From positions 372,001 through 436,000 of the forward strand of contig CM114271.1 of NCBI GenBank assembly GCA_050084515.1: a stretch of DNA of 64,000 nucleotides, given 5' to 3'. Within the stretch, counting starts at the first letter, position 1. The number at the start of each line of letters is the position of its first letter. The position numbers were made by a program, and so were the translations under genes. Origin of the DNA: Blasia pusilla. Lineage: Eukaryota. Under the pieces are notes generated by a model, which saw nothing but the letters and a program-made list of their open reading frames with translations, was not told the origin of the DNA and made no database searches. This document shows positions 1 to 64,000 of this stretch, one piece after another.

Positions 1-503
1 GGTTGTCGTTGGACTTCTTGTGTTTGGATCCCCTCCATCGTTGCTTCTTGCTTGCGCACCCATTCTTAGGGTTGACGTTGATTTCCTTAGTAGTTTCACT
101 CTTGTGTGCTATTGGTAGTGAGGCTGGAATGATGACCAGTAGAGTGTGGGAGGCTTCTTGTGGTGATGACAGGTTAGGTTGCCTACATCCATAGCTAGTA
201 GAGCTAGAATAGTACAACGACATCGACGTCACTTGGTTACTTAGTGGTGGTGATTTGGTGGTGGTGCGGCATCAGCGTTGGTCATCACGGAGCTGTCTGT
301 TGGTCTGGTTGGGGACCGTGGTGCGGACAGTGGTGGTTTTACACGGAGTGGATTGAGGTATCGGCTATCTTTTCCACTTCCGACGGTTGATGAAGAGGAG
401 GACGAGGGTGTTCCAAACATCGAGTTATCGAGTGTTGCAACTCCATTGATTTGGGATATGGACAGGATATATGGGGCCATGAAGGGCCCACGATGATACT
501 CGG

Positions 504-1743
504 GTGCAATGGTTACCACTGAGTTGGAGGACTTCATTCAATAGTTTGATACGTGGTGTGATATGCAGATGTTGCGAAACGCCACGTTGTTTACATCCTT
601 CTTGTTTACACCATGTTGCTGAGATTGAGACGTGGAGACAATATTGGTCTCTAGGCTATGTGTCTATCACCCATGGTGGTACAAGCCCGACGTTGAGTGG
701 TACAAGTACGATCCGGAGTGGGGGTACAAGTGGAGGTACCAGTGGGGGTACTAGTGGAGGTACTAGTGCCCCACCATCGTTCAGCCCGGTTGAAGAGTTC
801 CTCAAGAGATTGAAGAAGAACTATCAGGGAGTGAAGACAGAGAAGTTGAGGAGTCTTCAGGAATTTGAGCGAAAGACTGGTGAGAGTCGTCGTGAGGCAT
901 ACACTCGTATGCGACGCTTGATTTGAGTTACCTAGGGTGTAACCGAGGCTTAGGAAGTCAAGTTTTGGTCATGGATCTTGGACAGAGAGTTGCGCCGCAG
1001 GGTATGTGATGCTACTCTTATGAGTGTTAATTCATCCACATTGACCCATGTGTTTGCTCTATCTGAGAAGATTGAGCTTAATATGGTGGAGGAGAGAGTG
1101 GTGACATCCGCATTCAGTAGAGATATAACTACTTCTTCTCGTGTTCAGCAGTCCACCTCACAGTCTCATAGTAGTGGTGGTGGTAGTAGTAGTGGGAGTC
1201 GGGGGGGTACACACGACCTCAATCAGATCCTAGAGGGACACTTGCGCAGAGACCATTGCCTTCATTTGCTGCCCCGCAGCAAGGACAATCATGTTGGACA
1301 TGTGGAGGTGATCATGTTAGGAGGTTTTGTCCCCAAGAGGATGGGAGACGGACTTTGGAGGATGGGCCTCAGTCGGCCCCAACTCATTGTAATCATTGCG
1401 GGAGACCAGGTCATCCTCGAGAGCGTTGCTTTGATCTTCATCTAGAGTTGAGATCAGGCCGCGGCCGTGGTGGAGTAGCTCCAAGAGGCCGAGGTGGTAG
1501 GGGTGGTAGAGGTGGACAGTGGTTGGAGAGCCTACGGTGGCTACCCTTACTACTACAACAGAGTCAGCTATGGCTGCCAGGATTGAGCAGTTGGAGCATA
1601 AGTTGGCTACTATGGCTGGTATCCATCATAGAGCAAGTTTGGGAGCATGTGCTTCCACCTCTTATGGAGAGGATAATCTCTCTTATATGGCAAGTGCAAC
1701 ACAGGTTGAGGCATCAGCTGTAGTTACGAGAGGAGCCACTTGA
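504..1743 (+). pseudogene. gag: Retrotransposon gag with two zinc knuckles (disrupted)
   Basis: Capsid-like segment (LQEFERKTGESRREAYTRMRRLI), two CX2CX3-4HX4C knuckles and an RGG-rich tail; in-frame stops at 924, 933 and 951. Confidence 0.8.
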
Positions 1744-2161
1744 GCGTCAGAGCCACGTGGTGCTACCGTGGAGTTGGACCCACAGAGGGATGAGGTGGGA
1801 GGCATACTTGGCTTCCCCAGTCATTCTTGTTGTCTGAGGTGCTTAGGACTCCATCCATGGTTCCTACGCAACCTATTGAGCCTACAGTGGGGACTCAAGC
1901 ATCTTCATCACGTGTAGTAGACACGGATGCAACATCCAGTGCAGTATTGCGGATGGAAACTTCAGTGTTGGGATCCCCATTGTTTTCAGCCACAGAGCTG
2001 ATGGCTTTAGGAGTGCACTACGGCAAGAGGCTGATCGCCTAGTGCAGGAGGCTTAGTGTGAGGCTGTTACACCTCACGAGGAAGAAGAGGCCCCACGGCG
2101 GACTCCTACTTCTGGTCCAGTTGGGTTATCTCCTTTGGATACTACACCCATTGTATGGCAA

Positions 2162-3150
2162 TATCCGTCGGAGGGCATTTGTGTGTTAGATCTCTTTGGT
2201 GGGATTAGCACTGGTTTGGCTGCAGTGTTGCAGCCCGGTATTCCTGTGCGGAGATATGTGTATGTGGAGCGAGATTAGACGGCCCAGAGAGTCTCATCCC
2301 AACATATTGGTTAGTTGATGCGGAGATTTCCTGAGTTGTTGCCGCCATTAGCTATTCGTGGGTAACAGCGTGCTTTGCAATCACACATTGCAGTGTTGGG
2401 ATGCAGGATCTTGAGAGGGTTGGTCGTGTGGATTTAGTGATTGCTGGATGGCCATGTCAGGGTCATACACGTGCTGGTCGTGGTGAGGGATTACACGACC
2501 CTAGGTCTCGATTATTTTGGGAGATGTTACATGTGTTACGACATCTTCAGGTTCATCTGGCACGTGCTCGAGCTTACATTCCGGAGAATGTTCCATTATT
2601 GGATGACACTCGGACCCGGATGATGGCGAGTGTTCATGAGGTGCGGTCTTGGATTGGACTAGAGGTGTTGTTGGATGCAGCGCAAGTTGGCTTGCGTGCA
2701 CATTGTCCACGCTTGTGGTGGACAAACTTGTTGCCTAGGGAGGTTCTACGTCGAGCATATGATGCAGTGCAGCGGGATCCTTGCCTTACAATGGATAGTA
2801 TCTTGGATACTAGGCAACTTTCTCATGTGGTGAGGGTTATTGATCGGTCACCCATGGCAATGGTGAACCGTGTGGGCCATCCTAGGATGGCACTACCCAC
2901 ATTTGTGATTTTTCCCTCGTCACATGCCTATAGGGAAGGTGGTCCCGGGCTTGTATGGGATTCTCATGTACGAGAGTTGGTGGAGCCTAACATTGATGAG
3001 AGAGAGCGTGCGATGGGATTTGCTACTGGTGTGACAACGGTTGCTTCCATTTCTGAGGCTTCACGATGTCATGTCTTGGGTCAGGCCATGGACCTGAATT
3101 GTTGGACCTGGGATTTGAGTCTTGGTATGGCCGAGCAACGTCGACTTCGG
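2162..3150 (+). pseudogene. C5-cytosine DNA methyltransferase domain inside the retrotransposon (disrupted)
   Basis: Motif I VLDLFGGISTG (from 2183, in a frame missed by the ORF track); motif IV DLVIAGWPCQG (catalytic Cys 2455-2457); motif VI ENV (2584-2592); motif VIII-like RAHCPRLWWTN; motif IX ERERAMGF; motif X VLGQAMD. Stops at 2312 and 2363 and a frameshift near 2400. Confidence 0.9.
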
Positions 3151-3429
3151 ACTATGTCTGTGGATCTTCCATCCCTTGTGATGAGTTCGATGGCTACCGA
3201 GACGGAAGAGGCATCGATTGGGGGAGAGGAGAGTAGCATTTTGCATCCTTGGAGTAAATGGGATGTAATGGCTGGGCATCTGGATTTGGTTGTTCATCCT
3301 GGTGGAGGAGTTATTTGCTCAGATGATGGTGTAGCTAAGGGTGTACCATCTTGTGAGGGGGTTGCATAGCAGCCAATGGCGTCGTCCTCTCTCTCTAGTG
3401 TGCTAGTGGAGGAGATTTGGGAGCCATTA

Positions 3430-4800
3430 CTTGGGCCCAAGCTTACGGGAGGTGAGAAACGACACTTGATACACTTCCTACGTGCTTATAGGAGTTTTTT
3501 TGCCTTTAGCATGAAGGGGTTGGGTACTTTGGTTGGACCCGGTATACGCATTGATTTGGCTAGTGATATGCCAATCTTTCGTCGTCCCTACCGATAAAGT
3601 GATATGGAGAGGGACCTAATTCAGAGTAGGACGTTGGACCTTTTGGAGGCTGGATAAGTGGAATTGTCGCATGGAGAGTATGCATCAACCACTGTCATGC
3701 TTGCTAAAAAGGATGTGCATGGCAACTACACGAATAGGCGGATGTGTGGAGATTACCGTCCTATCAATCGGCTAACCAAGGCGGATAGGTATGCCATGCC
3801 TACACCTTAGGAGATCTTTGATGTGGTGGGACAGGCAAAGATTTTCAGTACTTTGGATCTTCGGGCAGGATACCATCAGTTGCCGATTCGAGAGAGTGAC
3901 AAGGCCAAGACATCATTTTGGGGTGTCAACTCTCATGGCAAGGATTGTTTGTACCAATGGAAATTCTTACCCTTTGGGTTGAAGAATGCACCTTCCGAGT
4001 TTCAGAGAGTGATGGACAGGATCCTAGCAGGATTGGATTTTGTTCAGTGTTACATTGATGATATATTGGTGTTTAGTAACATGGTGGAGGAGCATCAGAT
4101 ACATTTGCAGATTGTGTTTGAGGGGCTGAAAGCTCATGGTCTACGTTTGCATCCAGGAAAGTGTAAGTTCTTCCATGAGGATGTTGAGTACTTGGGTCAT
4201 GTGATCTATCAAGGTGGTTTGGGAGTTCAACAAGCAAAGGTGGAGGCTATTGCACTTATTCCTTGTCTAGTAGATGTGAGTAGAGTTCGGGCATTTATGG
4301 GATTGGAAAACTACTATCGGAGGTATGTGAAGGGATTTAGTGCTATGGCAAAGCCTTTGAACCAATTGCTGAAATCAGATCAGGAGTGGCACTAGGGAGA
4401 TGATCAGGAGAGAGCTTTTGTGGAGCTCAAGGCCCAGTTGGTGACAGCGCCTATCTTGAGGAGACCTTTCAGAGGACGCCCATTTCCGTTACACACTTAT
4501 TGGAGTAGGTTGGGACTTGGAGCGGTGTTGACATGACATGATGATGAGCACATGGAGATTGTGGTGGCCTATGCAAGTGGTTCGAATAATGCAGCGGAGT
4601 CGCGCTATAGTTCGGCACACAGTTTACCCACGTTACTGATCACCAGCCGCTCAAGTGGTTGATGGAGTCTGACAAGCTTACAGGGAAGCTTGCACGGTAG
4701 GCTTTTATCTTACAGGAGTATGACTTCCAGGTGGTACATAGACTTGGAGTTGCCAACCTTGATGCTGATGGGTTGAGTAGGAACCCATGTACTAGCCCAG
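3430..4800 (+). pseudogene. pol: Reverse transcriptase and RNase H of the Gypsy element (disrupted)
   Basis: RMCGDYRPIN, FSTLDLRAGYHQ, LPFGLKNAPSEFQR, YIDD, RAFMGLENYYRRYV, followed by RNase H motifs; several stops. Confidence 0.93.
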
Positions 4801-4979
4801 AGGATGAAACTGGGGCTAGATGGCATGGCGAGTTTGATGAGGAGATGGTGCTAGGTTGGCATGCATCTGCCTTTTTATGTTGGTAAGGGATGGACTCTAG
4901 TATGGAGGACCACATGACATCTTATTCTAGTCAAAGGGTAGATGGCCAGCCTTAAGATCCTAAGGTTGAAGATGGTGGT

Positions 4980-6404
4980 ATGGATCAGCGTGATATTCAA
5001 GATGATGTATTGGCGTTAGAGTTCCTACGGACCAGTAGGGTGCCAGGCATAGTGAGTGCCAAGGAGCGAGACCGTGTTCTTCAACGTGCTAAAAGGTATC
5101 GATTGGAGGAAACACATATTCTCCGTGTGTGGGAGGATGGTAGAGTACGAGTAGTGCCGCATTTGGCTCAGAGAGAGCTCATTGTGCGACATGCCCATGA
5201 GGAGTTGGGACATTTTGGGGTAAAGCGTACGTATAGCTTACTCCTTGGTCAGTACTGGTGGCGTGGCATGCATACTCAGGTGGTGCAGTTGGTGTCACGT
5301 TGTATGGTTTGTGACGGGGTGAGGGGATCATTCAATGCCCCTTCACCACAGTTACACCCCTCGCTTATTATGGGGTTGGGTTACCGTTGGAGTGTGGACT
5401 TTGCGGGACCGTTACCGTTGACTGTACGACATCATCGATATGTGTTGGTGATGGTGGAGCAATTCTCCAGGTGGATTGAGTTTGTGGCATTACTTAACAA
5501 GGCAAGTGAGGGAATGGCGTATGCGTTTCTCGATAGAGTGCTCAATCATTTTGGTGCACTAGCTGAAGTGTTGACCGACCAAGGTACAAAGTTTCAGGGT
5601 GAGTTTCAGGTCTTGTGTGACAAGGCGTTGATTGATCATCGGACCACGTCTCGAGATCATCCACAGGTGGATGGTTTGGCTGAGCGTGTGGTTCTGACGG
5701 TGAAGAGGGCATTGCGCAAGTATGGTCTACAGAAGGGGCATCTTGGAGACAGGGATATTCAGTTGCCATGGTTAGCCATGGGGTATAGGTTCAGTCGCCA
5801 AGCATCCTTGGCTTCCTTCTCACCTTATTTTCTGTTATACGGCCCAGATCCAGACTTACCAGTAGCAATTCTCCGGGAGTCTAGTGAGGTGGTGAACCTT
5901 GATGACCCAGAGATATGGATGAGAGTGTGTTCTCAGCGGGCACAACTCTTTCGGAGAGTTATGCCAACAGCCTTTGAGAATCTTGCCATTGCTCAACACA
6001 GGGATACGTTGCGGTATGCAACCATTCGGGGTGGAGGTTATCGACCATCGATTTGTAGGTTCCATGTGGGGAACTATGTCTATTTGCAGCAGATTGCACC
6101 GACAACGTTGGATGTGACGGCAGGCCGCACTATTTTACGAGTGCGCTAGGTGTTAGCTTCTAGAGTTCTCATGTTGGAGGGTCGTGATGGAGTTTTTTGG
6201 AAGGACCATGTGCGTAATTATGCACCATGTCATCTTCCAAATGTGGAAGATGCATGTTTGAGGTGCATGTTGTGTGGTTGTGATGGTAACACAGCCCGTA
6301 TGTTGGTGTGTGATCGGTATTCTAGGGGTTGGCACATGATGTGTTTGACTCCACGTATGGATGTTGTTCCTATTGGAAGGTGGGTTTGTCCTCAATGTAC
6401 TTAG
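4980..6404 (+). pseudogene. Integrase with C-terminal PHD finger (one internal stop at 6147)
   Basis: HHCC zinc site and D-D-E triad. The same frame continues past TAG 6147-6149 into CMLC...LVCDRYSRGWHMMCLTP...WVCPQC (C4HC3 PHD with one Cys changed to Tyr). Confidence 0.9.
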
Positions 6405-6579
6405 CAGAGGTAGATGACTTGATCTTTGCATGATATGGATTACAGATGTGCGACTAACGATGGGGCAACCTAGCATCCGGCCTTCTGATTCGTGCACCCA
6501 CGAAGGTGTATAGCATGTAGTAGATGTATAGGGCTACTTGGGAGTTAGAGGGACCTAACCGCCAGTTAGGGGGGCGAGT

Positions 6580-7141
6580 TGTGGTACACTTGTGTTTGTG
6601 GATGCTCTCGTCTATGTTATGTATGTATGTGAGTATGGTATGTCAGCGATGTATGTTGTATGACGATGTGGATTCGCACGACAACTGTCATGACCATACG
6701 GATTATGTCGTAGAGTATAGTGTGCTAGTAGAGGCCATACCTTATGTAGGGCCATAGTATCCAGGTAGAGATGTGGTTTCATACATAGGGTTGGAGGTTA
6801 CTCAATTGAGGGTGACTTTTCCACTACTCACAATAGTGTGGAGTGCATTCAAAGAACAATTAGTTTTTTGAGTTGAGCTTGTTGCGTTGGGAGTTAGCCT
6901 TGGTAGTGAGTAGAGCTCTTGGCTATGGTGGTTCCCGCAAGCTTCGACCTGGATTCTCCCATTGTGGACTGGGTTTGGCTCGATTGTATGTGATTCTATA
7001 CGTGTTTTATGACAGTAGGTCTTTCACGGATTTCAGTTGTGGTACACTTGTGTTTGTGGATGTTCTCGTCTATGTTATGTATGTGTGTGAGTATGGTATG
7101 TCAGCGATGTATGTTGTATGACGATGTGGATTCGCACGACA
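6580..7141 (+). repeat. Putative 3' LTR (TG...CA) whose first and last 104 bp are direct repeats
   Basis: Purine tract at 6568-6578 just before TGTGGTACAC. 6580-6683 and 7038-7141 differ at 2 positions by eye. Confidence 0.7.
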
Positions 7142-8099
7142 TCTTCGATCTTCTTCTCTTTTGCCTCGTTGGAAATTCTCTTTTTTTCCGCCTTTGTATC
7201 TCTACCATTAAATCTTTTTTACTTCTTGGCAAGCTTCTTGGAGTACTTGGGGACTTGGGAGGGAAGCTCCCACCTTTGTTGGCTTGGATCTTCTTCCTAG
7301 TCATGATCAAAATGGCACATTTCCCTAAAGATAACATTGAAGGAACGAATTACTTATAAGGAATGCTTCATCTAATCGAAGAAGGTTTAGGGAGAAGAGG
7401 CTAACTAAACGTTGCCATGCCCATTGGCACGAATCGATTGCTGATTTTTTGTGATATTTCATATGAAGTGACATCAACTATTTCGTTGACTAGTTCGAGA
7501 GGAAGGAGGACCAACCGCCAAAACCGCTTCACAAGGTTGTCAAATCGCTTAATGCCAACCCATAGAGACATCTTAGAAAGAGCAGCTCTAAAACTTTCAT
7601 CGCAAAGTAAAAAAGAGGAAATGGGAAAGCTAGCCGTTATATTCTCTGAGTACTGTTGAATCTTGACCATTGGAGAGTGATTAAGTGGTTCCGTTGACAC
7701 TTGGTCTGGTCCTTATGGTTGACCGTTGTAGAGCATCCTCCTTGTGGAGGATGCTCTACACAACATAAGTTGTGTGTTCTTTCAGCATTAAAAAAACCAG
7801 CAAGAGATCGAGGGTTTTGGTGATGGAATATTCCTTGTCCCTTGATTGCATCTGCTTGTGGTGGTTGAATCTAACTACCAATGGCCTATATATAGCTTTT
7901 GGACCACTGATGTCTGAACATACGCAAACTTTTTCCACCATAAATTCAACCTTCTCTTTCATATTCTCATTCTCATTCCTTTCTCTTGCAATCAACTCTG
8001 CACTTCTATCCAGGTGGACTCACATGTGGCAGTCGTCTAGCAGCTAGTGACCCTTCCTCAATCAAAAATTATTCGAGCATAACCTAGGGATGCTCATGT

Positions 8100-9960
8100 G
8101 ATAGTTCTAGAAGAGTTTTGGTCACCCAATTTATTTCCAAGGATGTGAGGGCGGATGGAAGGGATAAAGTTATAGGTGAAACAATCCAACCCGAGATAGG
8201 AGAGTCCAAATTATGGAATCTCTTACCATACTTCAATAGAAAATATAGAATTTATGGCTTGCCTCTAAAGCCCACTTACTTTGGTGTGGAAGGTCTTCAA
8301 ACCAATGGTGCTCTAAGTTCCACATATGCGACCCTTGCTTCTGTTGATTCAACTTCAATTCCCAAGTCTCAAGTTCATGACAATGTGGGTAAAATAATCA
8401 CATTTTAGATGTTGTTGACCTGACGCGATCAATCTATTGGAAACCAAGAAAAAAAAGATATGCATACACATTCTTGCTTCAAGCTTTGGGTAATTGATTG
8501 CTATCTCTTCCCTTGAAAATATTTAAACACATTCATAATGATGAGCTTCCAACGGATTATGATGGAAAGTGTATTTTTGAGTTGGCTCCATTGGATAGTC
8601 CTACTCAAAAGAAAATCTGATTGTCATCAATGGTGCAAACTTCAAAAAACTATTGCTTCCATCCCTGTTCGTCCTTGGATTGTAGCTTGCCGCCAATGCG
8701 TCGGTGCTTTAGAGTGTAGAAATCCACGCTGCCCTTTCCTAGAACAAAATGGGGAAGTCAATAACTCCCAATTCCTCCCAAAAAATGCAAAGACTCCTTA
8801 CACAATCGGTGCGACCACACCGTCGAGTGGTCATAGATGTCCTAATTATCAAGCCTCTCCCTTTTGTGTTGGAGCATATCTTGCTTACGTTTTCTTCATA
8901 CTGCACGACACCACTTCTACATGTGAGTATACGAGGATATGTACTCATGTTGGGTCTCGCAATCATAGTGTTAATAGTGCTATTCAAAAATACATCGAGA
9001 AGGATGTGACCAAGAAATTGGCAGAGGTATATAAAAACTCTTCGGGATCAAAGTCCAGAGTAACCAAAATGATGATGACTTCACTAATTTTTTATCAACT
9101 GTGCACTTGGGATATCTGGCCTAGAAAAGATCACTGCAACAAAGGAGAAACAACTTTGGGAAATCTTGCATTTCTTGCTGATCTTGAATATTTTAGGAAC
9201 TTGTTGCAATAAATACAAACACTTGATGAGAAGATCCTAGAGATGGATGCCATCGCCAAAATGAAAGAAAAATCCAAGTTTCAATATATTCATAGATTGC
9301 AATTTATAGGCCAAGGAGGCAAGGGATCTAGAGTGTAGGCATTTAAAATGTCTACCATCGGACTGTCTAGTGGCCTTGATCCTACTGATCGAATGATGGA
9401 AGGACAAGATCTATTTTGAAGATAGGTGAGCTTTGACATCTGCTAGAGGCTCTTAAATGGATGGTTGACCGTAGATGTTCATGTTTATGACCATGTGGAG
9501 AAGGGACTCAGAACCATATTTGCTTGTGAGGTCAAGGCAAAAGATGTTGACAACTTGAAGACGTGTTGGTTACTCCCAGTGGAGGTGATGAAGGAAAACA
9601 AAAGGACACCGCTTGAATTTTTTTGGTTCATAGCTGACAATGCACGGCCACGATAGATAACTATCAAGGAGGTGTTTTGGGGAGGTGAAGTCCAACCAAA
9701 AAGGAAGAGGTTCGATGTTTTCCATTAACAAGAGCCAGTGACTTGCCACACGAAATTTGCTTCAAGGAGAATAAGAGAAAAGAGCATGTAGGTCTATTAC
9801 AATCTTGCGAGGACATGAGAACATTGAAACAAGCCATTAAGTGCCTACACAAACTTCATGTGTGGTGGCGGAAGCGTGAGGGGAAATATAAAGAATTGTG
9901 TTCCTCCTTAAGTTAGTGCATGGTTCGTATGAGGCAATGGGGAAACTTTATGCGGAAAAT
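8100..9960 (+). mobile_element. Decayed DNA-transposon transposase, MULE/Mutator-like
   Basis: Cys-rich N-terminal region (CRQCVGALECRNPRCPF ... CTHVG), then VSFD, TVDVHVYD, FIADNA and a degenerate C-x-x-H near 9717; heavily frameshifted. Confidence 0.5.
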
Positions 9961-12397
9961 GAGTAGTGAATTTTTCTTTCTAACTTATATGTGCAACTGA
10001 TTGGATTTTTTTTCGGTTGCAAGAAATTTGTGATCAAGACATGCTGTTGTAAATTTTTTGAATCTGATTGGTTGTAAAGATTAGTGTCGTGCAACTTATT
10101 GGATTCCAATGGGTTGCAAGAAAATTTTGTTTGAGATTAGTTGTTGCAACCTGTCTAAATCTAACAAATTACAAATATTAGTCTTTGGCAATCCATTGGA
10201 TCGAACAATTTTAGCTTGTCGGATTTCAACCTTTTGCAATCTCCTCTTAGTTTTACACCTTAACGTTATGTCCTCCGCCCTTACAAAAAGAAAAATTCAT
10301 GTTCAAGGATTCAACCTTTATGAAAATGTCCTTTGCCCAAACACAAGTGGAGCCAAGAATGCCCATTCATCTTGGAAGTCATCAAAATCATGCCAAAGAA
10401 TCTCCCTTGTTGGGGCATGCCAACAAGAGGCCCATTAGGGCCATTCTGAGATCATGCGATGAAAAAATGTATGTTGAAGCCTTTATTTGATGTGTTGTTG
10501 GAACTCTTCTCAAGAGAGGAGTCCACATCATGGTTGCACCAAAATGGACAAGTCTTTCCTTAGGACGGACATGGGTTTCAAGAGGTGGGGACCCACACTT
10601 TTAGTCCATGATGGAACGCAAGGCAAGGATGAGAGGAGCAATGAGGGAGGAGGGAGTGGAGGTGGAGGGAGGAAGAAATGGGGGAGTATGGAACACGAAG
10701 GCAAGTAAGGGGAATGAGAAAGAAGGAAAAGGTGGGGTCCATACGGACAAGTCTTTCCATAGAACGGACATAAGTCCACGGACACGGATTTTGTCCACAT
10801 GCAACCTTGGTCCACATTGGTGGGGAAATTTTGTGTAATTGTTTCAAGACGTCGTATACAAATAGTGGTAGAGCAGTTTGAGAGAGACTCTTGAAGGTCA
10901 ACTAGAGAAGCATCTTAACTTTTGACAAGTCAAGGGTAACCATCCAGGAAAAAATGCGATGATTGGTCTTGGTGATGAAATCACCCCACCAAGGTATTTG
11001 GAAACATATCATAGCTCCCAAATTTGAGTTGGAGTGTCTTTTGCAAAATCAAGGGATGTTTTCTTTTAGAATTCTCTTGCTAGTGGGCCTTCCAATCATC
11101 CTAACTCAAGAGTTGTTCAACAATATCGTATTCATATCATGGAGGCACATTGCAATCTTAGAAGATGGCATATATCTCGAAGCAACCTCGAACACCAATT
11201 TGGTTAAATCTAATGAAATGAGGAGAGTATACGACACATTCTTGAATAAGAAGTGTACAAGGATAGACCAACCACTATCACGCTTTTGGAGGTTCAAAAC
11301 ATTTGATCGATTTGCAAGAACATGAGATCAATTGAAGAACTTCTTATGTCCAAATAATCATGCCCATTCGAAAAAAATATTCCAAGTTGCCATTGGAATA
11401 TTCCCACCAATTGGCCCATTACTGCACATATCAATCTTGAAAAGGTGGATGATTTGAATTTAAAAACCTGTTTTCTATCGACGGCCCAATAATTTCATGT
11501 CTCGTGTCCTTTTAATATTCCACTTGAATCCTTTCCTACCAATTATCTTCAATGAGTTCTCATTCATGTGAATTGTGTTTTTTCTTAAGATTCTTGGAAT
11601 AAGGTTCTCACACACATTCAAGCATCTTGGATAGTGGAGATTTAGGTTTGTGCATGTTGTGGATCATTTGACAAGTGACTTTTAGTGTTTCGATAAAAGG
11701 AGTATAGTAATTAGTACCCCAAAAGTAAGGAGAGGACCACTTTCATTCTTTTGATTCTTTTGCAATAATAGATCCTTTTGCAAACAAGTTAGAGTCACAC
11801 ATCTATAAGTAGATTTAGAATGTCAAACTTGGAGCCCCCTCTTTTATCTATGTTTGCACATTCAAAGTGAAGGTAAATGCAAGAGAAAGTGTTTTGTTTC
11901 CTCCACACTCTTAAGAAATTCCACATGCATCATAATTAATATTTCATTACCACGGCCAAATGGATTTGGGTTCTCTTGGTTCCTATGTCTCATTACTTGC
12001 CAACTTAAATCATGCCGCGTGTTGTGCCAGAATCTAGATCTTGAGACATGATACTACACTCGGCCGTGGTTTCAACCTAGCGAGAGAGGGAGGACCAAAC
12101 TAGTTTACAAGAACACTTCATAAAATCAAATATTCCTAAGGTATTTAGTCCGAAGTATTTACTAGGCATGGTTTCCATTATAAGCCATTGGGGTGTCGAA
12201 GAGCCCACAACACTCAACTCATAAATCACCCACATTGTGAGTGGTAATAGTAAATTTGAACACCACCATTCTAGGACGGATCAGAACTTGGATCGCCATG
12301 CCGTATCATGTATACTCTCGCATTCAAGGCTATAGGCTCCACGACGTGTATGAGGGCCGAGTTGAGATTTTGCACATGATCATAGTGACACATCGCA

Positions 12398-15300
12398 TCA
12401 GGCCAGCTGCCCTGCGTTTCGAAGTAGCATGACCCGCAATTCTGTCATGTCCTCCATTGCAAAGCGCACACCCTCTCGTCCCAATCCAGAGTCCTTCACA
12501 CCGCCATATGGCTACCATGTGCCCAATAACTCATGCAGAGTGAGCGACCCTCATGATTGCAGCCGCCATGATTAAGTTCAACTTTCAATGGAGAAAAAAT
12601 GTATCTTTACTGGACCGCAACGAATTCTAGTGAATTCGTTTAGTTTCACCCTAAACGCTCCACTGAACTTGATGGATGAACTTAGGCTTGCTTGGAGTTC
12701 GACAAATTCTGGCGAAGTACTCACTTTGAACAGAATCCAACGGAATTCTAGTGGGGTACTTTCACCTTGACCAGCTGACTCTACCCTAAACAACTTTAAC
12801 CCGCAGTGGAAATTGACGCTTTTGCTTCAAATAGGAATAAGTGAGTAAGATGAGTGTGTCAAGGATTAATTACCTGTGAATCAATGCGCATGCTTGGAGC
12901 ATCATTTATGCATACACCACCAACCTCTAATTGCTCAAATGCGTAGAAGGCTTTATTCAAGTCCTTCACAAACACACCTGCCTGGAAACAATGAAGAGGA
13001 TATGTTGTTAGCCACAGCGTGTCAACCTGTTGCATGCCCCTAGGATCCAATCGAATTTCAAGACAAGCAGCACCAGAAGGCGATGAAAAATTCGGGTTTG
13101 ATCCCGAACGTAGCTTTTGATCTCCTGAGATGGCGAAGACTATCAACCCAGTGAAAGGATACGTTGCAGCATGGGTTCTAATGTTCATCAACGTAAACCA
13201 ACCTGCAAACCAAACTTCGACTGATTCACTTGGTTGATTGCTGACTTGTAGTCACTATATGATGCGAGTTCCATAACAGGACCAAAAGCTTCCTCAGCAT
13301 GAACCTGCAAGGTGATCCTCATTTAGTTCTTCGGACAAGTTTTCCTGACCCGTTTCCGCTATGCATCATCGATGGAACAAGCCATCGTTTAGGTTCACAT
13401 AGTGATTGTGAGAGCCCACAACCCATACACTAGTAGAATTTCAAGCCTAATTATGACTCGGAACACTGTTTTGAAGCAAATCTCGGACCTTCATTTCAGG
13501 GTGGACGTTCTCTAATATTGTCGCATCATAAAACACGCCCTCACGCTTTCCTCCGATCAGCACTCTGCAGACACAAACTTCCCAGGTTGAGTGGATTGTT
13601 TCATCAAGACTAAGTTCTCGAGAACTGATTAATTTATTGAACTAAAGGCTTTTTGATAAATCACCTGGCTCCACCATCAACAGCCTCATTAACCCAGCTT
13701 TCCAATCTCTTTGCCTCTGATTCCGCGATCAACGGCCCAATGAAGGTATCTTCATTGCTGGGATCACCCTGCAGGTAATTGGATGGACTCCACAGTCAAT
13801 AATTAATCATTGCCGCATAACCAGCTGTTGAAGAGGTCTGGCTACCTCCCACATAAGAAAAGTGTAGATTACAGGGAAAAGAAAGGTCCTTGGGGACCAC
13901 ATTGTTATGAGGCAAAATGCCCATTACAGCTTCACGAACACTTGAATTACCTTCAAGAGTTTAGACGTTTTTGCAACGAGTGTATCCTTTACTTGTTCGT
14001 AGATTTTCTGCAGTCACGGTGGAGAAATAAGGAGTAAGTACGGACAGCGCAAGAGAACTCATTAGGAGGACCCTTTTTCTGTACAGCTATTCCTGCCAAC
14101 CTTACAATGTTTTGGCTGTGTACCACCTAGTTCAGAAAGTCGAAGGTTCAGAACCAAAGGGGCAGAGACGAATCGAAGATCATTTTAGAATATGAGAAAA
14201 TTCAATCATACGTCAGAGACGTAGACACGCTGAATGCTGATGCATGATTGCCCACTTTGGTAAAACGCTCCGTGAATAATCCGATCCACAACTGTCTCAA
14301 GATCTGGCACGAGATCCTGTTCAAAATACCGACACCCATGGCTGTAAGAATCACGCGTTGAAAAAATTAACCCTTTTTTTAAGGTATAACTTAAATCTGT
14401 TTCCAAATTTCAGCACTCCACCAAATCAGGATCAGATTTATCAATTTGGGCAACAAGATGCAGAATTACCTCCACAACACATGCAGCATTACCCCCAAGC
14501 TCAAGGACCACTTTCGTTTTGCCACATCTGGCTTTCATGTCCCAACCAATCTGCCACAAGATAATCTTCGTGAATCAGAGCTGAAGAGATTCTACCTTCC
14601 ATATGTTAATTTTACTAGTTAGAAAAGAGCAGGACTTTAGAATCCGCAACACAAGCTGTGTGTTTCTCATGATTATCATCTCACGAGCAGCAAAGCAAGA
14701 AAAAACGTGCAGTTGCTAGCATGTAATGAAATGAGCTTATTAGGAGAATCATAATCTCAAATTAAGACACATAACAATCACTATAATTTTTAATTGCCTT
14801 CCATGTATAGGATCTCCATAAATTTTCCTCACTTCACTTCTGTGACTTCATCGCATTGCTGATGGATGGCTCCCCACCATTCTTTTCCCTCATTCTTGTT
14901 ACGTGGACATTTTCTAGCAGTCATCTGGCTATTCAACGCCAAAACTGGTTGACGATACCATATACGGAGAATGAATGAATGCAGCGATTTGTTGTCCACG
15001 GGGACCCAATAGGGCTTGGGAGAATAAATGAAAGAAATATCTCCCTCCTCTCACATATGGTACTTTCTTTGCTTCGTCCCTCTCCTCCCATCCCAGCCAG
15101 TAGCATAATCCCAAGGGCTAGAGGTCTTCGGTTTCTGGGCTACTACAGGCGCTACTTAATCAGCGCAGTAGTTTTTTGTGTGTAATCATTACTAATCGAG
15201 TGTGTCTGCTCCTCATCTTCAAAGATGTGTCAAAGATCTAGAGGCAGATCTAGAATCAGCTGGAGTAATTATTGAAGGACTAGAAAATCTATGCTGTCAT

Positions 15301-18300
15301 TGAAATTTGGATGAGTTCCACTATGGTCATCCGACTTCTGCTCCATCCAATCAAAAAAACTTACACCTACACAAAGAGGGAGCGGAAATGCACCGTTGGA
15401 GACCCCGTAAATGAAAGAAGTCTGAATCTATGATCCGTTACAAACATATCTGCAACATCTCTCGAGCATGGAAGGATGGAAAATGCTCCTTCTGGCAAGT
15501 CGCAACGAGACAGTATCTCTCCCAGAAGTAATGCTCCAAGTGGTGTGCGACTGCGAAATCCATCGTATCTCAGTCAGCTCACATCCTCCACCAAATTCAC
15601 CTCTCAGATAACTGAACGTAACTTTCAGTTCCCGCAAGATGCCTATGCCTACTGTATGAACTGAGCGTAGTCAACTCAACTCTTCAACTAAGCTCGGACA
15701 TTGCTCAAGCAGTAATAACAATGTGAACTCATGCAGGGCAGCTTCCATCTACACAAGAGATCCCAGAAGCCTAGAGTAAGTTTCCGAAGACATAGAAGTT
15801 TAAAAATTCCAGTCACGCATAGCCAGAGCCTGCTTGTTACTTGTAAAGCTGCCTATTGAGTAGAATGACTACCTTGCTGGCTTCAGAACAAATGGACAAC
15901 CAACCGCCAGAGCCGGTGCAATCTTATGAGCAGCCTATCGGGAGAAAAAATAGCACAGCACGTGTAGATCAGGAGTCTGAAATGTTAGTGCAAAACGAAG
16001 CCTGCTCCAAAGAATCCCACACTAGAGCGCTAGAAGAACAGTTGTGAACGAGACGATATCTGCTAAATGACATAAGAAGAGCACCCTTGTCTTACCAAGT
16101 TCAAAGGGAAGTTGAATGGGCTGATCATGCTAACTGGGCCAATAGGGAAACGTCGAACCTGCAGTTTCATGAACTCAGTAATTCGGACCAAAGATATTAC
16201 GCCATAGAAACCTTAACCTTAAAGACAACTTTACCCAGCAACAGAAGGTACATACCAGCGACTGGTAACCTTTACAGCGCTCTGAAATATCCAAGGGAGC
16301 ATATTCGCCATATCTATATTTACAGAAAGCTTAATCAAGAAACCCATCATGTCATCGTTTACAAGAGAATTATCTACCGTATATTCGGGCTAACTCTAAA
16401 ACCAGGAGACATTGTCAGGATTTCAAATTGTTACGTGCGCAGGAAGAAAATTCTTCACTACTGCTGTGATAACGTAAGAAGATAAACTAGAGTTTCACGT
16501 GCGATTGTCCCGACTCCTTATCAACAAAAAAAATGCGACTCAGAATTAGTTCAAACACTTCGATCTGTCCGCCGAAACGCATTTGCCACTGTCGAGCCTT
16601 TCCTAGCTGGCCGGTGAAGAACTCCCTAGTTTCCTCACAATTATTTCCAAAAGAATCGTGAATTTGGAAACAAATCAGAGATAATAACAGAGATGCAGAC
16701 AATTAATGACATCCACGTAAGCTCCTTTCCAAACGTGGACACGTATAGAGCAGCACTAAAATCATAACTCGAAACTCACATGCGAGTGCTTTCTTCTGCC
16801 GCGATGGTGAATGTGTCAATCAGCCGTTGTACCTCACCTCTCGAATCCCTGCCAAAAGATCAGGGACAATTCTCAGAACAATGAAATAAAAATATCAGAT
16901 AGGCAAAGCTTTTCTTCATAGGAGCATTCTCAATAGAATTAGAACCGAGCTCCTGGATCAGGAACTTCAAAATAAGTCAAGTCACTACTTTTCTGTCTTT
17001 GGTCTTGTTGTTATTCAATGTTGCATTATGAGCGATATGCTGAACAAACTTACTGACAAACTGTTAAATTTGGACACTTTCAGATTCATATAGTCTCACA
17101 TCCACTGGACATTCCTGACCTAACAACGCCCTCTACACCAGTGATGGACAACTTGATAAGTGAAACCAACGGACAAACACGGCCGAAACATGTCGCGGTG
17201 TTACTCTTAAGGCAGGACAACTACATAATGCGAAGATCAACCATGAAAAAATTCAGGCCATGTGAGGACAAATTGTTATCTCCAAGCTGGATAAACATCT
17301 TTGTCTTGAAAGAGACTTTAAGCTGCTGTGAAGGAGACACCTAAGCTCCACCTGGATATAGTTGATGAAGATTTATTACCACCACATGGACACGATTCCA
17401 ACAGGATTTCCAATACTCAGAAGTTCATGACATGTTTACAAACAGCAACAACAAGGGTGATGGGGGGCAAGCATGCCTGGTAGCACCCCTTGTCTCCTTG
17501 GCCACTCTTGATTAAGAGAAAGTTGTGTTCTTTATCTAGGTGGCAAAGAAGGCGGGAATACTGAAAGAGTATCAGGCCTTCCCTTACGAGGCTCCCTCAG
17601 CTTGTATTTACCGGCCGGGGGCGGGGGGGGCGCGTGGTCCCTGTGGTGGGGGATTTCAGGGGGATAACGGCCAGCAACCAAGCTCCGACACTACGGAGGA
17701 GGCGCATAACAAAGAAGAGTCCTCATCGGATTGATCCCTCAGTGAGGAATTCTACCCACACCTCACGAACAGTGCTCGATCCTTTATCTTGCGATTTACA
17801 AAGGCATTCCTCTATGGACGAATACCCACTGCACATTCTGAATTCAACAAAGGATCCTCAACTTCAGTGATGGACTACTTGATTATTGACGTCCATATCA
17901 GATCCCTGGGGTTCAAGGTCAACTTCACACCTGTCCTGAATGTGATCATCAACATAATTTGACATCTGCGTCTCCAACGCCATCCCCCCTTAGCGGAGGA
18001 GAACGAAAGAGAGAAAGAACGCGATAAAATGGCATTTCACTTTCCTATGGGAGGAAGCAAGCAAACTGAACGTAATGGTTAGTGCTGCACTCAGAAAGTG
18101 CTCATCACCCATGAAGGCCACAAAGTGGAGGAGATTCTAAATGACTGGCTGAAAAGTCTTCCCATTCCACTCATCTAGAGGCAAACATACGGTCAGGGCT
18201 TCATAACAAGTGTAAGTTGATGCCCAGGGAAATGAACAATTCCATGAGGGCAGAACCAAAATCCACACGCTCGGGAGCTGCACGTCACATATAAACAGTT

Positions 18301-21300
18301 GTTGCGTAGAAAAAAATTGGAGACAAGACCTTCGAATGTGCAGAGCAACTGAAACACCCCTCAGCAGCTTCATTTAGGGATAGGAGAGACATTCCTCTAA
18401 AGAGTCTTCAGGTATGGACCACATATGATCACCAGCTCTACAATTTTGACACTGCAATACCCACCAACCCATGGCAAGATGGGGACAGGGATCTGCCAGA
18501 CCTCTTACCATGGACGAAATCAAATCAGGCATCCCAAGTTTACACAAAACATCAGGCTCAGAGATCCAAATCAGCAAATGAGGTTGTAGTTGAAACACTT
18601 CCCGAATTGTTCTACACTGCAGTTCGACAGATGAAGACCATTGACCTACTGACCTAATGGTGGCCTCTAGATACAAAACTGTCATCGTTAGCTCGCTCGT
18701 AGCCAAACATTATGGCCTACAGCTGAAAAGAAAGATGAGTGAGCTGATAAGATGAATGCCCAAGCTAGAGGGCGAGCTGGTTTCCGAGTCACATTTTCAT
18801 ATTTCGAGTATTCATTAAAGTCTTCAAGAATTCGATTGACACGGTACTATGGGAAATCCTCTGGAAACGTCTGGAACAATCGAGGGTCGATACGCACCTG
18901 TTTCCTGTAGTCAAATATTTTTTGCCGCGGTGTTACCAAACATCACCACTCGAAAGGCCAAATCATACACATTGTCTTCAAATATTGGGGTGTAACCAGG
19001 CTGCCCACTGTTTCTACGTTGTTTGAGTTTCACACTGATCAACTGGATGCAGTGCTCTGTGACATGAAAAGGGATATCCCTGAACTCGCGCATTACCAGA
19101 TATCATTGCTGATCTATGCGGATGAATGTATTTCAATGGGCTCCGGAATTTGCAAAAGACCAGGAATGGAATCCAACCTCGAAGAAATAAAAACCTTCAC
19201 CTTCGACTCTCAAATCCCAGGAGCACGGCGACCACACACCTTCACAAATGGGCAAGGATCGAAAAGAGACGCTATAGCGATTGTGGGTGAAGACTAATCT
19301 CCTTAAGGCTACGGCTCAAACCCTATAGCCATTGGAGAACAAATGGCAATAACAGCGAAGCTGAGGCAGCTTTGAGATTCTCATCTACTGCGATTAAATT
19401 GCAGGAGACTGAATATATGAGAAACCACAGAAACACCATAGTCAATTCAGCTACGCTCCATGCTTCAGACGTCTGTGGCAGCCCGATTGGTGGGCCAAGG
19501 GATCGGATGACCACAGAACCTCGTCCTGCGACAATGCTTGGGAATCAAGAAAAAAAGACACTCCTCGTGACCTGGTGCTGGCAAAGTCCGGAGAGGTGAC
19601 AATGGAAATTAACGCTATCCAAAATTTGATCACATTCCTTCGGCACCTCCAAGTTATCAATGTCTACGACCCTCATTACATTTCTTCCAGGACAGTCCTG
19701 CTGCTGGGGAAATTGACTGATTGTTAGAGGGAGTGACCTACACTTCTGTCTTCTGGGTTAAGCGCCAGAAGGGAAGGTGCAATTCGTCTGGGAAACATGT
19801 GAGAAGGATGCGAAGTCTCCCCACTTTCATGCATAAATCTACAATGCAAGCTTCTTACGTTTCCAACCGGATGTTCATCATAAATTGGCTAGATTTAGAT
19901 GTAGATCGACTCACTGAAGTTCTAGAAAGGAAGTCATGCCGTTTAGCCATTCTAGTTCAGGGATGCTTGACGACGTACATCATTACGTTTTCAATTCCTG
20001 CTGTCATGATGACATTACACAGACGTTCACTGCTCCATTCCAGGACCCTTACCACAGTGTCTCTGATTTCATGACTAGCCAGTGCAAGGTTTCGAATCTT
20101 ACATTTCTACACGGGTGTGTGTAATTCAGCTGAGTTTTCTACACTGCCTTTAATTTTCAAGATCCTTTTACTGACTTTAGTAAAACGTTTATTTAAATTG
20201 TATCTCTCTAACAAGGCGTACTTACCTCGTGGAATGAAATAAAAAGACTTGAAAATCGTATCCCAGAACGAGCTCCAACTCTTTAGCGCTATGGTACCGC
20301 CAGCCTCACTCTTTACTTCTGAAGCTCGGAGTCCTAGCCCTCGCAGCTGCCCAAATTTCTTGGATAGGCCACAACAAACCTTACGAGGCAATGACTTGGC
20401 ACCAGGAAAGCAACATCTCGGCCAAATTTCGGGGAGGTTCTAATGAGATAAGTGCTCTCAGCACGGAAAGACATCAATGATATTGATCTTAATTGCCTGT
20501 CTCAAACACCTTTGAGAAATTCTAGGGGGGACTGCTCTCTCTAGGGCAGAACAGCTACAATAACTCTAGCTAATGGCCTCACAAACTGGGTATGTCCATT
20601 GATGAGCACTCCATCTCTCCAAGGAGCAGCACTTATCCTCTAGTTCTACTACTGTCACGCTCTTGAAGAACCATCGAACCGCACAAAGAAAAGGGAGATC
20701 TCATACCTTAGCTTAATGAACGTTGAGAGATATACTGAACACACCTCTTACCTCTAATTCGTACTTTACAGCAATTAGGGTCAAGCACTGGCCAGATTTA
20801 AATGTGGCTAATCAGGCTGAGAGTTGTAACAAGGAATCAAACTCTAAAAACCTGGACAGACTACGTAGACAATACCATTCGGGCGACATCGATGATACTG
20901 ATGCCAACCACTACCTTTGCTACTGTAGCTTCCATGAGAGAAGTAGAATAACCGTCCATAAAGTGTTCCACGGCACGCCCCTGGCTTAGGGTGCTTCACC
21001 TCTAGTCTAGATCAGCTTCACAATGTCGAGTTTTTACATCGGTGTGACGTTGCTAGATTACATTTAGCTTCTTAGTTAACCACTGGTTTCTATTCCTATC
21101 AGTTTGCTGGTCTGGCCTGATCTCGCTAACTTAGGTTAGCAGATAAGGCAATATACCGTCTTTTCAAGTCTCTGGTCTCCTTCTGTCTCGAAAGACAAGA
21201 AATTAGTTCTCTCGTTCATTCCAAAAAATCTTCTTTAAATTATCTGAGAGCATTCTGAACCATTAAGAAAGTATGAGCCTCCAATGTCACAACGTTGAAA

Positions 21301-22033
21301 AGAAATTTGACTCCTTCCCCAAGCGAGCATTATGTAACCATCAGACTAGGTATGAATAGCTTAATGCAGTTTAATTTTTGTGCTCCTATGCAGAAAAGCT
21401 CTGAGTCACTAGTCTTCATGAACCTGAAGAACCGGCTTCAATCGGTAAAAAGTTGGTATCTTTGTTGCTCGATATCTCCCAATAGCAGGGAGGCACTACT
21501 CGTTCCAAATCATCATTACTTGGAGTTACACAGCTGCACAACACATCAATACCAATTACGCGAAAACCTCTTCGCTGACTACACTCTTCATTAGGAGAAG
21601 TCTGCATTCTGCAAACTTTCCAACTTTTTTGAAACTTTTTTGTGGACTGAATTCAACCTTTAATATCCCTGTATGCCAGTTTCTTGTTAATATAGATCTT
21701 TGTATATTCATGTTAGAAGTTTGCTACAAATGTCGTAAAAGAGAATGGTGATGTATACCTGATAGGTTTACCAGCTTCTACACATAATGCGTGCGCGAAC
21801 TCTTCAAAACGTTCCTTCACCTCAAGCACCACCTTTTCAAGGACCGCCTTTCTCTCATAACTCGCCATAGCATTCATTGCAGGCATGGCCCTTTCAGCTG
21901 CAGCTATTGCAGCGTCGATATCTGCTGCACCGGCCAATGCACAACGCGCAACAACTTTGCCAGTGTACTTGTTAGTCACCTGAAGTTCCGAGTTGGGTCT
22001 CACCGCTTTGTTTGCAATGTACATGGGGTATGA
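12398..22033 (-). other. ALDH21: C-terminal aldehyde dehydrogenase moiety, ALDH21 family, exons 17-30
   Basis: [65 protein letters not shown] (catalytic Glu), [10 protein letters not shown] (catalytic Cys), [37 protein letters not shown]. Confidence 0.92.
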
Positions 22034-25000
22034 CCGTATTTCTAGCTCTTCCTGATTCACTGTAGCATCGGCTGCCAAGTCTATGCTTGTCGACTCACTG
22101 GGATCCACTGGCACAGATTCTCCTGATGATGCACTTAAATATGGGGTACCATGTGTTATCTCTGGTTCCTCTCTGACCGACACATCAACATCGTCAGGTG
22201 TAGCTTCTCCTATGACTTCATTTGACTCTGGAGCACCATCTGCTGCCTCTGGTTTCTCTTCTGGAAGAGACATTTTCTTCAGAGAGTCTTGTGAACCGGA
22301 TTGCGATCCCTCATTGAAAGTCGGTCCTTGGAATCCCCGAGGAGTGGGTGGTATTGCTGTTGCTTCTGATAGGGCAATAGAGATTCTCTGTCCAGATCAC
22401 ACCCAGAAATAAAAAATGGTTAGTCAGCCTATCTCTGGTGAAAAAATAAGTACACAATATCCCAATCATCCGTGCATTATTACATATATTATGACTTACT
22501 GGTGCCTTTGGCATCATATTCTTGATAATTCCAGGCAACTCTTTGTCGAGGATTGTGTTTGCCCATGTATAATCCACAGGAACCTGCAAAACAGAAGTAT
22601 TGGCCACCATGATTGCCATTGCAAGTGAAAAAAAATCTTAAGTCATATGAAAACGTTCACTTTGACCACCCAGAGCATCTAATTAACATGGAGATTTACA
22701 GTTCTGAAATAGGTTTGGAAAAAGGGTAACTTTGATGATCCCACGCAACTAGCACTACACTCCAAACTTTCACTCGTCCTGACTAAGCTTCTCTGTACTT
22801 TTAGTTACCTCAATAAGCTTCACTCCTGTCTTAGAAACATGAAGACATTCGTGCAGAATTTGAGAAAAGCCATCAGCTTCCGTTACACGATATCCCTTGG
22901 CCCCATAGCTGCAAAAAGATATGCAGTGCTAATCACTGGTGATAAAAGAAATTCCCAATTAAAATTCCCTGCTTTAAGATTAAAGACATGTGTGTTCGTG
23001 AGATTTGTTCAAATGCTTGAGGCTATATTCTTTTCTCAAACTCCCGAATAGTGAAATTACAACTATGAGATCAGTAAACAGAAGCTACTTCTTGATTTCA
23101 CTTTTTGTATTTTGGTCAATCTTATTTTTTGGTGTGGGGGATATTGTCTTCCAGGGTTCCTTAACAGTCTCCATGATTCCAGATAGAGTCCTCAAGGGTT
23201 ATAATAGACCAAGAATAGGAGTAACTAACCCTGAACCCCTGAGACTTCACAAAACACTCATCTGTCTCTACTCTTCAGATTTAGAGTGTAAATGGCATTT
23301 GATCACCCAAACTCAGAGCACACAAACTTTCCGAATCTGTTGATCCAAGCAACTATTTCCTATGGTTATCGGCTGAAGAAATGTAAAATGTTCATTTCAT
23401 TGACCAGTCTTATCATGTAACTTTCCCTGGGGGGAAACTTCTAGTACGCAGTAGTACCTGTTTGCGTACGCCACAAAATCAGGATTCTTAAGTTCCAATC
23501 CAAATCTGCAATTAAAAACAACTTTCGAATCAGAGTAACTCAGGACTGATTAAACAGAAATAACTTCCCTAACACAGGTCATCTGATATGTTGTGACTTG
23601 GACATGATCACGTTAATATTTACAAATGTTCCATGTACAACTAGACTGAGTTCTATGAATGTTACCAGCGAACAAAATATAGAAAACATTAGAATCCTGA
23701 GGAAAAAATGTTGACGCTGGAAAAAATAGTCCTTACCTTTCAAAATGAGCTGCATTCTGTTTCCATTTTATCATCCCGTAGGCATTGTCATTTATGACAA
23801 TAACTGTAAGATTCAGATTTAAGCGAACAGCAGTCTCCATTTCCTGGCAGTCAGCGTTAAAAGTCAGCGTTAAAAGTTGCTCGAAATCAGTCTCAAACTT
23901 CTTCACTGCTCACACATAACCACTAACTGGATCGGCATGAAGATACACTATACAGCTGCTACAGACAGACCAAAGGGAATGTCATAATGAGAACAACACC
24001 AGTTAGCATTGGGAAGCTAGAAGATGGTCCTACATATCACGCTGTGACTTTTATTTGCAAAGCCACGTTCCTTGCCTGAGAGTTCATCATGAAGCCACCA
24101 TCTCCACAAACAGCTACGACCTTTCTGTCGGGGTATAATAATGCAGCCGCCATTGCTGATGGCAGTCCGGCTCCCATTGTTGCTAATGCATTGTCCAAAA
24201 GCAAAGTGTTGGGCTCGTAAGCCTGCGCAGATCAAAGCGTCAATTTAATATTGGCAACCTACATCAACAATATCTTCTAGTGTCATTCAAGACATGACTC
24301 TTGAGACAAATCATCTCCAGGGAAACCATCAACGAGTATATCTGTATGCTATGTCGCTGGTCCTAGTGCAATATTGTTATATAAATCCAGAGGTAAAGCC
24401 CATCCTGTAAACTAGACAGAGTACTGCGCAAAATCATTCAGAGTTCAAAAAAAGACCTTGTAGCAGCGGGCAAACCAGATCTTGTACATTCCTGCCAAAA
24501 CATAAAAAAATCCAACTGTTAAGTGCGTTCAAGGCGGAAGAAGGAGCTACTCGATTCAATTATCCCCTTGGACGAAACCCAAACTCTCCAAATCTCTAGC
24601 GAAACTTATTACAGATTCATTCATGAACGATTATACTAATAAACTACGTTCTAGGATCAATTCAATTTACCTACCATTTTCAGGTGAAGGACAGGGTGCA
24701 TGGGAAGGAAAGTACGAGAACATACTCGGAGAGTCTGAGAATAAAAAACCCCAAAAGGCTGTGATGAGCCAGGAAATAAACCCTTGGATCTAAAATCTCC
24801 GAGTTCAAAACCCACAACTACTAGCAATCCAATGGCAGTGAAAGTAAATGCAGGCATGAGGTGTCTTCACCTCTTGGACTCAAATTGTGAAGAATGGAAA
24901 CATAATATACTCTACACAAGTTACCACTCTTCAATTCTTTTGCCTTTCAAAATGCTCTACGGTTCATAAGCCTCTGAGGTTATACGCGCCAACGGTAGAG

Positions 25001-28000
25001 TGGGCAGGAAGAGGATAGGGCAAAAAGCTAAAATAAAATAAAATTCCCGGCTGGCAAGGGCCCCATATCTCATCACTGACTAAACATCTTGCATAGACCA
25101 CAAAATCTGTCATGAGCCAAAGGTTTGGTGTCAGGAAAAAATCACTCAAGTATCTGGTGCTCGCAAAATTTGGTGAGGTGCCGAAGAAGATGCACGTTCT
25201 CAAGAACATCCCAATTGGCTTTCTGCTAGAGATTTGAAGCTACTAGGGATAGTGCTCTCCTAGGCACAAAAAAACAGTACAGCAGCAGTCACAGCACAGA
25301 GAATGGCTTCAAGGTGGGCATGCCAACTGATGACTCCCCCACAACTACCAGCAAACAGCTGTCAGAAGAGCTGCACAAAGCCTATTTATCTACAAGATGG
25401 GATACTGATCAGAAGCGTCGGGAGAATGAACGAATGACTAGATTTACTGTCGACTGGGACCCCAGAGGCCTATGGGACTTAATTTTGCAAGTGGTAAAAT
25501 GTGTAGTTGCTCCCACAGGTCCTGGTCAGCGCTTGTTGATAGGTCATGGATTGAAATGCCCTTTTTTGAGACATTCGCTGGAGTCATAGTACCAGTTCGG
25601 CAGCAGCACACTAATCCTAGAAGCTTGGAAAGCTCTTGCAGAAAGACGATCTGGGTCATCTTCACTGATATTTTGAAGGTGTTGAAGGAATGTGATCAGA
25701 TTTTTTGACGCATGAATTGGTACCTCACCAAACTCAGCCCGGAGCAAGTCATGGAGGGTTGTTCTCCTAATGCCCAAGCTCTGTCGCATGAAGAGCCGGA
25801 TCCAAAAGAGCACCATGACGGCGTAAGAGATGAGAATCGATCGCACCTCCATGAATTTTAGGAGATCAACTGAACGAATCTCCTAATCTTTCTACCTCTA
25901 CTAAGAGCTATCGAGAACAGGGCAGATTCAGATCTGGCTCATCAGGCTAATTGGAGCGGGGAAAGCTTTCACTCAAAAAAAGGGAAGACAGACTGTAAGC
26001 ATCGCCGTTCAGTGGAGCCAGATAATATGATGCAGAACCTTTCAAAATGCAGATACCATGTCAACATTTAAAGTGACTACTACGAACACTTCCAGGTCCC
26101 TACCCTGACTGAACGATTTCATGTGCAGTAGAAACCAAGTTAGTTATCTACGTTCCTAGATCAATGTTTGGTTGTTAGAGTTCCACATCGAGAAGAGTTG
26201 GCTTTTTGGGAAAAAAAACTGGATTCTCCTGATGTTATTTGTCATCCGTGAGTACTGCACATATTTTAATTCCAAGTCTCGGGGTACTCCTTGTGTTCCC
26301 GCGGACTATAGATAAGTTCATTCAGCTACGCTCGAAGACTTAGTTTACAACTAGTCAATAATTCTGGTTCAAGAATTATTGGCACATTCTTATTGAGACA
26401 CATTGCACACATACATAAGCCCCAAGGACAGGCTCGTTGGGCCGTCAGCTCTTTCGGTCTTGCGCTTTTACAATAAGTAGATGGTAAATCATTGACATTT
26501 CCACTGGACTTCTGGCTCCACTCTCAAACAAAGCTAAGTTTCAAAGATAATGGTCGCTGATTATCCCTCAAATGTTCAAATATTTAAGCTCAATGAACAC
26601 CCTACACGACACCGCACAGGAGCTAAAGTGCAAAATTATTCACTTTACTTACCATTGTCAAGGCACACAATTCCGTCATCGGGCATAGCCTTCCTGCACA
26701 ATCACAAAAGACGACAAGCTCCTGACATCTCATGAAAACGATATTTTCAGTCGATGAAAATATGTAATTAAATCTCGCGATTCCTTGAGGACAAACTAAA
26801 GACACACTAGGCTCAAAGTCTTCTTACATGTTGAATTCAAAGAACTTGACATGCGGCCAGGTAGTTTTTTGCGACACAACTGTAAATCTTGATCACGATA
26901 GTATTTTTAAACCTGAGATCAGACACAATCCGTTGTGGCATCAGTGGAAACCGTGAATCAGTTGTACCGATCAGCTGGTGGGCTTCTAGCTCCTTCTTGA
27001 CCTGGCGGGAGACATTACTCAGATCTTAAAAAGACATAATTTCTGGCCACATCACCAGAGTTAGTCTGTTCGCCAAGCAGAAACTGGGAACAAATGAGAC
27101 CTACATCAGCTAATCGCGTCTGGTAATGAAGTGAATATATCGTAGGTTGTGTTTTTAGAAGACCATGACAGCATGTTCTACATACACTCAGTATACCTGA
27201 ATGTGATGCTTACAACATATATGGGAGTTATATATCAGTGTGCTCATTAGGCACGTGCGAGAGACACCTGGTAGTAATACAAAGCTGTAGCTCTAATTAA
27301 CGGTAATTCGTTTAGGAATGTCTATGCTTGAAACTCACAAGCACCATGCTATATTCGGAAGGAATTAAGAGAGCTAAGCGAAAGAACGTCACGAGTTCGA
27401 CGCGCAGGAAGAGGGCAAAGCGAAACTCTACCTTGTGGATGAAGCTGTAGTCCCAATGCGATTGCTTTGTTATACGACCCTTCAGTTGCCAGATTGCATT
27501 GGCAATATCGCCCACAACCTCTAACTGAAACAGGCGTGCACATTATCAGATACTAACGGCAACATAGCTATTTTGACACTGCTAGATCATAAGCTAGTTG
27601 AAACGTGGAATTATTTTCAGCTGTCAAAAGATTGGTAAACGAAATTCTCAACGCATAATGTATTAGAAGTAAATGATATTTACTCACGTGAGGAAAGTAC
27701 ACATTGTCCACCTTCGCAGTGTAAAAGTGAATGTGAATGACCATTGGGGGTTTCCCATGACTGCGATGCCAACCATGAACAGGTTAGTACATGGTACGTG
27801 TGGGATACTGGATTTATCATATCTGGTCCTACCTCCATCAGCAATTGACTAACCAAGCAGCTGTTGTGAAATGCCTGTTTTCGCTGCCAACCGAGAATTT
27901 CAACAGAAATCCGCGAAGAGGAATCGTCATCCTTTCTGAATCCCGGCGATAATGGGTTACAACAGGAAAGACAAACTCTTCCAGCGCTTAACGGGACATC

Positions 28001-31000
28001 TCAAAAAATCTTGCATTTAGACTCATGCTTATTGCTGATGACCATTGTGATTGCAGGAAACATCACTGCAGATATTACTTCATGTACTACTTCATATTAC
28101 TTCCTTCCTAACAGTGTGCCAACGGTCCGCAATCACTTCAATACCTTATATCAGGCACATCTACAAATACCTATATCAGCATTAGGTTCTTCCACCCTCC
28201 AATAGTTTCAAATGATATAACATATTTGTTGATTGTAATAAACCCTTACAACCCTCCGGGCTTTGAGAATATTCTGATCCTCACTGGCACACGATAAAAA
28301 TATTGTTTCTAGTAGGAACACACTCCAAACCCTGACAATGACTTTCTACGTAGTGATTGCTTTTCAGGGCTTTTTATAAACTTTCTGTTAAGAGGATCGT
28401 GCACAAATATGTTCCTTTGATTGTCCTACACTTTTCCCGACAGATTCAGGTCAGAATATGGGATAGTACTGGCAGTGTAGCTAGACATCATATGAATTTT
28501 ACAAGCACGAAAGCCTACGTGACACTCATAGATGGATGTATATTCGTATCATTCAGTTTTTCAGGATCTTGTGCATGAGTTACCTCATTAAAAATGGAGG
28601 TTTTTCAACAACATCGTGACCAACCATTATGATAAGATCTGCTTTCTCAATGCAGACATGCTCGTAGTCCTTTGCTGACAAAGCGCAGCAACCTAGGTAC
28701 AGCGGGTGGGCCTCTGCAAGGTCCACGCAAGTCAAACAACAGTTCCCATCATACATTTATGAGCTAAACTGGAATAGCGACGGCGTGCATCTAATTTGTA
28801 GTAATAGCGCTCAAAGTCTGCTGAATTATTCGGCTGTTCAAAAATCTTACCCGAAACAACACCCTTCCCCATCTGGGTTGTGATGAATGGGATGCTAAGT
28901 TCGTCCACCAGTTCCCGAAGCCTGCAGTACGAAACATAGGTATATCATAAAATTTTGTTTTCTACTGGAAAGTCAAAGAGAACGAGGAGATGTACTATTG
29001 TGCTCCTGGCACTTTTCCTTACATTTTCTGTGTCAGTTTGCGATTAGCACCAGCACCAATTAGAAGGAGTGGAGTTTCTGCAGCCTCGATCATCTCAACA
29101 GCCTTCCGAATCGCCTTTTGTTCAGCAATTGGCCGTCTCACAGGATGCACCGGAAAAATCGGGGCGTCAGTTTTCTGTTCTGCGATATCCTCCGGCAATT
29201 CCAGATGTACTGCTCCAGGTTTCTCTTCTTCAGAAACTCTGATTGCCTCCTCACTAGTGATGGCACTAGGTCTCCATCCGCTATCTGTTTTGTAAACTGC
29301 ACATGGACTCTCACAATATTCCCTCTTAGAATGTCACCCAGTTTCAAATGCACTTGACAATAGAATCTTGAAAACTTCTTTCAACCCAATTAGTCGACTA
29401 TTTATCGAACAGGGTGTAAACCCCAGTTCGGGTTTCAACAACTCAGTTCTCAACGATATCAAAAATATTCAGCGACGTCACTCTTCCACAGCACCTTCTC
29501 GCATCGATTCTAACCTTCGATTAAATTTTACATCTGACCATGCAAATCTTCTCGGTAAACAGAACGAGCTTTGTCTTCAAAAGGTCTTCCCATAAAGACT
29601 CCCGAAAGGTAAGCAACCAAGTCTTTAACATGTTGAATTGTTGCTTCCTTGGCTAATACGTTATGGGTTGACCCCAGCTGCAACGCCTTCTCAGATTAGA
29701 AAAGAAAACTCCTCTCTTGAGTTATCATCCAAGACATTGGACCAACGCAGACCACTATAAACAGACTTCCAAAAACCTACCACTCGGTGGCCATTATCCC
29801 CACTTCACATCCATGAGCCCACTTCACATCCGTGAGAGGAGGCATCAGATCCACAGTGAAGTCATCGTGCTTACAGGCACCACCTTCAAGCTCACAGGGA
29901 TACATTTGTTGTGGGCATCCAGCCCCAACTACCAAAATCAGAAACTTACGCCCACATGCAGAGCAGACCATTCAATTACCTTATCATTCTATGAACATAC
30001 ATTAGATGGAACCATCTTGAAGAGATTCTTAAATCACCACTTTGAGTAGTTCCACAAAGAGAATGGGCATAAATACTGCGATGATCAAGAAAGCATGATC
30101 CAAAGATCTATAAAGCCTACATCCTGGTTAGAAATCCTTCAAACACACTGGGACGTACCATCCACCTAGAAATATGCGTAACAAAGTCTTACGGAAGATG
30201 TTTGCTTACTTGGCTTCACAGATCTGCATTTCAGATCTGTGAAGCCAAGTAAGCAAACATCTTTCCCAACGAATGCACCACCTTCACTTTCCTCAATTGT
30301 TTTCCCGCAACTGGATCACCGTCAATATTCTTCCAGGAAAGCCCCGGGCGGGAGCGGGGGGCTGGAGGGACGCCATGTAACATATCTCACCTTGGTGATT
30401 GGACGCATGTTCTCAACGATGTCTACAATCTGGAATGACCCCTGCTTACTTTTGCGGATAGGCTTCTGGCCGGTGATCATCATCTGCTCACATCCACATC
30501 AAGTAGATAAACTTAGCACAGGAAAAAGAACTAAGGCAGTCCCATTCCCCTCACGCATTTTTAGATCTCGCAACGGATGACGCAACTAAACTTCCCAAAT
30601 ACTTGCACGTCTTTAACCACAATCCCCACTTTGTAAACCCCAATTGTCCACCACCAGCACCCCAAGGATGAGTAAAAGTGAATGTGAGTTAAAGACCAAA
30701 CCATTGCGAAACCAGCCAGCTGCGCGTATGCAGCAGCAGTGGCAAAATTTGTCGCTCCAGGTCCCAAGGTGGACAAACAAACCCCAACCTTTCCTGTCAA
30801 TCTCCCGACTGTAGCAGCCATAAATCCTGCTGCCTGTTCATGCCTCGTTACCACCAGCTTTATCGAAGAAGTTTTCAGAGAGTCCAGCAAATCAAGATTC
30901 TCTTCTCCAGGTATTCCGAAAATATACCTGCCAAAAATTACAACCAACCCTGTGATGAGACTACAACACAGGCAATGGCGAGTATCCCATATCCACAAAA

Positions 31001-31448
31001 AAATATGGGACAGTAAAGTCGGGATTTGTTACGAATTAGCTAGTCTTCCTTAACTCAGAACGATTCTTCCCCAGACCCTGCTATGTGCGAACTCGCGACT
31101 AGTCTTTGGAGAGCACTCTCCCAAGGGCCATGAGCCTCGAGACAGAAATTGCATGTTTATGAGGATCGCTCGGAGCACCAGCAGTACGAGAGAGTGAGGA
31201 TTAGCGATGGCCCCTCTCACATGATCTCTCTTCAAAATATCCTGCTTTAGAAGATGCAAATCGCTGAAGAAGGTTGAAATCGCGCAACACAATCCAACTC
31301 GAATCCTCAATTCCATGAGGAATCAGTGATCTTCCGTTTGATCAGCGCAAGATGTTGTAGGAACTCACTCTATACCCTCGTTCTCCAGCGCCTCCACCAT
31401 CACATCAGAAGTTTTCCTCATCACGGCAGAAGGAGTTCCTGTCGTCAT
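12398..31448 (-). CDS. Fusion protein: ThDP-dependent acetolactate-synthase-like enzyme (candidate 2-oxoglutarate decarboxylase) + ALDH21-type aldehyde / succinic-semialdehyde dehydrogenase; 30 exons, 1158 aa if one missing base in exon 4 is restored
   Basis: Exons (minus strand): 31448-31369, 30927-30702, 30483-30391, 29296-29023, 28921-28851, 28713-28584, 27760-27688, 27524-27432, 27001-26913, 26693-26653, 24491-24457, 24222-24076, 23843-23737, 23505-23458, 22908-22809, 22583-22500, 22387-21759, 16848-16780, 16313-16256, 16158-16096, 15934-15873, 15550-15394, 14550-14470, 14316-14212, 14007-13951, 13768-13665, 13564-13489, 13304-13203, 12981-12874, 12511-12398. All introns are GT-AG except one GC-AG, phases agree at every junction, and no stop lies between the two domains. 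Confidence 0.88.
17400..19800 (+). mobile_element. Decayed LINE (APE endonuclease + RT), antisense within intron 17 of the fusion gene
   Basis: [13 protein letters not shown] and CDHQ (APE-like); degenerate GVxxGCPL near 18990 and LLIYADE (YADD-like) near 19110. Boundaries approximate. Confidence 0.6.
22500..31448 (-). other. N-terminal ThDP-dependent enzyme moiety (acetolactate synthase large-subunit-like, bacterial PRK08322 type), exons 1-16, ~564 aa
   Basis: [75 protein letters not shown]; ThDP/Mg motif [11 protein letters not shown]...[26 protein letters not shown]. Confidence 0.93.
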
Positions 31449-32467
31449 ATCTTACTCGGAACGACACTTGTCTCGTAAAACAAAAATGAACGTGAACGCG
31501 ATCGCTCCCGATTTTTTTTCCCGAAAATCAATTCTCCACGAAAATCCTGCGAAGAATTTACCACGGACGGTATCAGACGCGCGCGTAGAACAACCAATCC
31601 CCGAATCTGAATTCCATGAGCGGATCACAACAACACTCCCGATTGCTTTCTCTCGCCATCACCTACCAATTCCACATGTTTCAAACACAATCGCTGCAAC
31701 CAAATGTCAGGTCAGGTCAGCCATTCAATCAAAACCTCGCACGTAGCGCATGCGAGCATCAATCCGGGTCTGGAACCGTGCGAATTCCTCCACGCATCCA
31801 CGCAGAAGTTGCGAAAGGAATTCGGTCAAATTCAGCGCACTACGTGCGTTCACTTCTGGCGATGCCGCTTCCAATGCGCTGCGCGCCTACTGCAGAATGC
31901 ACAGAGCTTCTTAAGCCAAGGCCTGCAATTCGCCTCCGACGATCGCGTGCGCACAGTGCGAGCACTGCGAGCCTTCTTCCGCGGGGAAGTGTCAGCCTGT
32001 CAGGCTGCCCCGTCCGCTGCACAGGTGTCTCGCTCTCTCGCTCGCTCCTCTGACTCTCACGCCCGCTGCTCTTATCATCGATCCTCCGGTCTCCCCTCGC
32101 CACCACTGTCGACGGACGGACGGACGGACGGACTATGGTCGGACTACACGTCCGATGAAATAGTAGATGGTAGGTACTGATTGCCGCTTCTGCGCTCGAT
32201 ATCAGGGAACCACTGCAAACGGACAGACGGAGAAAAGGACGGATGAACAAGCCATGGTCGGAATACAGTAGCGCTGACTCCGACAACGTCTCCGATGCAT
32301 GCACTACTGGGTAGGACCCAGCGATCCGACCATAAAAGACGATGGAAGGAGATGAGGGGGCTTCGTTTAGGGTTGAGAACGAGGTTCTATAGGGAACACA
32401 ACACACACATCACGTAAGTATTGGGATGCTAGCATATTGTTCACATATTCTCTTTTAACTACGTCAA

Positions 32468-33525
32468 ACTAGTATGGGGGCATGTGCAGTATTAAAAAAC
32501 GTGTGAATGCGCTATAGGTGTGTGAGTGGGAGGTGTAAAAAGATGGAGTTAATGACAACCGTACTCTAGATGAGATAAAAGCTTGCTATAAAAGATGATA
32601 TGAAATGATTTTAATGCATAATCTACTTAAAACTTGGTGGAGGAACCACCTGGAGAGCTTTATTTTGAGGGTTGAGGAGTGCATATTTGCACTAAAATGG
32701 GAATGCCCACATCCGTCCTTGGTACATCCTAATAAGATGAGATAACAAGCATAGTATGACAAGATAATAACATGTTCCTATCTTTTATTCATTTTGTGAC
32801 TTGCTATGGATATGGGAAGAAATGAAAAAGTTTGGATAATAATCTTGTAGGAAGTAACGGGGTTTAATTTGATTGGTGGGAGTTATATTTATGGGATGAC
32901 AGGTTTAATGATGATTTAATGTGTGTGAAGAATGGATTAAAATTTAATAGTAATTATTATAGGAAGTAATAGGATTTAATTTGATTGGTGAGAGTTATAT
33001 TTACTGAAAGTGGTTTAGTGATGATTTTTTGAATGTGAGGAATGGCTTGAGATTTAATAGTAATTATTATAAGAAGTAGTGGGATTTTATATGATTGGTG
33101 CCCGGGGTTATATTCATGGGGGAGTGGTTTAGTGGTGATTTTATGTATGTGAAGACACTGAAGAGTGGGTTAAGATTTGGGTAATAATTATTGTAGGAAA
33201 TAGTGGGGTTTAATTTGATTGATGGGAATTATATTTATAGGGGGAGTGGTTTAGTGGTGATTTTATGTATGTGAGGAGTGGATTAAAAAATATATCCACT
33301 CTTTAATTTCATTTTTCTCTACTAATTTTTTACAATAATATCTCTTTTCGTGCTACGCACGAAAATGCTAACTAGTATCCTTAAAAGGTAAGTAGATAAT
33401 CTAATCTTGAATTTAAGTGATCCTATTGGTTTAGACATTGAGTAATTCTATTGGCTGGAAAGGACATGTGTCTAAAAGAGATATGATCTCAAAATGAAGA
33501 GGCACTCTTCAATTATAATATAGAT
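32468..33525. mobile_element. Non-autonomous Helitron-like sequence(s)
   Basis: Hairpin TTTTCGTGC-TAC-GCACGAAAA (33345-33365) followed by CTAG|T (33372-33376), a typical Helitron 3' end. Minus-strand A|TCTATATTAT start at 33524; ACTAGT at 32468. Confidence 0.55.
32838..33287 (+). repeat. Four diverged tandem units of ~110-125 bp
   Basis: Recurring TAATTATT(A/G)TAGGAAGTA...TTTGATTGGTG...TTATATT...GTGGTTTAGTG.TGATTTT. Confidence 0.8.
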
Positions 33526-35049
33526 GTGCAAAAAATATAATTATAAAATGCCTTATGAAGAAAATAATGGGGTATGAACTTTTAGATATGTGACACGTGG
33601 AGTGCTATAAATCTAAAATGATTATGAAAGTAATGGCAAGAAAAGAATGCATATGGATGTAGGAAAAAAATTATGATGTTCCACATTATTTTGGAAATAA
33701 TATTTTGGACAAAAATATTTATTAAAATTTCATGGTAAGGAAATAAATATGAATGTTCAAAAAAAGATCTGTATAGCATAAGGAGGCCATAAAATGGAGA
33801 TCTGATTGAGGATAAATTTTAAGTTGCATAATGATGAATGTACAATATTTAAAACATGCTTATGCATGCTTTGTTTGACTAACATAACTGGAGTGATTTT
33901 TAACCTCTTATTTTTTATGTGACTAAAATGTAGAAGTGTTGAACCTTGGACGCTTGGATGGTAGACGTGTTCTCATTTATTGCACCTGAGCAATACAGAG
34001 ACAAGTGTGAGTATCAATAAAATCAATAATAGACTCTACAAGATTGGAAAAGAAAACATACACCATGGATCGGCCTGGCAATGTTGTTGGATGCGGCGAG
34101 TGTGGGTTCACGAGCACATCGCCCGCGTCTTTGGTGGACAAACTTGGTGCCACATGAGGTATTGCGGAGGGCTTATGCGAGAGTGGAGCGTCCAAGGAAG
34201 TTTTTGCTCATGTAAGAAAATCTTGGCATCATTCTTCACATAATGAGACTCGATATATGGATGATTTATTACCGTGATCATCCAATTGTCCCCACACTAG
34301 GCACTACATATCATCATCATATCTCTTAAGTTTTAGTAATAAACATGATAGATACATATTTTAGGTACATAGAGGTTGGCTCAATAGGACCTCTATATCA
34401 TATTATCACACTTAGGGTTTTGCACAAATTACCCCAAATGTTTTCAAGTTCAATGCAACTTCATACTCCACATGTAAACAGATGTTGAATGAATGTTTTG
34501 GTTGGAATGTAATAAAATGGATAAAGTTTTGTGGTTGGAATGAGTAAACTTCTTTGATATTATGTATAACTATCACCATTGCAATGTACGTATGACAAAC
34601 CTTGATTTGTGATCTCCTTTGTTCGTTCTTATGGTACATGACAGGTTCAACTGCATATTTGATACTTTGAACCCCTTAGACACCTTGTGCAAATGGCAAA
34701 CTCTAGTTCAAACTCAGTGACACTAGTAGAAAAGAGGGGGGAAGGGAAGGATGATATGCCAATCCATGTGTTGTCCTTCAAACAAGGACAAACACTGACC
34801 GGCTTTCGCACAAGATGTGATAGGGAAATTGACTTGGAATTTGGGATGATAGGCTACCTGGTAGAGTTTGACATCGTATTGAGAGCCTAATTGAGGTAAG
34901 TGAACTTGAAGGAAAAGTCTTTGTGATTGCATAGCAAGCCTATGGATGCACAAGAAGGGTCACGACTGTGTCCTTGCACTCATATGCTACCACTCTCCCT
35001 ATCATAGACTTCACAATTATTGGATCTCAGTCACATACAGAAGCCACTA

Positions 35050-38000
35050 CCCATGAGGAAATAGTCAACACACTGCCTATCAGCGATTCATTTTAGTCAC
35101 GCCTTATGTTTGAGGTAGCAGCAAAGAGCTAGAATGATGAGTGGAACAAGCATAAAGATTGGGTAAAGCGGCAAGGATACATTGAGCATAAGTGGAGAGT
35201 GCAGACCTGGGATGAAGGGCACGATGTTCGAGGGCATCTAGAGTGCTTAGAGTGTCGGGAGACTTATGGGAATGCAGCTAATTCCCAAGTTCTGAAATCA
35301 ATTTCAAATTGTTTTAACGATTTCAAGACTAAGCATCTCAACAAACCTGAGCACAAATAGATTTTTTGTAATAGAAGGGGTCTGCCTAGTGCATTGATTT
35401 CTTCTAGCAACATTGTACAATAATCTCTATGGGATCGTGAACAACAAATTGCCACAGGTTTAGAAATAGTTGAGATAATGAATGTAGAGGTTGGGGGTGA
35501 TCGAGGCAATAGTTTTTTTCTCTAAAACCATTTGCCATTGGCGCGTAGTTTGTACAAAGGTTATACATGTTTAAGGTATGATGTATAATATGTGGCAAGA
35601 TGCACACAGATATATGCCTAAGAAAGGCCAATTTGGATCATAATCTATGACAACATTTCGTTGGTCATGATCACTTAGATGCCCTTTACACTAGAGAGGG
35701 AACTTCACAACTTGCACGAAGGTCTGGGAAGAAGGGAAGACCAAAGAAGCTTGATCGTGGGGATTTTTTTCTTTCTCATGAATTCCATTTCCAAATTCTT
35801 TAATCTTGATGGCTTCAAGGAAGGAACTAGTTTATGAAAAGGTAGGTTTGCTTCCTCCATTGATCCTCGACTAAGTTTGCTTTGTTGGGGCATATGGGAG
35901 GTGTGTTTGAATATAGGGTACGTACAATCACGATGGTTATCTTACTTTGCACATTTCTCTATCATGTCTATTGTTATCTAGTGGGCTTGTGTTGTGACTT
36001 GATAATGTTGTGGTAACAGATGGGAAGCAAAGTACGACACTCTGATTGGTTTCTGTGGTCCCTCAAAAGAACATATATGCTCTTTTGGGTTGGAAGTACT
36101 TATCGGGGAAGGTAATGAAGGATATGATAAAATTGTAAGTACTTTTGAGCAATATGCCAAAAGTATGTAAGCTAGAGTAGTAATTGTGAATCCTCTGCAT
36201 GAGAAAATGCCAGAATTGACCCTTTGTGTTGCTGCAACTTGTAATTAATTCAAAGCTAATTAGGTGAGGGAGCATTGGGTACAGCTGAAATCCATGTGGA
36301 ATGAATATTGTAAAGCAGATGTTGGTCCTCTTTTGGGGCATGCTAGTGATGGTGATGCTCGTCATAGAAAATTAATGATGGAAGGTTATATTGGTGTGAA
36401 TGGTTCTTTTCGAAGGTACAAGGTAGGATGGGAAGGGTGGTAGTATTCTATGTTCATTCTTCCAAATGCAGACTTGTTTGGATTTGGCAAACAAGACCCG
36501 CCCCACAATGGCAAGAAGGCTATTAATTAACCCATTGGACAAATGTGTTGCCATGCTAGTTCTTGGTGATTAGCATGCATCATTGTCCTACGTGACTTGT
36601 GTATAATCATTATAAAATTGAGGAGCATGGCTTGAATTGAGATGATGTGAATAGGACCGACATGCAAAATTGGGTTGGCCTACAACGAATAGCATCGAGG
36701 ATAATACAAACCTGCATGCAACATATGTTTGAGTGTCGAGATGTTCTCCATGATGGAAGTATTGGGACTAATTGTACCTTGAGATTTGTGCAGATTACAT
36801 TGATATTTTCTTCCTTGTTTAGCATGACCTGCGAACTCGTATAGTATTGGCATCTAAGGTATTTTGGTTTTTTCATTCGTTTGAGATACGGTGACCACTT
36901 TGTGACAGGCAATGCAAGATGTGTCACATAAAAAAAATTCTCTATTCAGGCTTTCCATGATATAAACATGTCTTGCCATTTGATTGTACTCTTAGTTTGT
37001 GCATTTCAAGACAAGTTTCCATATTTGCAAGTTCCATTTCATTTGCTAGGATCTTATTTTTGTGAGGATTTTTTCCAACAAGGTAGGTGGCATGAGTGGA
37101 CATGAGAGAAACTATGACTTTGGATCTCTACTAGATAGTGCAATAGGAGTGAAGCTCCGGCTGGCTTAGAGTATGGACCTGAAGGATTGAAGATAAGCAA
37201 GATCATATATGGGCAAAATTGCATCCTCTTGGTGAGGGTGACAAGGCTCCAAATCTATTTGATTATTCATTGATAGGGACTAATAAGTTGGTTATTGATG
37301 CTCTTAAAGAAGGGCTAGATACAATAAAAGAGCTTTTCCGGTTGTTGAACATGTCTCCAAGGAGTTCCTTGCCAACTGCAAAGAGAAGGCGGTGGATGCA
37401 TCCTTGGGAGGTGGAGGCCGAGACATGGCCTCATTCACCTTCAATGAGGGAAGCGGTGTCATGTGTTGATATTGAAGACCATGAGGACCACCGATCCACA
37501 GTAGGGCCTCTAATATTTGAGCAGTCAATTGGAGAGGTTTTGGAGTTTGAGACCCTTGAGGAAGATTTGAATCGGATTGATTCTTGGGCCATAGAGTAGA
37601 GTTGCCATGTAAGCGTGTCTCTCCCAATATACGAAAAAGTGATAGATATCGACACTAACCCAATATCCATTAAGATGGAGATATTAGGACATGAAGTAAG
37701 GCATGTGTTTGCATCTGTTCAAGCAAAATTGACTAATATGGCAATTCTCCATGAAGTAGTGCCTACTGTAACTTATGAAAGGAAGGTTATTTATAAATAT
37801 ACCCTTTTCATTGAGTTGTCTTGCAATACTTTCATGTGAAAAGACATGCTTAATCGAATAGCCGAAAAGACATATAACACATCTACCAAGGGAAAAGAAG
37901 GTGATCCTAATCAACTAACTTGTTTGGTTGATGATATAACAATTTTTTTTAATATTCAGTAGACATTGGCCCTTCCACAAGGTCAAAAAACTCAAAGAAA

Positions 38001-38350
38001 AGAAAGGGAACCGAGACACAACTTACAATGGAGGCAAGAGTTGCAAGAAAGGAGTATTGGCTGAAGCGTATTATATTCATGACTCAAAAGAATGGTTCAT
38101 AATGTTCAAGACGTCGTAGGGCCTTGGATTTGTTGGACAAACATGTACCTCCTCCTCGTCAAAAGGGAAACATTTATCGTGTTAAATGTAATTGGTACAA
38201 GTCTTCTGGTAACAACAAAACCTTGTTCACTTATGATGCAATAAATGTGCAATGGATTGATATTGAGATGTTGATTTCTAATGTGAACTTGACAATGAAA
38301 TCAGGTGTACAAGATACAATGTATATACTATATAGATTCAACTGACTTAC
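35050..38350 (+). mobile_element. Highly decayed DDE-type DNA transposase, superfamily uncertain (possibly P/THAP9-like)
   Basis: Ordered remnants GHASDGDARHRKLM (~36340), QDPPHNGKK..INPL (~36490), NRTDMQNW (~36650) and HLLGSYFCEDFF (~37040), with many stops. Confidence 0.4.
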
Positions 38351-41199
38351 AAGCTTTGACTATATATATTCAGAGTGTGAGTTGATATTGGTGAGTTATT
38401 TATGTTTGAGATATGTTGGATTTACGTCCTTATGTGGGGTTGTGCTTAGAGTGTAGTTGACACTACTGATCTATGAGTAGGATAGTGGGAGGGAGTAGGC
38501 TAGAGGGATGACATATTGGCTAATTGAGCTACATGCCCAATTAGGGGTTCAATTCCCCTGTGTCATAGTGCAAGGAATGCAATTAGGAGGTCCATTTCCA
38601 ATTGTCTTAAGTTCACAATATTCTAAAAGAGCTATATGAAGCAAGGTAGATAACAACTTTGAATAGGACATTGCCATATTTTATATTAAATACCTCTTCA
38701 TGACTTCTAGTAACCTATCTTGCTGCACTTAGGAAAAAAAGGAAGCATATTCATGTAGAGCTATTATGCTAGAGATGACACTCATCGCATCTATGAGTTA
38801 TTTAATTTCATGAACTATGGTTTGTAGCATGTAATTGCTACATAATGTTCAATGCTTCATAGTTGAGCAAACAATAACGTACCTAGCATAAGGTGTTGGA
38901 TGTTAATTTAGTTTGGTGCTTTTTTTTTCTTTCAATGCCTTATTTATTTAAAGTGATTGCTTCACTTAAAAAATTTTAGGGGTACATAAAATGAAAAATG
39001 GTTTCCTTTAAAATACATAAGGGTAAGCCCAAAAAAAATCACTTATAAGTTAGGGTGTCTAGACCCTAAAACATCGCAGGCGATGTAAGGCCTTTCATAT
39101 AGTGATCCTCCTCCCTCCCCCCCGGCGCTGAGCTTACGAGTAGAATATTTAAACGAGGCTTTCAACCAAGAATGGGATTATTCTTCAAATGGGCCAAATA
39201 GGTTGTTGGAGTGATCCCGGTTGGGGGCTATTGATGGTAGCAAATCAAGTTCTGTAATGTCCCCAAATCCTCTCATAATTTTATGAGTAGTAAAGGGTAT
39301 GTCATTCGATATTCAAGAATGTGGTGCTATGAGTCTGTATTTGATTGCGTATGTTGAATGTGGGAAGAACTCACGTGAGGATTAATATTTAAGTTTGGGA
39401 AGAATGTAGGGAAAGGGGGATGTGTGAAATTTGCTAGGCAAAGAGTAACCTGCAAAGACGGATTGAATTTTGATAGTAGGATGAGTTATTCTTCTGCTAA
39501 TTGATTGTTTGACAAACCTTCCATGCAATTTAGAAATCTTAGAGTGAAAGCACACTTCTCTTGCTCATCTTAGAAGCTATTTGAAAAAGGAAAAGACAAC
39601 TCCACCAATAGGATAATATGATTTGGAACAGAAACTAAGAAAGATGACTCTTTTGAATGCCAAATGTTTGCATTTGATTAGTTCCTCTACTTTATACCGA
39701 TTCCATGAGATAAGTGTGGACTCTTTAGAGAACGAATAACACATTAAACAACATAAATATAGAATTTAGAAGTTATAGGTACAAGATATGTGGCGATGTT
39801 ATGAATTGGATAATGGACGATACAATCTCGTAGATTTGTACATAAATGTCCGTCCATGTCATTTTAAAAGGTTGCATCAAATCATATGCTAGAGGATGTA
39901 TCTTAAACTCATCCTCTTATGACCATGCATACATACAAGGCATTGCAACGTACGCTCAATCAAACTTCTAGTAAGTACAATTTCCTAGCCTCTATCGCAT
40001 ACCTTCGCTTAAAGATCCTTTGAAACTTCTAGGATAACACAAGATGATAGAAAGAAGCACTAAATATAGAAAAATTGAGGAGTAGAGGAAATATGAGAAA
40101 TTTGGGGTAGTAGGGCCATAAATACTTGTTCCCTTGGGTCTATTTTTCATGTTTGTGGCTCCATTGCAATACCATATGACTCCTGTGAGTTCCAAATATT
40201 GGGGTTGGGGTTGCGTCTATGAGAAGCTGCAAATCTAGTCCGGCGCTTTGACAAGACTTTGCAAGTGTCATATGAGTGTCAGAACTCATATAACACTCGT
40301 ACAATAGTCTCGAATGGCATTTGCATAGGATGTGCGACCTCAAAATAAAACCCATGAAGCCCTCCTTCCTCTCTCCATTTTTTTTTCTCATTTCCATCTT
40401 TTTATCCCATGATTTATTTATTTATTGTCTCTCTTACTTCCCTCATGCACAACAAAGCTCTTGCTATTTGTTGCATTATTTTCTCTCCCTTTGGAGGGAT
40501 GGGTTGGTTTGACAATACCACTAGATGGGCAGTAAGAGACTTCCATTTTTTTTGTGCATTAACCTCTACTTAGACCAACATTTTATACCTTTAGATTTTT
40601 TCATTTCTCTCTTTGTACATGTCTCAGATCATCGCAAAGGCAAATACGTAGCCAACCACCAAGAAGTTCAAGCGCAAAAAGCAAGTATGGAGGAGGAAAT
40701 GGTATGCCTTTTCCAAGCACTAAGAGTTAGCGTTTGATGGACTCTGATTCTAGTTTCAAAATGGCACATCCATGTCTTTGACTTCATGCTCACCATGATA
40801 TGCCAATTCACTCCGGATCATCATCACCATAGGACGACATTGGCTCGTACAACAGAGTAATTGGCTCTTACAGAAAAGGAGGAGCGAGAGTCGTTGGCAT
40901 TGAATATTGGAACATCCACAAATTGCGATGTTGCATCGTGAGTGTCAGTTGTGCGAAGGAAGTTGGCATGGGTTGGGGATCCATGGATAGAGCGATTAGA
41001 CCGACATAGATATGTAGAGATGCAATATACATCGTAGATGCCAAAGGAGACATATCCCTTTAATGTAACTCTAGTAAAATTTAGTAAGTCTCATGAGACT
41101 TGTATAATGGCTCCAAATGTAGAAGTGCATTGAATTGGACTAAATTGCGAGTATAAGAAAACAGAGCTCTTCATACACATTATATTTCAAATTTAAAAG

Positions 41200-43300
41200 T
41201 TCATTTTTTAGGTTTGTGAGAAATTGCAATTACATCACTCGCAAAGTTGCAAATCCAACGCAATTGTAATATGACTATACTATGGCTTATTTGTGGCTCA
41301 TGTGACTGGCAAACTAGATGCAAATGTATAAGTGATGAATGTAGCTCGAGGGGATAAGCAACTTCCATATTTTGGAGTCATAGAGGAGATTTGAGAGTTG
41401 GATTTTTTCCAAATATTTTGAATGTTTTCCCTACAATGTCAACAATACTAAAATGGTTACCTTCTATGTAAGCAAGGGCATTTCATCATTTATGATATAT
41501 TAATAATTTACAATTGACAGATAACTTTACTTATGAGATAAATGGAAGAGTGATGAAATATTCAAACTTCCCTTGCAAGTGGAGTAGTGCTTCTATGTGG
41601 AACACCCATTGTTATAAAGATGAAAGTATATTATTGGGCATTTTCTTTGTAGTCAACAAGCCCTCCAAGAGGTGGCGAGAGTGGGATTTGATATAACTTA
41701 CGAGATAGGAGAGTAGTGGGTTTAAAAAGCAAATGAAAATAGTTATTAATATTTTGAAGATTTATGGTCACATAAAACAATAAAGCATTTTATTTTTCCT
41801 CCTATTTATCTCTTTGGATATCTCTCTCATCAAATTCACCCATTTTCTCCATTTCGAAGCTTCCGCCAACAAAGAGTCTAATTGTAATTCTGTTGGGAAA
41901 TCTACATGGCATTTTGACTAGTTCTCCTCAATCATTCAATGATCCTCAATGTTGTCATTTCAATCCCCAATCCTTTTTTATAGTCCATCCCAATCATAAC
42001 TCCATTAGGAAAGTTCTTTCATAACTAGACTTTACATACCTCATGAAGATTGCAATTGGGACATCAAAGATCATTAATGTTCACACGATTAGACCATCCA
42101 CCATATTTCATTTTGTATGAACCTTGTCAATGGTCTTTCAATCGGGAGTAGAGAATGGTTTTTTGCACCTCCTTTAAATCCCACACAATTTTGTTAATCT
42201 TATAGCAATAATATTGAATATAAGAGAATTTTATCATGGATTTTTTACCACTATGGATATTGTACTCTTTGCACCAAATGCATTAAGTGCAAAAATAGAA
42301 TTTGAGATATTGAATTAAGGTTTTATTCATAAAACCTCAATTCAATATTTTTATGTATACTTTTAGGTTTACCCTACATTATTATTAGTACGATAACTGT
42401 ATTTTATTTTTAATAGGGTGAGTCATACATAGTCAAAATTAAGTACAATAGAGAAATCCAATATTTTGTTGTGAATTAGTGCATTTCCCAATGTGATTAA
42501 TTATACGTAGTGATCATATCTCAAAATCTACAAAGAATCAATTTGAATCATCCATATAAGTTTAAATAATTGTAATTAAACACGAGATGTAGATATGCAT
42601 GTCATCTTGTTCTATGTATGAATGAGTATCTTTATGAGGTACCCATTTCCACAAGTCTCAACAAAATTACGACCATAGGGGAGATTTCCTTGTTTGCGCA
42701 CATGACTTAGCCAAATATTCATGGAATGTGGCCATGTTGTGCAAACACAATATGACTTGACTTGCCATAATATGATATGGTTCATCTCTATGTTAGTTCT
42801 TGTCGTACAACTCTCCTTGCACATCAAATTTTAATGAATTTGTGAAGAAAGATCTTCCATAATATTAAAATTCAAGAAATTACTTAGACCCATTATAAAC
42901 ATTATTATGTCGATTGCTGCATGTGATATTGTAACTTTTTAAATACAAAATGTATAGTTTATTAACTAAAATAATTAGGGGTAAGTATGATTGCACTAAG
43001 AACTCCCTTATTCAATCATTAATGCCAAGTGTGAGTTTGAATTCGATTTTCAATACTCTATTATCTAATAAGTACTCAAGAAGTGTTTTGGTTGTGGCAT
43101 TGGATTGTCTTTAACCCCCACTACCTTCATTCTCGAAGGATTCTTCCATCCATTTTTGGTGTTTCTTTTTCCTCTCAATACTTGGGAGGTAGAGCTAATA
43201 GGAGCATTATGTCCATTCTTTGACTGAATACATAATATGAGGTTGATTCTAAATGATTGACATGTCTATGTGATTCTCCATTTGGGTTCTTCTTCATTGT
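41200..43300. mobile_element. AT-rich CACTA-like remnants
   Basis: PYFGVIEEI*ELDF at ~41365-41405 resembles the conserved YYGVIEEIWELDY segment of CACTA proteins. The rest is too decayed to assign. Confidence 0.35.
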
Positions 43301-44058
43301 ATGTGCACTTCAAATGAATCATTAAAGCAAAAAAAAATTCCTATCATGGATAAGTGTCACACAAAATTTATATAGAATCCTATATCTCTTAAAGAATTGT
43401 AGGGAGTATGAATATTGGTTCTGTCCACACAAATTCTACAAGCTAATTAGGATGATGTCCCATACAAACGATTACTTGCAATTTATAATTTATCAATCGT
43501 TTACTTAATATCAATGGTTAGGACACATAATATATGATTGTCCATAATACATCACGAAATGATTATCCGTGAGTTAAGGAAGCACTTATTGCCTTAAGTA
43601 AGAGGAGGTCAAAGCATGAATTCGAACAAGATCCAAAGCCTTTATTGGACATGTTGTAAAAAAGAAATTAAGAAGCAATACCTCAATGTAATAACCTCAC
43701 TTTATGTAGAAATAAGATGATATGTGGAAACATAAGACACAATATTTTTGGTTGATGTGAGATCATCCTCATTCCTTAGAAAAGTGCTTTGTAAAGCTGT
43801 ATGCATTTTCCTCTAAGATCAAGCTTGGAAACTTATGCAAGAATTATTTTTTAATGCTCTTCTAAGTGAAGAACACCAAATACTTGAAGTTTTGTTAGGC
43901 TATAGATATTAAAAGTAATAAAAATATGAAGCTAACGATACTACTATGTTTGACTATACTTACTACCAGTACAGTGTCTGTGCGATGCACCGAAATTAAA
44001 AAATGTTTGAAGAGTTTTTGTTAGTGTATAGCTCGTGAAGGGGAGGGATTAATGATTC

Positions 44059-44565
44059 AAACTTTTTTCTTGCTGCCTAGTTGCCACATGTTAAACAGAA
44101 AGGTGTTTGCAAATCAAGAAGACACTCTCCCATAATAATATGAATGAAATTTTCATTCATAATATACATATGTTATTGTTTTATTCATATAAGAGTGTGA
44201 TTGAAATTCTACTTGATACGTATAATTATTTTTTCGTCATCTAAATTATTATTTGACAGTGTCCCTTCGATTTTCAAACTCCTTTTCTATTAATAATGGT
44301 TTCTTCCCTCTTCCCTCCTCCATCCTACTCCCAAGCCAATAAGATCACTCAAAATCGATCTGAAAAGTAGATGAAGTCCTTAGTTATATTTTTACAAAAG
44401 TATCTATATTTTTACATGAAACTCACATGAGAGGCCAATTGAAAAGTTTGGAAATTAATTTAAGTATTAATTGTGGGTTAATCTATATTATTATTGGAGA
44501 ATGCCTTCTTGATTTGCAAACACCTTTTGGTTGATATGTGGCGACCGGGCAACAAGAAAATGTTT
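44059..44565. repeat. ~85-bp imperfect inverted repeat pair (44059-44145 / 44481-44565)
   Basis: AAGGTGTTTGCAAATCAAGAAG versus CTTCTTGATTTGCAAACACCTT, with the flanks also pairing. Confidence 0.75.
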
Positions 44566-45392
44566 CCCCCTTTACGGACAGTACGAAAACGATTTCCCTT
44601 CACTCTCGTGCATGGCAAGGGTTGCCCACTAGCATATTATGAATGATGGGAGAATGTTTTCTTTTTGCTAACACGTATCCGTTTGACATATTACAACTGG
44701 ACAACCAAAAAATGTTTCGCATCTTACGGGCAACACGAACAAAATTTGAATTTGTATGAGCATTATTAATCCCCCCATAAAAATTATAGACTATCAAAAC
44801 ATTTTCAAACACTTTTTAATTTTCAAACACTAGTTAATTTAAATTAGTCCACGGAAATCACTAGTTTTTATTATAAAATTAAAAAAGATTGTAAGAAGAT
44901 TGAAAGTAAGAATCGTCGTCTATATTCTTTACACCCCTTTCCGAAACAACGCTAAAATGGCTCGGAGAGATTTAGGTGCACTTTGATAACGAGCTGGAAC
45001 TGGAAGAGATCGGAGCGGTAGATTCTAGGGCCCCGTATGGACAATCGACGGCGGCGCTCGTATTCTCGATTAGGGTTTGGCACACACCCGCTCTCTCGCA
45101 GAGGTTTGTGAAGTCCGTTCGAGGCCTTCGGTCTTTCCCTTTCTCCCTCTCTCGAGCTCCAGCTACCGTTTCTCAAGTGTGGATCTGTACAATCAAAGGT
45201 GCACGTAGGGAATAGCTGCGATTTGTCGAGTTTTTGTAATTTGATTGTGGTGATCGATAGGTGTCTAGATTGTGCTGTGTTCAGGAAGTCGCCGTGGGTG
45301 AAATTGAGTTTTACGCTGCATTGTGCGAGACTGTGTGGGAGTTTCAATTTGTCGGAGTTAGGTTGTAATTTGGAGTTGGCACACTTTTGCAG

Positions 45393-46040
45393 ATGGCGTC
45401 CCCCGATCTTCTGTGGCAACTTGTGAAGAGATCGAACAAGTTTCTGGTGAAGCAGAACGGAAACAATAACCGTTCCGTGCAGTTCAGCTCCGAGCCGAAC
45501 AATCTATACAACTTGAACTCCTTCAAGTTTTCAGGTAAATTCTCGGATACCTTGCCATGTCCTTTCCACCGCCTGAGGCATTCTCCTGTATTCGTTTGTT
45601 TCTCATCCGGTGTCTCGGCAGGTTTGGCGAACAAGAAGACGGTGGCCATCAACGCCGCTGGCGAGGATCTTTCAGTGGCCCTGGGAACCACGAAGACTAA
45701 GAAGTCCAACAAGCCCTCCGATTCTGTGAACAGGTCGGTGTTGAAGAGGGACTTCAGGAAGATGGCCCGCGCTGTGGTCAACCAGGTAAACAAGCCGTGC
45801 TTTGTTTTAGGTATCCTTGAAAGAATTGAACTACAGGCACGGGAGAAAGATTGTTCGATGCAAGATCCGTGTTCTTACGAGGATGGCGCTCTGGTCCTGC
45901 AGGTAGCCGAGAATGGCTACAGGCCTGATCTGAAGGAAGCAGCGTTAGCCCGACTTGCTGCAGTTCACAAGAGCTTGCGGGTAGCGAAGGCTGGAGTCTC
46001 GAAGAAGACCTCGAAGGGCCGAAAAACTCTGCGAAAGTGA
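45393..46040 (+). CDS. RPL28: 60S ribosomal protein L28 (eL28), 3 coding exons, 147 aa
   Basis: Exons 45393-45534, 45622-45785 and 45903-46040 give [20 protein letters not shown]...[25 protein letters not shown]...[19 protein letters not shown]. Probable 5' UTR intron 45199-45392. Confidence 0.97.
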
Positions 46041-46859
46041 GGGTATGAGGATTTGACAGGAAATTGATAGTAATTTGACGCTCCGCGTCTAAGAGTTGTT
46101 CACTTGATTCTTGTAGGAAAATTTTACACCCTCGTAAGTGTAGTTCCGCCTCTCAGGCCCCTTTTTTTGAACTATGGCATCACTTATGGTGATGAAGGCT
46201 TGTGCACTCGAGGAACTCTACCGAAAGGGGTGTCCTGGTTGTAAACTCAAGGGCCTTGCCGCTTTTATTACACTGTAGTTGGCGTGATATGCCGCTCATA
46301 CGCAAGTGCCTCGCTCGAATTCTCTACGCGTACATTTCTCTGGGCCAGTGCTTGGCATTACCTTAGTCCATGAATTTCTCAGCGGTTTCTGTGTGGTTGC
46401 TGGCCTCTCCTATTCTGAACGTGGGAGGGCCCTGGACCCATCTCCAAAACAACGTTCAGTGAGCCTGGTGCCGTCTAGATCGTTCATATGTGAACGCAAA
46501 TGTCCCTCCATCAGCTCACTCCACTCCACTCTGTCTGCCTTGAACTCAATTTCTGTTAACTGGAGAATTCGAGAAAAAATACACATTATGCACCTGCCCT
46601 CGTCCTTTCATAGGGTAGGGATTACTAACTCATTGACGTGACTTTCCAACATTCTAAGACTTTTGTACTCATCGCATGCCTATGCTTCCTCTATTGAACG
46701 GTACGGAGAGGTCCCTCACCTACTCTTTTCTGTTGCTGTAATGGGACGCTTCGGCGGAGCCTCGATGTAAGGTATTCCCATGCACCCTTCCACCACATCC
46801 CCGTCCTGTACTCCTCAACTACCAGCTCTAACCTCTATGACTGTCACTCTATTCCCTAG

Positions 46860-49267
46860 TTATGATCCACTCATTCCTTGCTGCTTCCGGTGCAACCATA
46901 TGGCTCTATCTGCAAAACCCATTGGTTCTCGAGTTGAGAAAATGTGAAGAATCTTCAAGCGATTACAGCCTAAATTTACCATTAAAAGACCGATCCGGCA
47001 CTGTCAGGCACGAAGCATAGCTGTGGAGATTAGGTCGATTGTTAGAGAACTTTCTACTGTAATGGGCTCACTTCCCTACAGTTTTCACTGGTTATAACTG
47101 CACTGAACATATTGATGTAGTCAGTAATTTGGTTGGCGTGATAAACTTGGAAGTCAGGAAACACACCTCGACAAATCCCCGGATGCCATAGGCCAGGCTT
47201 TTCCTTCGGAGGAGGACCCATAAAAAGCTGATTTGTTGTTTTGGGCGTGTACTTGTGGGCGCGGGCTCCGTCTGTCAACCTGCATTGGAATGTTCGGTAT
47301 TTGTGTGCGATTAAAGAAGCTGATGAGTTGGGTTGGGTGTTTTTCGCATAGGGGATCCTATCATCGTTAGTGTTTCTTAGAAAGTAGAAAAAGCGCTCAA
47401 AGATCAGGATCTCGTGAAGTGGGCATTTGCGTAAGACTAACTGGACGATCTCATGAAACTCACGTGAAAGACGCCACCTACAAACCGATTTTGAGAATTT
47501 ACTCCACCTCTCTAGCATGAAATGGAAGCCAGTGAGATGGAGGATTTTCATCTACAGGACCAACTCTCAACCCTCTGTACTGTACCCAATGTCACATCCC
47601 ACCTGCAGCTGCGTCAACTAATTGTCTTACACATCCCCGCTGAACTCTACACATCTCTATTAGGAAAGTATTTTCCATCAAATATCCGTCAGCTCTGCAA
47701 CAAACGTCGAAACGTTACCTACAAGCTTTACGAGGATGCGAAACCGCATGTCCCACCAAAGTATTCTAATTAATTTCTCTTAAGACCTAATGCCTTTCGC
47801 TCTAGTCGGAGCACGGCACAAGGCAGTTTGCTGTGGTTTGGTTAGGCACTAGCCTCTGTGGAAGGATCATGAGCTCTAGCTCGATGTAATCAAAGCGTGG
47901 TAGCGGAGAGAATGCAGGTCGTCTTAACAGCCGGAATCGCCGTTGTAAACAGACCACGGAGGTTCGGGAAATGTGATCGCTATAGGGGTGTCGTGGATCG
48001 TGAAGAAGAGACAATGTGATGACTGGATGCCACAGATGTTCATGTGCGTTAACAGCAGCCTAAACGCACAGAGAACATCTGATTGATCTATCTGCGCGGA
48101 GCTATGGTGGAAGTCTCTTCACAGCGACCATGCCATGGACATTCGGACTAGATTGCATGAGACTACATCAGTCGTTAAACCCCCGCCTCGCGAAGGACGA
48201 GTGCAACACTCAAAGCCAGCAAATCGCGACATTGTGGTTGTGAGGAATGATTATCCCTCATCGCCGAAAAATCATGGTTGCAATGAAACACATCCTGTCG
48301 AGGTGGAGTTGGCCCAATTCCATGGGAAGACTGCCACCGAAAAATCATGGCGACGCACTCCAAACAGCGCGGGTGTGGGGAATGACACTCTCTCTCGAAG
48401 CTGAGAGCGTGACGAGGCGCGTGAGAGCATTGGCAAGGAGATCCCAGATTCAGCCCCCAGGTTCAGCGAGACGTGATCGTCAAATCGAAGATTCACTTAA
48501 AGCATCAGCCAGTGAAGCTTTCAGTGCATGTCATGAGTGCGAGAGCAGACATTACTTGATATAACTCGCGTTGCGCCGATCAAAATTTTGGAGTCCGACG
48601 TCTGTGCGAGACTCTTCTCTCGGTCTGTTGCGTGTAGCGTCAGGATGATAAGGACACAACTTCTTATCGCCCTGATCAACTTCCTCTCCAACCTTGCGGG
48701 TCTTGTTTTGGAAATACTGGTTGGTCCTAGGAATCGGAGGCAAACGAGTCCAGCGTGAGTCGTCTCCTCTAAAAGTTTTCGTTCGTCACACAACACTGCG
48801 CCGGAGAGCTGGTTCAAGCTACAAGATGAAAGTAGGAGAAAGAGGGAAGTACGTCAAGTCATCAAAGACGGGCTTGGCACCAGAAGCGCCGGGCATCTTG
48901 TATCCTGTGAGAGCATGAGGGTGCATAATCTGGAAGCCAACCGGCACGAGATTCAGCAGAGCTTGAGCAAACATGTCCTAAGAGAGGATTTGAGGTTGAA
49001 TCGAATCCACTCCAAGGAAAGCTGGAAGTAGAAGGAAGGAATTGGACGTCTCCTCATCAGAACAAACTAGAGCGCGAGAAAATTCTGATCCACGTAGAGC
49101 GATGAGGAGTATCGCTGTACCCCATAGTACGCTTGCACCAGGTGGACGGTCCTGACAGATGTGTTCGTGCGGCCTTCATATTTGTTCCTGGGATTTCTGC
49201 CCGGGGGATGAACAGGCGCAACATACTCCGGTGTACAATTCCAGTGGTTAGGATCAAACGAAGTCAT
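46860..49267 (-). CDS. Uncharacterised 201-aa protein, 5 exons
   Basis: Exons 49267-49121, 48977-48853, 48726-48556, 47279-47167 and 46909-46860; all GT-AG with matching phases, open from ATG to TAA. Contains TTNQYF, PYHPDATRNR, RNASYI, TTNQLF, HPGICRDRAIWLH. Confidence 0.7.
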
Positions 49268-50278
49268 GGTAAGCTTCTCTTCTCAATCCAACTCTCGCAC
49301 CGAATTTCAAACCTCCAGCGAAAACGCTGTCACCAATCGATCAAATCGTAGCCTCTCCCGCCCCTCAAGAGAGTCACTCCCGAAAATTATACACCTACAT
49401 ACCACCACCGAGTCCACTACACTCAGCAATCCCCGACCCCCTATCCGACGACGACCAAATTTCTGCATCGAGTTCCACGATTTCGTGCAGTCCAGACGCC
49501 GTCCTTTCCGCGCAGATTGTTGACAGCTTTTGGCGGGGTTCAACTGAACCGGCCGACATCGCCTGTTTATAAACGTGGTTGAAATCGGCAGTTATGCTGT
49601 CTCTACTCAGGCCAGTATTGAACGCGTCTGGAGTACTGCGTAGATCCATTACTGCGTCGGATTATCTTGTCGTGGTGCTGTAGCGATTACCAAGTTCGTA
49701 AGGGAAACGGCAGGAACCGTCTCGGACGGAGGGAGACGAACCGTTTTTGACGGACTGGGCAGTAGCAGGGCAGCGAAGTGGACGAAATGCGCTTCCATCC
49801 ATTGGGAAAGGAAGAGCACACGAAACAGTTCTCTGTCCATCCGAACCTTCAATGGCTTCACGCTCTATTTGAAAGGCCAATCGAATCGAACTCCTGAATT
49901 TCTCCATCATGATGTTATTCGACTTGCGGTAGCTCATTACCTATCATCCGATAATCTTGTGAAATTTCTGCTCCGCCACTTTTTGGTCTTGAGTGTTCTT
50001 TCTGCCTTTCGCTTTCCACGTCCAAATCGTCAGGTAGAGGACTGGCTGGGAAAGGGATTTGAGCCCGAGCACTATGGGAACTACAATCTTCGAGGGGAAG
50101 TCAAACTGGACCACAATTTTTCTTAAACTGTGCATTGTCGCGAGGATAAGTGTGGATGGAAGAATCCATCAAAAGTTCTAAAGGGTAAATCACGGCGAGG
50201 AGGGCGTGTTTGAGTTTTTGTTGGTGACCGGTCTTTCGATTCCGATATTCTCCTTTCTGGATCTGATTGTTGATCGAT

Positions 50279-52204
50279 ATGGCGACTCTCCGTGGTGCTT
50301 TCATGGCGACAGGGAGACATCCACTGACATTTCACGTTGGAAGGGCCATCCCGTCGTGTTGCGGGCCGAGCACGCTGTCAGTAACAGCCGGTCCTTGGCG
50401 TCAAGAAGAATTCGCGAGTCGAGGGAACGAACTCAACGAAGGCAGGGAGCTTCGGAGGTTGTCAGGCACCGCATTTCGATTGTTGAGTGAATGACGAGAG
50501 GAGTGTGGAGCAGTACTTTGTCCTTGTCTCTCTCATTTGCGTGGAATTAGGTTGACCGACTGGATTTGTTCGTGTTGGGAGTGGTGACAGAAACGCGACG
50601 ATTGTGGCCAGAGGGAAAGGGTTTGGTGAGCTCCTTCAGAGAGGTAAACGCGATGGTGGGAAGGGAAAGAGAGAGGGTGGTGAAGCGGTTGTACGTCCAT
50701 GCCCATGCGGAGGAGGGGAAGAACGCAAACCTGCAGGCGAATGTTGCGGTCGCTTTCATGGAGGCGTCATTGAACCGGACGCTTTGACTCTCATGAGTAC
50801 GCGCTCCTCCACCAATTCCTTCTCATGTCGTGTTCGTAACCCTCATTCATTGCGTCATCAGTCCCCTGATCGCCATGGTAAGTACGGACTGTAAAGAGAT
50901 TCTTGAGCGCTGTCCAATGATCGAGTTCATTCTATCCGGATGACTACTCGTGATGGTTGCCACTTCTTTGTGCAGTATCCATTTATCAACCCAGGCATCG
51001 CCCGCTAATTCTTGACCATTGAGCACTTCACTTTCTTGAGCGGTCTCCGATGATCGAGCTACTAACTCCGATGATTCAGTTCATTCTCTCCGGACGACTC
51101 TCGTGATACTCTCGCCAACTCCAGGTCAATTGTTGTTGACTCGGGCATCGGCTGATAACTCTTCACCATTCTACTGCAGAAGCACGGTTTGCAGCTTATT
51201 CTCTTGGAGTAGTGCCGTATGTTGTGAGGACTACACATCCACAGAATCCGGACTTTGAAGGTACTCGCTCTCAGAGATGATGTTGTTCAGCTTTTCGCGC
51301 CTTCAGAAATCAGATCGTTTTCCAGTTCGGATTTGTACGTACGAGCTCGTCCATGTAGAAACCCAATGATGTGCGTATTGAATTTTGGCGATGGAAGGTG
51401 CGGAGAAGCTAGCAGCGGATGTTCGTGCCACTTGCGAGCGACTGCGATTCTTCAAATTGGACATTCTCCAGTTTGAGGAGCTGTCCGAGACGGAGGTGAG
51501 AACTACATTCAGTGAGAAATTTGACATTTCTCGCCAATCCTATCATAGCCTCCTGATGGGGAGTGGGTTTAAGATGCTGGAAGAGTTCATCTGTCGCCTC
51601 AGATTATACAATCCGATGCATTATTCCAAATTTTGACTCAATCGCCGCCCAAAGTTTGGACTTAGCTCAGTCGCCCCATTTCGTACGTAAGCTGAAATGT
51701 AATCACCCCTCTAACAGGCTAGCGGCCATCTACTAAGAATGATTGGTTCTCAATTTCGTTCTCCTTGAACGTACTTCGAGTTCGCATTCTTGACGCAAAT
51801 TCGTGTCGTTCTCCTTCATAGAGAGCTCGACTCACATTCTTGGCGTTCTCCTTCTTTGAAAGTCAGATCTGACCTTGTTTAGAAACTCCCCACTCTTGTA
51901 CATGTTTAACTTGTTTGCATGTGGTAACCTAAAACTCCTGTGTTCCAGAATGGAACCATTTGGACGGAAGGTGTGAGCGAGTTCCAGGGATTCCTCCATG
52001 TGCCTTTCTTACACTTGGGTTCATGAATCTTTCCAGGCAATTGTACGGTTCATCGTGACTTACTCGATCTTGAACGGAGTTAGAGGGGAGAAGAAGGAGC
52101 TCGAGGAAAAGAGCCGCTTCATTAAGGAAAATGGACGCTGGTACTACCGCGAAGGGACACCATTGAATCGAACGTCCGAAGCGGCTTGGATGTCGTCTAC
52201 GTAG
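50279..52204 (+). CDS. SEC-C motif / YchJ (UPF0225)-like protein, probably organelle-targeted; 5 exons, ~243 aa
   Basis: Exons 50279-50457 (least certain), 50591-50796, 51180-51260, 51398-51495 and 52037-52204. Motifs CPCGGG...ECCGRFHGG, TLMKARFAAY, RTTHPQNPD, EKSRFIKENGRWYYREG; transit-peptide-like N-terminus. Confidence 0.88.
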
Positions 52205-54518
52205 TCCGATTTTGTGGCCAGATAGTTCTTAGACAAAGCGACGGGACCATCCTGAGGATTTTAGGTCAGGGTGTGTGTCTTTCTTTCGGCCAACAACTCC
52301 ATGTCTCATTCTTTCGAGGGTTGTGCGTGCAAAGCTACACTTAATCAGTTATCCTCACAGAGTTCTTATGCACAAATCATATAATCTGACGAGTCGTCAT
52401 ACACAAATTAGAGAACGTCATGTATTGTCGTCATGCGCACACTAGTGCCATGGAGTATCACCGCAAGTGAGTCCGTAGGGTCAATACGCTGCTGGGGATC
52501 GATGTTAGCATGGACCTAAGCTCAGCTATTTATTGCCAATACCTACATGTTCTTGGGAAATTGGGTTGGACGTGTCCCAGCACATAACGGAGTATGATCA
52601 GTCCCATCGGGAACTTGCACGAGAAGTGTAGTTGTTGAAGGGTTCAGAGGTTTAGCTCTAGATGTTCTCAAGTTTTGAAGCCAGTGTCTCGTAGGCACCG
52701 CTCTCGTTTTGATTCGAGTGGTCACGGGATCAGCAGTTACCTCTTACATCTCAGAGATCGGCCATTGAAACTTGAGATGTAGACGAGCAACTTCTGCAAT
52801 TCCCTCTGTTATGATCTATTTCTGGCCCCGTCAAACTTTTAGGAATTTTTTCACTCTCAGATGCCAGGCAGCGTCCAGCATAGAGCATCTCCCGAGTCCC
52901 AACGGCTTCCCCCGATAGACAGCCTCACGGTTGAGCTATGTTGTGCTCCGATAGCTACAAATGCTTTGAACTGCCTATTTGCAATACGAGAGCAAGTATC
53001 CTTGTCTCAGCCTGAGTCCTTCGTCGTGTCACTGAATTCTTTTGATAGTGCGATGTGCGTGACATTTTCTACGCTAGGCTTGCCTTACGAAGTGATTCCC
53101 ACGCGTGTACTCATCCCAGGACGCAGCTTTCTCATTTTCTCCGGGAATTCTCTTATTGGAAGAACGTGGTTGTAATAGTTGTATCATCCGTGCACGATTC
53201 GTGCACCTTGTAACGGGTCAGCACAAAGTCTCTAACAGCCACTCCGTCCGAGCGCAAACCTTGGCACTTAAGCCCTAAATTTTAAGCAGAGAAAAGAAAG
53301 AGTGTAATTATGCCGTGAACCGACCTCAGAGCCGCTCTTACAGATTCACCATGAGAGTGAAAGTGATTCTGAAGAATGAAGGTGATCCAGATGTCCAGTG
53401 GTAATAACAACTCGCCGGCATAGGAATAGGCCAACTGCCAACTTGAGAAGCTGCCAAAAGGATAATGAAAAGTCTGAACGCGGAGATTCGGAGATCTGTG
53501 GAATCGAAGATACCAGAACCACGGACAAAATAGGATGCGATATACAGTGGCCTGAGGAATCCGACGGCAGCAGGGTCGACGAGATCTCATCATGCTAGAC
53601 AGCCTGTGGTCCTCCTCATTCAACGCTCCTGGAAGCCAATCGAAACCCTCCAACTCAGCGGGGCCGATGCAGCAGAGAAGCGCAGACGCGTGTAATGTTG
53701 CAATGTCGAATTTTGACCGGACGGCGATAAGAATCCACAGCAGATTCGTAAGGGAGTATTTGTGTGTGCCCTTAGCCGCTTACTGAGTCTCGCTCTGGTT
53801 GTATATTTGATTATCTCTATGCACGCCATCGCACATGGAGACCTACTTCGTGCGTTGCTGCGCACGCGTCTGAAATCTCTGCACTCCATCTACTTATACA
53901 CTCCGCCCATCCACTACGACTAGCGTTGTTCTTAGCGCCAGTGGACGGAGGGAGGTGGTGTGCCTGAGCGTTCAATTCTGGCTATTCAGTCCGCTCATCC
54001 ACAACAATGATCGTTGTTTTTTAAGCACCGGTGGACGGAGGGAGATGCTGTGCTTCAGCGTTCAATTCTGAAAATGGTCGGACGCATCGCCCGAGTGACC
54101 AGAGACGAAGGCCAGCATCTACCTCCCATCCCCGATGCTCAGAAATGTGCAATCCATCGATCCCCGGTGCTGAGAAGAGTGCAATCCGCAGGTTACGACC
54201 AAGAATGGCGGCTGCAGCGAGTGCAGATCATCCGACCTAAATTCGCTAGACGGATGATTATCCTTTTCATTTTCTAGAGTCGTATCGATTTTTGCATGTA
54301 TTCATTTTGGCGATAGGGATTAGGTTTCGAATCTATCCACATCTGCAGGTGAGCAAATCGTAGCAAAGCGTTTGACATTTCCTCTACTTGCCGCCTTCGC
54401 GCACCACCACCACATCCGAAGTGCACAACAAGGTCGATGGGAGAAATTCTCCAGATACTTTCGGTGTTTGCTGAGTTCTTCTGACGACATGGAGCCGCTC
54501 TCGATAGCATGGTCACAT

Positions 54519-54591
54519 GAGGGGATAGCTCGGTTGGGAGAGCATCAGACTGAAGATCTGGATGTCGCGTGCTCGATTGACGCTCACCGCG
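54519..54591 (+). tRNA. trnF: tRNA-Phe(GAA), probable pseudogene
   Basis: Close to the plant cytosolic tRNA-Phe consensus (GGGGATAGCTC.GTTGGGAGAGC.TCAGACTGAAGATCTG...CGCTCACCGC). The B box is mutated (GCTCGATTG instead of GTTCGATCC), the acceptor stem is mismatched, and no oligo-T terminator follows. Confidence 0.8.
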
Positions 54592-54929
54592 TTCGACGAT
54601 ATGCTTGTCCATGGCAACAGTGCCTCGACAGGATTATTCGTCAGGTTGGGTTCGTGTCTTTGAGTGTCTATTTTATGAGGATCGTAAACCCTAAATATGT
54701 AACGTGGATAAGTTGATTGACATGTGGCAGGAAAATACTCTTTGGTATCTCTTATGGAGTTTCCATTATTACTTCTCACTAGTAAGGTGCGCGCTCTATG
54801 CGGACGATAATGGACATACAAAATGGGCTAATAAAAAGGTCTTATTCTTTTCAAAAAATTTATTTCATCGAAGTATTTCTTGGCACACTATTTTTCGTGT
54901 ATAATCACATTCCTTATTTGAATATTCAT

Positions 54930-56637
54930 CACTCCCAATTGTAATGTGGATGGAACTTCTTTTTCCTACTCTAGATAGGGCTACATACAATTGGTCATGA
55001 GAATATTCGGGAGTAGATAAATAAATATAATTTTTGTGCAAAATTTGATTTTTAGACTTATTAATAATTATAACAAAAGACAGCGAATAGGTTATTGAAG
55101 CCTACGCAAATCAAATGGCAAACCGGAGTAAGATGCAATCAATTGGATACGTGGAACAAAAACTTGAGTTCCAATATTCTTCCGTGTAATGATTTCAGCA
55201 TTTGTGCAATGTTTCATAAATCCACGAATCACCAATCTAGCCCCATTTGCTTGTCCATGTGACTCATTCATGTTTCGTAAGAGTGTGATTGGTACACCAA
55301 TCGTCAAACACAGACGATGCGGGAATAGTCCAGAAGGCAACCATGCGTTCAAAAATTCAGTTGGATAGATATGACTCATCCCCTCATTCGGAATAAAATT
55401 AACACTCAAGTAAATATGCTCATGTATACTATATGTAGTGAATTGGTGAGAAGAAGTAATATTAATATCCAAACTTTCCCAAAAAGAAGTTCCAATAAGA
55501 GAATTAGAAGGATAGAAGGATTACTTGTCCAAAAATTCGAGATATGACATCTCTATTTATTTCGTCAACATACCTATTCCTCGTTGTCAAAATTGCAGAA
55601 TCTTTCAAGAAATCAATGTCATGAAATCAGCTTAGAGAATTGCAATAGATCAAATCAATAAGATCGCATATCTTGTTACTTAGTGACAATTCCATATGAT
55701 AAATGTATAAAGTCTTATCCCAAATGAGGATGCAAAGGTACACACGACCCTCTCCCACTTCCAATAACCAATTAGCAAAAGCTTGTTGTTCAATACGCAA
55801 ATCACCTTCCAACCTTTGCACTCGCATGTTTGTTATCAACTTCATGACCTTAACATTAGACCAAAGAGATAATCTCTTGATAGTGGCTTGGACAATTCGC
55901 GGGCGATCCCCATGACGAACAACATGCAAAACTTAACGAAAGTCACCACCAAATATCATGAGTTTTCCACCAAATGGTAATTGTCGTAGATCATCAGAGA
56001 CCATTCCCATGATATCTTATAAAGTGCAATTTACTGCCTTGAATGCATAACGATGAGCCATAGGTATTTCGTCCCATATAATAAGTATCACATCGTGGAT
56101 TAAGCGCGCTTTATCACTATTGACTTATAAACTACAAACGAGAAAGGGAACTAAATTAGAATTTGCAATACTTGGAATAATGAAATTTTACGTTGCATGT
56201 AAAGTAGGTAGTGACACTTACTTGCAAGTAGAGCTCTCATGAAGATTGATAGGGATCTTGAATCGTGAATGGGCAGTACGTCCTCCATCTAACAATAGAG
56301 CAGCTATTCCAAATGATGTAATTGTCAAAGCTATACCTCTTGCACTGCTTACAATTGCAAGGAGAAGATTATATAAATATCTCTTTCCTGTTCCACCCGG
56401 ACCGTCGATGAAAAAACATTTTGGAGATGGTGGAGCATTCGCGGATATTTTATCAAGATCATCATGTATAACATCCCAAACAACACGTTGTCCTTCATTT
56501 AGACACGATTCTCCAACTTTTACATGCTCTCTGTTCAGAGAGATCTTCAAGATTGGACAGTGTGGACACCTCGGCTCTTGCTCTATGTGTTGTGAATTCC
56601 CATCTAGAGACCAGATATGAGTGGGATGGTGTTTCAG

Positions 56638-56716
<79 letters not shown>

Positions 56717-57200
56717 AGATTGTACCTGACTGCCCTCTTCCCTCCGTTGCGTTGGATATATCCATATCTTTTGATAACTTAAATATCACAACATCAGATC
56801 CCTTATATGCATATTTATATAAGTACTTCAGAGAAGAAACACTACGTGTGATCTCCAAATTAATGTGACAACTAAAGAGGATGCACAACATAGGATTGTA
56901 GGGCATCACCTAACGATTATCCAATGAATGTTCATGCTTGGTTACTACCCTCCCATTCTCCAATCTAAAAAACACAATAACAAATCATGAATACGTCAAT
57001 TTCATATGGCTTACAATAAAAATATAAAAATATAAAAGAAAAGCCAAGATGAAAAGATCCTTACTTGTGAAAGATCGGGTAACCTTCTTCTGTCTCTACC
57101 GTGCTGGCTGCAAAAGCTTTAGGATAGCCTTTGGTACACTTTTTTGTTTCCTTGTCCATACATGGTGCATTTCAATTTAATGGTCCACATGGCCTATGAA
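54930..57200 (-). mobile_element. Helitron RepHel remnant (Rep C-terminus + PIF1 helicase)
   Basis: PYNP...CHINLE...KYLYKYAYKGSD; FFIDGPGGTGK; GIAALLLDGGRTAHSRFKIPI; GGDFR; LLRNMN...NGARL; RRLQ. Multiple stops. Confidence 0.92.
56641..56712 (+). repeat. (GA)n microsatellite
   Basis: Pure GA run of about 36 units. Confidence 0.99.
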
Positions 57201-57263
57201 GCATGCAATTAGCAACAGTAGAATACAACCTTGGATGAAGAGTGATCTGGGATTTCTTCTGAA

Positions 57264-60200
57264 ATGATACGATCATTGTTGTGCGCATACATATCGCTAC
57301 ACAACATACATCGCTGGTCATATCTACATCACACAACACCAATCTTCCCCACACACGGGTCGATCCACACATGTACAAAAATTAACTCATACATATACAT
57401 GGAGATCACAAAACGGCACACTTGGCCTAAAACTGCACTCCTCAATCTACATCGGCATATCGAGCCTCGTCCACCTTGTGCTATCAAGGAATCCGAACGC
57501 TAGCACCCTAGTCCTATCTCACACACATATAAGAGAGGTGCTCCAACGGCCCAACATAAGAAAGATGGCTTAGGAAAGCCATCTTCCTCTCTTATATAGG
57601 GTTGAGAAGCGCCAAAGGCTCTTCCCCTAAAAATAGCCATGTCCTTGGTAACTCTCGCGACAGGTTACCAAGGGCGGATGACCTGGTCAACAAGTCATCC
57701 GGCTGTGAAAGACCTAAACAGGAAAGTTTTCAGAAACAACGTTCTTGACACAATGGACCTATCCTCAACCTCATCCGACAACGTGGGACAAAGTTACACT
57801 CAAGATAGTCCGCTGGCTCCTACACCCTATCCACGATAGATCTCGGCCAAACGGCTACTCAGATGTGACAATTGTCATGCGCATACATATCGCTGGTCAC
57901 ATCTACACCACACAACACCGATATTCCCCACACACGGGTCGATCCACACATGTACAAAAATCAACTCATACATATACATGGAGATCACACAACCGCCCCC
58001 CTTGTTGGGAGTTGGATCTGCCCAACTCTAGATAGAAAATATCACATCTCTCTAACATGACCTACTATCCTATACACATCCCGGACACATCCATCGTCCC
58101 ATGGGAACTACATCAACATGGGGGGTCAGACATAACATATGCCACCCTCGAGAACAACCATCACATACCAACATGGTGGCTCCACCCCTCGCAGATCCGC
58201 ACAACATACACCTCAAGCGTGTAGGTACCACTACCAAGCTTGGATCCACTGTCCCGTCTACATTTGAAAGATGACATGGCGCACAATTGCGCACATGATC
58301 CTTCCAAACCATATCATCCCATCCCTCCAACATGACGATTCGTGTCGGTAATACCTCGTGCACACGTAGGATCGTGCGCCCTGCAGTGACATCTAGAGTC
58401 GTGGGTGCCGCCTGCTATAAATACGCGTAATCTCCAGGATGAAACCTCCTAATCCTTGGACGATAACCTCCTCCACAAATGATCACGTACCTCAATGTAT
58501 CTCTATGTTGAGCAATAGCTAAGTTCTCAAAGGCCATAGGCATAACTCTATGAAAAATCTTCGCCCTCTGAGAACACGCTTGTACCCACACATCTGGATC
58601 ATCAAGATCTAACACCTCCGCCATATCACGTTGAATAGCTGCATGTAAATCTGCCTCTCTCCCAAAGAGCAAAAAGTATGGTGAAAATGACGCCAAGGAT
58701 GCCTGCCGACTTAAGCGATAATCCATAGCCAACCATGGCAACTGTAGGTCCCACTCCCTCAAGTGTCCTCTCTACAAGCCATACTTGCGGAATCCTCTCT
58801 TCACTGTTTGTACTACTCTCTCCGCCAACCCCTCTGCCTCAAGATGATCTCTGGACGTGGTGCGGTGATCTATCAGCGCCTGATCACACAAGGCCTGAAA
58901 CTCTCCCCTGAACTCGGTACCCTGGTCAATCAACACCTCCGCCGGTGCACCAAAGTGACTAAGCACACGATCTAGAAACGCATAAGCTGTTCCCCCGCTC
59001 GCCTTGTCTGGTAGTGCCACCAACTCTATCCACTTGGAGAAAGAACCACCATGACCAACACGTACCTATGATGACGCACCGTCAATGGCAAAGGTCTCGC
59101 AAAGTCTAAACTCCATCAATAAGTAAATCGAAAATTGACAAAGGATGTAACTGCGGAGTAAAAGCATTGAAAGATGCTCGCACTCTGTTACATAGCATAC
59201 ATCTGGCCACAAACTGATGTACCCCAGTATGCATGCCGCGCCACCAATACTGAATCTGGAGTAAGCTGTAAGTACGCTTTACTCCAAAATGTCCCAACTC
59301 CTCATAGGCATGTCGCACTACACGTGCTCGTTGAAAAGGATGAGATACCACTTGTATCCTACCATCTCTCCATACCCGCAAAATATGAGTCCCCTCCCAC
59401 CTGAACCTCCTGGCTCGCTGTAGGATCCGATCTCGCTCCCTAACATTCAGTGTGCTCGCTATGACGCGAGTGCGCAAGAACTCCACAACCTCCACGTCGT
59501 CATGGATATCATGACCACCTGTCGCCTCCTCACTGACCTACGGATCCAAAGACTCATCATCCAACCCCGCCACTGGAGTCATCACTTGTGGGTGACCTAC
59601 CATAGTCAACCAACATAGATAGGCAGATGCATGCTAACCAGGCACCATCTCCTCATCACTCTCTCCGTGCTATCGAGCTTCTGTATCGTCTCTCTTACTC
59701 GGACATAGGTTACGACTCAACCCATCCGCATCTTGGTTCAGCCGGCATGGCCTATGAACCACCTCAATCTCATACTCGTGTAGTAATAGAGCCCACTTGG
59801 CAAGCTTTCCCGTAAGCTTATCGGACTCCATCAACCACCTCAACGGCTGATGATCAGTGATAAGTGGGAAAGGGTTGCCGAATAAATAGCACCTAAAAGG
59901 TGCCACGGCCCACACTGCAGCCAAGCACTCTCCCTCATAGGAGTTGTACTTCGCCTCTGCAATGTTGTTCGATCGGTTCGCGTAAGCCACAACGAACTCC
60001 CTCTCCTCATCATCCCTGTGAGTAACCACTACTCCTAGACCCAACATGCTCGTGGACGTGACAATATGGATGATACTTGCATTTATCTCTACTCAGCCAT
60101 ACCTAGGCTGACTATCCATATAAGACAATTGAGGTCCATCGCCTGCCCCAACACCTGTCTCGGGGATGCCTCAATCATACCTAGCACCGCTGTAGTACCT

Positions 60201-60271
60201 GTAGCAAACCCCATGGCGCGCTCGCGCTCATCTATTGTAGGCTCCCAGATGAATGATCCAGACATGGCCAT
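57264..60271 (-). mobile_element. Second, internally deleted copy of the DNMT/PHD-bearing Gypsy family
   Basis: DNMT motifs IX-X (60271-60089), RNase H (60047-59670), integrase (59495-58415), intact PHD (ends 58070), purine tract at ~57995-58004, LTR ~57991-57264. RT is absent. Confidence 0.92.
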
Positions 60272-60274
60272 CTA

Positions 60275-62330
<2,056 letters not shown>

Positions 62331-63413
62331 GGCACTAGAGACTCATTTAGTGGTAATCTTGTCTCTCTTACGTCTCTAGTAATCACGTCTCTATGTTGGC
62401 TCTAGTAATGACGTCTCCCGATTGTCTTTGTTGTTCGTGAATTTCGCTAATAGAGAATGCCTTTTTTGGGGGCCGATTATGACCTTGAGATATTGTATTT
62501 TTAAAGTCTACTTTTTAATCCCAAATGGGCTGTTGCATTGGATGGTGGGTGCCCGCGATCGTGAATCCCAATTCTGGGCACCACACCACGGGCGAGCCGT
62601 ACTGGTCCTCGCTATCTGACGCGGCACCCGATATTGGGTCCGTCGTGTCCAATGACGGCCAAGGCCGGTTCTCTCCGCCTCGTCCGACCCTCATCGCATA
62701 TCGGGTACCGGCGATTTGGAAACCTCCAACGCCCCGCGATGCCGACAATCGTGGCCGCCTGTTGCTAGCCAGCCAGCCAGCCAGAGAGCCAGCTAACTAG
62801 GCGCGGTCGTCCGACACCGCTCCCGCTGCATACAATCGCGGTCCTTCGAACGCTTCGCTTTGCTCCGGCTCTCGCTTCGTAGAACTCGTCGTCCGTCTGT
62901 CCCACGCGCTTCTCGTCCCCGTCCCCGTCCCCGTCCCCGTGGCCGCAGCGCCGAAACTCGGGGCAGGAAGGAGAGCGTAGAGCGGAGGGTGTCGAACGAG
63001 CCATTTGAGAGAGCGCGCTCAGGAGGAGGAGGAGGAGGAGGAAGAAGAGATTGGTAGCGGAGTGGGAAGGAATTGTTATGCTTTCGATCGCTTGGATTGA
63101 GGAAGAGGACAGAGAGAAAGAAAGAGAGGGAGAGAGGGAGAAAGGTCTGTGCAGGAGCAGATTGAGTGCTCCGGAGTGTGTCTTTGGAGCTCAATTTTGG
63201 AGCTCCTGGAGGGGGCGAGGAGCCTCTGGAGGGGTAGGGTAGGGAAGTTGTGGTTTACGCTTTAGTTTGGGTACGCGGTTTCTGATTGTGTGATCGAGAG
63301 CAATCGGGAGCGGGCGGAGCTTGTTAGGTAGGAATAGGGTGTAGTCGTCGAGGAGAGTGTGATCCTGACGGCCGAAGAGGATCTTGGCAGGTTGGGCTGC
63401 GACTGGGGCGACG

Positions 63414-63687
63414 ATGCCTGTGGCTTTGGGATCCGCGGCTTCGTCTTCTTACAGGGATAGAACTTCGGAACTGCATTCTGTAGCGGAAAGGTTACGGAAA
63501 TCGCAAGCTTTTTCTGGATCTGCTACTACTTCTCACGCGTCAGCTACGAATGGATCCGTCGATGGCTCTGCTAGGCTGCAGGGTCCGCAATCTTCTGGAT
63601 CGGTGCAATCAGAGTTTAACAAGCTTGCTTCCAGGATCGGCCTCAGCATACATTCAACCTCACAGAAACTTTCAAAGTTGACCAAAC
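63414..63687 (+). CDS. SYP3: Syntaxin-5 / SYP3 (SYP31/32-like) Qa-SNARE, first coding exon; gene runs off the window
   Basis: SYRDRTSELHSVAERLRK (syntaxin-5 N-peptide) and QSEFNKLASRIGLSIHSTSQKLSKLTK, followed by a GTAAGT donor at 63688. Confidence 0.93.
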
Positions 63688-64000
63688 GTAAGTTCCTCTG
63701 TACTTATCCGTGCGTGACACCAGAGTCTGTATTCGTTCACACAGTGAGACGGGTTATGGGTGATGAAGTCACTTCCATTTGGTACGGAAAGGCAACGTTC
63801 GACCTCGGGAGGAGGAAATCACGGAACAATGATCTGTCTGACGCTAGAGTGCAAAAGCCCATGGGCCAATGGTACCAGTTAAAGGCAGAAAGAGACTCCA
63901 CGGAATAACTGTCTGCGCAGCATTGGACTGACAAGCGGGGTGGTGTCTTGGTATGCGGTTTCTAGTCGGTATTTCCAACTGATGTAGCGAATGTGCGGTC

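Follow-up and report, generated by a model that had tools for sequence, protein, structure and literature searches.

Anatomy of the element in the window

The window, the whole stretch of DNA that was analysed, comprises 64,000 nucleotides from Blasia pusilla. On its forward strand, positions 458-7141 are occupied by a dead copy of a Ty3/Gypsy-type retrotransposon (copy 1). Judged from sequence comparison, the family of this element very probably (we put this at about 0.85) encodes a DNMT3-like C5 cytosine methyltransferase (DNMT) as a regular domain. The features of copy 1, and the two other pieces of the family in the window, are as follows.

458..2010, + strand: gag region, degraded, with two zinc knuckles (tblastn with Marchantia protein P0121)
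2010..2027, + strand: deletion junction; about 250-280 codons are missing, where relatives have the aspartic protease
2162..3366, + strand: DNMT3-like C5 cytosine methyltransferase domain, motifs I-X (PF00145, motifs read, bryophyte protein matches)
3367..3375, + strand: in-frame stop with its context, TAG CAG CCA, a candidate leaky stop at the border between DNMT and reverse transcriptase (RT); same frame on both sides
3376..4900, + strand: RT and RNase H, degraded (Pfam RVT_1, E 4.9e-31 on 3811-4395)
4956..6149, + strand: integrase, with an H2C2 zinc domain at ~5166-5312 (Integrase_H2C2, 5.4e-15) and a DDE core at ~5382-5663 (rve, 8.3e-12)
6264..6398, + strand: PHD finger, C-terminal in the integrase frame (PF00628, 2.2e-7); frame stop at 6402-6404
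6566..6576, + strand: purine run AGGGGGGCG, directly 5' of repeat B1 (read in the sequence)
6577..6683, + strand: repeat B1, 3' end CACGACA, followed by two bases (AC) (repeat search and sequence reading)
6686..7034, + strand: repeat A2, starting TGTCATGACC, between B1 and B2; its partner A1 lies off the window on the 5' side
7035..7141, + strand: repeat B2, with which the element ends on its 3' side (...CGCACGACA), followed by TCTT (repeat search and sequence reading)
34066..34191, + strand: isolated DNMT fragment of the same family, ~41 codons (tblastn with P0121, P0122 and P0130 at 68-76%; blastn to 2650-2735)
57310..60417, - strand: copy 2, internally deleted, with RT and gag gone (tblastn, blastn, repeat family D2, Pfam)

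The gag region of copy 1 is matched over 458-2027 by residues 1-553 of P0121, with an identity of 53-73% and with stops and frame changes (tblastn). Its zinc knuckles, located at ~1292-1333 (CWTCGGDHVRRFC) and ~1388-1429 (CNHCGRPGHPRERC), are read in the ORF 1193-1723. Residues 553-797 of P0121 and residues 545-826 of P0122 have no match in the window by tblastn. On the other side of the DNMT, residues 3-422 of the second ORF of a metagenome locus, L048, match 3337-4614 with six stops, including the one at the junction. RT, RNase H and integrase are found in the Ty3/Gypsy order in the window, while the protease, which lies upstream in relatives, is deleted here. Copy 1 is dead, as the preliminary description had stated: it carries stops and frame changes and has lost its protease. 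Its 5' end is outside the window. Copy 2 comprises the repeats B2-A2-B1 (57310-57996), the PHD finger and integrase, RNase H, and two DNMT pieces, 60092-60244 and 60250-60417. It is 70% identical to 4611-6391 by blastn, and its tblastn match covers 58061-60417 on the reverse strand. In one DNA run, read contigs extend over the whole element, with 134,845 pieces at an identity of at least 90%, a depth that is not a copy number.

The repeats do not form two equal LTRs, as would be expected of Ty3/Gypsy, and have an unequal A ... B-A-B layout, which is found at the 3' end of copy 1, in copy 2 and in three lineages of relatives. For the B repeats of copy 1, the repeat search in the window returned a family, D1, of 110 nt that is 97% identical at a spacing of 458. 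Full-length relatives have a copy of A about 1 kb upstream of gag, and no B was found beside this 5' A in L043, L053 and L058, even by a short-word search. Within the window, segment 1-457 contains no 5' LTR matching the 3' repeats, and segment 1-470 has no blastn match to 6300-64000. The G-run that precedes B1 is also present in L043, L045, L053, L058 and copy 2. The ends of the relatives are 5'-TGTCATG ... CAYGACA-3', of which the window shows the 3' end only. Perfect 4-bp target duplications flank five of the five relatives with both ends (L041, AAGG; L043, CATA; L053, GGTC; L058, CCAA; L068, CCAC).

The PHD finger is also found at the end of the intact second ORF of L048 and of the Marchantia protein P0152. 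Its nearest solved counterparts are the PHD fingers of CHD4, PHF12, PHF21A, KDM5, ATXR5 and UHRF1, which read unmodified H3K4. Chromoviruses likewise have a chromatin reader fused to the C-terminus of the integrase, a chromodomain in their case and a PHD finger here.

The methyltransferase domain and its relatives

Six motifs of the DNMT can be read on the forward strand. Motif I, DLFGGISTG, is at 2189-2215, in the frame of 2057, and is followed by motif IV, AGWPCQG, with its Pro-Cys at 2452-2457, motif VI, ENV, at 2584-2592, motif VIII, RLWWTN, at 2710-2727, motif IX, ERERAMGF, at 2999-3022, and motif X, LGQAMDLN, at 3077-3100. Their order is canonical and unpermuted, and no intron is required. 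Direct reading of the sequence thus bears out the earlier account of an intronless domain between gag and RT; its position can be refined, as it is the last domain encoded by the gag-protease frame, which a conserved stop codon closes. The range first given for it, 2162..3150, was right at the start and too short at the end, which lies at 3366. Stops are located at 2054-2056, 2279-2281, 2315-2317 and 2366-2368, the last three inside the domain. Together with a single frame change near 2395-2404, these leave the N-terminal third broken, and the remaining segment, 2395-3366, is open over 324 codons.

The 344-aa frame 2335-3369 was recognised by PF00145 with 31.3 bits, above the cut-off of 22 (E 1.9e-7), over profile positions 61-120 only, in agreement with the assignment made from the motifs; intact relatives score 35-51 bits. 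A search with the same frame gave 137 relatives at E<=0.001, with a lowest value of 3.9e-141, and the match is therefore far beyond chance. The DNMT of the window is 60-76% identical to bryophyte proteins. Three runs, the RNA nature of which is only guessed, gave contigs in the DNMT region, 2330-2859 and 2017-2585 among them; because of this guess, these contigs were not counted as expression.

A profile of the family was compared with the PDB. The best match was DNMT3A (2.2e-19), followed by DNMT3B/C (~5e-17), NtDRM (5.9e-8), DRM2 (5e-7), M.HhaI (2.3e-6) and DNMT2 (1.3e-5), and no chain of DNMT1 or a chromomethylase appeared at E<=1. A single-sequence search against solved proteins gave the same order. 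By this ranking of E-values against solved proteins, as distinct from a tree, the domain appears closest to DNMT3, and the values for DNMT3A, DRM and M.HhaI are in keeping with the DNMT3-like character previously attributed to its RxWWTN and ERxMGF motifs. The likeness to the host enzymes DNMT3A/3B, the best match among solved structures, extends from motif I to VIII plus IX and X, with a short VIII-IX stretch. Unlike a host DNMT3, the domain lies within a Gag-protease polyprotein, and Pfam detected no PWWP or ADD domain in 32 long relatives; algal and protist DNMT3s are also reported without PWWP/ADD in a passage of PMC12344493. The motifs of plant DRM are permuted, whereas those of the domain described here are not.

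Among the catalytic residues, compared over 231 domains, the Cys of motif IV is kept in 98-100%, the Glu of motif VI in 98-100% and the Arg of motif VIII in 96-99%. The DNMT tree splits cleanly according to the position of the domain in the element, and the 90-tip clade that includes the window has a support of 0.994. In this clade, FxGxG, PC, ENV, RxWWTN, ERxxxGF and GQxxD are each kept at 82-99%. In the other branch of the family, RNase H and integrase flank the DNMT, and 60% of the sequences have Glu in place of the Pro of the Pro-Cys pair. The dN/dS values are 0.28-0.33 for the window against L004, L012 and L045 (dS 0.6-0.7), and 0.23 for L047 against L048. This range, 0.23-0.33, indicates that the DNMT is under purifying selection.

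Protein searches named relatives in Marchantia, Riccia, Calypogeia and Sphagnum; 137 relatives are of near length and 33 of greater length. A profile search of 1.84 billion representatives gave 453 clusters at E<=1e-30. In Marchantia polymorpha, a gag-protease-DNMT frame of 1278 aa (P0122, in a cluster of 18 sequences) has all motifs present, with CCHC at 334, DSGA at 638 (LLDSGAQ) and the DNMT at 964-1258. P0168, of 2188 aa, has CCHC, DNMT, RT, RNase H and integrase in one frame. Locus L048 has a first ORF of 1369 aa, with protease and DNMT, a TAG, and a second ORF of 1047 aa, with RT, RNase H, integrase and PHD finger, in the same frame. The order recurs in all 80 mappable metagenome loci, which had been chosen by their DNMT. 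A forward-strand frame of at least 400 aa is present in only 12 of these 80 loci, most copies being degraded. Green-algal hosts, Scenedesmus sp. and Cymbomonas tetramitiformis, are named among 30 distant representatives. Some short members of the family are filed under bacterial MAGs and are probably mis-binned. With DNMT pieces in two more copies in the window and long joint frames elsewhere, the domain is part of the element and a trait of the family as a whole, as had been proposed. The proposed land-plant lineage is likewise upheld by the named relatives, which are liverworts and Sphagnum, and by an eL28 gene in the window, the nearest of which is from Marchantia polymorpha.

The stop codon between methyltransferase and reverse transcriptase

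A stop is found at the border of DNMT and RT in 35 of 36 junctions, which have 27 TAG, 8 TAA and one TAC, a non-stop. Predicted proteins from several sources terminate at this position. The two ORFs share one frame in every case with an upstream frame still open, over 344 to 1369 codons, namely in the window, L002, L004, L008, L012, L047 and L048. The stop is not universal, and the L053 lineage and P0168 run from DNMT to RT without it. Readthrough is unusual in elements of the LTR type, the majority of which rely on a frameshift or have one single frame. The codons that follow the stop are CAG CCA in the window, CAG TTA in L047 and L048, and CAA CCC in the L001 group, the commonest. The consensus for readthrough is given as UAG_CAR_YYA in a passage of PMC3542737. 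The window and L047/L048 fit it exactly, for which the chance is 1 in 512 per stop, and CAA CCC fits at five of six positions, as it agrees with CAR YY and ends in C. Type I readthrough of the Tobamovirus kind, as outlined in PMC3542737, has the same UAG CAR YYA, with an abundant product upstream and a polymerase downstream; here readthrough is predicted from sequence, and the commonest context, CAA CCC, differs from the Tobamovirus-type consensus. A second readthrough site was considered upstream of the DNMT, at a TAG of L053, and was rejected as a private mutation, the codon being TGG in 22 of 27 relatives.

The stop could instead be a plain ORF boundary, with RT, RNase H and integrase made separately, by termination and reinitiation or by leaky scanning, from an ATG. 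An in-frame ATG indeed stands six bases after the stop in the window's group and in the L001 group (TAG CAG CCA ATG and TAG CAA CCC ATG), so that reinitiation is possible there. In L047/L048, however, the sequence is TAG CAG TTA GAG GCC GTG, without an ATG at that place, and the stop and the frame are still kept. The common frame of the two ORFs wherever the upstream one remains open, and the six bases after the stop, which match the readthrough consensus exactly in two lineages, also argue against separate initiation, which we regard as unlikely.

Comparison with known elements and interpretation

Retrotransposons with a DNMT3-like domain have been described by de Mendoza et al. 2018 (PMC5890265), from which the following comparisons are drawn as far as its descriptions go. 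KnitGypsy-Dnmt3 of Klebsormidium nitens has such a domain in a Gypsy-type element. As in the family of the window, the domain is intronless, has unpermuted motifs and lies inside a Gypsy-type polyprotein, and the repeats are DIRS-like (A-coding-B-A-B) despite the Gypsy domains, as in the window and its relatives. Purifying selection is found in both, with Ka/Ks < 0.2 for KnitGypsy-Dnmt3 and 0.23-0.33 for the bryophyte family. The window's family thus has the Gypsy domains, the DNMT3-like domain and the A-coding-B-A-B repeats of the streptophyte Gypsy-DNMT3, being likened to KnitGypsy-Dnmt3 by its description in PMC5890265. However, the hosts differ, a charophyte there and liverworts and Sphagnum here, and in KnitGypsy-Dnmt3 the DNMT is placed in 'the Pol polyprotein ORF' (PMC5890265), whereas here it closes the gag-protease frame before a conserved stop. 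Furthermore, PMC5890265 places the acquisition 'in the K. nitens lineage', while the present family is also found in Scenedesmus and Cymbomonas. No Klebsormidium protein was among the named hits of our protein and profile searches. SymbioDIRS-Dnmt3 of dinoflagellates, also with a DNMT3-like domain in a retrotransposon polyprotein, shares the A-coding-B-A-B repeats. It has a tyrosine recombinase according to PMC5890265, in contrast to the DDE integrase (rve, H2C2), TG..CA ends and 4-bp target duplications found here; rve and Integrase_H2C2 in the window and the target duplications in relatives do not agree with the DIRS order. Gypsy-DNMT3 is a known kind of element, reported from a streptophyte in 2018, and it is now shown in land plants. 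Full-text literature searches returned no report of a retrotransposon-borne DNMT3 in bryophytes, and a term search of a Marchantia review, the Mpmet preprint, Yaari 2019 and an MBE 2025 paper gave no mention of transposon-borne DNMTs.

Copy 1 is badly degraded and has lost an internal segment immediately before the DNMT, which could suggest a rearrangement. A host DNMT3, as a gene or as a processed copy, might have landed in or by one Gypsy copy, or the arrangement might stem from a nested insertion or an assembly error. We consider this hardly credible. This arrangement is seen again in two further copies in the window, and also in proteins of Marchantia, Calypogeia and Sphagnum. It is found in single open frames in P0168 and the first ORF of L048, as well as in the metagenome loci, which were selected by their DNMT. 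Moreover, the tree sorts the domains by their position in the element, and dN/dS between lineages is well below 1. By these comparisons, the DNMT of the window's element is a feature of the family, and local capture is contradicted. The domain might also be kept without methylating DNA, either as a pseudo-enzyme that serves the particle structurally or through binding, or as an enzyme that acts on RNA. A LINE-borne DNMT failed to methylate DNA in yeast, and RNA methylation is discussed as a possibility for it in de Mendoza 2018 (PMC5890265). The loss of the Pro from the Pro-Cys in much of the other branch of the family points the same way. However, the clade of the window keeps the full catalytic set, and the nearest solved relatives are DNMT3A/B, which act on DNA, with DNMT2, which acts on tRNA, ranking far behind; a domain without activity on DNA is, in our view, improbable.

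The family is laid out as A1, leader, gag, protease, DNMT, UAG, RT, RNase H, DDE integrase, PHD finger, purine run and B1-A2-B2, and the following mechanism can be proposed for it. Most ribosomes would halt at the UAG and yield Gag-protease-DNMT, so that the methyltransferase would be made in Gag-like amounts, and a minority would read through UAG CAR YYA to give a fusion with RT, RNase H and integrase. After cleavage by the protease, the DNMT may methylate the new cDNA of the element or nearby DNA, and the PHD finger of the integrase may direct insertion to chromatin in which the histone H3 tail is unmodified. The internal B1-NN-A2 junction may mirror the joined ends of the element and could serve to rebuild these ends during reverse transcription.

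More tentatively, and at somewhat less than even odds, there may be one ancient Gypsy-type family of Viridiplantae, extending from green algae to bryophytes, which is marked by the integrase PHD finger and the A ... B-A-B repeats and has a DNMT3-like enzyme throughout. In its land-plant branch, the enzyme would have come to stand last in the gag-protease frame, before a leaky UAG. It would there be made in capsid-like amounts, be packed with the RNA and place 5mC on the cDNA before the PHD finger guides its insertion into silent chromatin. If this is true, part of the de novo methylation capacity of liverworts and Sphagnum would be encoded by transposons. The view of an acquisition specific to Klebsormidium, as worded in PMC5890265 in 2018, would then need revising, as would the published claim that transposon-borne methylases are absent from land plants. 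A caution for annotation is that many bryophyte gene models named 'DNA (cytosine-5)-methyltransferase' are pieces of transposons. Gypsy-DNMT3 elements are common in liverworts and Sphagnum, including the genetically tractable Marchantia polymorpha, and they offer experimental handles in the conserved context of the candidate leaky stop, the PHD finger and the combination of unequal repeats with integrase-type insertion. The question of why a transposon carries an enzyme that normally silences it is thus testable in a model land plant.

Anatomy and decay of the window copy

The Ty3/Gypsy-type element at 458-7141 (+) has a C5 cytosine methyltransferase domain (DNMT) with six motifs that can be read on the + strand. 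It lies between gag remnants with two zinc knuckles and a reverse transcriptase (RT; Pfam RVT_1, 4.9e-31). Next come RNase H, an integrase whose H2C2 and rve domains match Pfam at 5.4e-15 and 8.3e-12, and a PHD finger at 2.2e-7. PF00145 scored 31.3 bits (cut-off 22) in the frame 2335-3369, with a match limited to profile positions 61-120. The preliminary description, which placed a Gypsy-borne DNMT at 2162-3150, was right in substance and in its start; the domain, however, ends at 3366. Its methyltransferase function is predicted from the sequence.

Features of the element (DNMT motifs by direct reading) and of the remainder of the window
2162-3366 (+), C5 cytosine methyltransferase domain
2189-2215 (+), motif I, DLFGGISTG
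2452-2457 (+), Pro-Cys of motif IV, AGWPCQG
2584-2592 (+), motif VI, ENV
2710-2727 (+), motif VIII, RLWWTN
2999-3022 (+), motif IX, ERERAMGF
3077-3100 (+), motif X, LGQAMDLN
3367-3369 (+), in-frame TAG at the DNMT/RT boundary, both frames in the same phase
6402-6404 (+), stop of the PHD frame
6566-6576 (+), purine run
6577-6683 (+), repeat B1, then two bases
6686-7034 (+), repeat A2
7035-7141 (+), repeat B2
21713-22396 (-), host gene exon, aldehyde dehydrogenase
30561-31028 (-), host gene exon, thiamine-pyrophosphate enzyme (acetolactate-synthase-like N domain)
32826-33288, direct repeats, AT-rich and tandem-like, in two families (D3, D4) with units of ~110 and ~346 bases
45393-46037 (+), host gene exon, ribosomal protein eL28
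55092-56778 (-), PIF1-like helicase pieces (PF05970, 2.1e-23; Pif1 2B domain, 2.7e-12)
63369-63908 (+), host gene exon, syntaxin-5-like N-terminus

The eL28 is closest to that of Marchantia polymorpha (2.1e-53), then to lycophyte, Riccia and Sphagnum sequences. The host is accordingly a land plant, probably a liverwort, though a different one from M. polymorpha. The helicase pieces, which adjoin an (SL)n-coding microsatellite, are probably the remnant of a Helitron-type transposon.

The copy had been described as dead, and its lesions bear this out. The gag-to-DNMT part has 11 stops within matches and six frame changes when compared with the Marchantia protein P0121. The RT-to-PHD part has 10 stops, including that conserved at the DNMT/RT junction, and a single frame change relative to ORF2 of the intact-looking metagenome locus L048. 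Near 2010-2027, the aspartic-protease region of relatives (~250-280 codons) is deleted. The N-terminal third of the DNMT is interrupted by stops at 2279, 2315 and 2366 and changes frame near 2395-2404, and an additional stop at 2054 lies just 5' of the domain. The latter is private to this copy, since position 2055, an A here, is mostly G in contigs of a DNA run from the same organism. In the same comparison, A or T in the window stands against G or C in other copies at 145 listed places and the reverse at 65, which fits decay by C-to-T transitions. The DNMT frame is open at 2395-3366. These 324 codons without a stop, versus about one stop per 280 bases elsewhere in the element, could be due to chance (~3 in 100 by a rough Poisson estimate).

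GC skew on the coding strand (G > C) is +0.23 in the window element (458-6404), +0.23 in metagenome locus L012 (7523-14592) and +0.11 in L048 (976-8226), versus 0.00 in the remainder of the window and -0.01 in the L053 lineage. The CpG observed/expected ratio is lower in the element (0.55) than in the remainder of the window (0.69).

Relatives, repeats and the conserved stop

The DNMT is a family trait and not a local capture. Two more degraded members with DNMT pieces are found in the window, at 57310-60417 (-) and 34066-34191, the latter an isolated fragment near the D3/D4 repeats. The 344-residue frame matched 137 proteins of similar length (best 3.9e-141, 71% identity) and 33 longer ones, including open-frame relatives. 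The named sources, M. polymorpha, M. paleacea, Riccia sorocarpa, Calypogeia fissa and four Sphagnum species, agree with the land-plant lineage proposed earlier. In Marchantia P0122 (1278 residues; 18 sequences in its cluster), a single frame encodes a zinc knuckle, the LLDSGAQ motif of the protease and a complete DNMT. DNMT, RT and RNase H are joined in P0130; in P0168 (2188 residues) the joined domains extend from the knuckle through DNMT, RT and RNase H to the integrase. Public records assign two members on short contigs, P0065 and P0454, to bacterial MAGs (Obscuribacterales, Betaproteobacteria); the most likely reason is wrong binning of DNA from plants or algae. With the DNMT profile, 309 of 599 metagenome pattern matches were confirmed as relatives. 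Of 80 loci fetched, most are degraded and 12 have a + strand frame of at least 400 residues. In L048, ORF1 (1369 residues; protease, DNMT) and ORF2 (1047 residues; RT, RNase H, integrase, PHD) share one frame, separated by a single TAG.

In full-length relatives from three lineages, a single repeat A precedes gag by ~1 kb and the 3' end carries B-A-B; none has a B next to the 5' A. The copy at 57310-60417 has the same 3' layout as the window copy. This A-coding region-B-A-B layout is described for DIRS elements by de Mendoza et al. 2018 (PMC5890265), where a figure legend extends it to the Klebsormidium Gypsy-Dnmt3. The window family resembles the latter, as described; it resembles DIRS elements in its repeats but has a DDE integrase. 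In relatives the ends are accordingly 5'-TGTCATG ... CAYGACA-3', with perfect 4-bp flanking duplications in all five loci having both ends; L043 and L045, contigs of two metagenome records that share one insertion with its flanks and duplication, were counted once. The internal B1-NN-A2 junction resembles the two ends joined and may have a role in replication.

The boundary codon was compared at 36 junctions, from 64 matches examined, in which the RT N-terminus could be aligned at ≥70% identity starting with residue 1. At the exact position there were 27 TAG, 8 TAA and one TAC. The six bases that follow read CAA CCC in 31 of the 36, CAA CCA or CAA CCT in two, CAG CCA in the window, and CAG TTA in L047 and L048, a lineage with only ~47% protein identity to the window. 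UAG_CAR_YYA is given as the tobamovirus leaky-termination consensus (PMC3542737). Predicted proteins from several sources terminate at this stop, which is absent in the L053 lineage and P0168; in the window's group an ATG lies 3' of it. We infer programmed readthrough, in which the DNMT would form the C-terminal part of Gag-protease. In L053, a TAG that precedes the DNMT was considered as a second readthrough site and rejected as a private change.

Type of methyltransferase and family architectures

A profile of 19 family members was searched against solved structures. It ranked DNMT3A first (2.2e-19), then DNMT3B/C (~5e-17), tobacco DRM (5.9e-8), DRM2 (5e-7), M.HhaI (2.3e-6) and DNMT2 (1.3e-5), with no DNMT1 or chromomethylase chain at E≤1. 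A single-sequence search gave the same order, aligning motifs I to VIII plus IX and X. This E-value ranking, which is not a tree, supports a DNMT3-like domain, as the preliminary description had it. Motif order is permuted in DRM, whereas it is unpermuted here. Compared with three copies of the nearest lineage in which the frame is open, the window DNMT has a dN/dS of 0.28-0.33 (dS 0.6-0.7); for L047 against L048 it is 0.23. Values of 0.6-0.8 occur solely among very close copies, as expected from decay after insertion. Each of three residues, the catalytic Cys, the Glu of ENV and the Arg of motif VIII, is retained in 96-100% of 231 domains.

Among 1.84 billion representatives, the profile matched 9504 at E≤0.001, of which 453 reached E≤1e-30; many are polyproteins of 1000-3400 residues. 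Type A, the window's arrangement, has the DNMT between protease and RT, and type B has it between RNase H and integrase; a PHD finger after the integrase is common to both. In the 231-domain tree, midpoint-rooted without an outgroup, a 90-tip clade (support 0.994) holds all type A and window-like sequences and no type B, of which all 92 certain and 24 probable members fall outside. Where hosts of type B are named, they are green algae (Scenedesmus sp. and, probably, Cymbomonas). In type B (P0158 to P0299), motif IV is mostly GWECQD, with Glu for the Pro of Pro-Cys in 60%; P0198 has a G-patch and P0160 a Tudor domain after the PHD.

Relation to known elements

DNMT3 in retrotransposons is already known from K. 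nitens and Symbiodinium (PMC5890265), so the window family is a further member. The wording 'streptophytes (Gypsy-DNMT3)' appears, with the 2018 paper cited, in a later text (PMC12344493) and in a 2026 preprint (10.64898/2026.05.21.726589). According to an opinion article of 2019 (PMC6338049), land plants lack such transposons. Full-text literature searches found no bryophyte report; supplements may list such sequences. What the present analysis adds is anatomical: where the DNMT lies, the stop conserved behind it, a PHD finger after the integrase, and insertion of the integrase type. This matters because intact-looking relatives occur in a model liverwort.

What the first reader, a model, noticed from the sequence alone, without database searches (positions are those of the whole stretch)
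12398..31448. Single-polypeptide ThDP decarboxylase-ALDH21 fusion: candidate plant 2-oxoglutarate -> succinic semialdehyde -> succinate shunt
Seen: the ThDP-enzyme exons end without a stop (...[14 protein letters not shown] at 22499). A 112-nt intron with a CTAAC branch site splices in phase 0 to exon 22387-21759, which reads open into the ALDH. Known: cyanobacteria bypass 2-oxoglutarate dehydrogenase using OgdA, a ThDP enzyme long annotated as acetolactate synthase with a similar ENEG.EYIFG.PGEENL start, plus an SSA dehydrogenase. Moss ALDH21 is an NADP-dependent SSA dehydrogenase. Inference: this gene fuses both steps into a bifunctional enzyme that makes succinate and NADPH from 2-oxoglutarate independently of OGDH and the GABA shunt, possibly channelling the reactive aldehyde. 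I know of no description of such a plant fusion, but I could not search.
Basis: partly seen in the sequence, partly recalled or inferred. Interest (0 to 1): 0.92.

Follow-up and report, generated by a model that had tools for sequence, protein, structure and literature searches.

The report
Expressed ThDP decarboxylase–ALDH21 fusion gene
A 30-exon gene of a liverwort-like plant is transcribed and spliced into one message that joins a thiamine-dependent 2-oxoacid decarboxylase to the succinic-semialdehyde dehydrogenase ALDH21, which probably lets one protein turn 2-oxoglutarate into succinate as cyanobacteria do with two enzymes.

Summary
On the minus strand a 30-exon gene (ATG 31448, stop 12400-12398) encodes about 1158 aa: a ThDP enzyme (TPP_N/M/C), a roughly 120-130-aa Ser/Glu/Pro-rich linker, then an ALDH21-type dehydrogenase. 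Reads from three RNA-seq runs cross the 22500/22387 junction (19, 80 and 15 reads), about as often as the neighbouring ALDH junctions, so the fused mRNA is a major, probably the main, form. Nearly all reads carry one extra base there that restores the frame, so it is an assembly error or a private variant.

The fusion is not unique. The same architecture is predicted in liverworts, ferns, zygnematophyte and green algae, a red alga and a labyrinthulid. Mosses hold a ThDP-only gene that nests inside the fused clade.

The closest bacterial ThDP relatives (57-66% identity) have an ALDH gene directly downstream in 56 of 80 loci. In 40 of the 60 loci with any ALDH nearby it is ALDH21-type, and in one it is a GabD-type SSADH.

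The three succinic-semialdehyde-binding residues of moss ALDH21 are conserved. The 2-oxoglutarate to succinate chemistry is plausible but untested, and I could not compare the gene directly with cyanobacterial OgdA. My searches found no paper describing the fusion.

The parts
12398..31448 (-). Whole coding span of the fusion gene: 30 coding exons, about 1158 codons once the base missing from the window is counted
   Evidence: tblastn cores and splice refinement, assembly and translation, RNA reads
31369..31448 (-). Exon 1, with the ATG at 31448-31446 and an in-frame stop two codons upstream
   Evidence: (upstream frame ...[20 protein letters not shown]...), junction 0
30702..30927 (-). Exon 2, TPP_enzyme_N core including the cofactor-activating Glu (Glu57 of the model)
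   Evidence: Pfam PF02776 E 6e-25 on this exon
30391..30483 (-). Exon 3
   Evidence: junctions 1-2
29023..29296 (-). Exon 4, which carries the frameshift
29249..29250 (-). Site of the 1-nt gap in the window sequence. Reads insert one base here (T on +, A on the minus strand), giving ...GTG AGA GAG GCA... = V R E A
   Evidence: (sequence), table 4 (14/14, 33/37 and 23/25 reads, plus the X2 contig)
28851..28921 (-). Exon 5
28584..28713 (-). Exon 6
27688..27760 (-). Exon 7
27432..27524 (-). Exon 8
26913..27001 (-). Exon 9
26653..26693 (-). Exon 10
24457..24491 (-). Exon 11
24076..24222 (-). Exon 12, with the GDGG ThDP-diphosphate motif (Asp443). It is followed by a GC-AG intron
   Evidence: junction 12 (donor cagGCAAGG)
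23737..23843 (-). Exon 13, with NDN...Y..M...K (Asp470, Tyr473, Met475, Lys479)
23458..23505 (-). Exon 14
   Evidence: joint 22908/23458 in reads
22809..22908 (-). Exon 15
   Evidence: joint 22908/23458 has 13, 54 and 19 reads
22500..22583 (-). Exon 16, the last ThDP-enzyme exon. It ends ...KNMMPKAP with no stop
22388..22499 (-). The 112-nt GT-AG intron that joins the two halves (branch-site CTAAC at 22424-22420)
   Evidence: joint seen in 19, 80 and 15 RNA reads and in an X2 contig
21759..22387 (-). Exon 17: the linker (model residues 565 to about 682-690; the 133 residues from 565 are Ser 14%, Glu 12%, Pro 11%; hardly conserved) and the first ~80 residues of the ALDH domain
   Evidence: (the linker matches only Marchantia, 30% identity)
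16780..16848 (-). Exon 18, with the first carboxylate-binding Arg (Arg782 of the model = Arg121 of PpALDH21). It follows a 4910-nt intron
   Evidence: joint 16847/21758 in reads
16256..16313 (-). Exon 19
16096..16158 (-). Exon 20
15873..15934 (-). Exon 21
15394..15550 (-). Exon 22
14470..14550 (-). Exon 23, with the catalytic Glu (ELGGN, Glu927)
14212..14316 (-). Exon 24, with Tyr956 (= Tyr296 of PpALDH21) and the catalytic Cys962
13951..14007 (-). Exon 25
13665..13768 (-). Exon 26
13489..13564 (-). Exon 27
13203..13304 (-). Exon 28
12874..12981 (-). Exon 29, with the second carboxylate-binding Arg (Arg1117 = Arg457 of PpALDH21)
12398..12511 (-). Exon 30 coding part, stop TGA at 12400-12398. 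The 3' UTR continues below 12398 (read depth down to at least 12000)

Best explanation
SHOWN: the region is one expressed nuclear gene of a bryophyte closest to Marchantia and Riccia. Its spliced mRNA encodes a single polypeptide of about 1158 aa with three parts. (i) A ThDP-dependent enzyme of NCBIfam family NF006187 ('PRK08322', which NCBI labels acetolactate synthase large subunit), with an intact cofactor Glu and GDG-X26-NDN motif. (ii) An acidic Ser/Pro-rich linker of roughly 120-130 aa that is hardly conserved. (iii) An ALDH21-type aldehyde dehydrogenase with catalytic Cys and Glu and the Arg/Tyr/Arg site that holds the carboxylate of succinic semialdehyde in moss ALDH21. There is no N-terminal extension before the ThDP domain. 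INFERRED: the N-half acts as a non-oxidative 2-oxoacid decarboxylase that releases an omega-carboxy aldehyde, most likely succinic semialdehyde from 2-oxoglutarate. The C-half oxidises it to succinate and reduces NAD(P)+. This would be a CoA-independent bypass of 2-oxoglutarate dehydrogenase and succinyl-CoA synthetase, probably cytosolic, equivalent to the two-enzyme cyanobacterial route. The gene looks like a bacterial two-gene operon (ThDP enzyme, then ALDH21-type ALDH) that became one ORF early in the algal and plant lineage. Mosses later separated the halves or lost one of them. The frameshift in the window is an assembly error or a private variant, not the state of the transcripts sampled.
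For: Gene and mRNA: 30 exons, all with GT-AG borders (one GC-AG), open throughout except for one site. The junction 22387/22500 has 19, 80 and 15 reads in three RNA runs. The fourteen other joints shown, thirteen in the ALDH half and 22908/23458 in the ThDP half, match the model to within the shift the table itself allows. The first mate lies on +, which fits a minus-strand RNA (table 2). The frame is restored in 14/14, 33/37 and 23/25 reads (table 4). Domains: Pfam TPP_N/M/C plus Aldedh on homologues that are 85% (N-half) and 82% (C-half) identical to the window's protein. NF006187 scores 836-849 bits against a cut-off of 509. The best solved relative of the C-half is PpALDH21 (5mz5, E 5.5e-195). 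Substrate site: Arg121, Tyr296 and Arg457 of PpALDH21 (passage in bioRxiv 10.64898/2026.01.13.699213) align with R, Y and R in the Marchantia protein and are present in the window's model. Gene neighbourhood: of the 80 closest prokaryotic ThDP loci (57-66% identity), 56 have an ALDH directly downstream on the same strand, 3 more within 1.6 kb and 1 upstream. Of those 60 ALDHs, 40 are ALDH21-type at 54-66% identity, and one (L037) is GabD-type NADP-SSADH at 1004 bits against a cut-off of 828. The other flanking genes are not conserved. Haloarchaeal plasmids place a relative next to an annotated succinate-semialdehyde dehydrogenase (H7, H10, H37). Melainabacteria fused the same ThDP subfamily independently to a second ALDH type. 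Cyanobacterial KGD is a ThDP enzyme specific for 2-oxoglutarate (PMC10418658, abstract and sections 1, 2.5 and 2.6 read). Seven of its named residues are kept in the plant domain, including Lys471, which was docked against the substrate, and Lys386. An aldehyde dehydrogenase has no use for acetolactate, so the fusion itself argues for an aldehyde-releasing decarboxylase (inference). In P. patens the aldh21A1 knockout lowered succinate by about 20% (passage).
Against: No enzymology exists for any member of this ThDP subgroup that I could find. NCBI names the family acetolactate synthase. Four pocket positions differ from Microcystis KGD (Val382 to Asn, Ala384 to Met, His385 to Tyr, Leu467 to Met), and those assignments come from docking into a model, not from a structure. 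I could not obtain a cyanobacterial KGD sequence, so orthology is untested. The representative that best fits the KGD residue pattern (P0154, 13 of 14 positions) is only 40% identical to the moss ThDP protein. A two-Arg site would also accept other omega-carboxy aldehydes, and GabD-type enzymes include glutarate-semialdehyde dehydrogenases (recalled). Of the 80 bacterial loci, 16 have no ALDH nearby. Read depth rises towards the 3' end (table 2), so some shorter ALDH-only transcripts cannot be excluded. Only 1 of the 15 ThDP-half junctions was among the 15 joints printed (21 were not shown). Moss ALDH21 has a rather high Km for succinic semialdehyde (181 uM, passage).
Confidence: 0.6

Rival explanations
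1. The fusion and the decarboxylase-then-dehydrogenase logic are the same, but the physiological substrate is another 2-oxoacid. Candidates are 2-oxoadipate (to glutarate semialdehyde, then glutarate), oxaloacetate (to malonate semialdehyde, then malonate), or a non-dicarboxylic 2-oxoacid such as hydroxypyruvate or sulfopyruvate.
For: The ALDH half and most bacterial partner ALDHs reach no curated NCBIfam cut-off. The best models are lactaldehyde dehydrogenase (429 bits, cut-off 650) and sulfoacetaldehyde dehydrogenase (343 bits, cut-off 700). Four pocket residues differ from Microcystis KGD. An Arg/Arg carboxylate site does not fix the chain length (inference).
Against: The only characterised ALDH21 is reported as a succinic semialdehyde dehydrogenase, and its three binding residues are conserved. 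One bacterial partner is a GabD-type enzyme above its cut-off, and two are SSADH-like below theirs. The two-gene module has no conserved catabolic neighbours, which fits a central-metabolic bypass better than a dedicated degradation pathway.
Confidence: 0.25
2. The N-half is a genuine carboligase (acetolactate or another acyloin synthase) and the ALDH half works independently. On this view the fusion only co-expresses two unrelated activities.
For: NCBI labels NF006187 as acetolactate synthase. The nearest solved structures are deposited as acetolactate synthases (13bb, then catabolic AlsS).
Against: The AlsS and AHAS models are below their cut-offs (468 against 510, 425 against 551, 349 against 538). 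Where the plant family and 13bb have Lys (Lys479 of the model), the ancestral AlsS has Gln (alignment). The ThDP gene is linked to an ALDH in 60 of 80 prokaryotic loci, and was fused to two different ALDH families independently. That is hard to explain without a shared aldehyde intermediate.
Confidence: 0.08
3. It is not a functional fusion. Either these are two genes joined only by read-through or mis-splicing, or the locus is a pseudogene because of the frameshift in exon 4.
For: The window as printed has a frameshift, and the raw CDS stops at codon 185. The linker has an internal Met (residue 603). Depth is higher over the 3' exons. Mosses have separate genes.
Against: Junction reads are as numerous as at the neighbouring ALDH junctions. 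No stop ends the ThDP frame before the donor. The frameshift is absent from 70 of 76 RNA reads and from an independent contig. Twenty-nine other exons are intact. The same architecture occurs in 30 full-length database proteins with ALDH21-type C-halves, some of them encoded on 3.8-4.0-kb contigs barely longer than the ORF, which suggests spliced mRNA. Trees of both halves give congruent streptophyte clades.
Confidence: 0.04

Closest known systems
Cyanobacterial 2-oxoglutarate decarboxylase (KGD/OgdA: SynPCC7002_A2770, Sll1981, Microcystis MAE_06010) plus succinic semialdehyde dehydrogenase, the TCA-cycle bypass
   Same: A ThDP enzyme of the acetolactate-synthase-like superfamily is followed by an NADP-type ALDH, giving 2-oxoglutarate to succinic semialdehyde to succinate (PMC10418658, sections read). 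The GDG...NDN motif, the cofactor Glu, and Lys386, Ala408, Met410, Tyr465 and Lys471 are kept in the plant domain.
   Different: There the route uses two separate proteins. The cyanobacterial SSADH does not appear among the best 60 solved relatives of the plant ALDH half, so the dehydrogenase belongs to a different ALDH family. Four pocket residues differ. Orthology of the ThDP halves was not tested because no cyanobacterial sequence could be fetched. That the two genes are adjacent in Synechococcus 7002, and the original Zhang and Bryant paper, are recalled and were not read.
Physcomitrium patens ALDH21A1 (PDB 5mz5, 5mz8, 5n5s), a cytosolic NADP+-dependent succinic semialdehyde dehydrogenase
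   Same: It is the best solved relative of the C-half (E 5.5e-195 and 2.1e-198). The catalytic Cys and Glu, and Arg121, Tyr296 and Arg457, are conserved.
   Different: The moss enzyme stands alone and is discussed only as a GABA-shunt enzyme. By bit score it is no closer to the liverwort domain (664 bits) than bacterial homologues are (about 655-700 bits), whereas fused streptophyte proteins score 794-914. The original Plant J. 2017 paper is not held, so I cannot say whether it mentions N-terminal extensions.
Bacterial two-gene modules (NF006187 ThDP enzyme, then ALDH) in Burkholderia, Paraglaciecola, Planctomycetota and others, and the fused form in Candidatus Obscuribacter/Melainabacteria
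   Same: The ThDP subfamily is the same (57-66% identity), the gene order matches the domain order, and 40 partner ALDHs are ALDH21-type. Solved Burkholderia-type ALDHs 5j6b, 5kf0 and 5jry are the next-best structures (their Burkholderia origin is recalled).
   Different: Most are separate genes. The Melainabacteria fusions have 3-30-aa linkers and an ALDH half only 31-36% identical to ALDH21. Both halves form their own clades, so that fusion arose independently. None of these is functionally characterised as far as my searches show.

Membership tests
NCBIfam NF006187 (PRK08322) ThDP enzymes | Whole-protein HMM score above the curated cut-off (509 bits) | tested here: met
   836 and 849 bits for P0003 and P0006, 837 for moss P0061. 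The window's spliced protein could not be submitted itself, but its N-half is 85% identical to P0003.
NCBIfam NF006187 (PRK08322) ThDP enzymes | ThDP-binding GDG-X(25-30)-N(C)N motif and the cofactor-activating Glu | tested here: met
   Model Asp443...Asn469-Asp470-Asn471 and Glu57. Motif definition taken from PMC10418658 section 2.6.
2-oxoglutarate decarboxylase, EC 4.1.1.71 (cyanobacterial KGD/OgdA) | Decarboxylates 2-oxoglutarate to succinic semialdehyde | not testable with these tools
   Needs an enzyme assay.
2-oxoglutarate decarboxylase, EC 4.1.1.71 (cyanobacterial KGD/OgdA) | Orthology to SynPCC7002_A2770, Sll1981 or MAE_06010 | not tested
   No cyanobacterial sequence was reachable. 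The top 80 genome loci held none, the plasmid search found none, and the 14 control genomes are not itemised.
2-oxoglutarate decarboxylase, EC 4.1.1.71 (cyanobacterial KGD/OgdA) | Substrate and ThDP pocket residues named for MaKGD (Val382, Ala384, His385, Lys386, Ala408, Met410, Asp435, Asp462, Tyr465, Leu467, Lys471) | tested here: inconclusive
   By spacing from the GDGG motif, 7 of 11 are kept (K, A, M, D, D, Y, K) and 4 are changed (N, M, Y, M). The residue roles come from docking into a model.
ALDH21 family | Closest characterised or solved relative is ALDH21; catalytic Cys and Glu present | tested here: met
   5mz5 is the top hit. Cys962 and Glu927 are in the model. The family threshold of over 40% identity is recalled. 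Identity to 5mz5 was judged only by eye from the printed alignment (about two-thirds).
ALDH21 family | Succinic-semialdehyde carboxylate site Arg121, Tyr296, Arg457 | tested here: met
   All three align with identical residues in P0002 (chain numbering offset 18) and are present in the window (Arg782, Tyr956, Arg1117).
ALDH21 family | NADP+ preference | not tested
   The determinant residues were not available to me.
Catabolic acetolactate synthase AlsS | Score above the cut-off of NF006378 (510) or TIGR02418 (551) | tested here: not met
   468 and 441 bits, and 425 and 396 bits.
Biosynthetic AHAS large subunit | Score above the TIGR00118 cut-off (538) | tested here: not met
   349 bits.

The most novel reading that the evidence does not exclude
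Non-seed plants and many algae carry a single-polypeptide, probably cytosolic, CoA-independent route from 2-oxoglutarate to succinate that yields NADPH. It descends from a bacterial ThDP-decarboxylase/ALDH operon that was fused once early in algal evolution, was split or half-lost in mosses and was lost in seed plants. On this reading the 'GABA-shunt' ALDH21 studied in mosses is the orphaned second half of that bypass, and its natural supplier of succinic semialdehyde is (or was) a 2-oxoglutarate decarboxylase rather than GABA transaminase.
Probability: 0.4. Interest if true: 0.8.

Novelty: new variant of a known kind. Interest (0 to 1): 0.62.

Why it matters
If the chemistry is as inferred, bryophytes, ferns and many algae have a cyanobacterial-type shortcut across the TCA cycle. 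It makes succinate and reducing power from 2-oxoglutarate without 2-oxoglutarate dehydrogenase, succinyl-CoA or the GABA shunt, and it sits in one protein. That would change how carbon/nitrogen balance and the stress-induced ALDH21 are read in non-seed plants. It would give a testable explanation for the succinate drop in the moss aldh21 knockout. It would also assign a function to a large bacterial family now annotated as 'acetolactate synthase'. The fusion is a textbook Rosetta-stone link between the two families, and a compact two-step module of possible use in metabolic engineering.

Tried and rejected
I stopped that step and derived the exon cores by computation instead.
2. The whole genome of the window is not held.
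3. Cyanobacterial KGD sequence. The genome scan returned only the 80 best loci, none of them cyanobacterial. Naming representatives through cluster look-ups gave Methanoperedens, Nitrospiraceae and Marinicella but no cyanobacterium. The plasmid tblastn found none. The Atlas search gave only generic 'acetolactate synthase' clusters. The control line says 2 of 14 named genomes exceed the cut-off but not which two.
4. The look-up of sequencing runs listed no holder that is on record as RNA. I laid the three same-species raw-read RNA runs and one contig run instead.
5. Literature. 'ALDH21' + 'acetolactate synthase' gave 0 papers. 'oxoglutarate decarboxylase' + 'semialdehyde dehydrogenase' + 'bryophytes' gave 0. 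'PRK08322' gave 0. '2-oxoglutarate decarboxylase' + 'succinic semialdehyde dehydrogenase' + 'fusion' gave 10 listings, none on plants by title or abstract. A six-term search with min_terms 2 was too loose and useless. Plant J. 2017 on ALDH21 is not held. The words fusion, acetolactate, thiamine and bifunctional do not occur in the 2026 bioRxiv ALDH paper.
6. Flanking genes of five bacterial loci were scanned for a pathway hint. They are unrelated to one another (CYTH, transaldolase, OsmC, DUF1501, BamA, and others).
7. My same-ORF test found no fused gene among the 80 genome loci. A 1007-aa ORF in Burkholderia locus L003 is in a different frame from the ThDP match and is a high-GC artefact.
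8. I considered and dropped a tiny intron at the frameshift, because the GTGAGG there would leave only an 8-nt intron.


Full report
OBSERVATION. On the minus strand the ThDP-enzyme frame ends ...KNMMPKAP at 22500 and is followed by GTAAGT. A 112-nt intron follows, with CTGACTAAC 33 nt before the acceptor CAG. Exon 22387-21759 is then open for 209 codons. Its last ~77 residues match Pfam Aldedh (E 1e-14), and exon 30927-30702 matches TPP_enzyme_N (E 6e-25).

GENE MODEL. I ran tblastn with seven full-length database homologues and scored all in-frame donor/acceptor pairs against five of them. This gave 30 coding exons from ATG 31448 to TGA 12400-12398. Every intron is GT-AG except one GC-AG (donor after 24076). 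The model is 1158 residues: ThDP enzyme to about residue 560, then a linker rich in Ser, Glu and Pro, with the ALDH domain starting at about residue 683. There is no N-terminal extension in front of the ThDP domain. I take that to suggest a cytosolic protein, but this is inference only.

In exon 4 the homologous reading switches frame between 29250 and 29249, with no room for an intron. As printed, the spliced CDS stops at codon 185.

RNA EVIDENCE. No run is on record as an RNA holder of the stretch. Three raw-read RNA-seq runs carrying the same species label (X8, X9, X10) and one contig run (X2) were laid on 12000-31900.
- The joint 22387/22500 ('skips 112', CT..AC on the + strand) has 19, 80 and 15 reads from 12, 35 and 10 start positions. 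It is also present in an X2 contig of depth 188.
- The next joints downstream have 23/49/20 reads (16847/21758) and 21/47/16 reads (16313/16780). The upstream joint 22908/23458 has 13/54/19.
- So most transcripts that contain the first ALDH exons are spliced to the ThDP exons.
- The thirteen ALDH-half joints shown match the model to within the 1-2-nt shift that the table itself allows.
- Only 15 of 36 joints were printed. The other fourteen ThDP-half junctions therefore rest on homology and splice signals.
- Depth and joint counts rise about two- to three-fold towards the 3' end. That may be ordinary 3' bias or some shorter transcripts. No cluster of read starts was listed in the linker exon.
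- At the frameshift, reads carry one extra letter behind 29249 in 14 of 14, 33 of 37 and 23 of 25 cases, and so does the X2 contig. On the minus strand this reads GTG AGA GAG GCA (V R E A) and restores the conserved sequence.
- The runs also differ from the window at about 30 fixed single letters, and by a 2-nt deletion at 12144. They therefore come from another accession, or the assembly has errors. Either way the expressed gene is intact.

WHAT THE HALVES ARE. The spliced protein could not be handed to the library tools, so I used homologues that are 85% (N-half) and 82-86% (C-half) identical to it.
- The homologues carry TPP_enzyme_N, M and C plus Aldedh.
- The N-half scores 836-849 bits on NCBIfam NF006187 (PRK08322, cut-off 509). 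It stays below the cut-offs of AlsS (468 against 510; 425 against 551) and AHAS (349 against 538).
- Its best solved relative is 13bb, deposited as 'acetolactate synthase' (E 7e-144), followed by catabolic AlsS.
- The C-half reaches no NCBIfam cut-off. Its best solved relative is Physcomitrium ALDH21 (5mz5, E 5.5e-195), closely followed by three bacterial ALDHs (5j6b, 5kf0, 5jry).
- A 2026 preprint states that Arg121, Arg457 and Tyr296 bind the carboxylate of succinic semialdehyde in PpALDH21 (passages). In the printed alignment (chain offset 18) all three align with the same residues of the Marchantia protein. All three are in the window's model, together with the catalytic Cys and Glu.

HOW WIDESPREAD THE FUSION IS. 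A length-restricted search with the Riccia protein listed 120 proteins, and 80 of them carry both a TPP-enzyme domain and Aldedh.
- Thirty full-length proteins have an ALDH21-type C-half (54-82% identical to the window's) and linkers of 47-124 aa.
- The named sources are Riccia fluitans, R. sorocarpa, Calypogeia fissa, Ceratopteris richardii, a Mesotaenium model, Bryopsis, Ostreobium, two Coccomyxa, Elliptochloris, Hondaea and an MMETSP transcript.
- A 966-aa Rhodosorus protein and fragments from Marchantia and Adiantum show the same arrangement.
- Several fusions sit on contigs of 3.8-4.0 kb that are barely longer than the ORF. This suggests assembled mRNA, though that is inference.
- Source names for these proteins are 'hypothetical protein', 'NADP-dependent glyceraldehyde-3-phosphate dehydrogenase' or 'probable lactaldehyde dehydrogenase at C-terminal half'.
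- Mosses differ. Physcomitrium (626 and 625 aa) and Sphagnum (722 aa) have ThDP-only proteins.

TREES. These are FastTree trees, so support values should be read cautiously.
- In the N-half tree, 27 of the 30 fused ALDH21-type rows used, together with the three ThDP-only bryophyte rows, form one clade (97).
- Inside it is a streptophyte clade (100) in which the two moss ThDP-only proteins nest. The window groups with the liverworts (99).
- The C-half tree gives matching streptophyte (99), chlorophyte and red-algal groups. The two halves have therefore travelled together, and the moss state is derived.
- By bit score the solved moss ALDH21 is no closer to the liverwort domain than bacterial homologues are (664 bits against about 655-700, whereas fused streptophyte proteins score 794-914). 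I could not place it in a tree.

PROKARYOTIC CONTEXT. The 80 best genome loci for this ThDP subfamily are 57-66% identical to the plant proteins. They come from Burkholderia, Pseudomonas, Paraglaciecola, Planctomycetota, Calditrichota and others.
- An ALDH gene lies directly downstream on the same strand in 56 loci (gaps of 63-513 nt between the matched stretches).
- It lies within 1.6 kb downstream in 3 more loci and upstream in 1.
- Sixteen loci have none, and 4 loci are too short to tell.
- Of the 60 ALDHs, 40 are ALDH21-type (54-66% identity) and 20 are other types (31-45%).
- Among those 20, L037 is a GabD-type NADP-succinate-semialdehyde dehydrogenase above its cut-off (1004 against 828). 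Two are SSADH-like below their cut-off (575 and 586 against 730). One resembles 2,5-dioxovalerate dehydrogenase, also below cut-off. Fifteen have only a sub-threshold 'lactaldehyde dehydrogenase' match, and one (L078) has no match at the thresholds used.
- Other neighbouring genes are not conserved.
- Haloarchaeal plasmids place a relative next to an annotated NAD-succinate-semialdehyde dehydrogenase.
- About 70 proteins of 1015-1048 aa are fusions of the same ThDP subfamily with the second ALDH type (31-36% identity to ALDH21, linkers of 3-30 aa). Where they are named they come from Candidatus Obscuribacter or Melainabacteria.
- Both of their halves form separate clades, so that fusion arose independently.

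LINK TO THE CYANOBACTERIAL ENZYME. I read the abstract and sections 1, 2.5 and 2.6 of PMC10418658. Cyanobacterial KGD is a ThDP enzyme specific for 2-oxoglutarate, and the paper names pocket residues from an AlphaFold model with docking and mutagenesis. I placed those residues by spacing from the GDGG motif.
- The plant domain keeps Lys386, Ala408, Met410, Asp435, Asp462, Tyr465 and Lys471.
- It has Asn, Met, Tyr and Met in place of Val382, Ala384, His385 and Leu467.
- One representative from Methanoperedens matches 13 of 14 positions and also belongs to NF006187 (718 bits). The cyanobacterial enzymes therefore probably fall in a different subgroup of the same family. I could not fetch one to test this.
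- Where the plant family and 13bb have Lys479, the ancestral AlsS has Gln.

MECHANISM.
- Shown: one mRNA, one ORF, two intact catalytic domains, and an SSA-type substrate site in the second.
- Inferred: the first domain decarboxylates 2-oxoglutarate to succinic semialdehyde, and the second oxidises it to succinate with NADP+.
- The fusion with an ALDH, the conserved operon and the two independent fusions all argue that the ThDP enzyme releases an aldehyde, because acetolactate is not an ALDH substrate.
- The identity of the 2-oxoacid is the weak step. Other omega-carboxy 2-oxoacids remain possible.
- Channelling is untested.
- The ~20% drop in succinate reported only for the moss aldh21A1 knockout (passage) fits a succinate-forming role but does not prove it.

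NOVELTY. The components and the two-enzyme pathway are known. The fused architecture is present in public protein sets but misnamed. My searches found no paper that describes it. The key ALDH21 paper and all supplements were out of reach. I therefore rate it a new variant of a known kind: real, expressed, conserved and worth an assay, but with its chemistry still inferred.

Noticed in passing
window 29249-29250: A 1-nt gap in the assembly inside exon 4 breaks the reading frame. RNA reads and an independent contig carry the extra base. An automatic annotation of this assembly would probably truncate or split the gene here.
   Followed up: yes
window 12144; about 30 single positions between 12604 and 31889: The RNA runs lack 2 nt at 12144 (3' UTR) in 33/33, 87/93 and 42/52 reads, and differ from the window at about 30 fixed single letters. 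The RNA comes from another accession, or the assembly has scattered errors.
   Followed up: partly
window 25674-25796 (inside the 2161-nt intron 10): Reads in both orientations with long loose ends (48-87 nt) that continue into sequence not in the window. This looks like a dispersed repeat or transposon fragment expressed from elsewhere.
   Followed up: no
window 24075-24076: Intron 12 uses a GC donor (cagGCAAGG), the only non-GT donor of the 29 introns. This junction was not among the 15 joints printed by read laying.
   Followed up: partly
window 2335-6149 (+): Retrotransposon remnants: reverse transcriptase (3811-4395, E 5e-31), integrase zinc-binding and core domains (4956-6149), and a weak C-5 DNA-methylase match (2335-3369, E 2e-7). 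A second integrase fragment lies at 59106-59537 (-).
   Followed up: partly
window 45369-46040 (+), 56218-56778 (-), 63369-63908 (+): Other genes in the window: a ribosomal protein L28e exon, a PIF1-like helicase fragment (possibly Helitron-related) and a syntaxin-5 N-terminal motif.
   Followed up: no
proteins P0050, P0067, P0076 and about 65 others: Candidatus Obscuribacter/Melainabacteria encode an independent fusion of the same ThDP subfamily with a different ALDH type (31-36% identity to ALDH21, linker 3-30 aa). PGAP names these proteins 'acetolactate synthase large subunit'.
   Followed up: partly
PDB 5mz5 against P0002: The characterised moss ALDH21 scores no higher against the liverwort ALDH21 domain than many bacterial homologues do. 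No moss ALDH21 appeared among the 120 best database hits. The stand-alone moss enzyme may be fast-evolving or of separate descent.
   Followed up: partly
P0046 and P0007 (Calypogeia); P0436 and P0005 (EukProt 'SM' models): Calypogeia fissa has both a fused (1139 aa) and a ThDP-only (620 aa) copy, and the two are sisters in the tree. One EukProt alga has a 420-aa ALDH-only model almost identical to the C-half of its fused model. These may be recent duplicates, allelic scaffolds or split annotations.
   Followed up: no
loci L014 (5641-5644) and L017: In some bacteria the ThDP gene and the ALDH21-type gene overlap by 4 nt or are 15 nt apart. That spacing is typical of translational coupling and is a short step from a fusion.
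   Followed up: no
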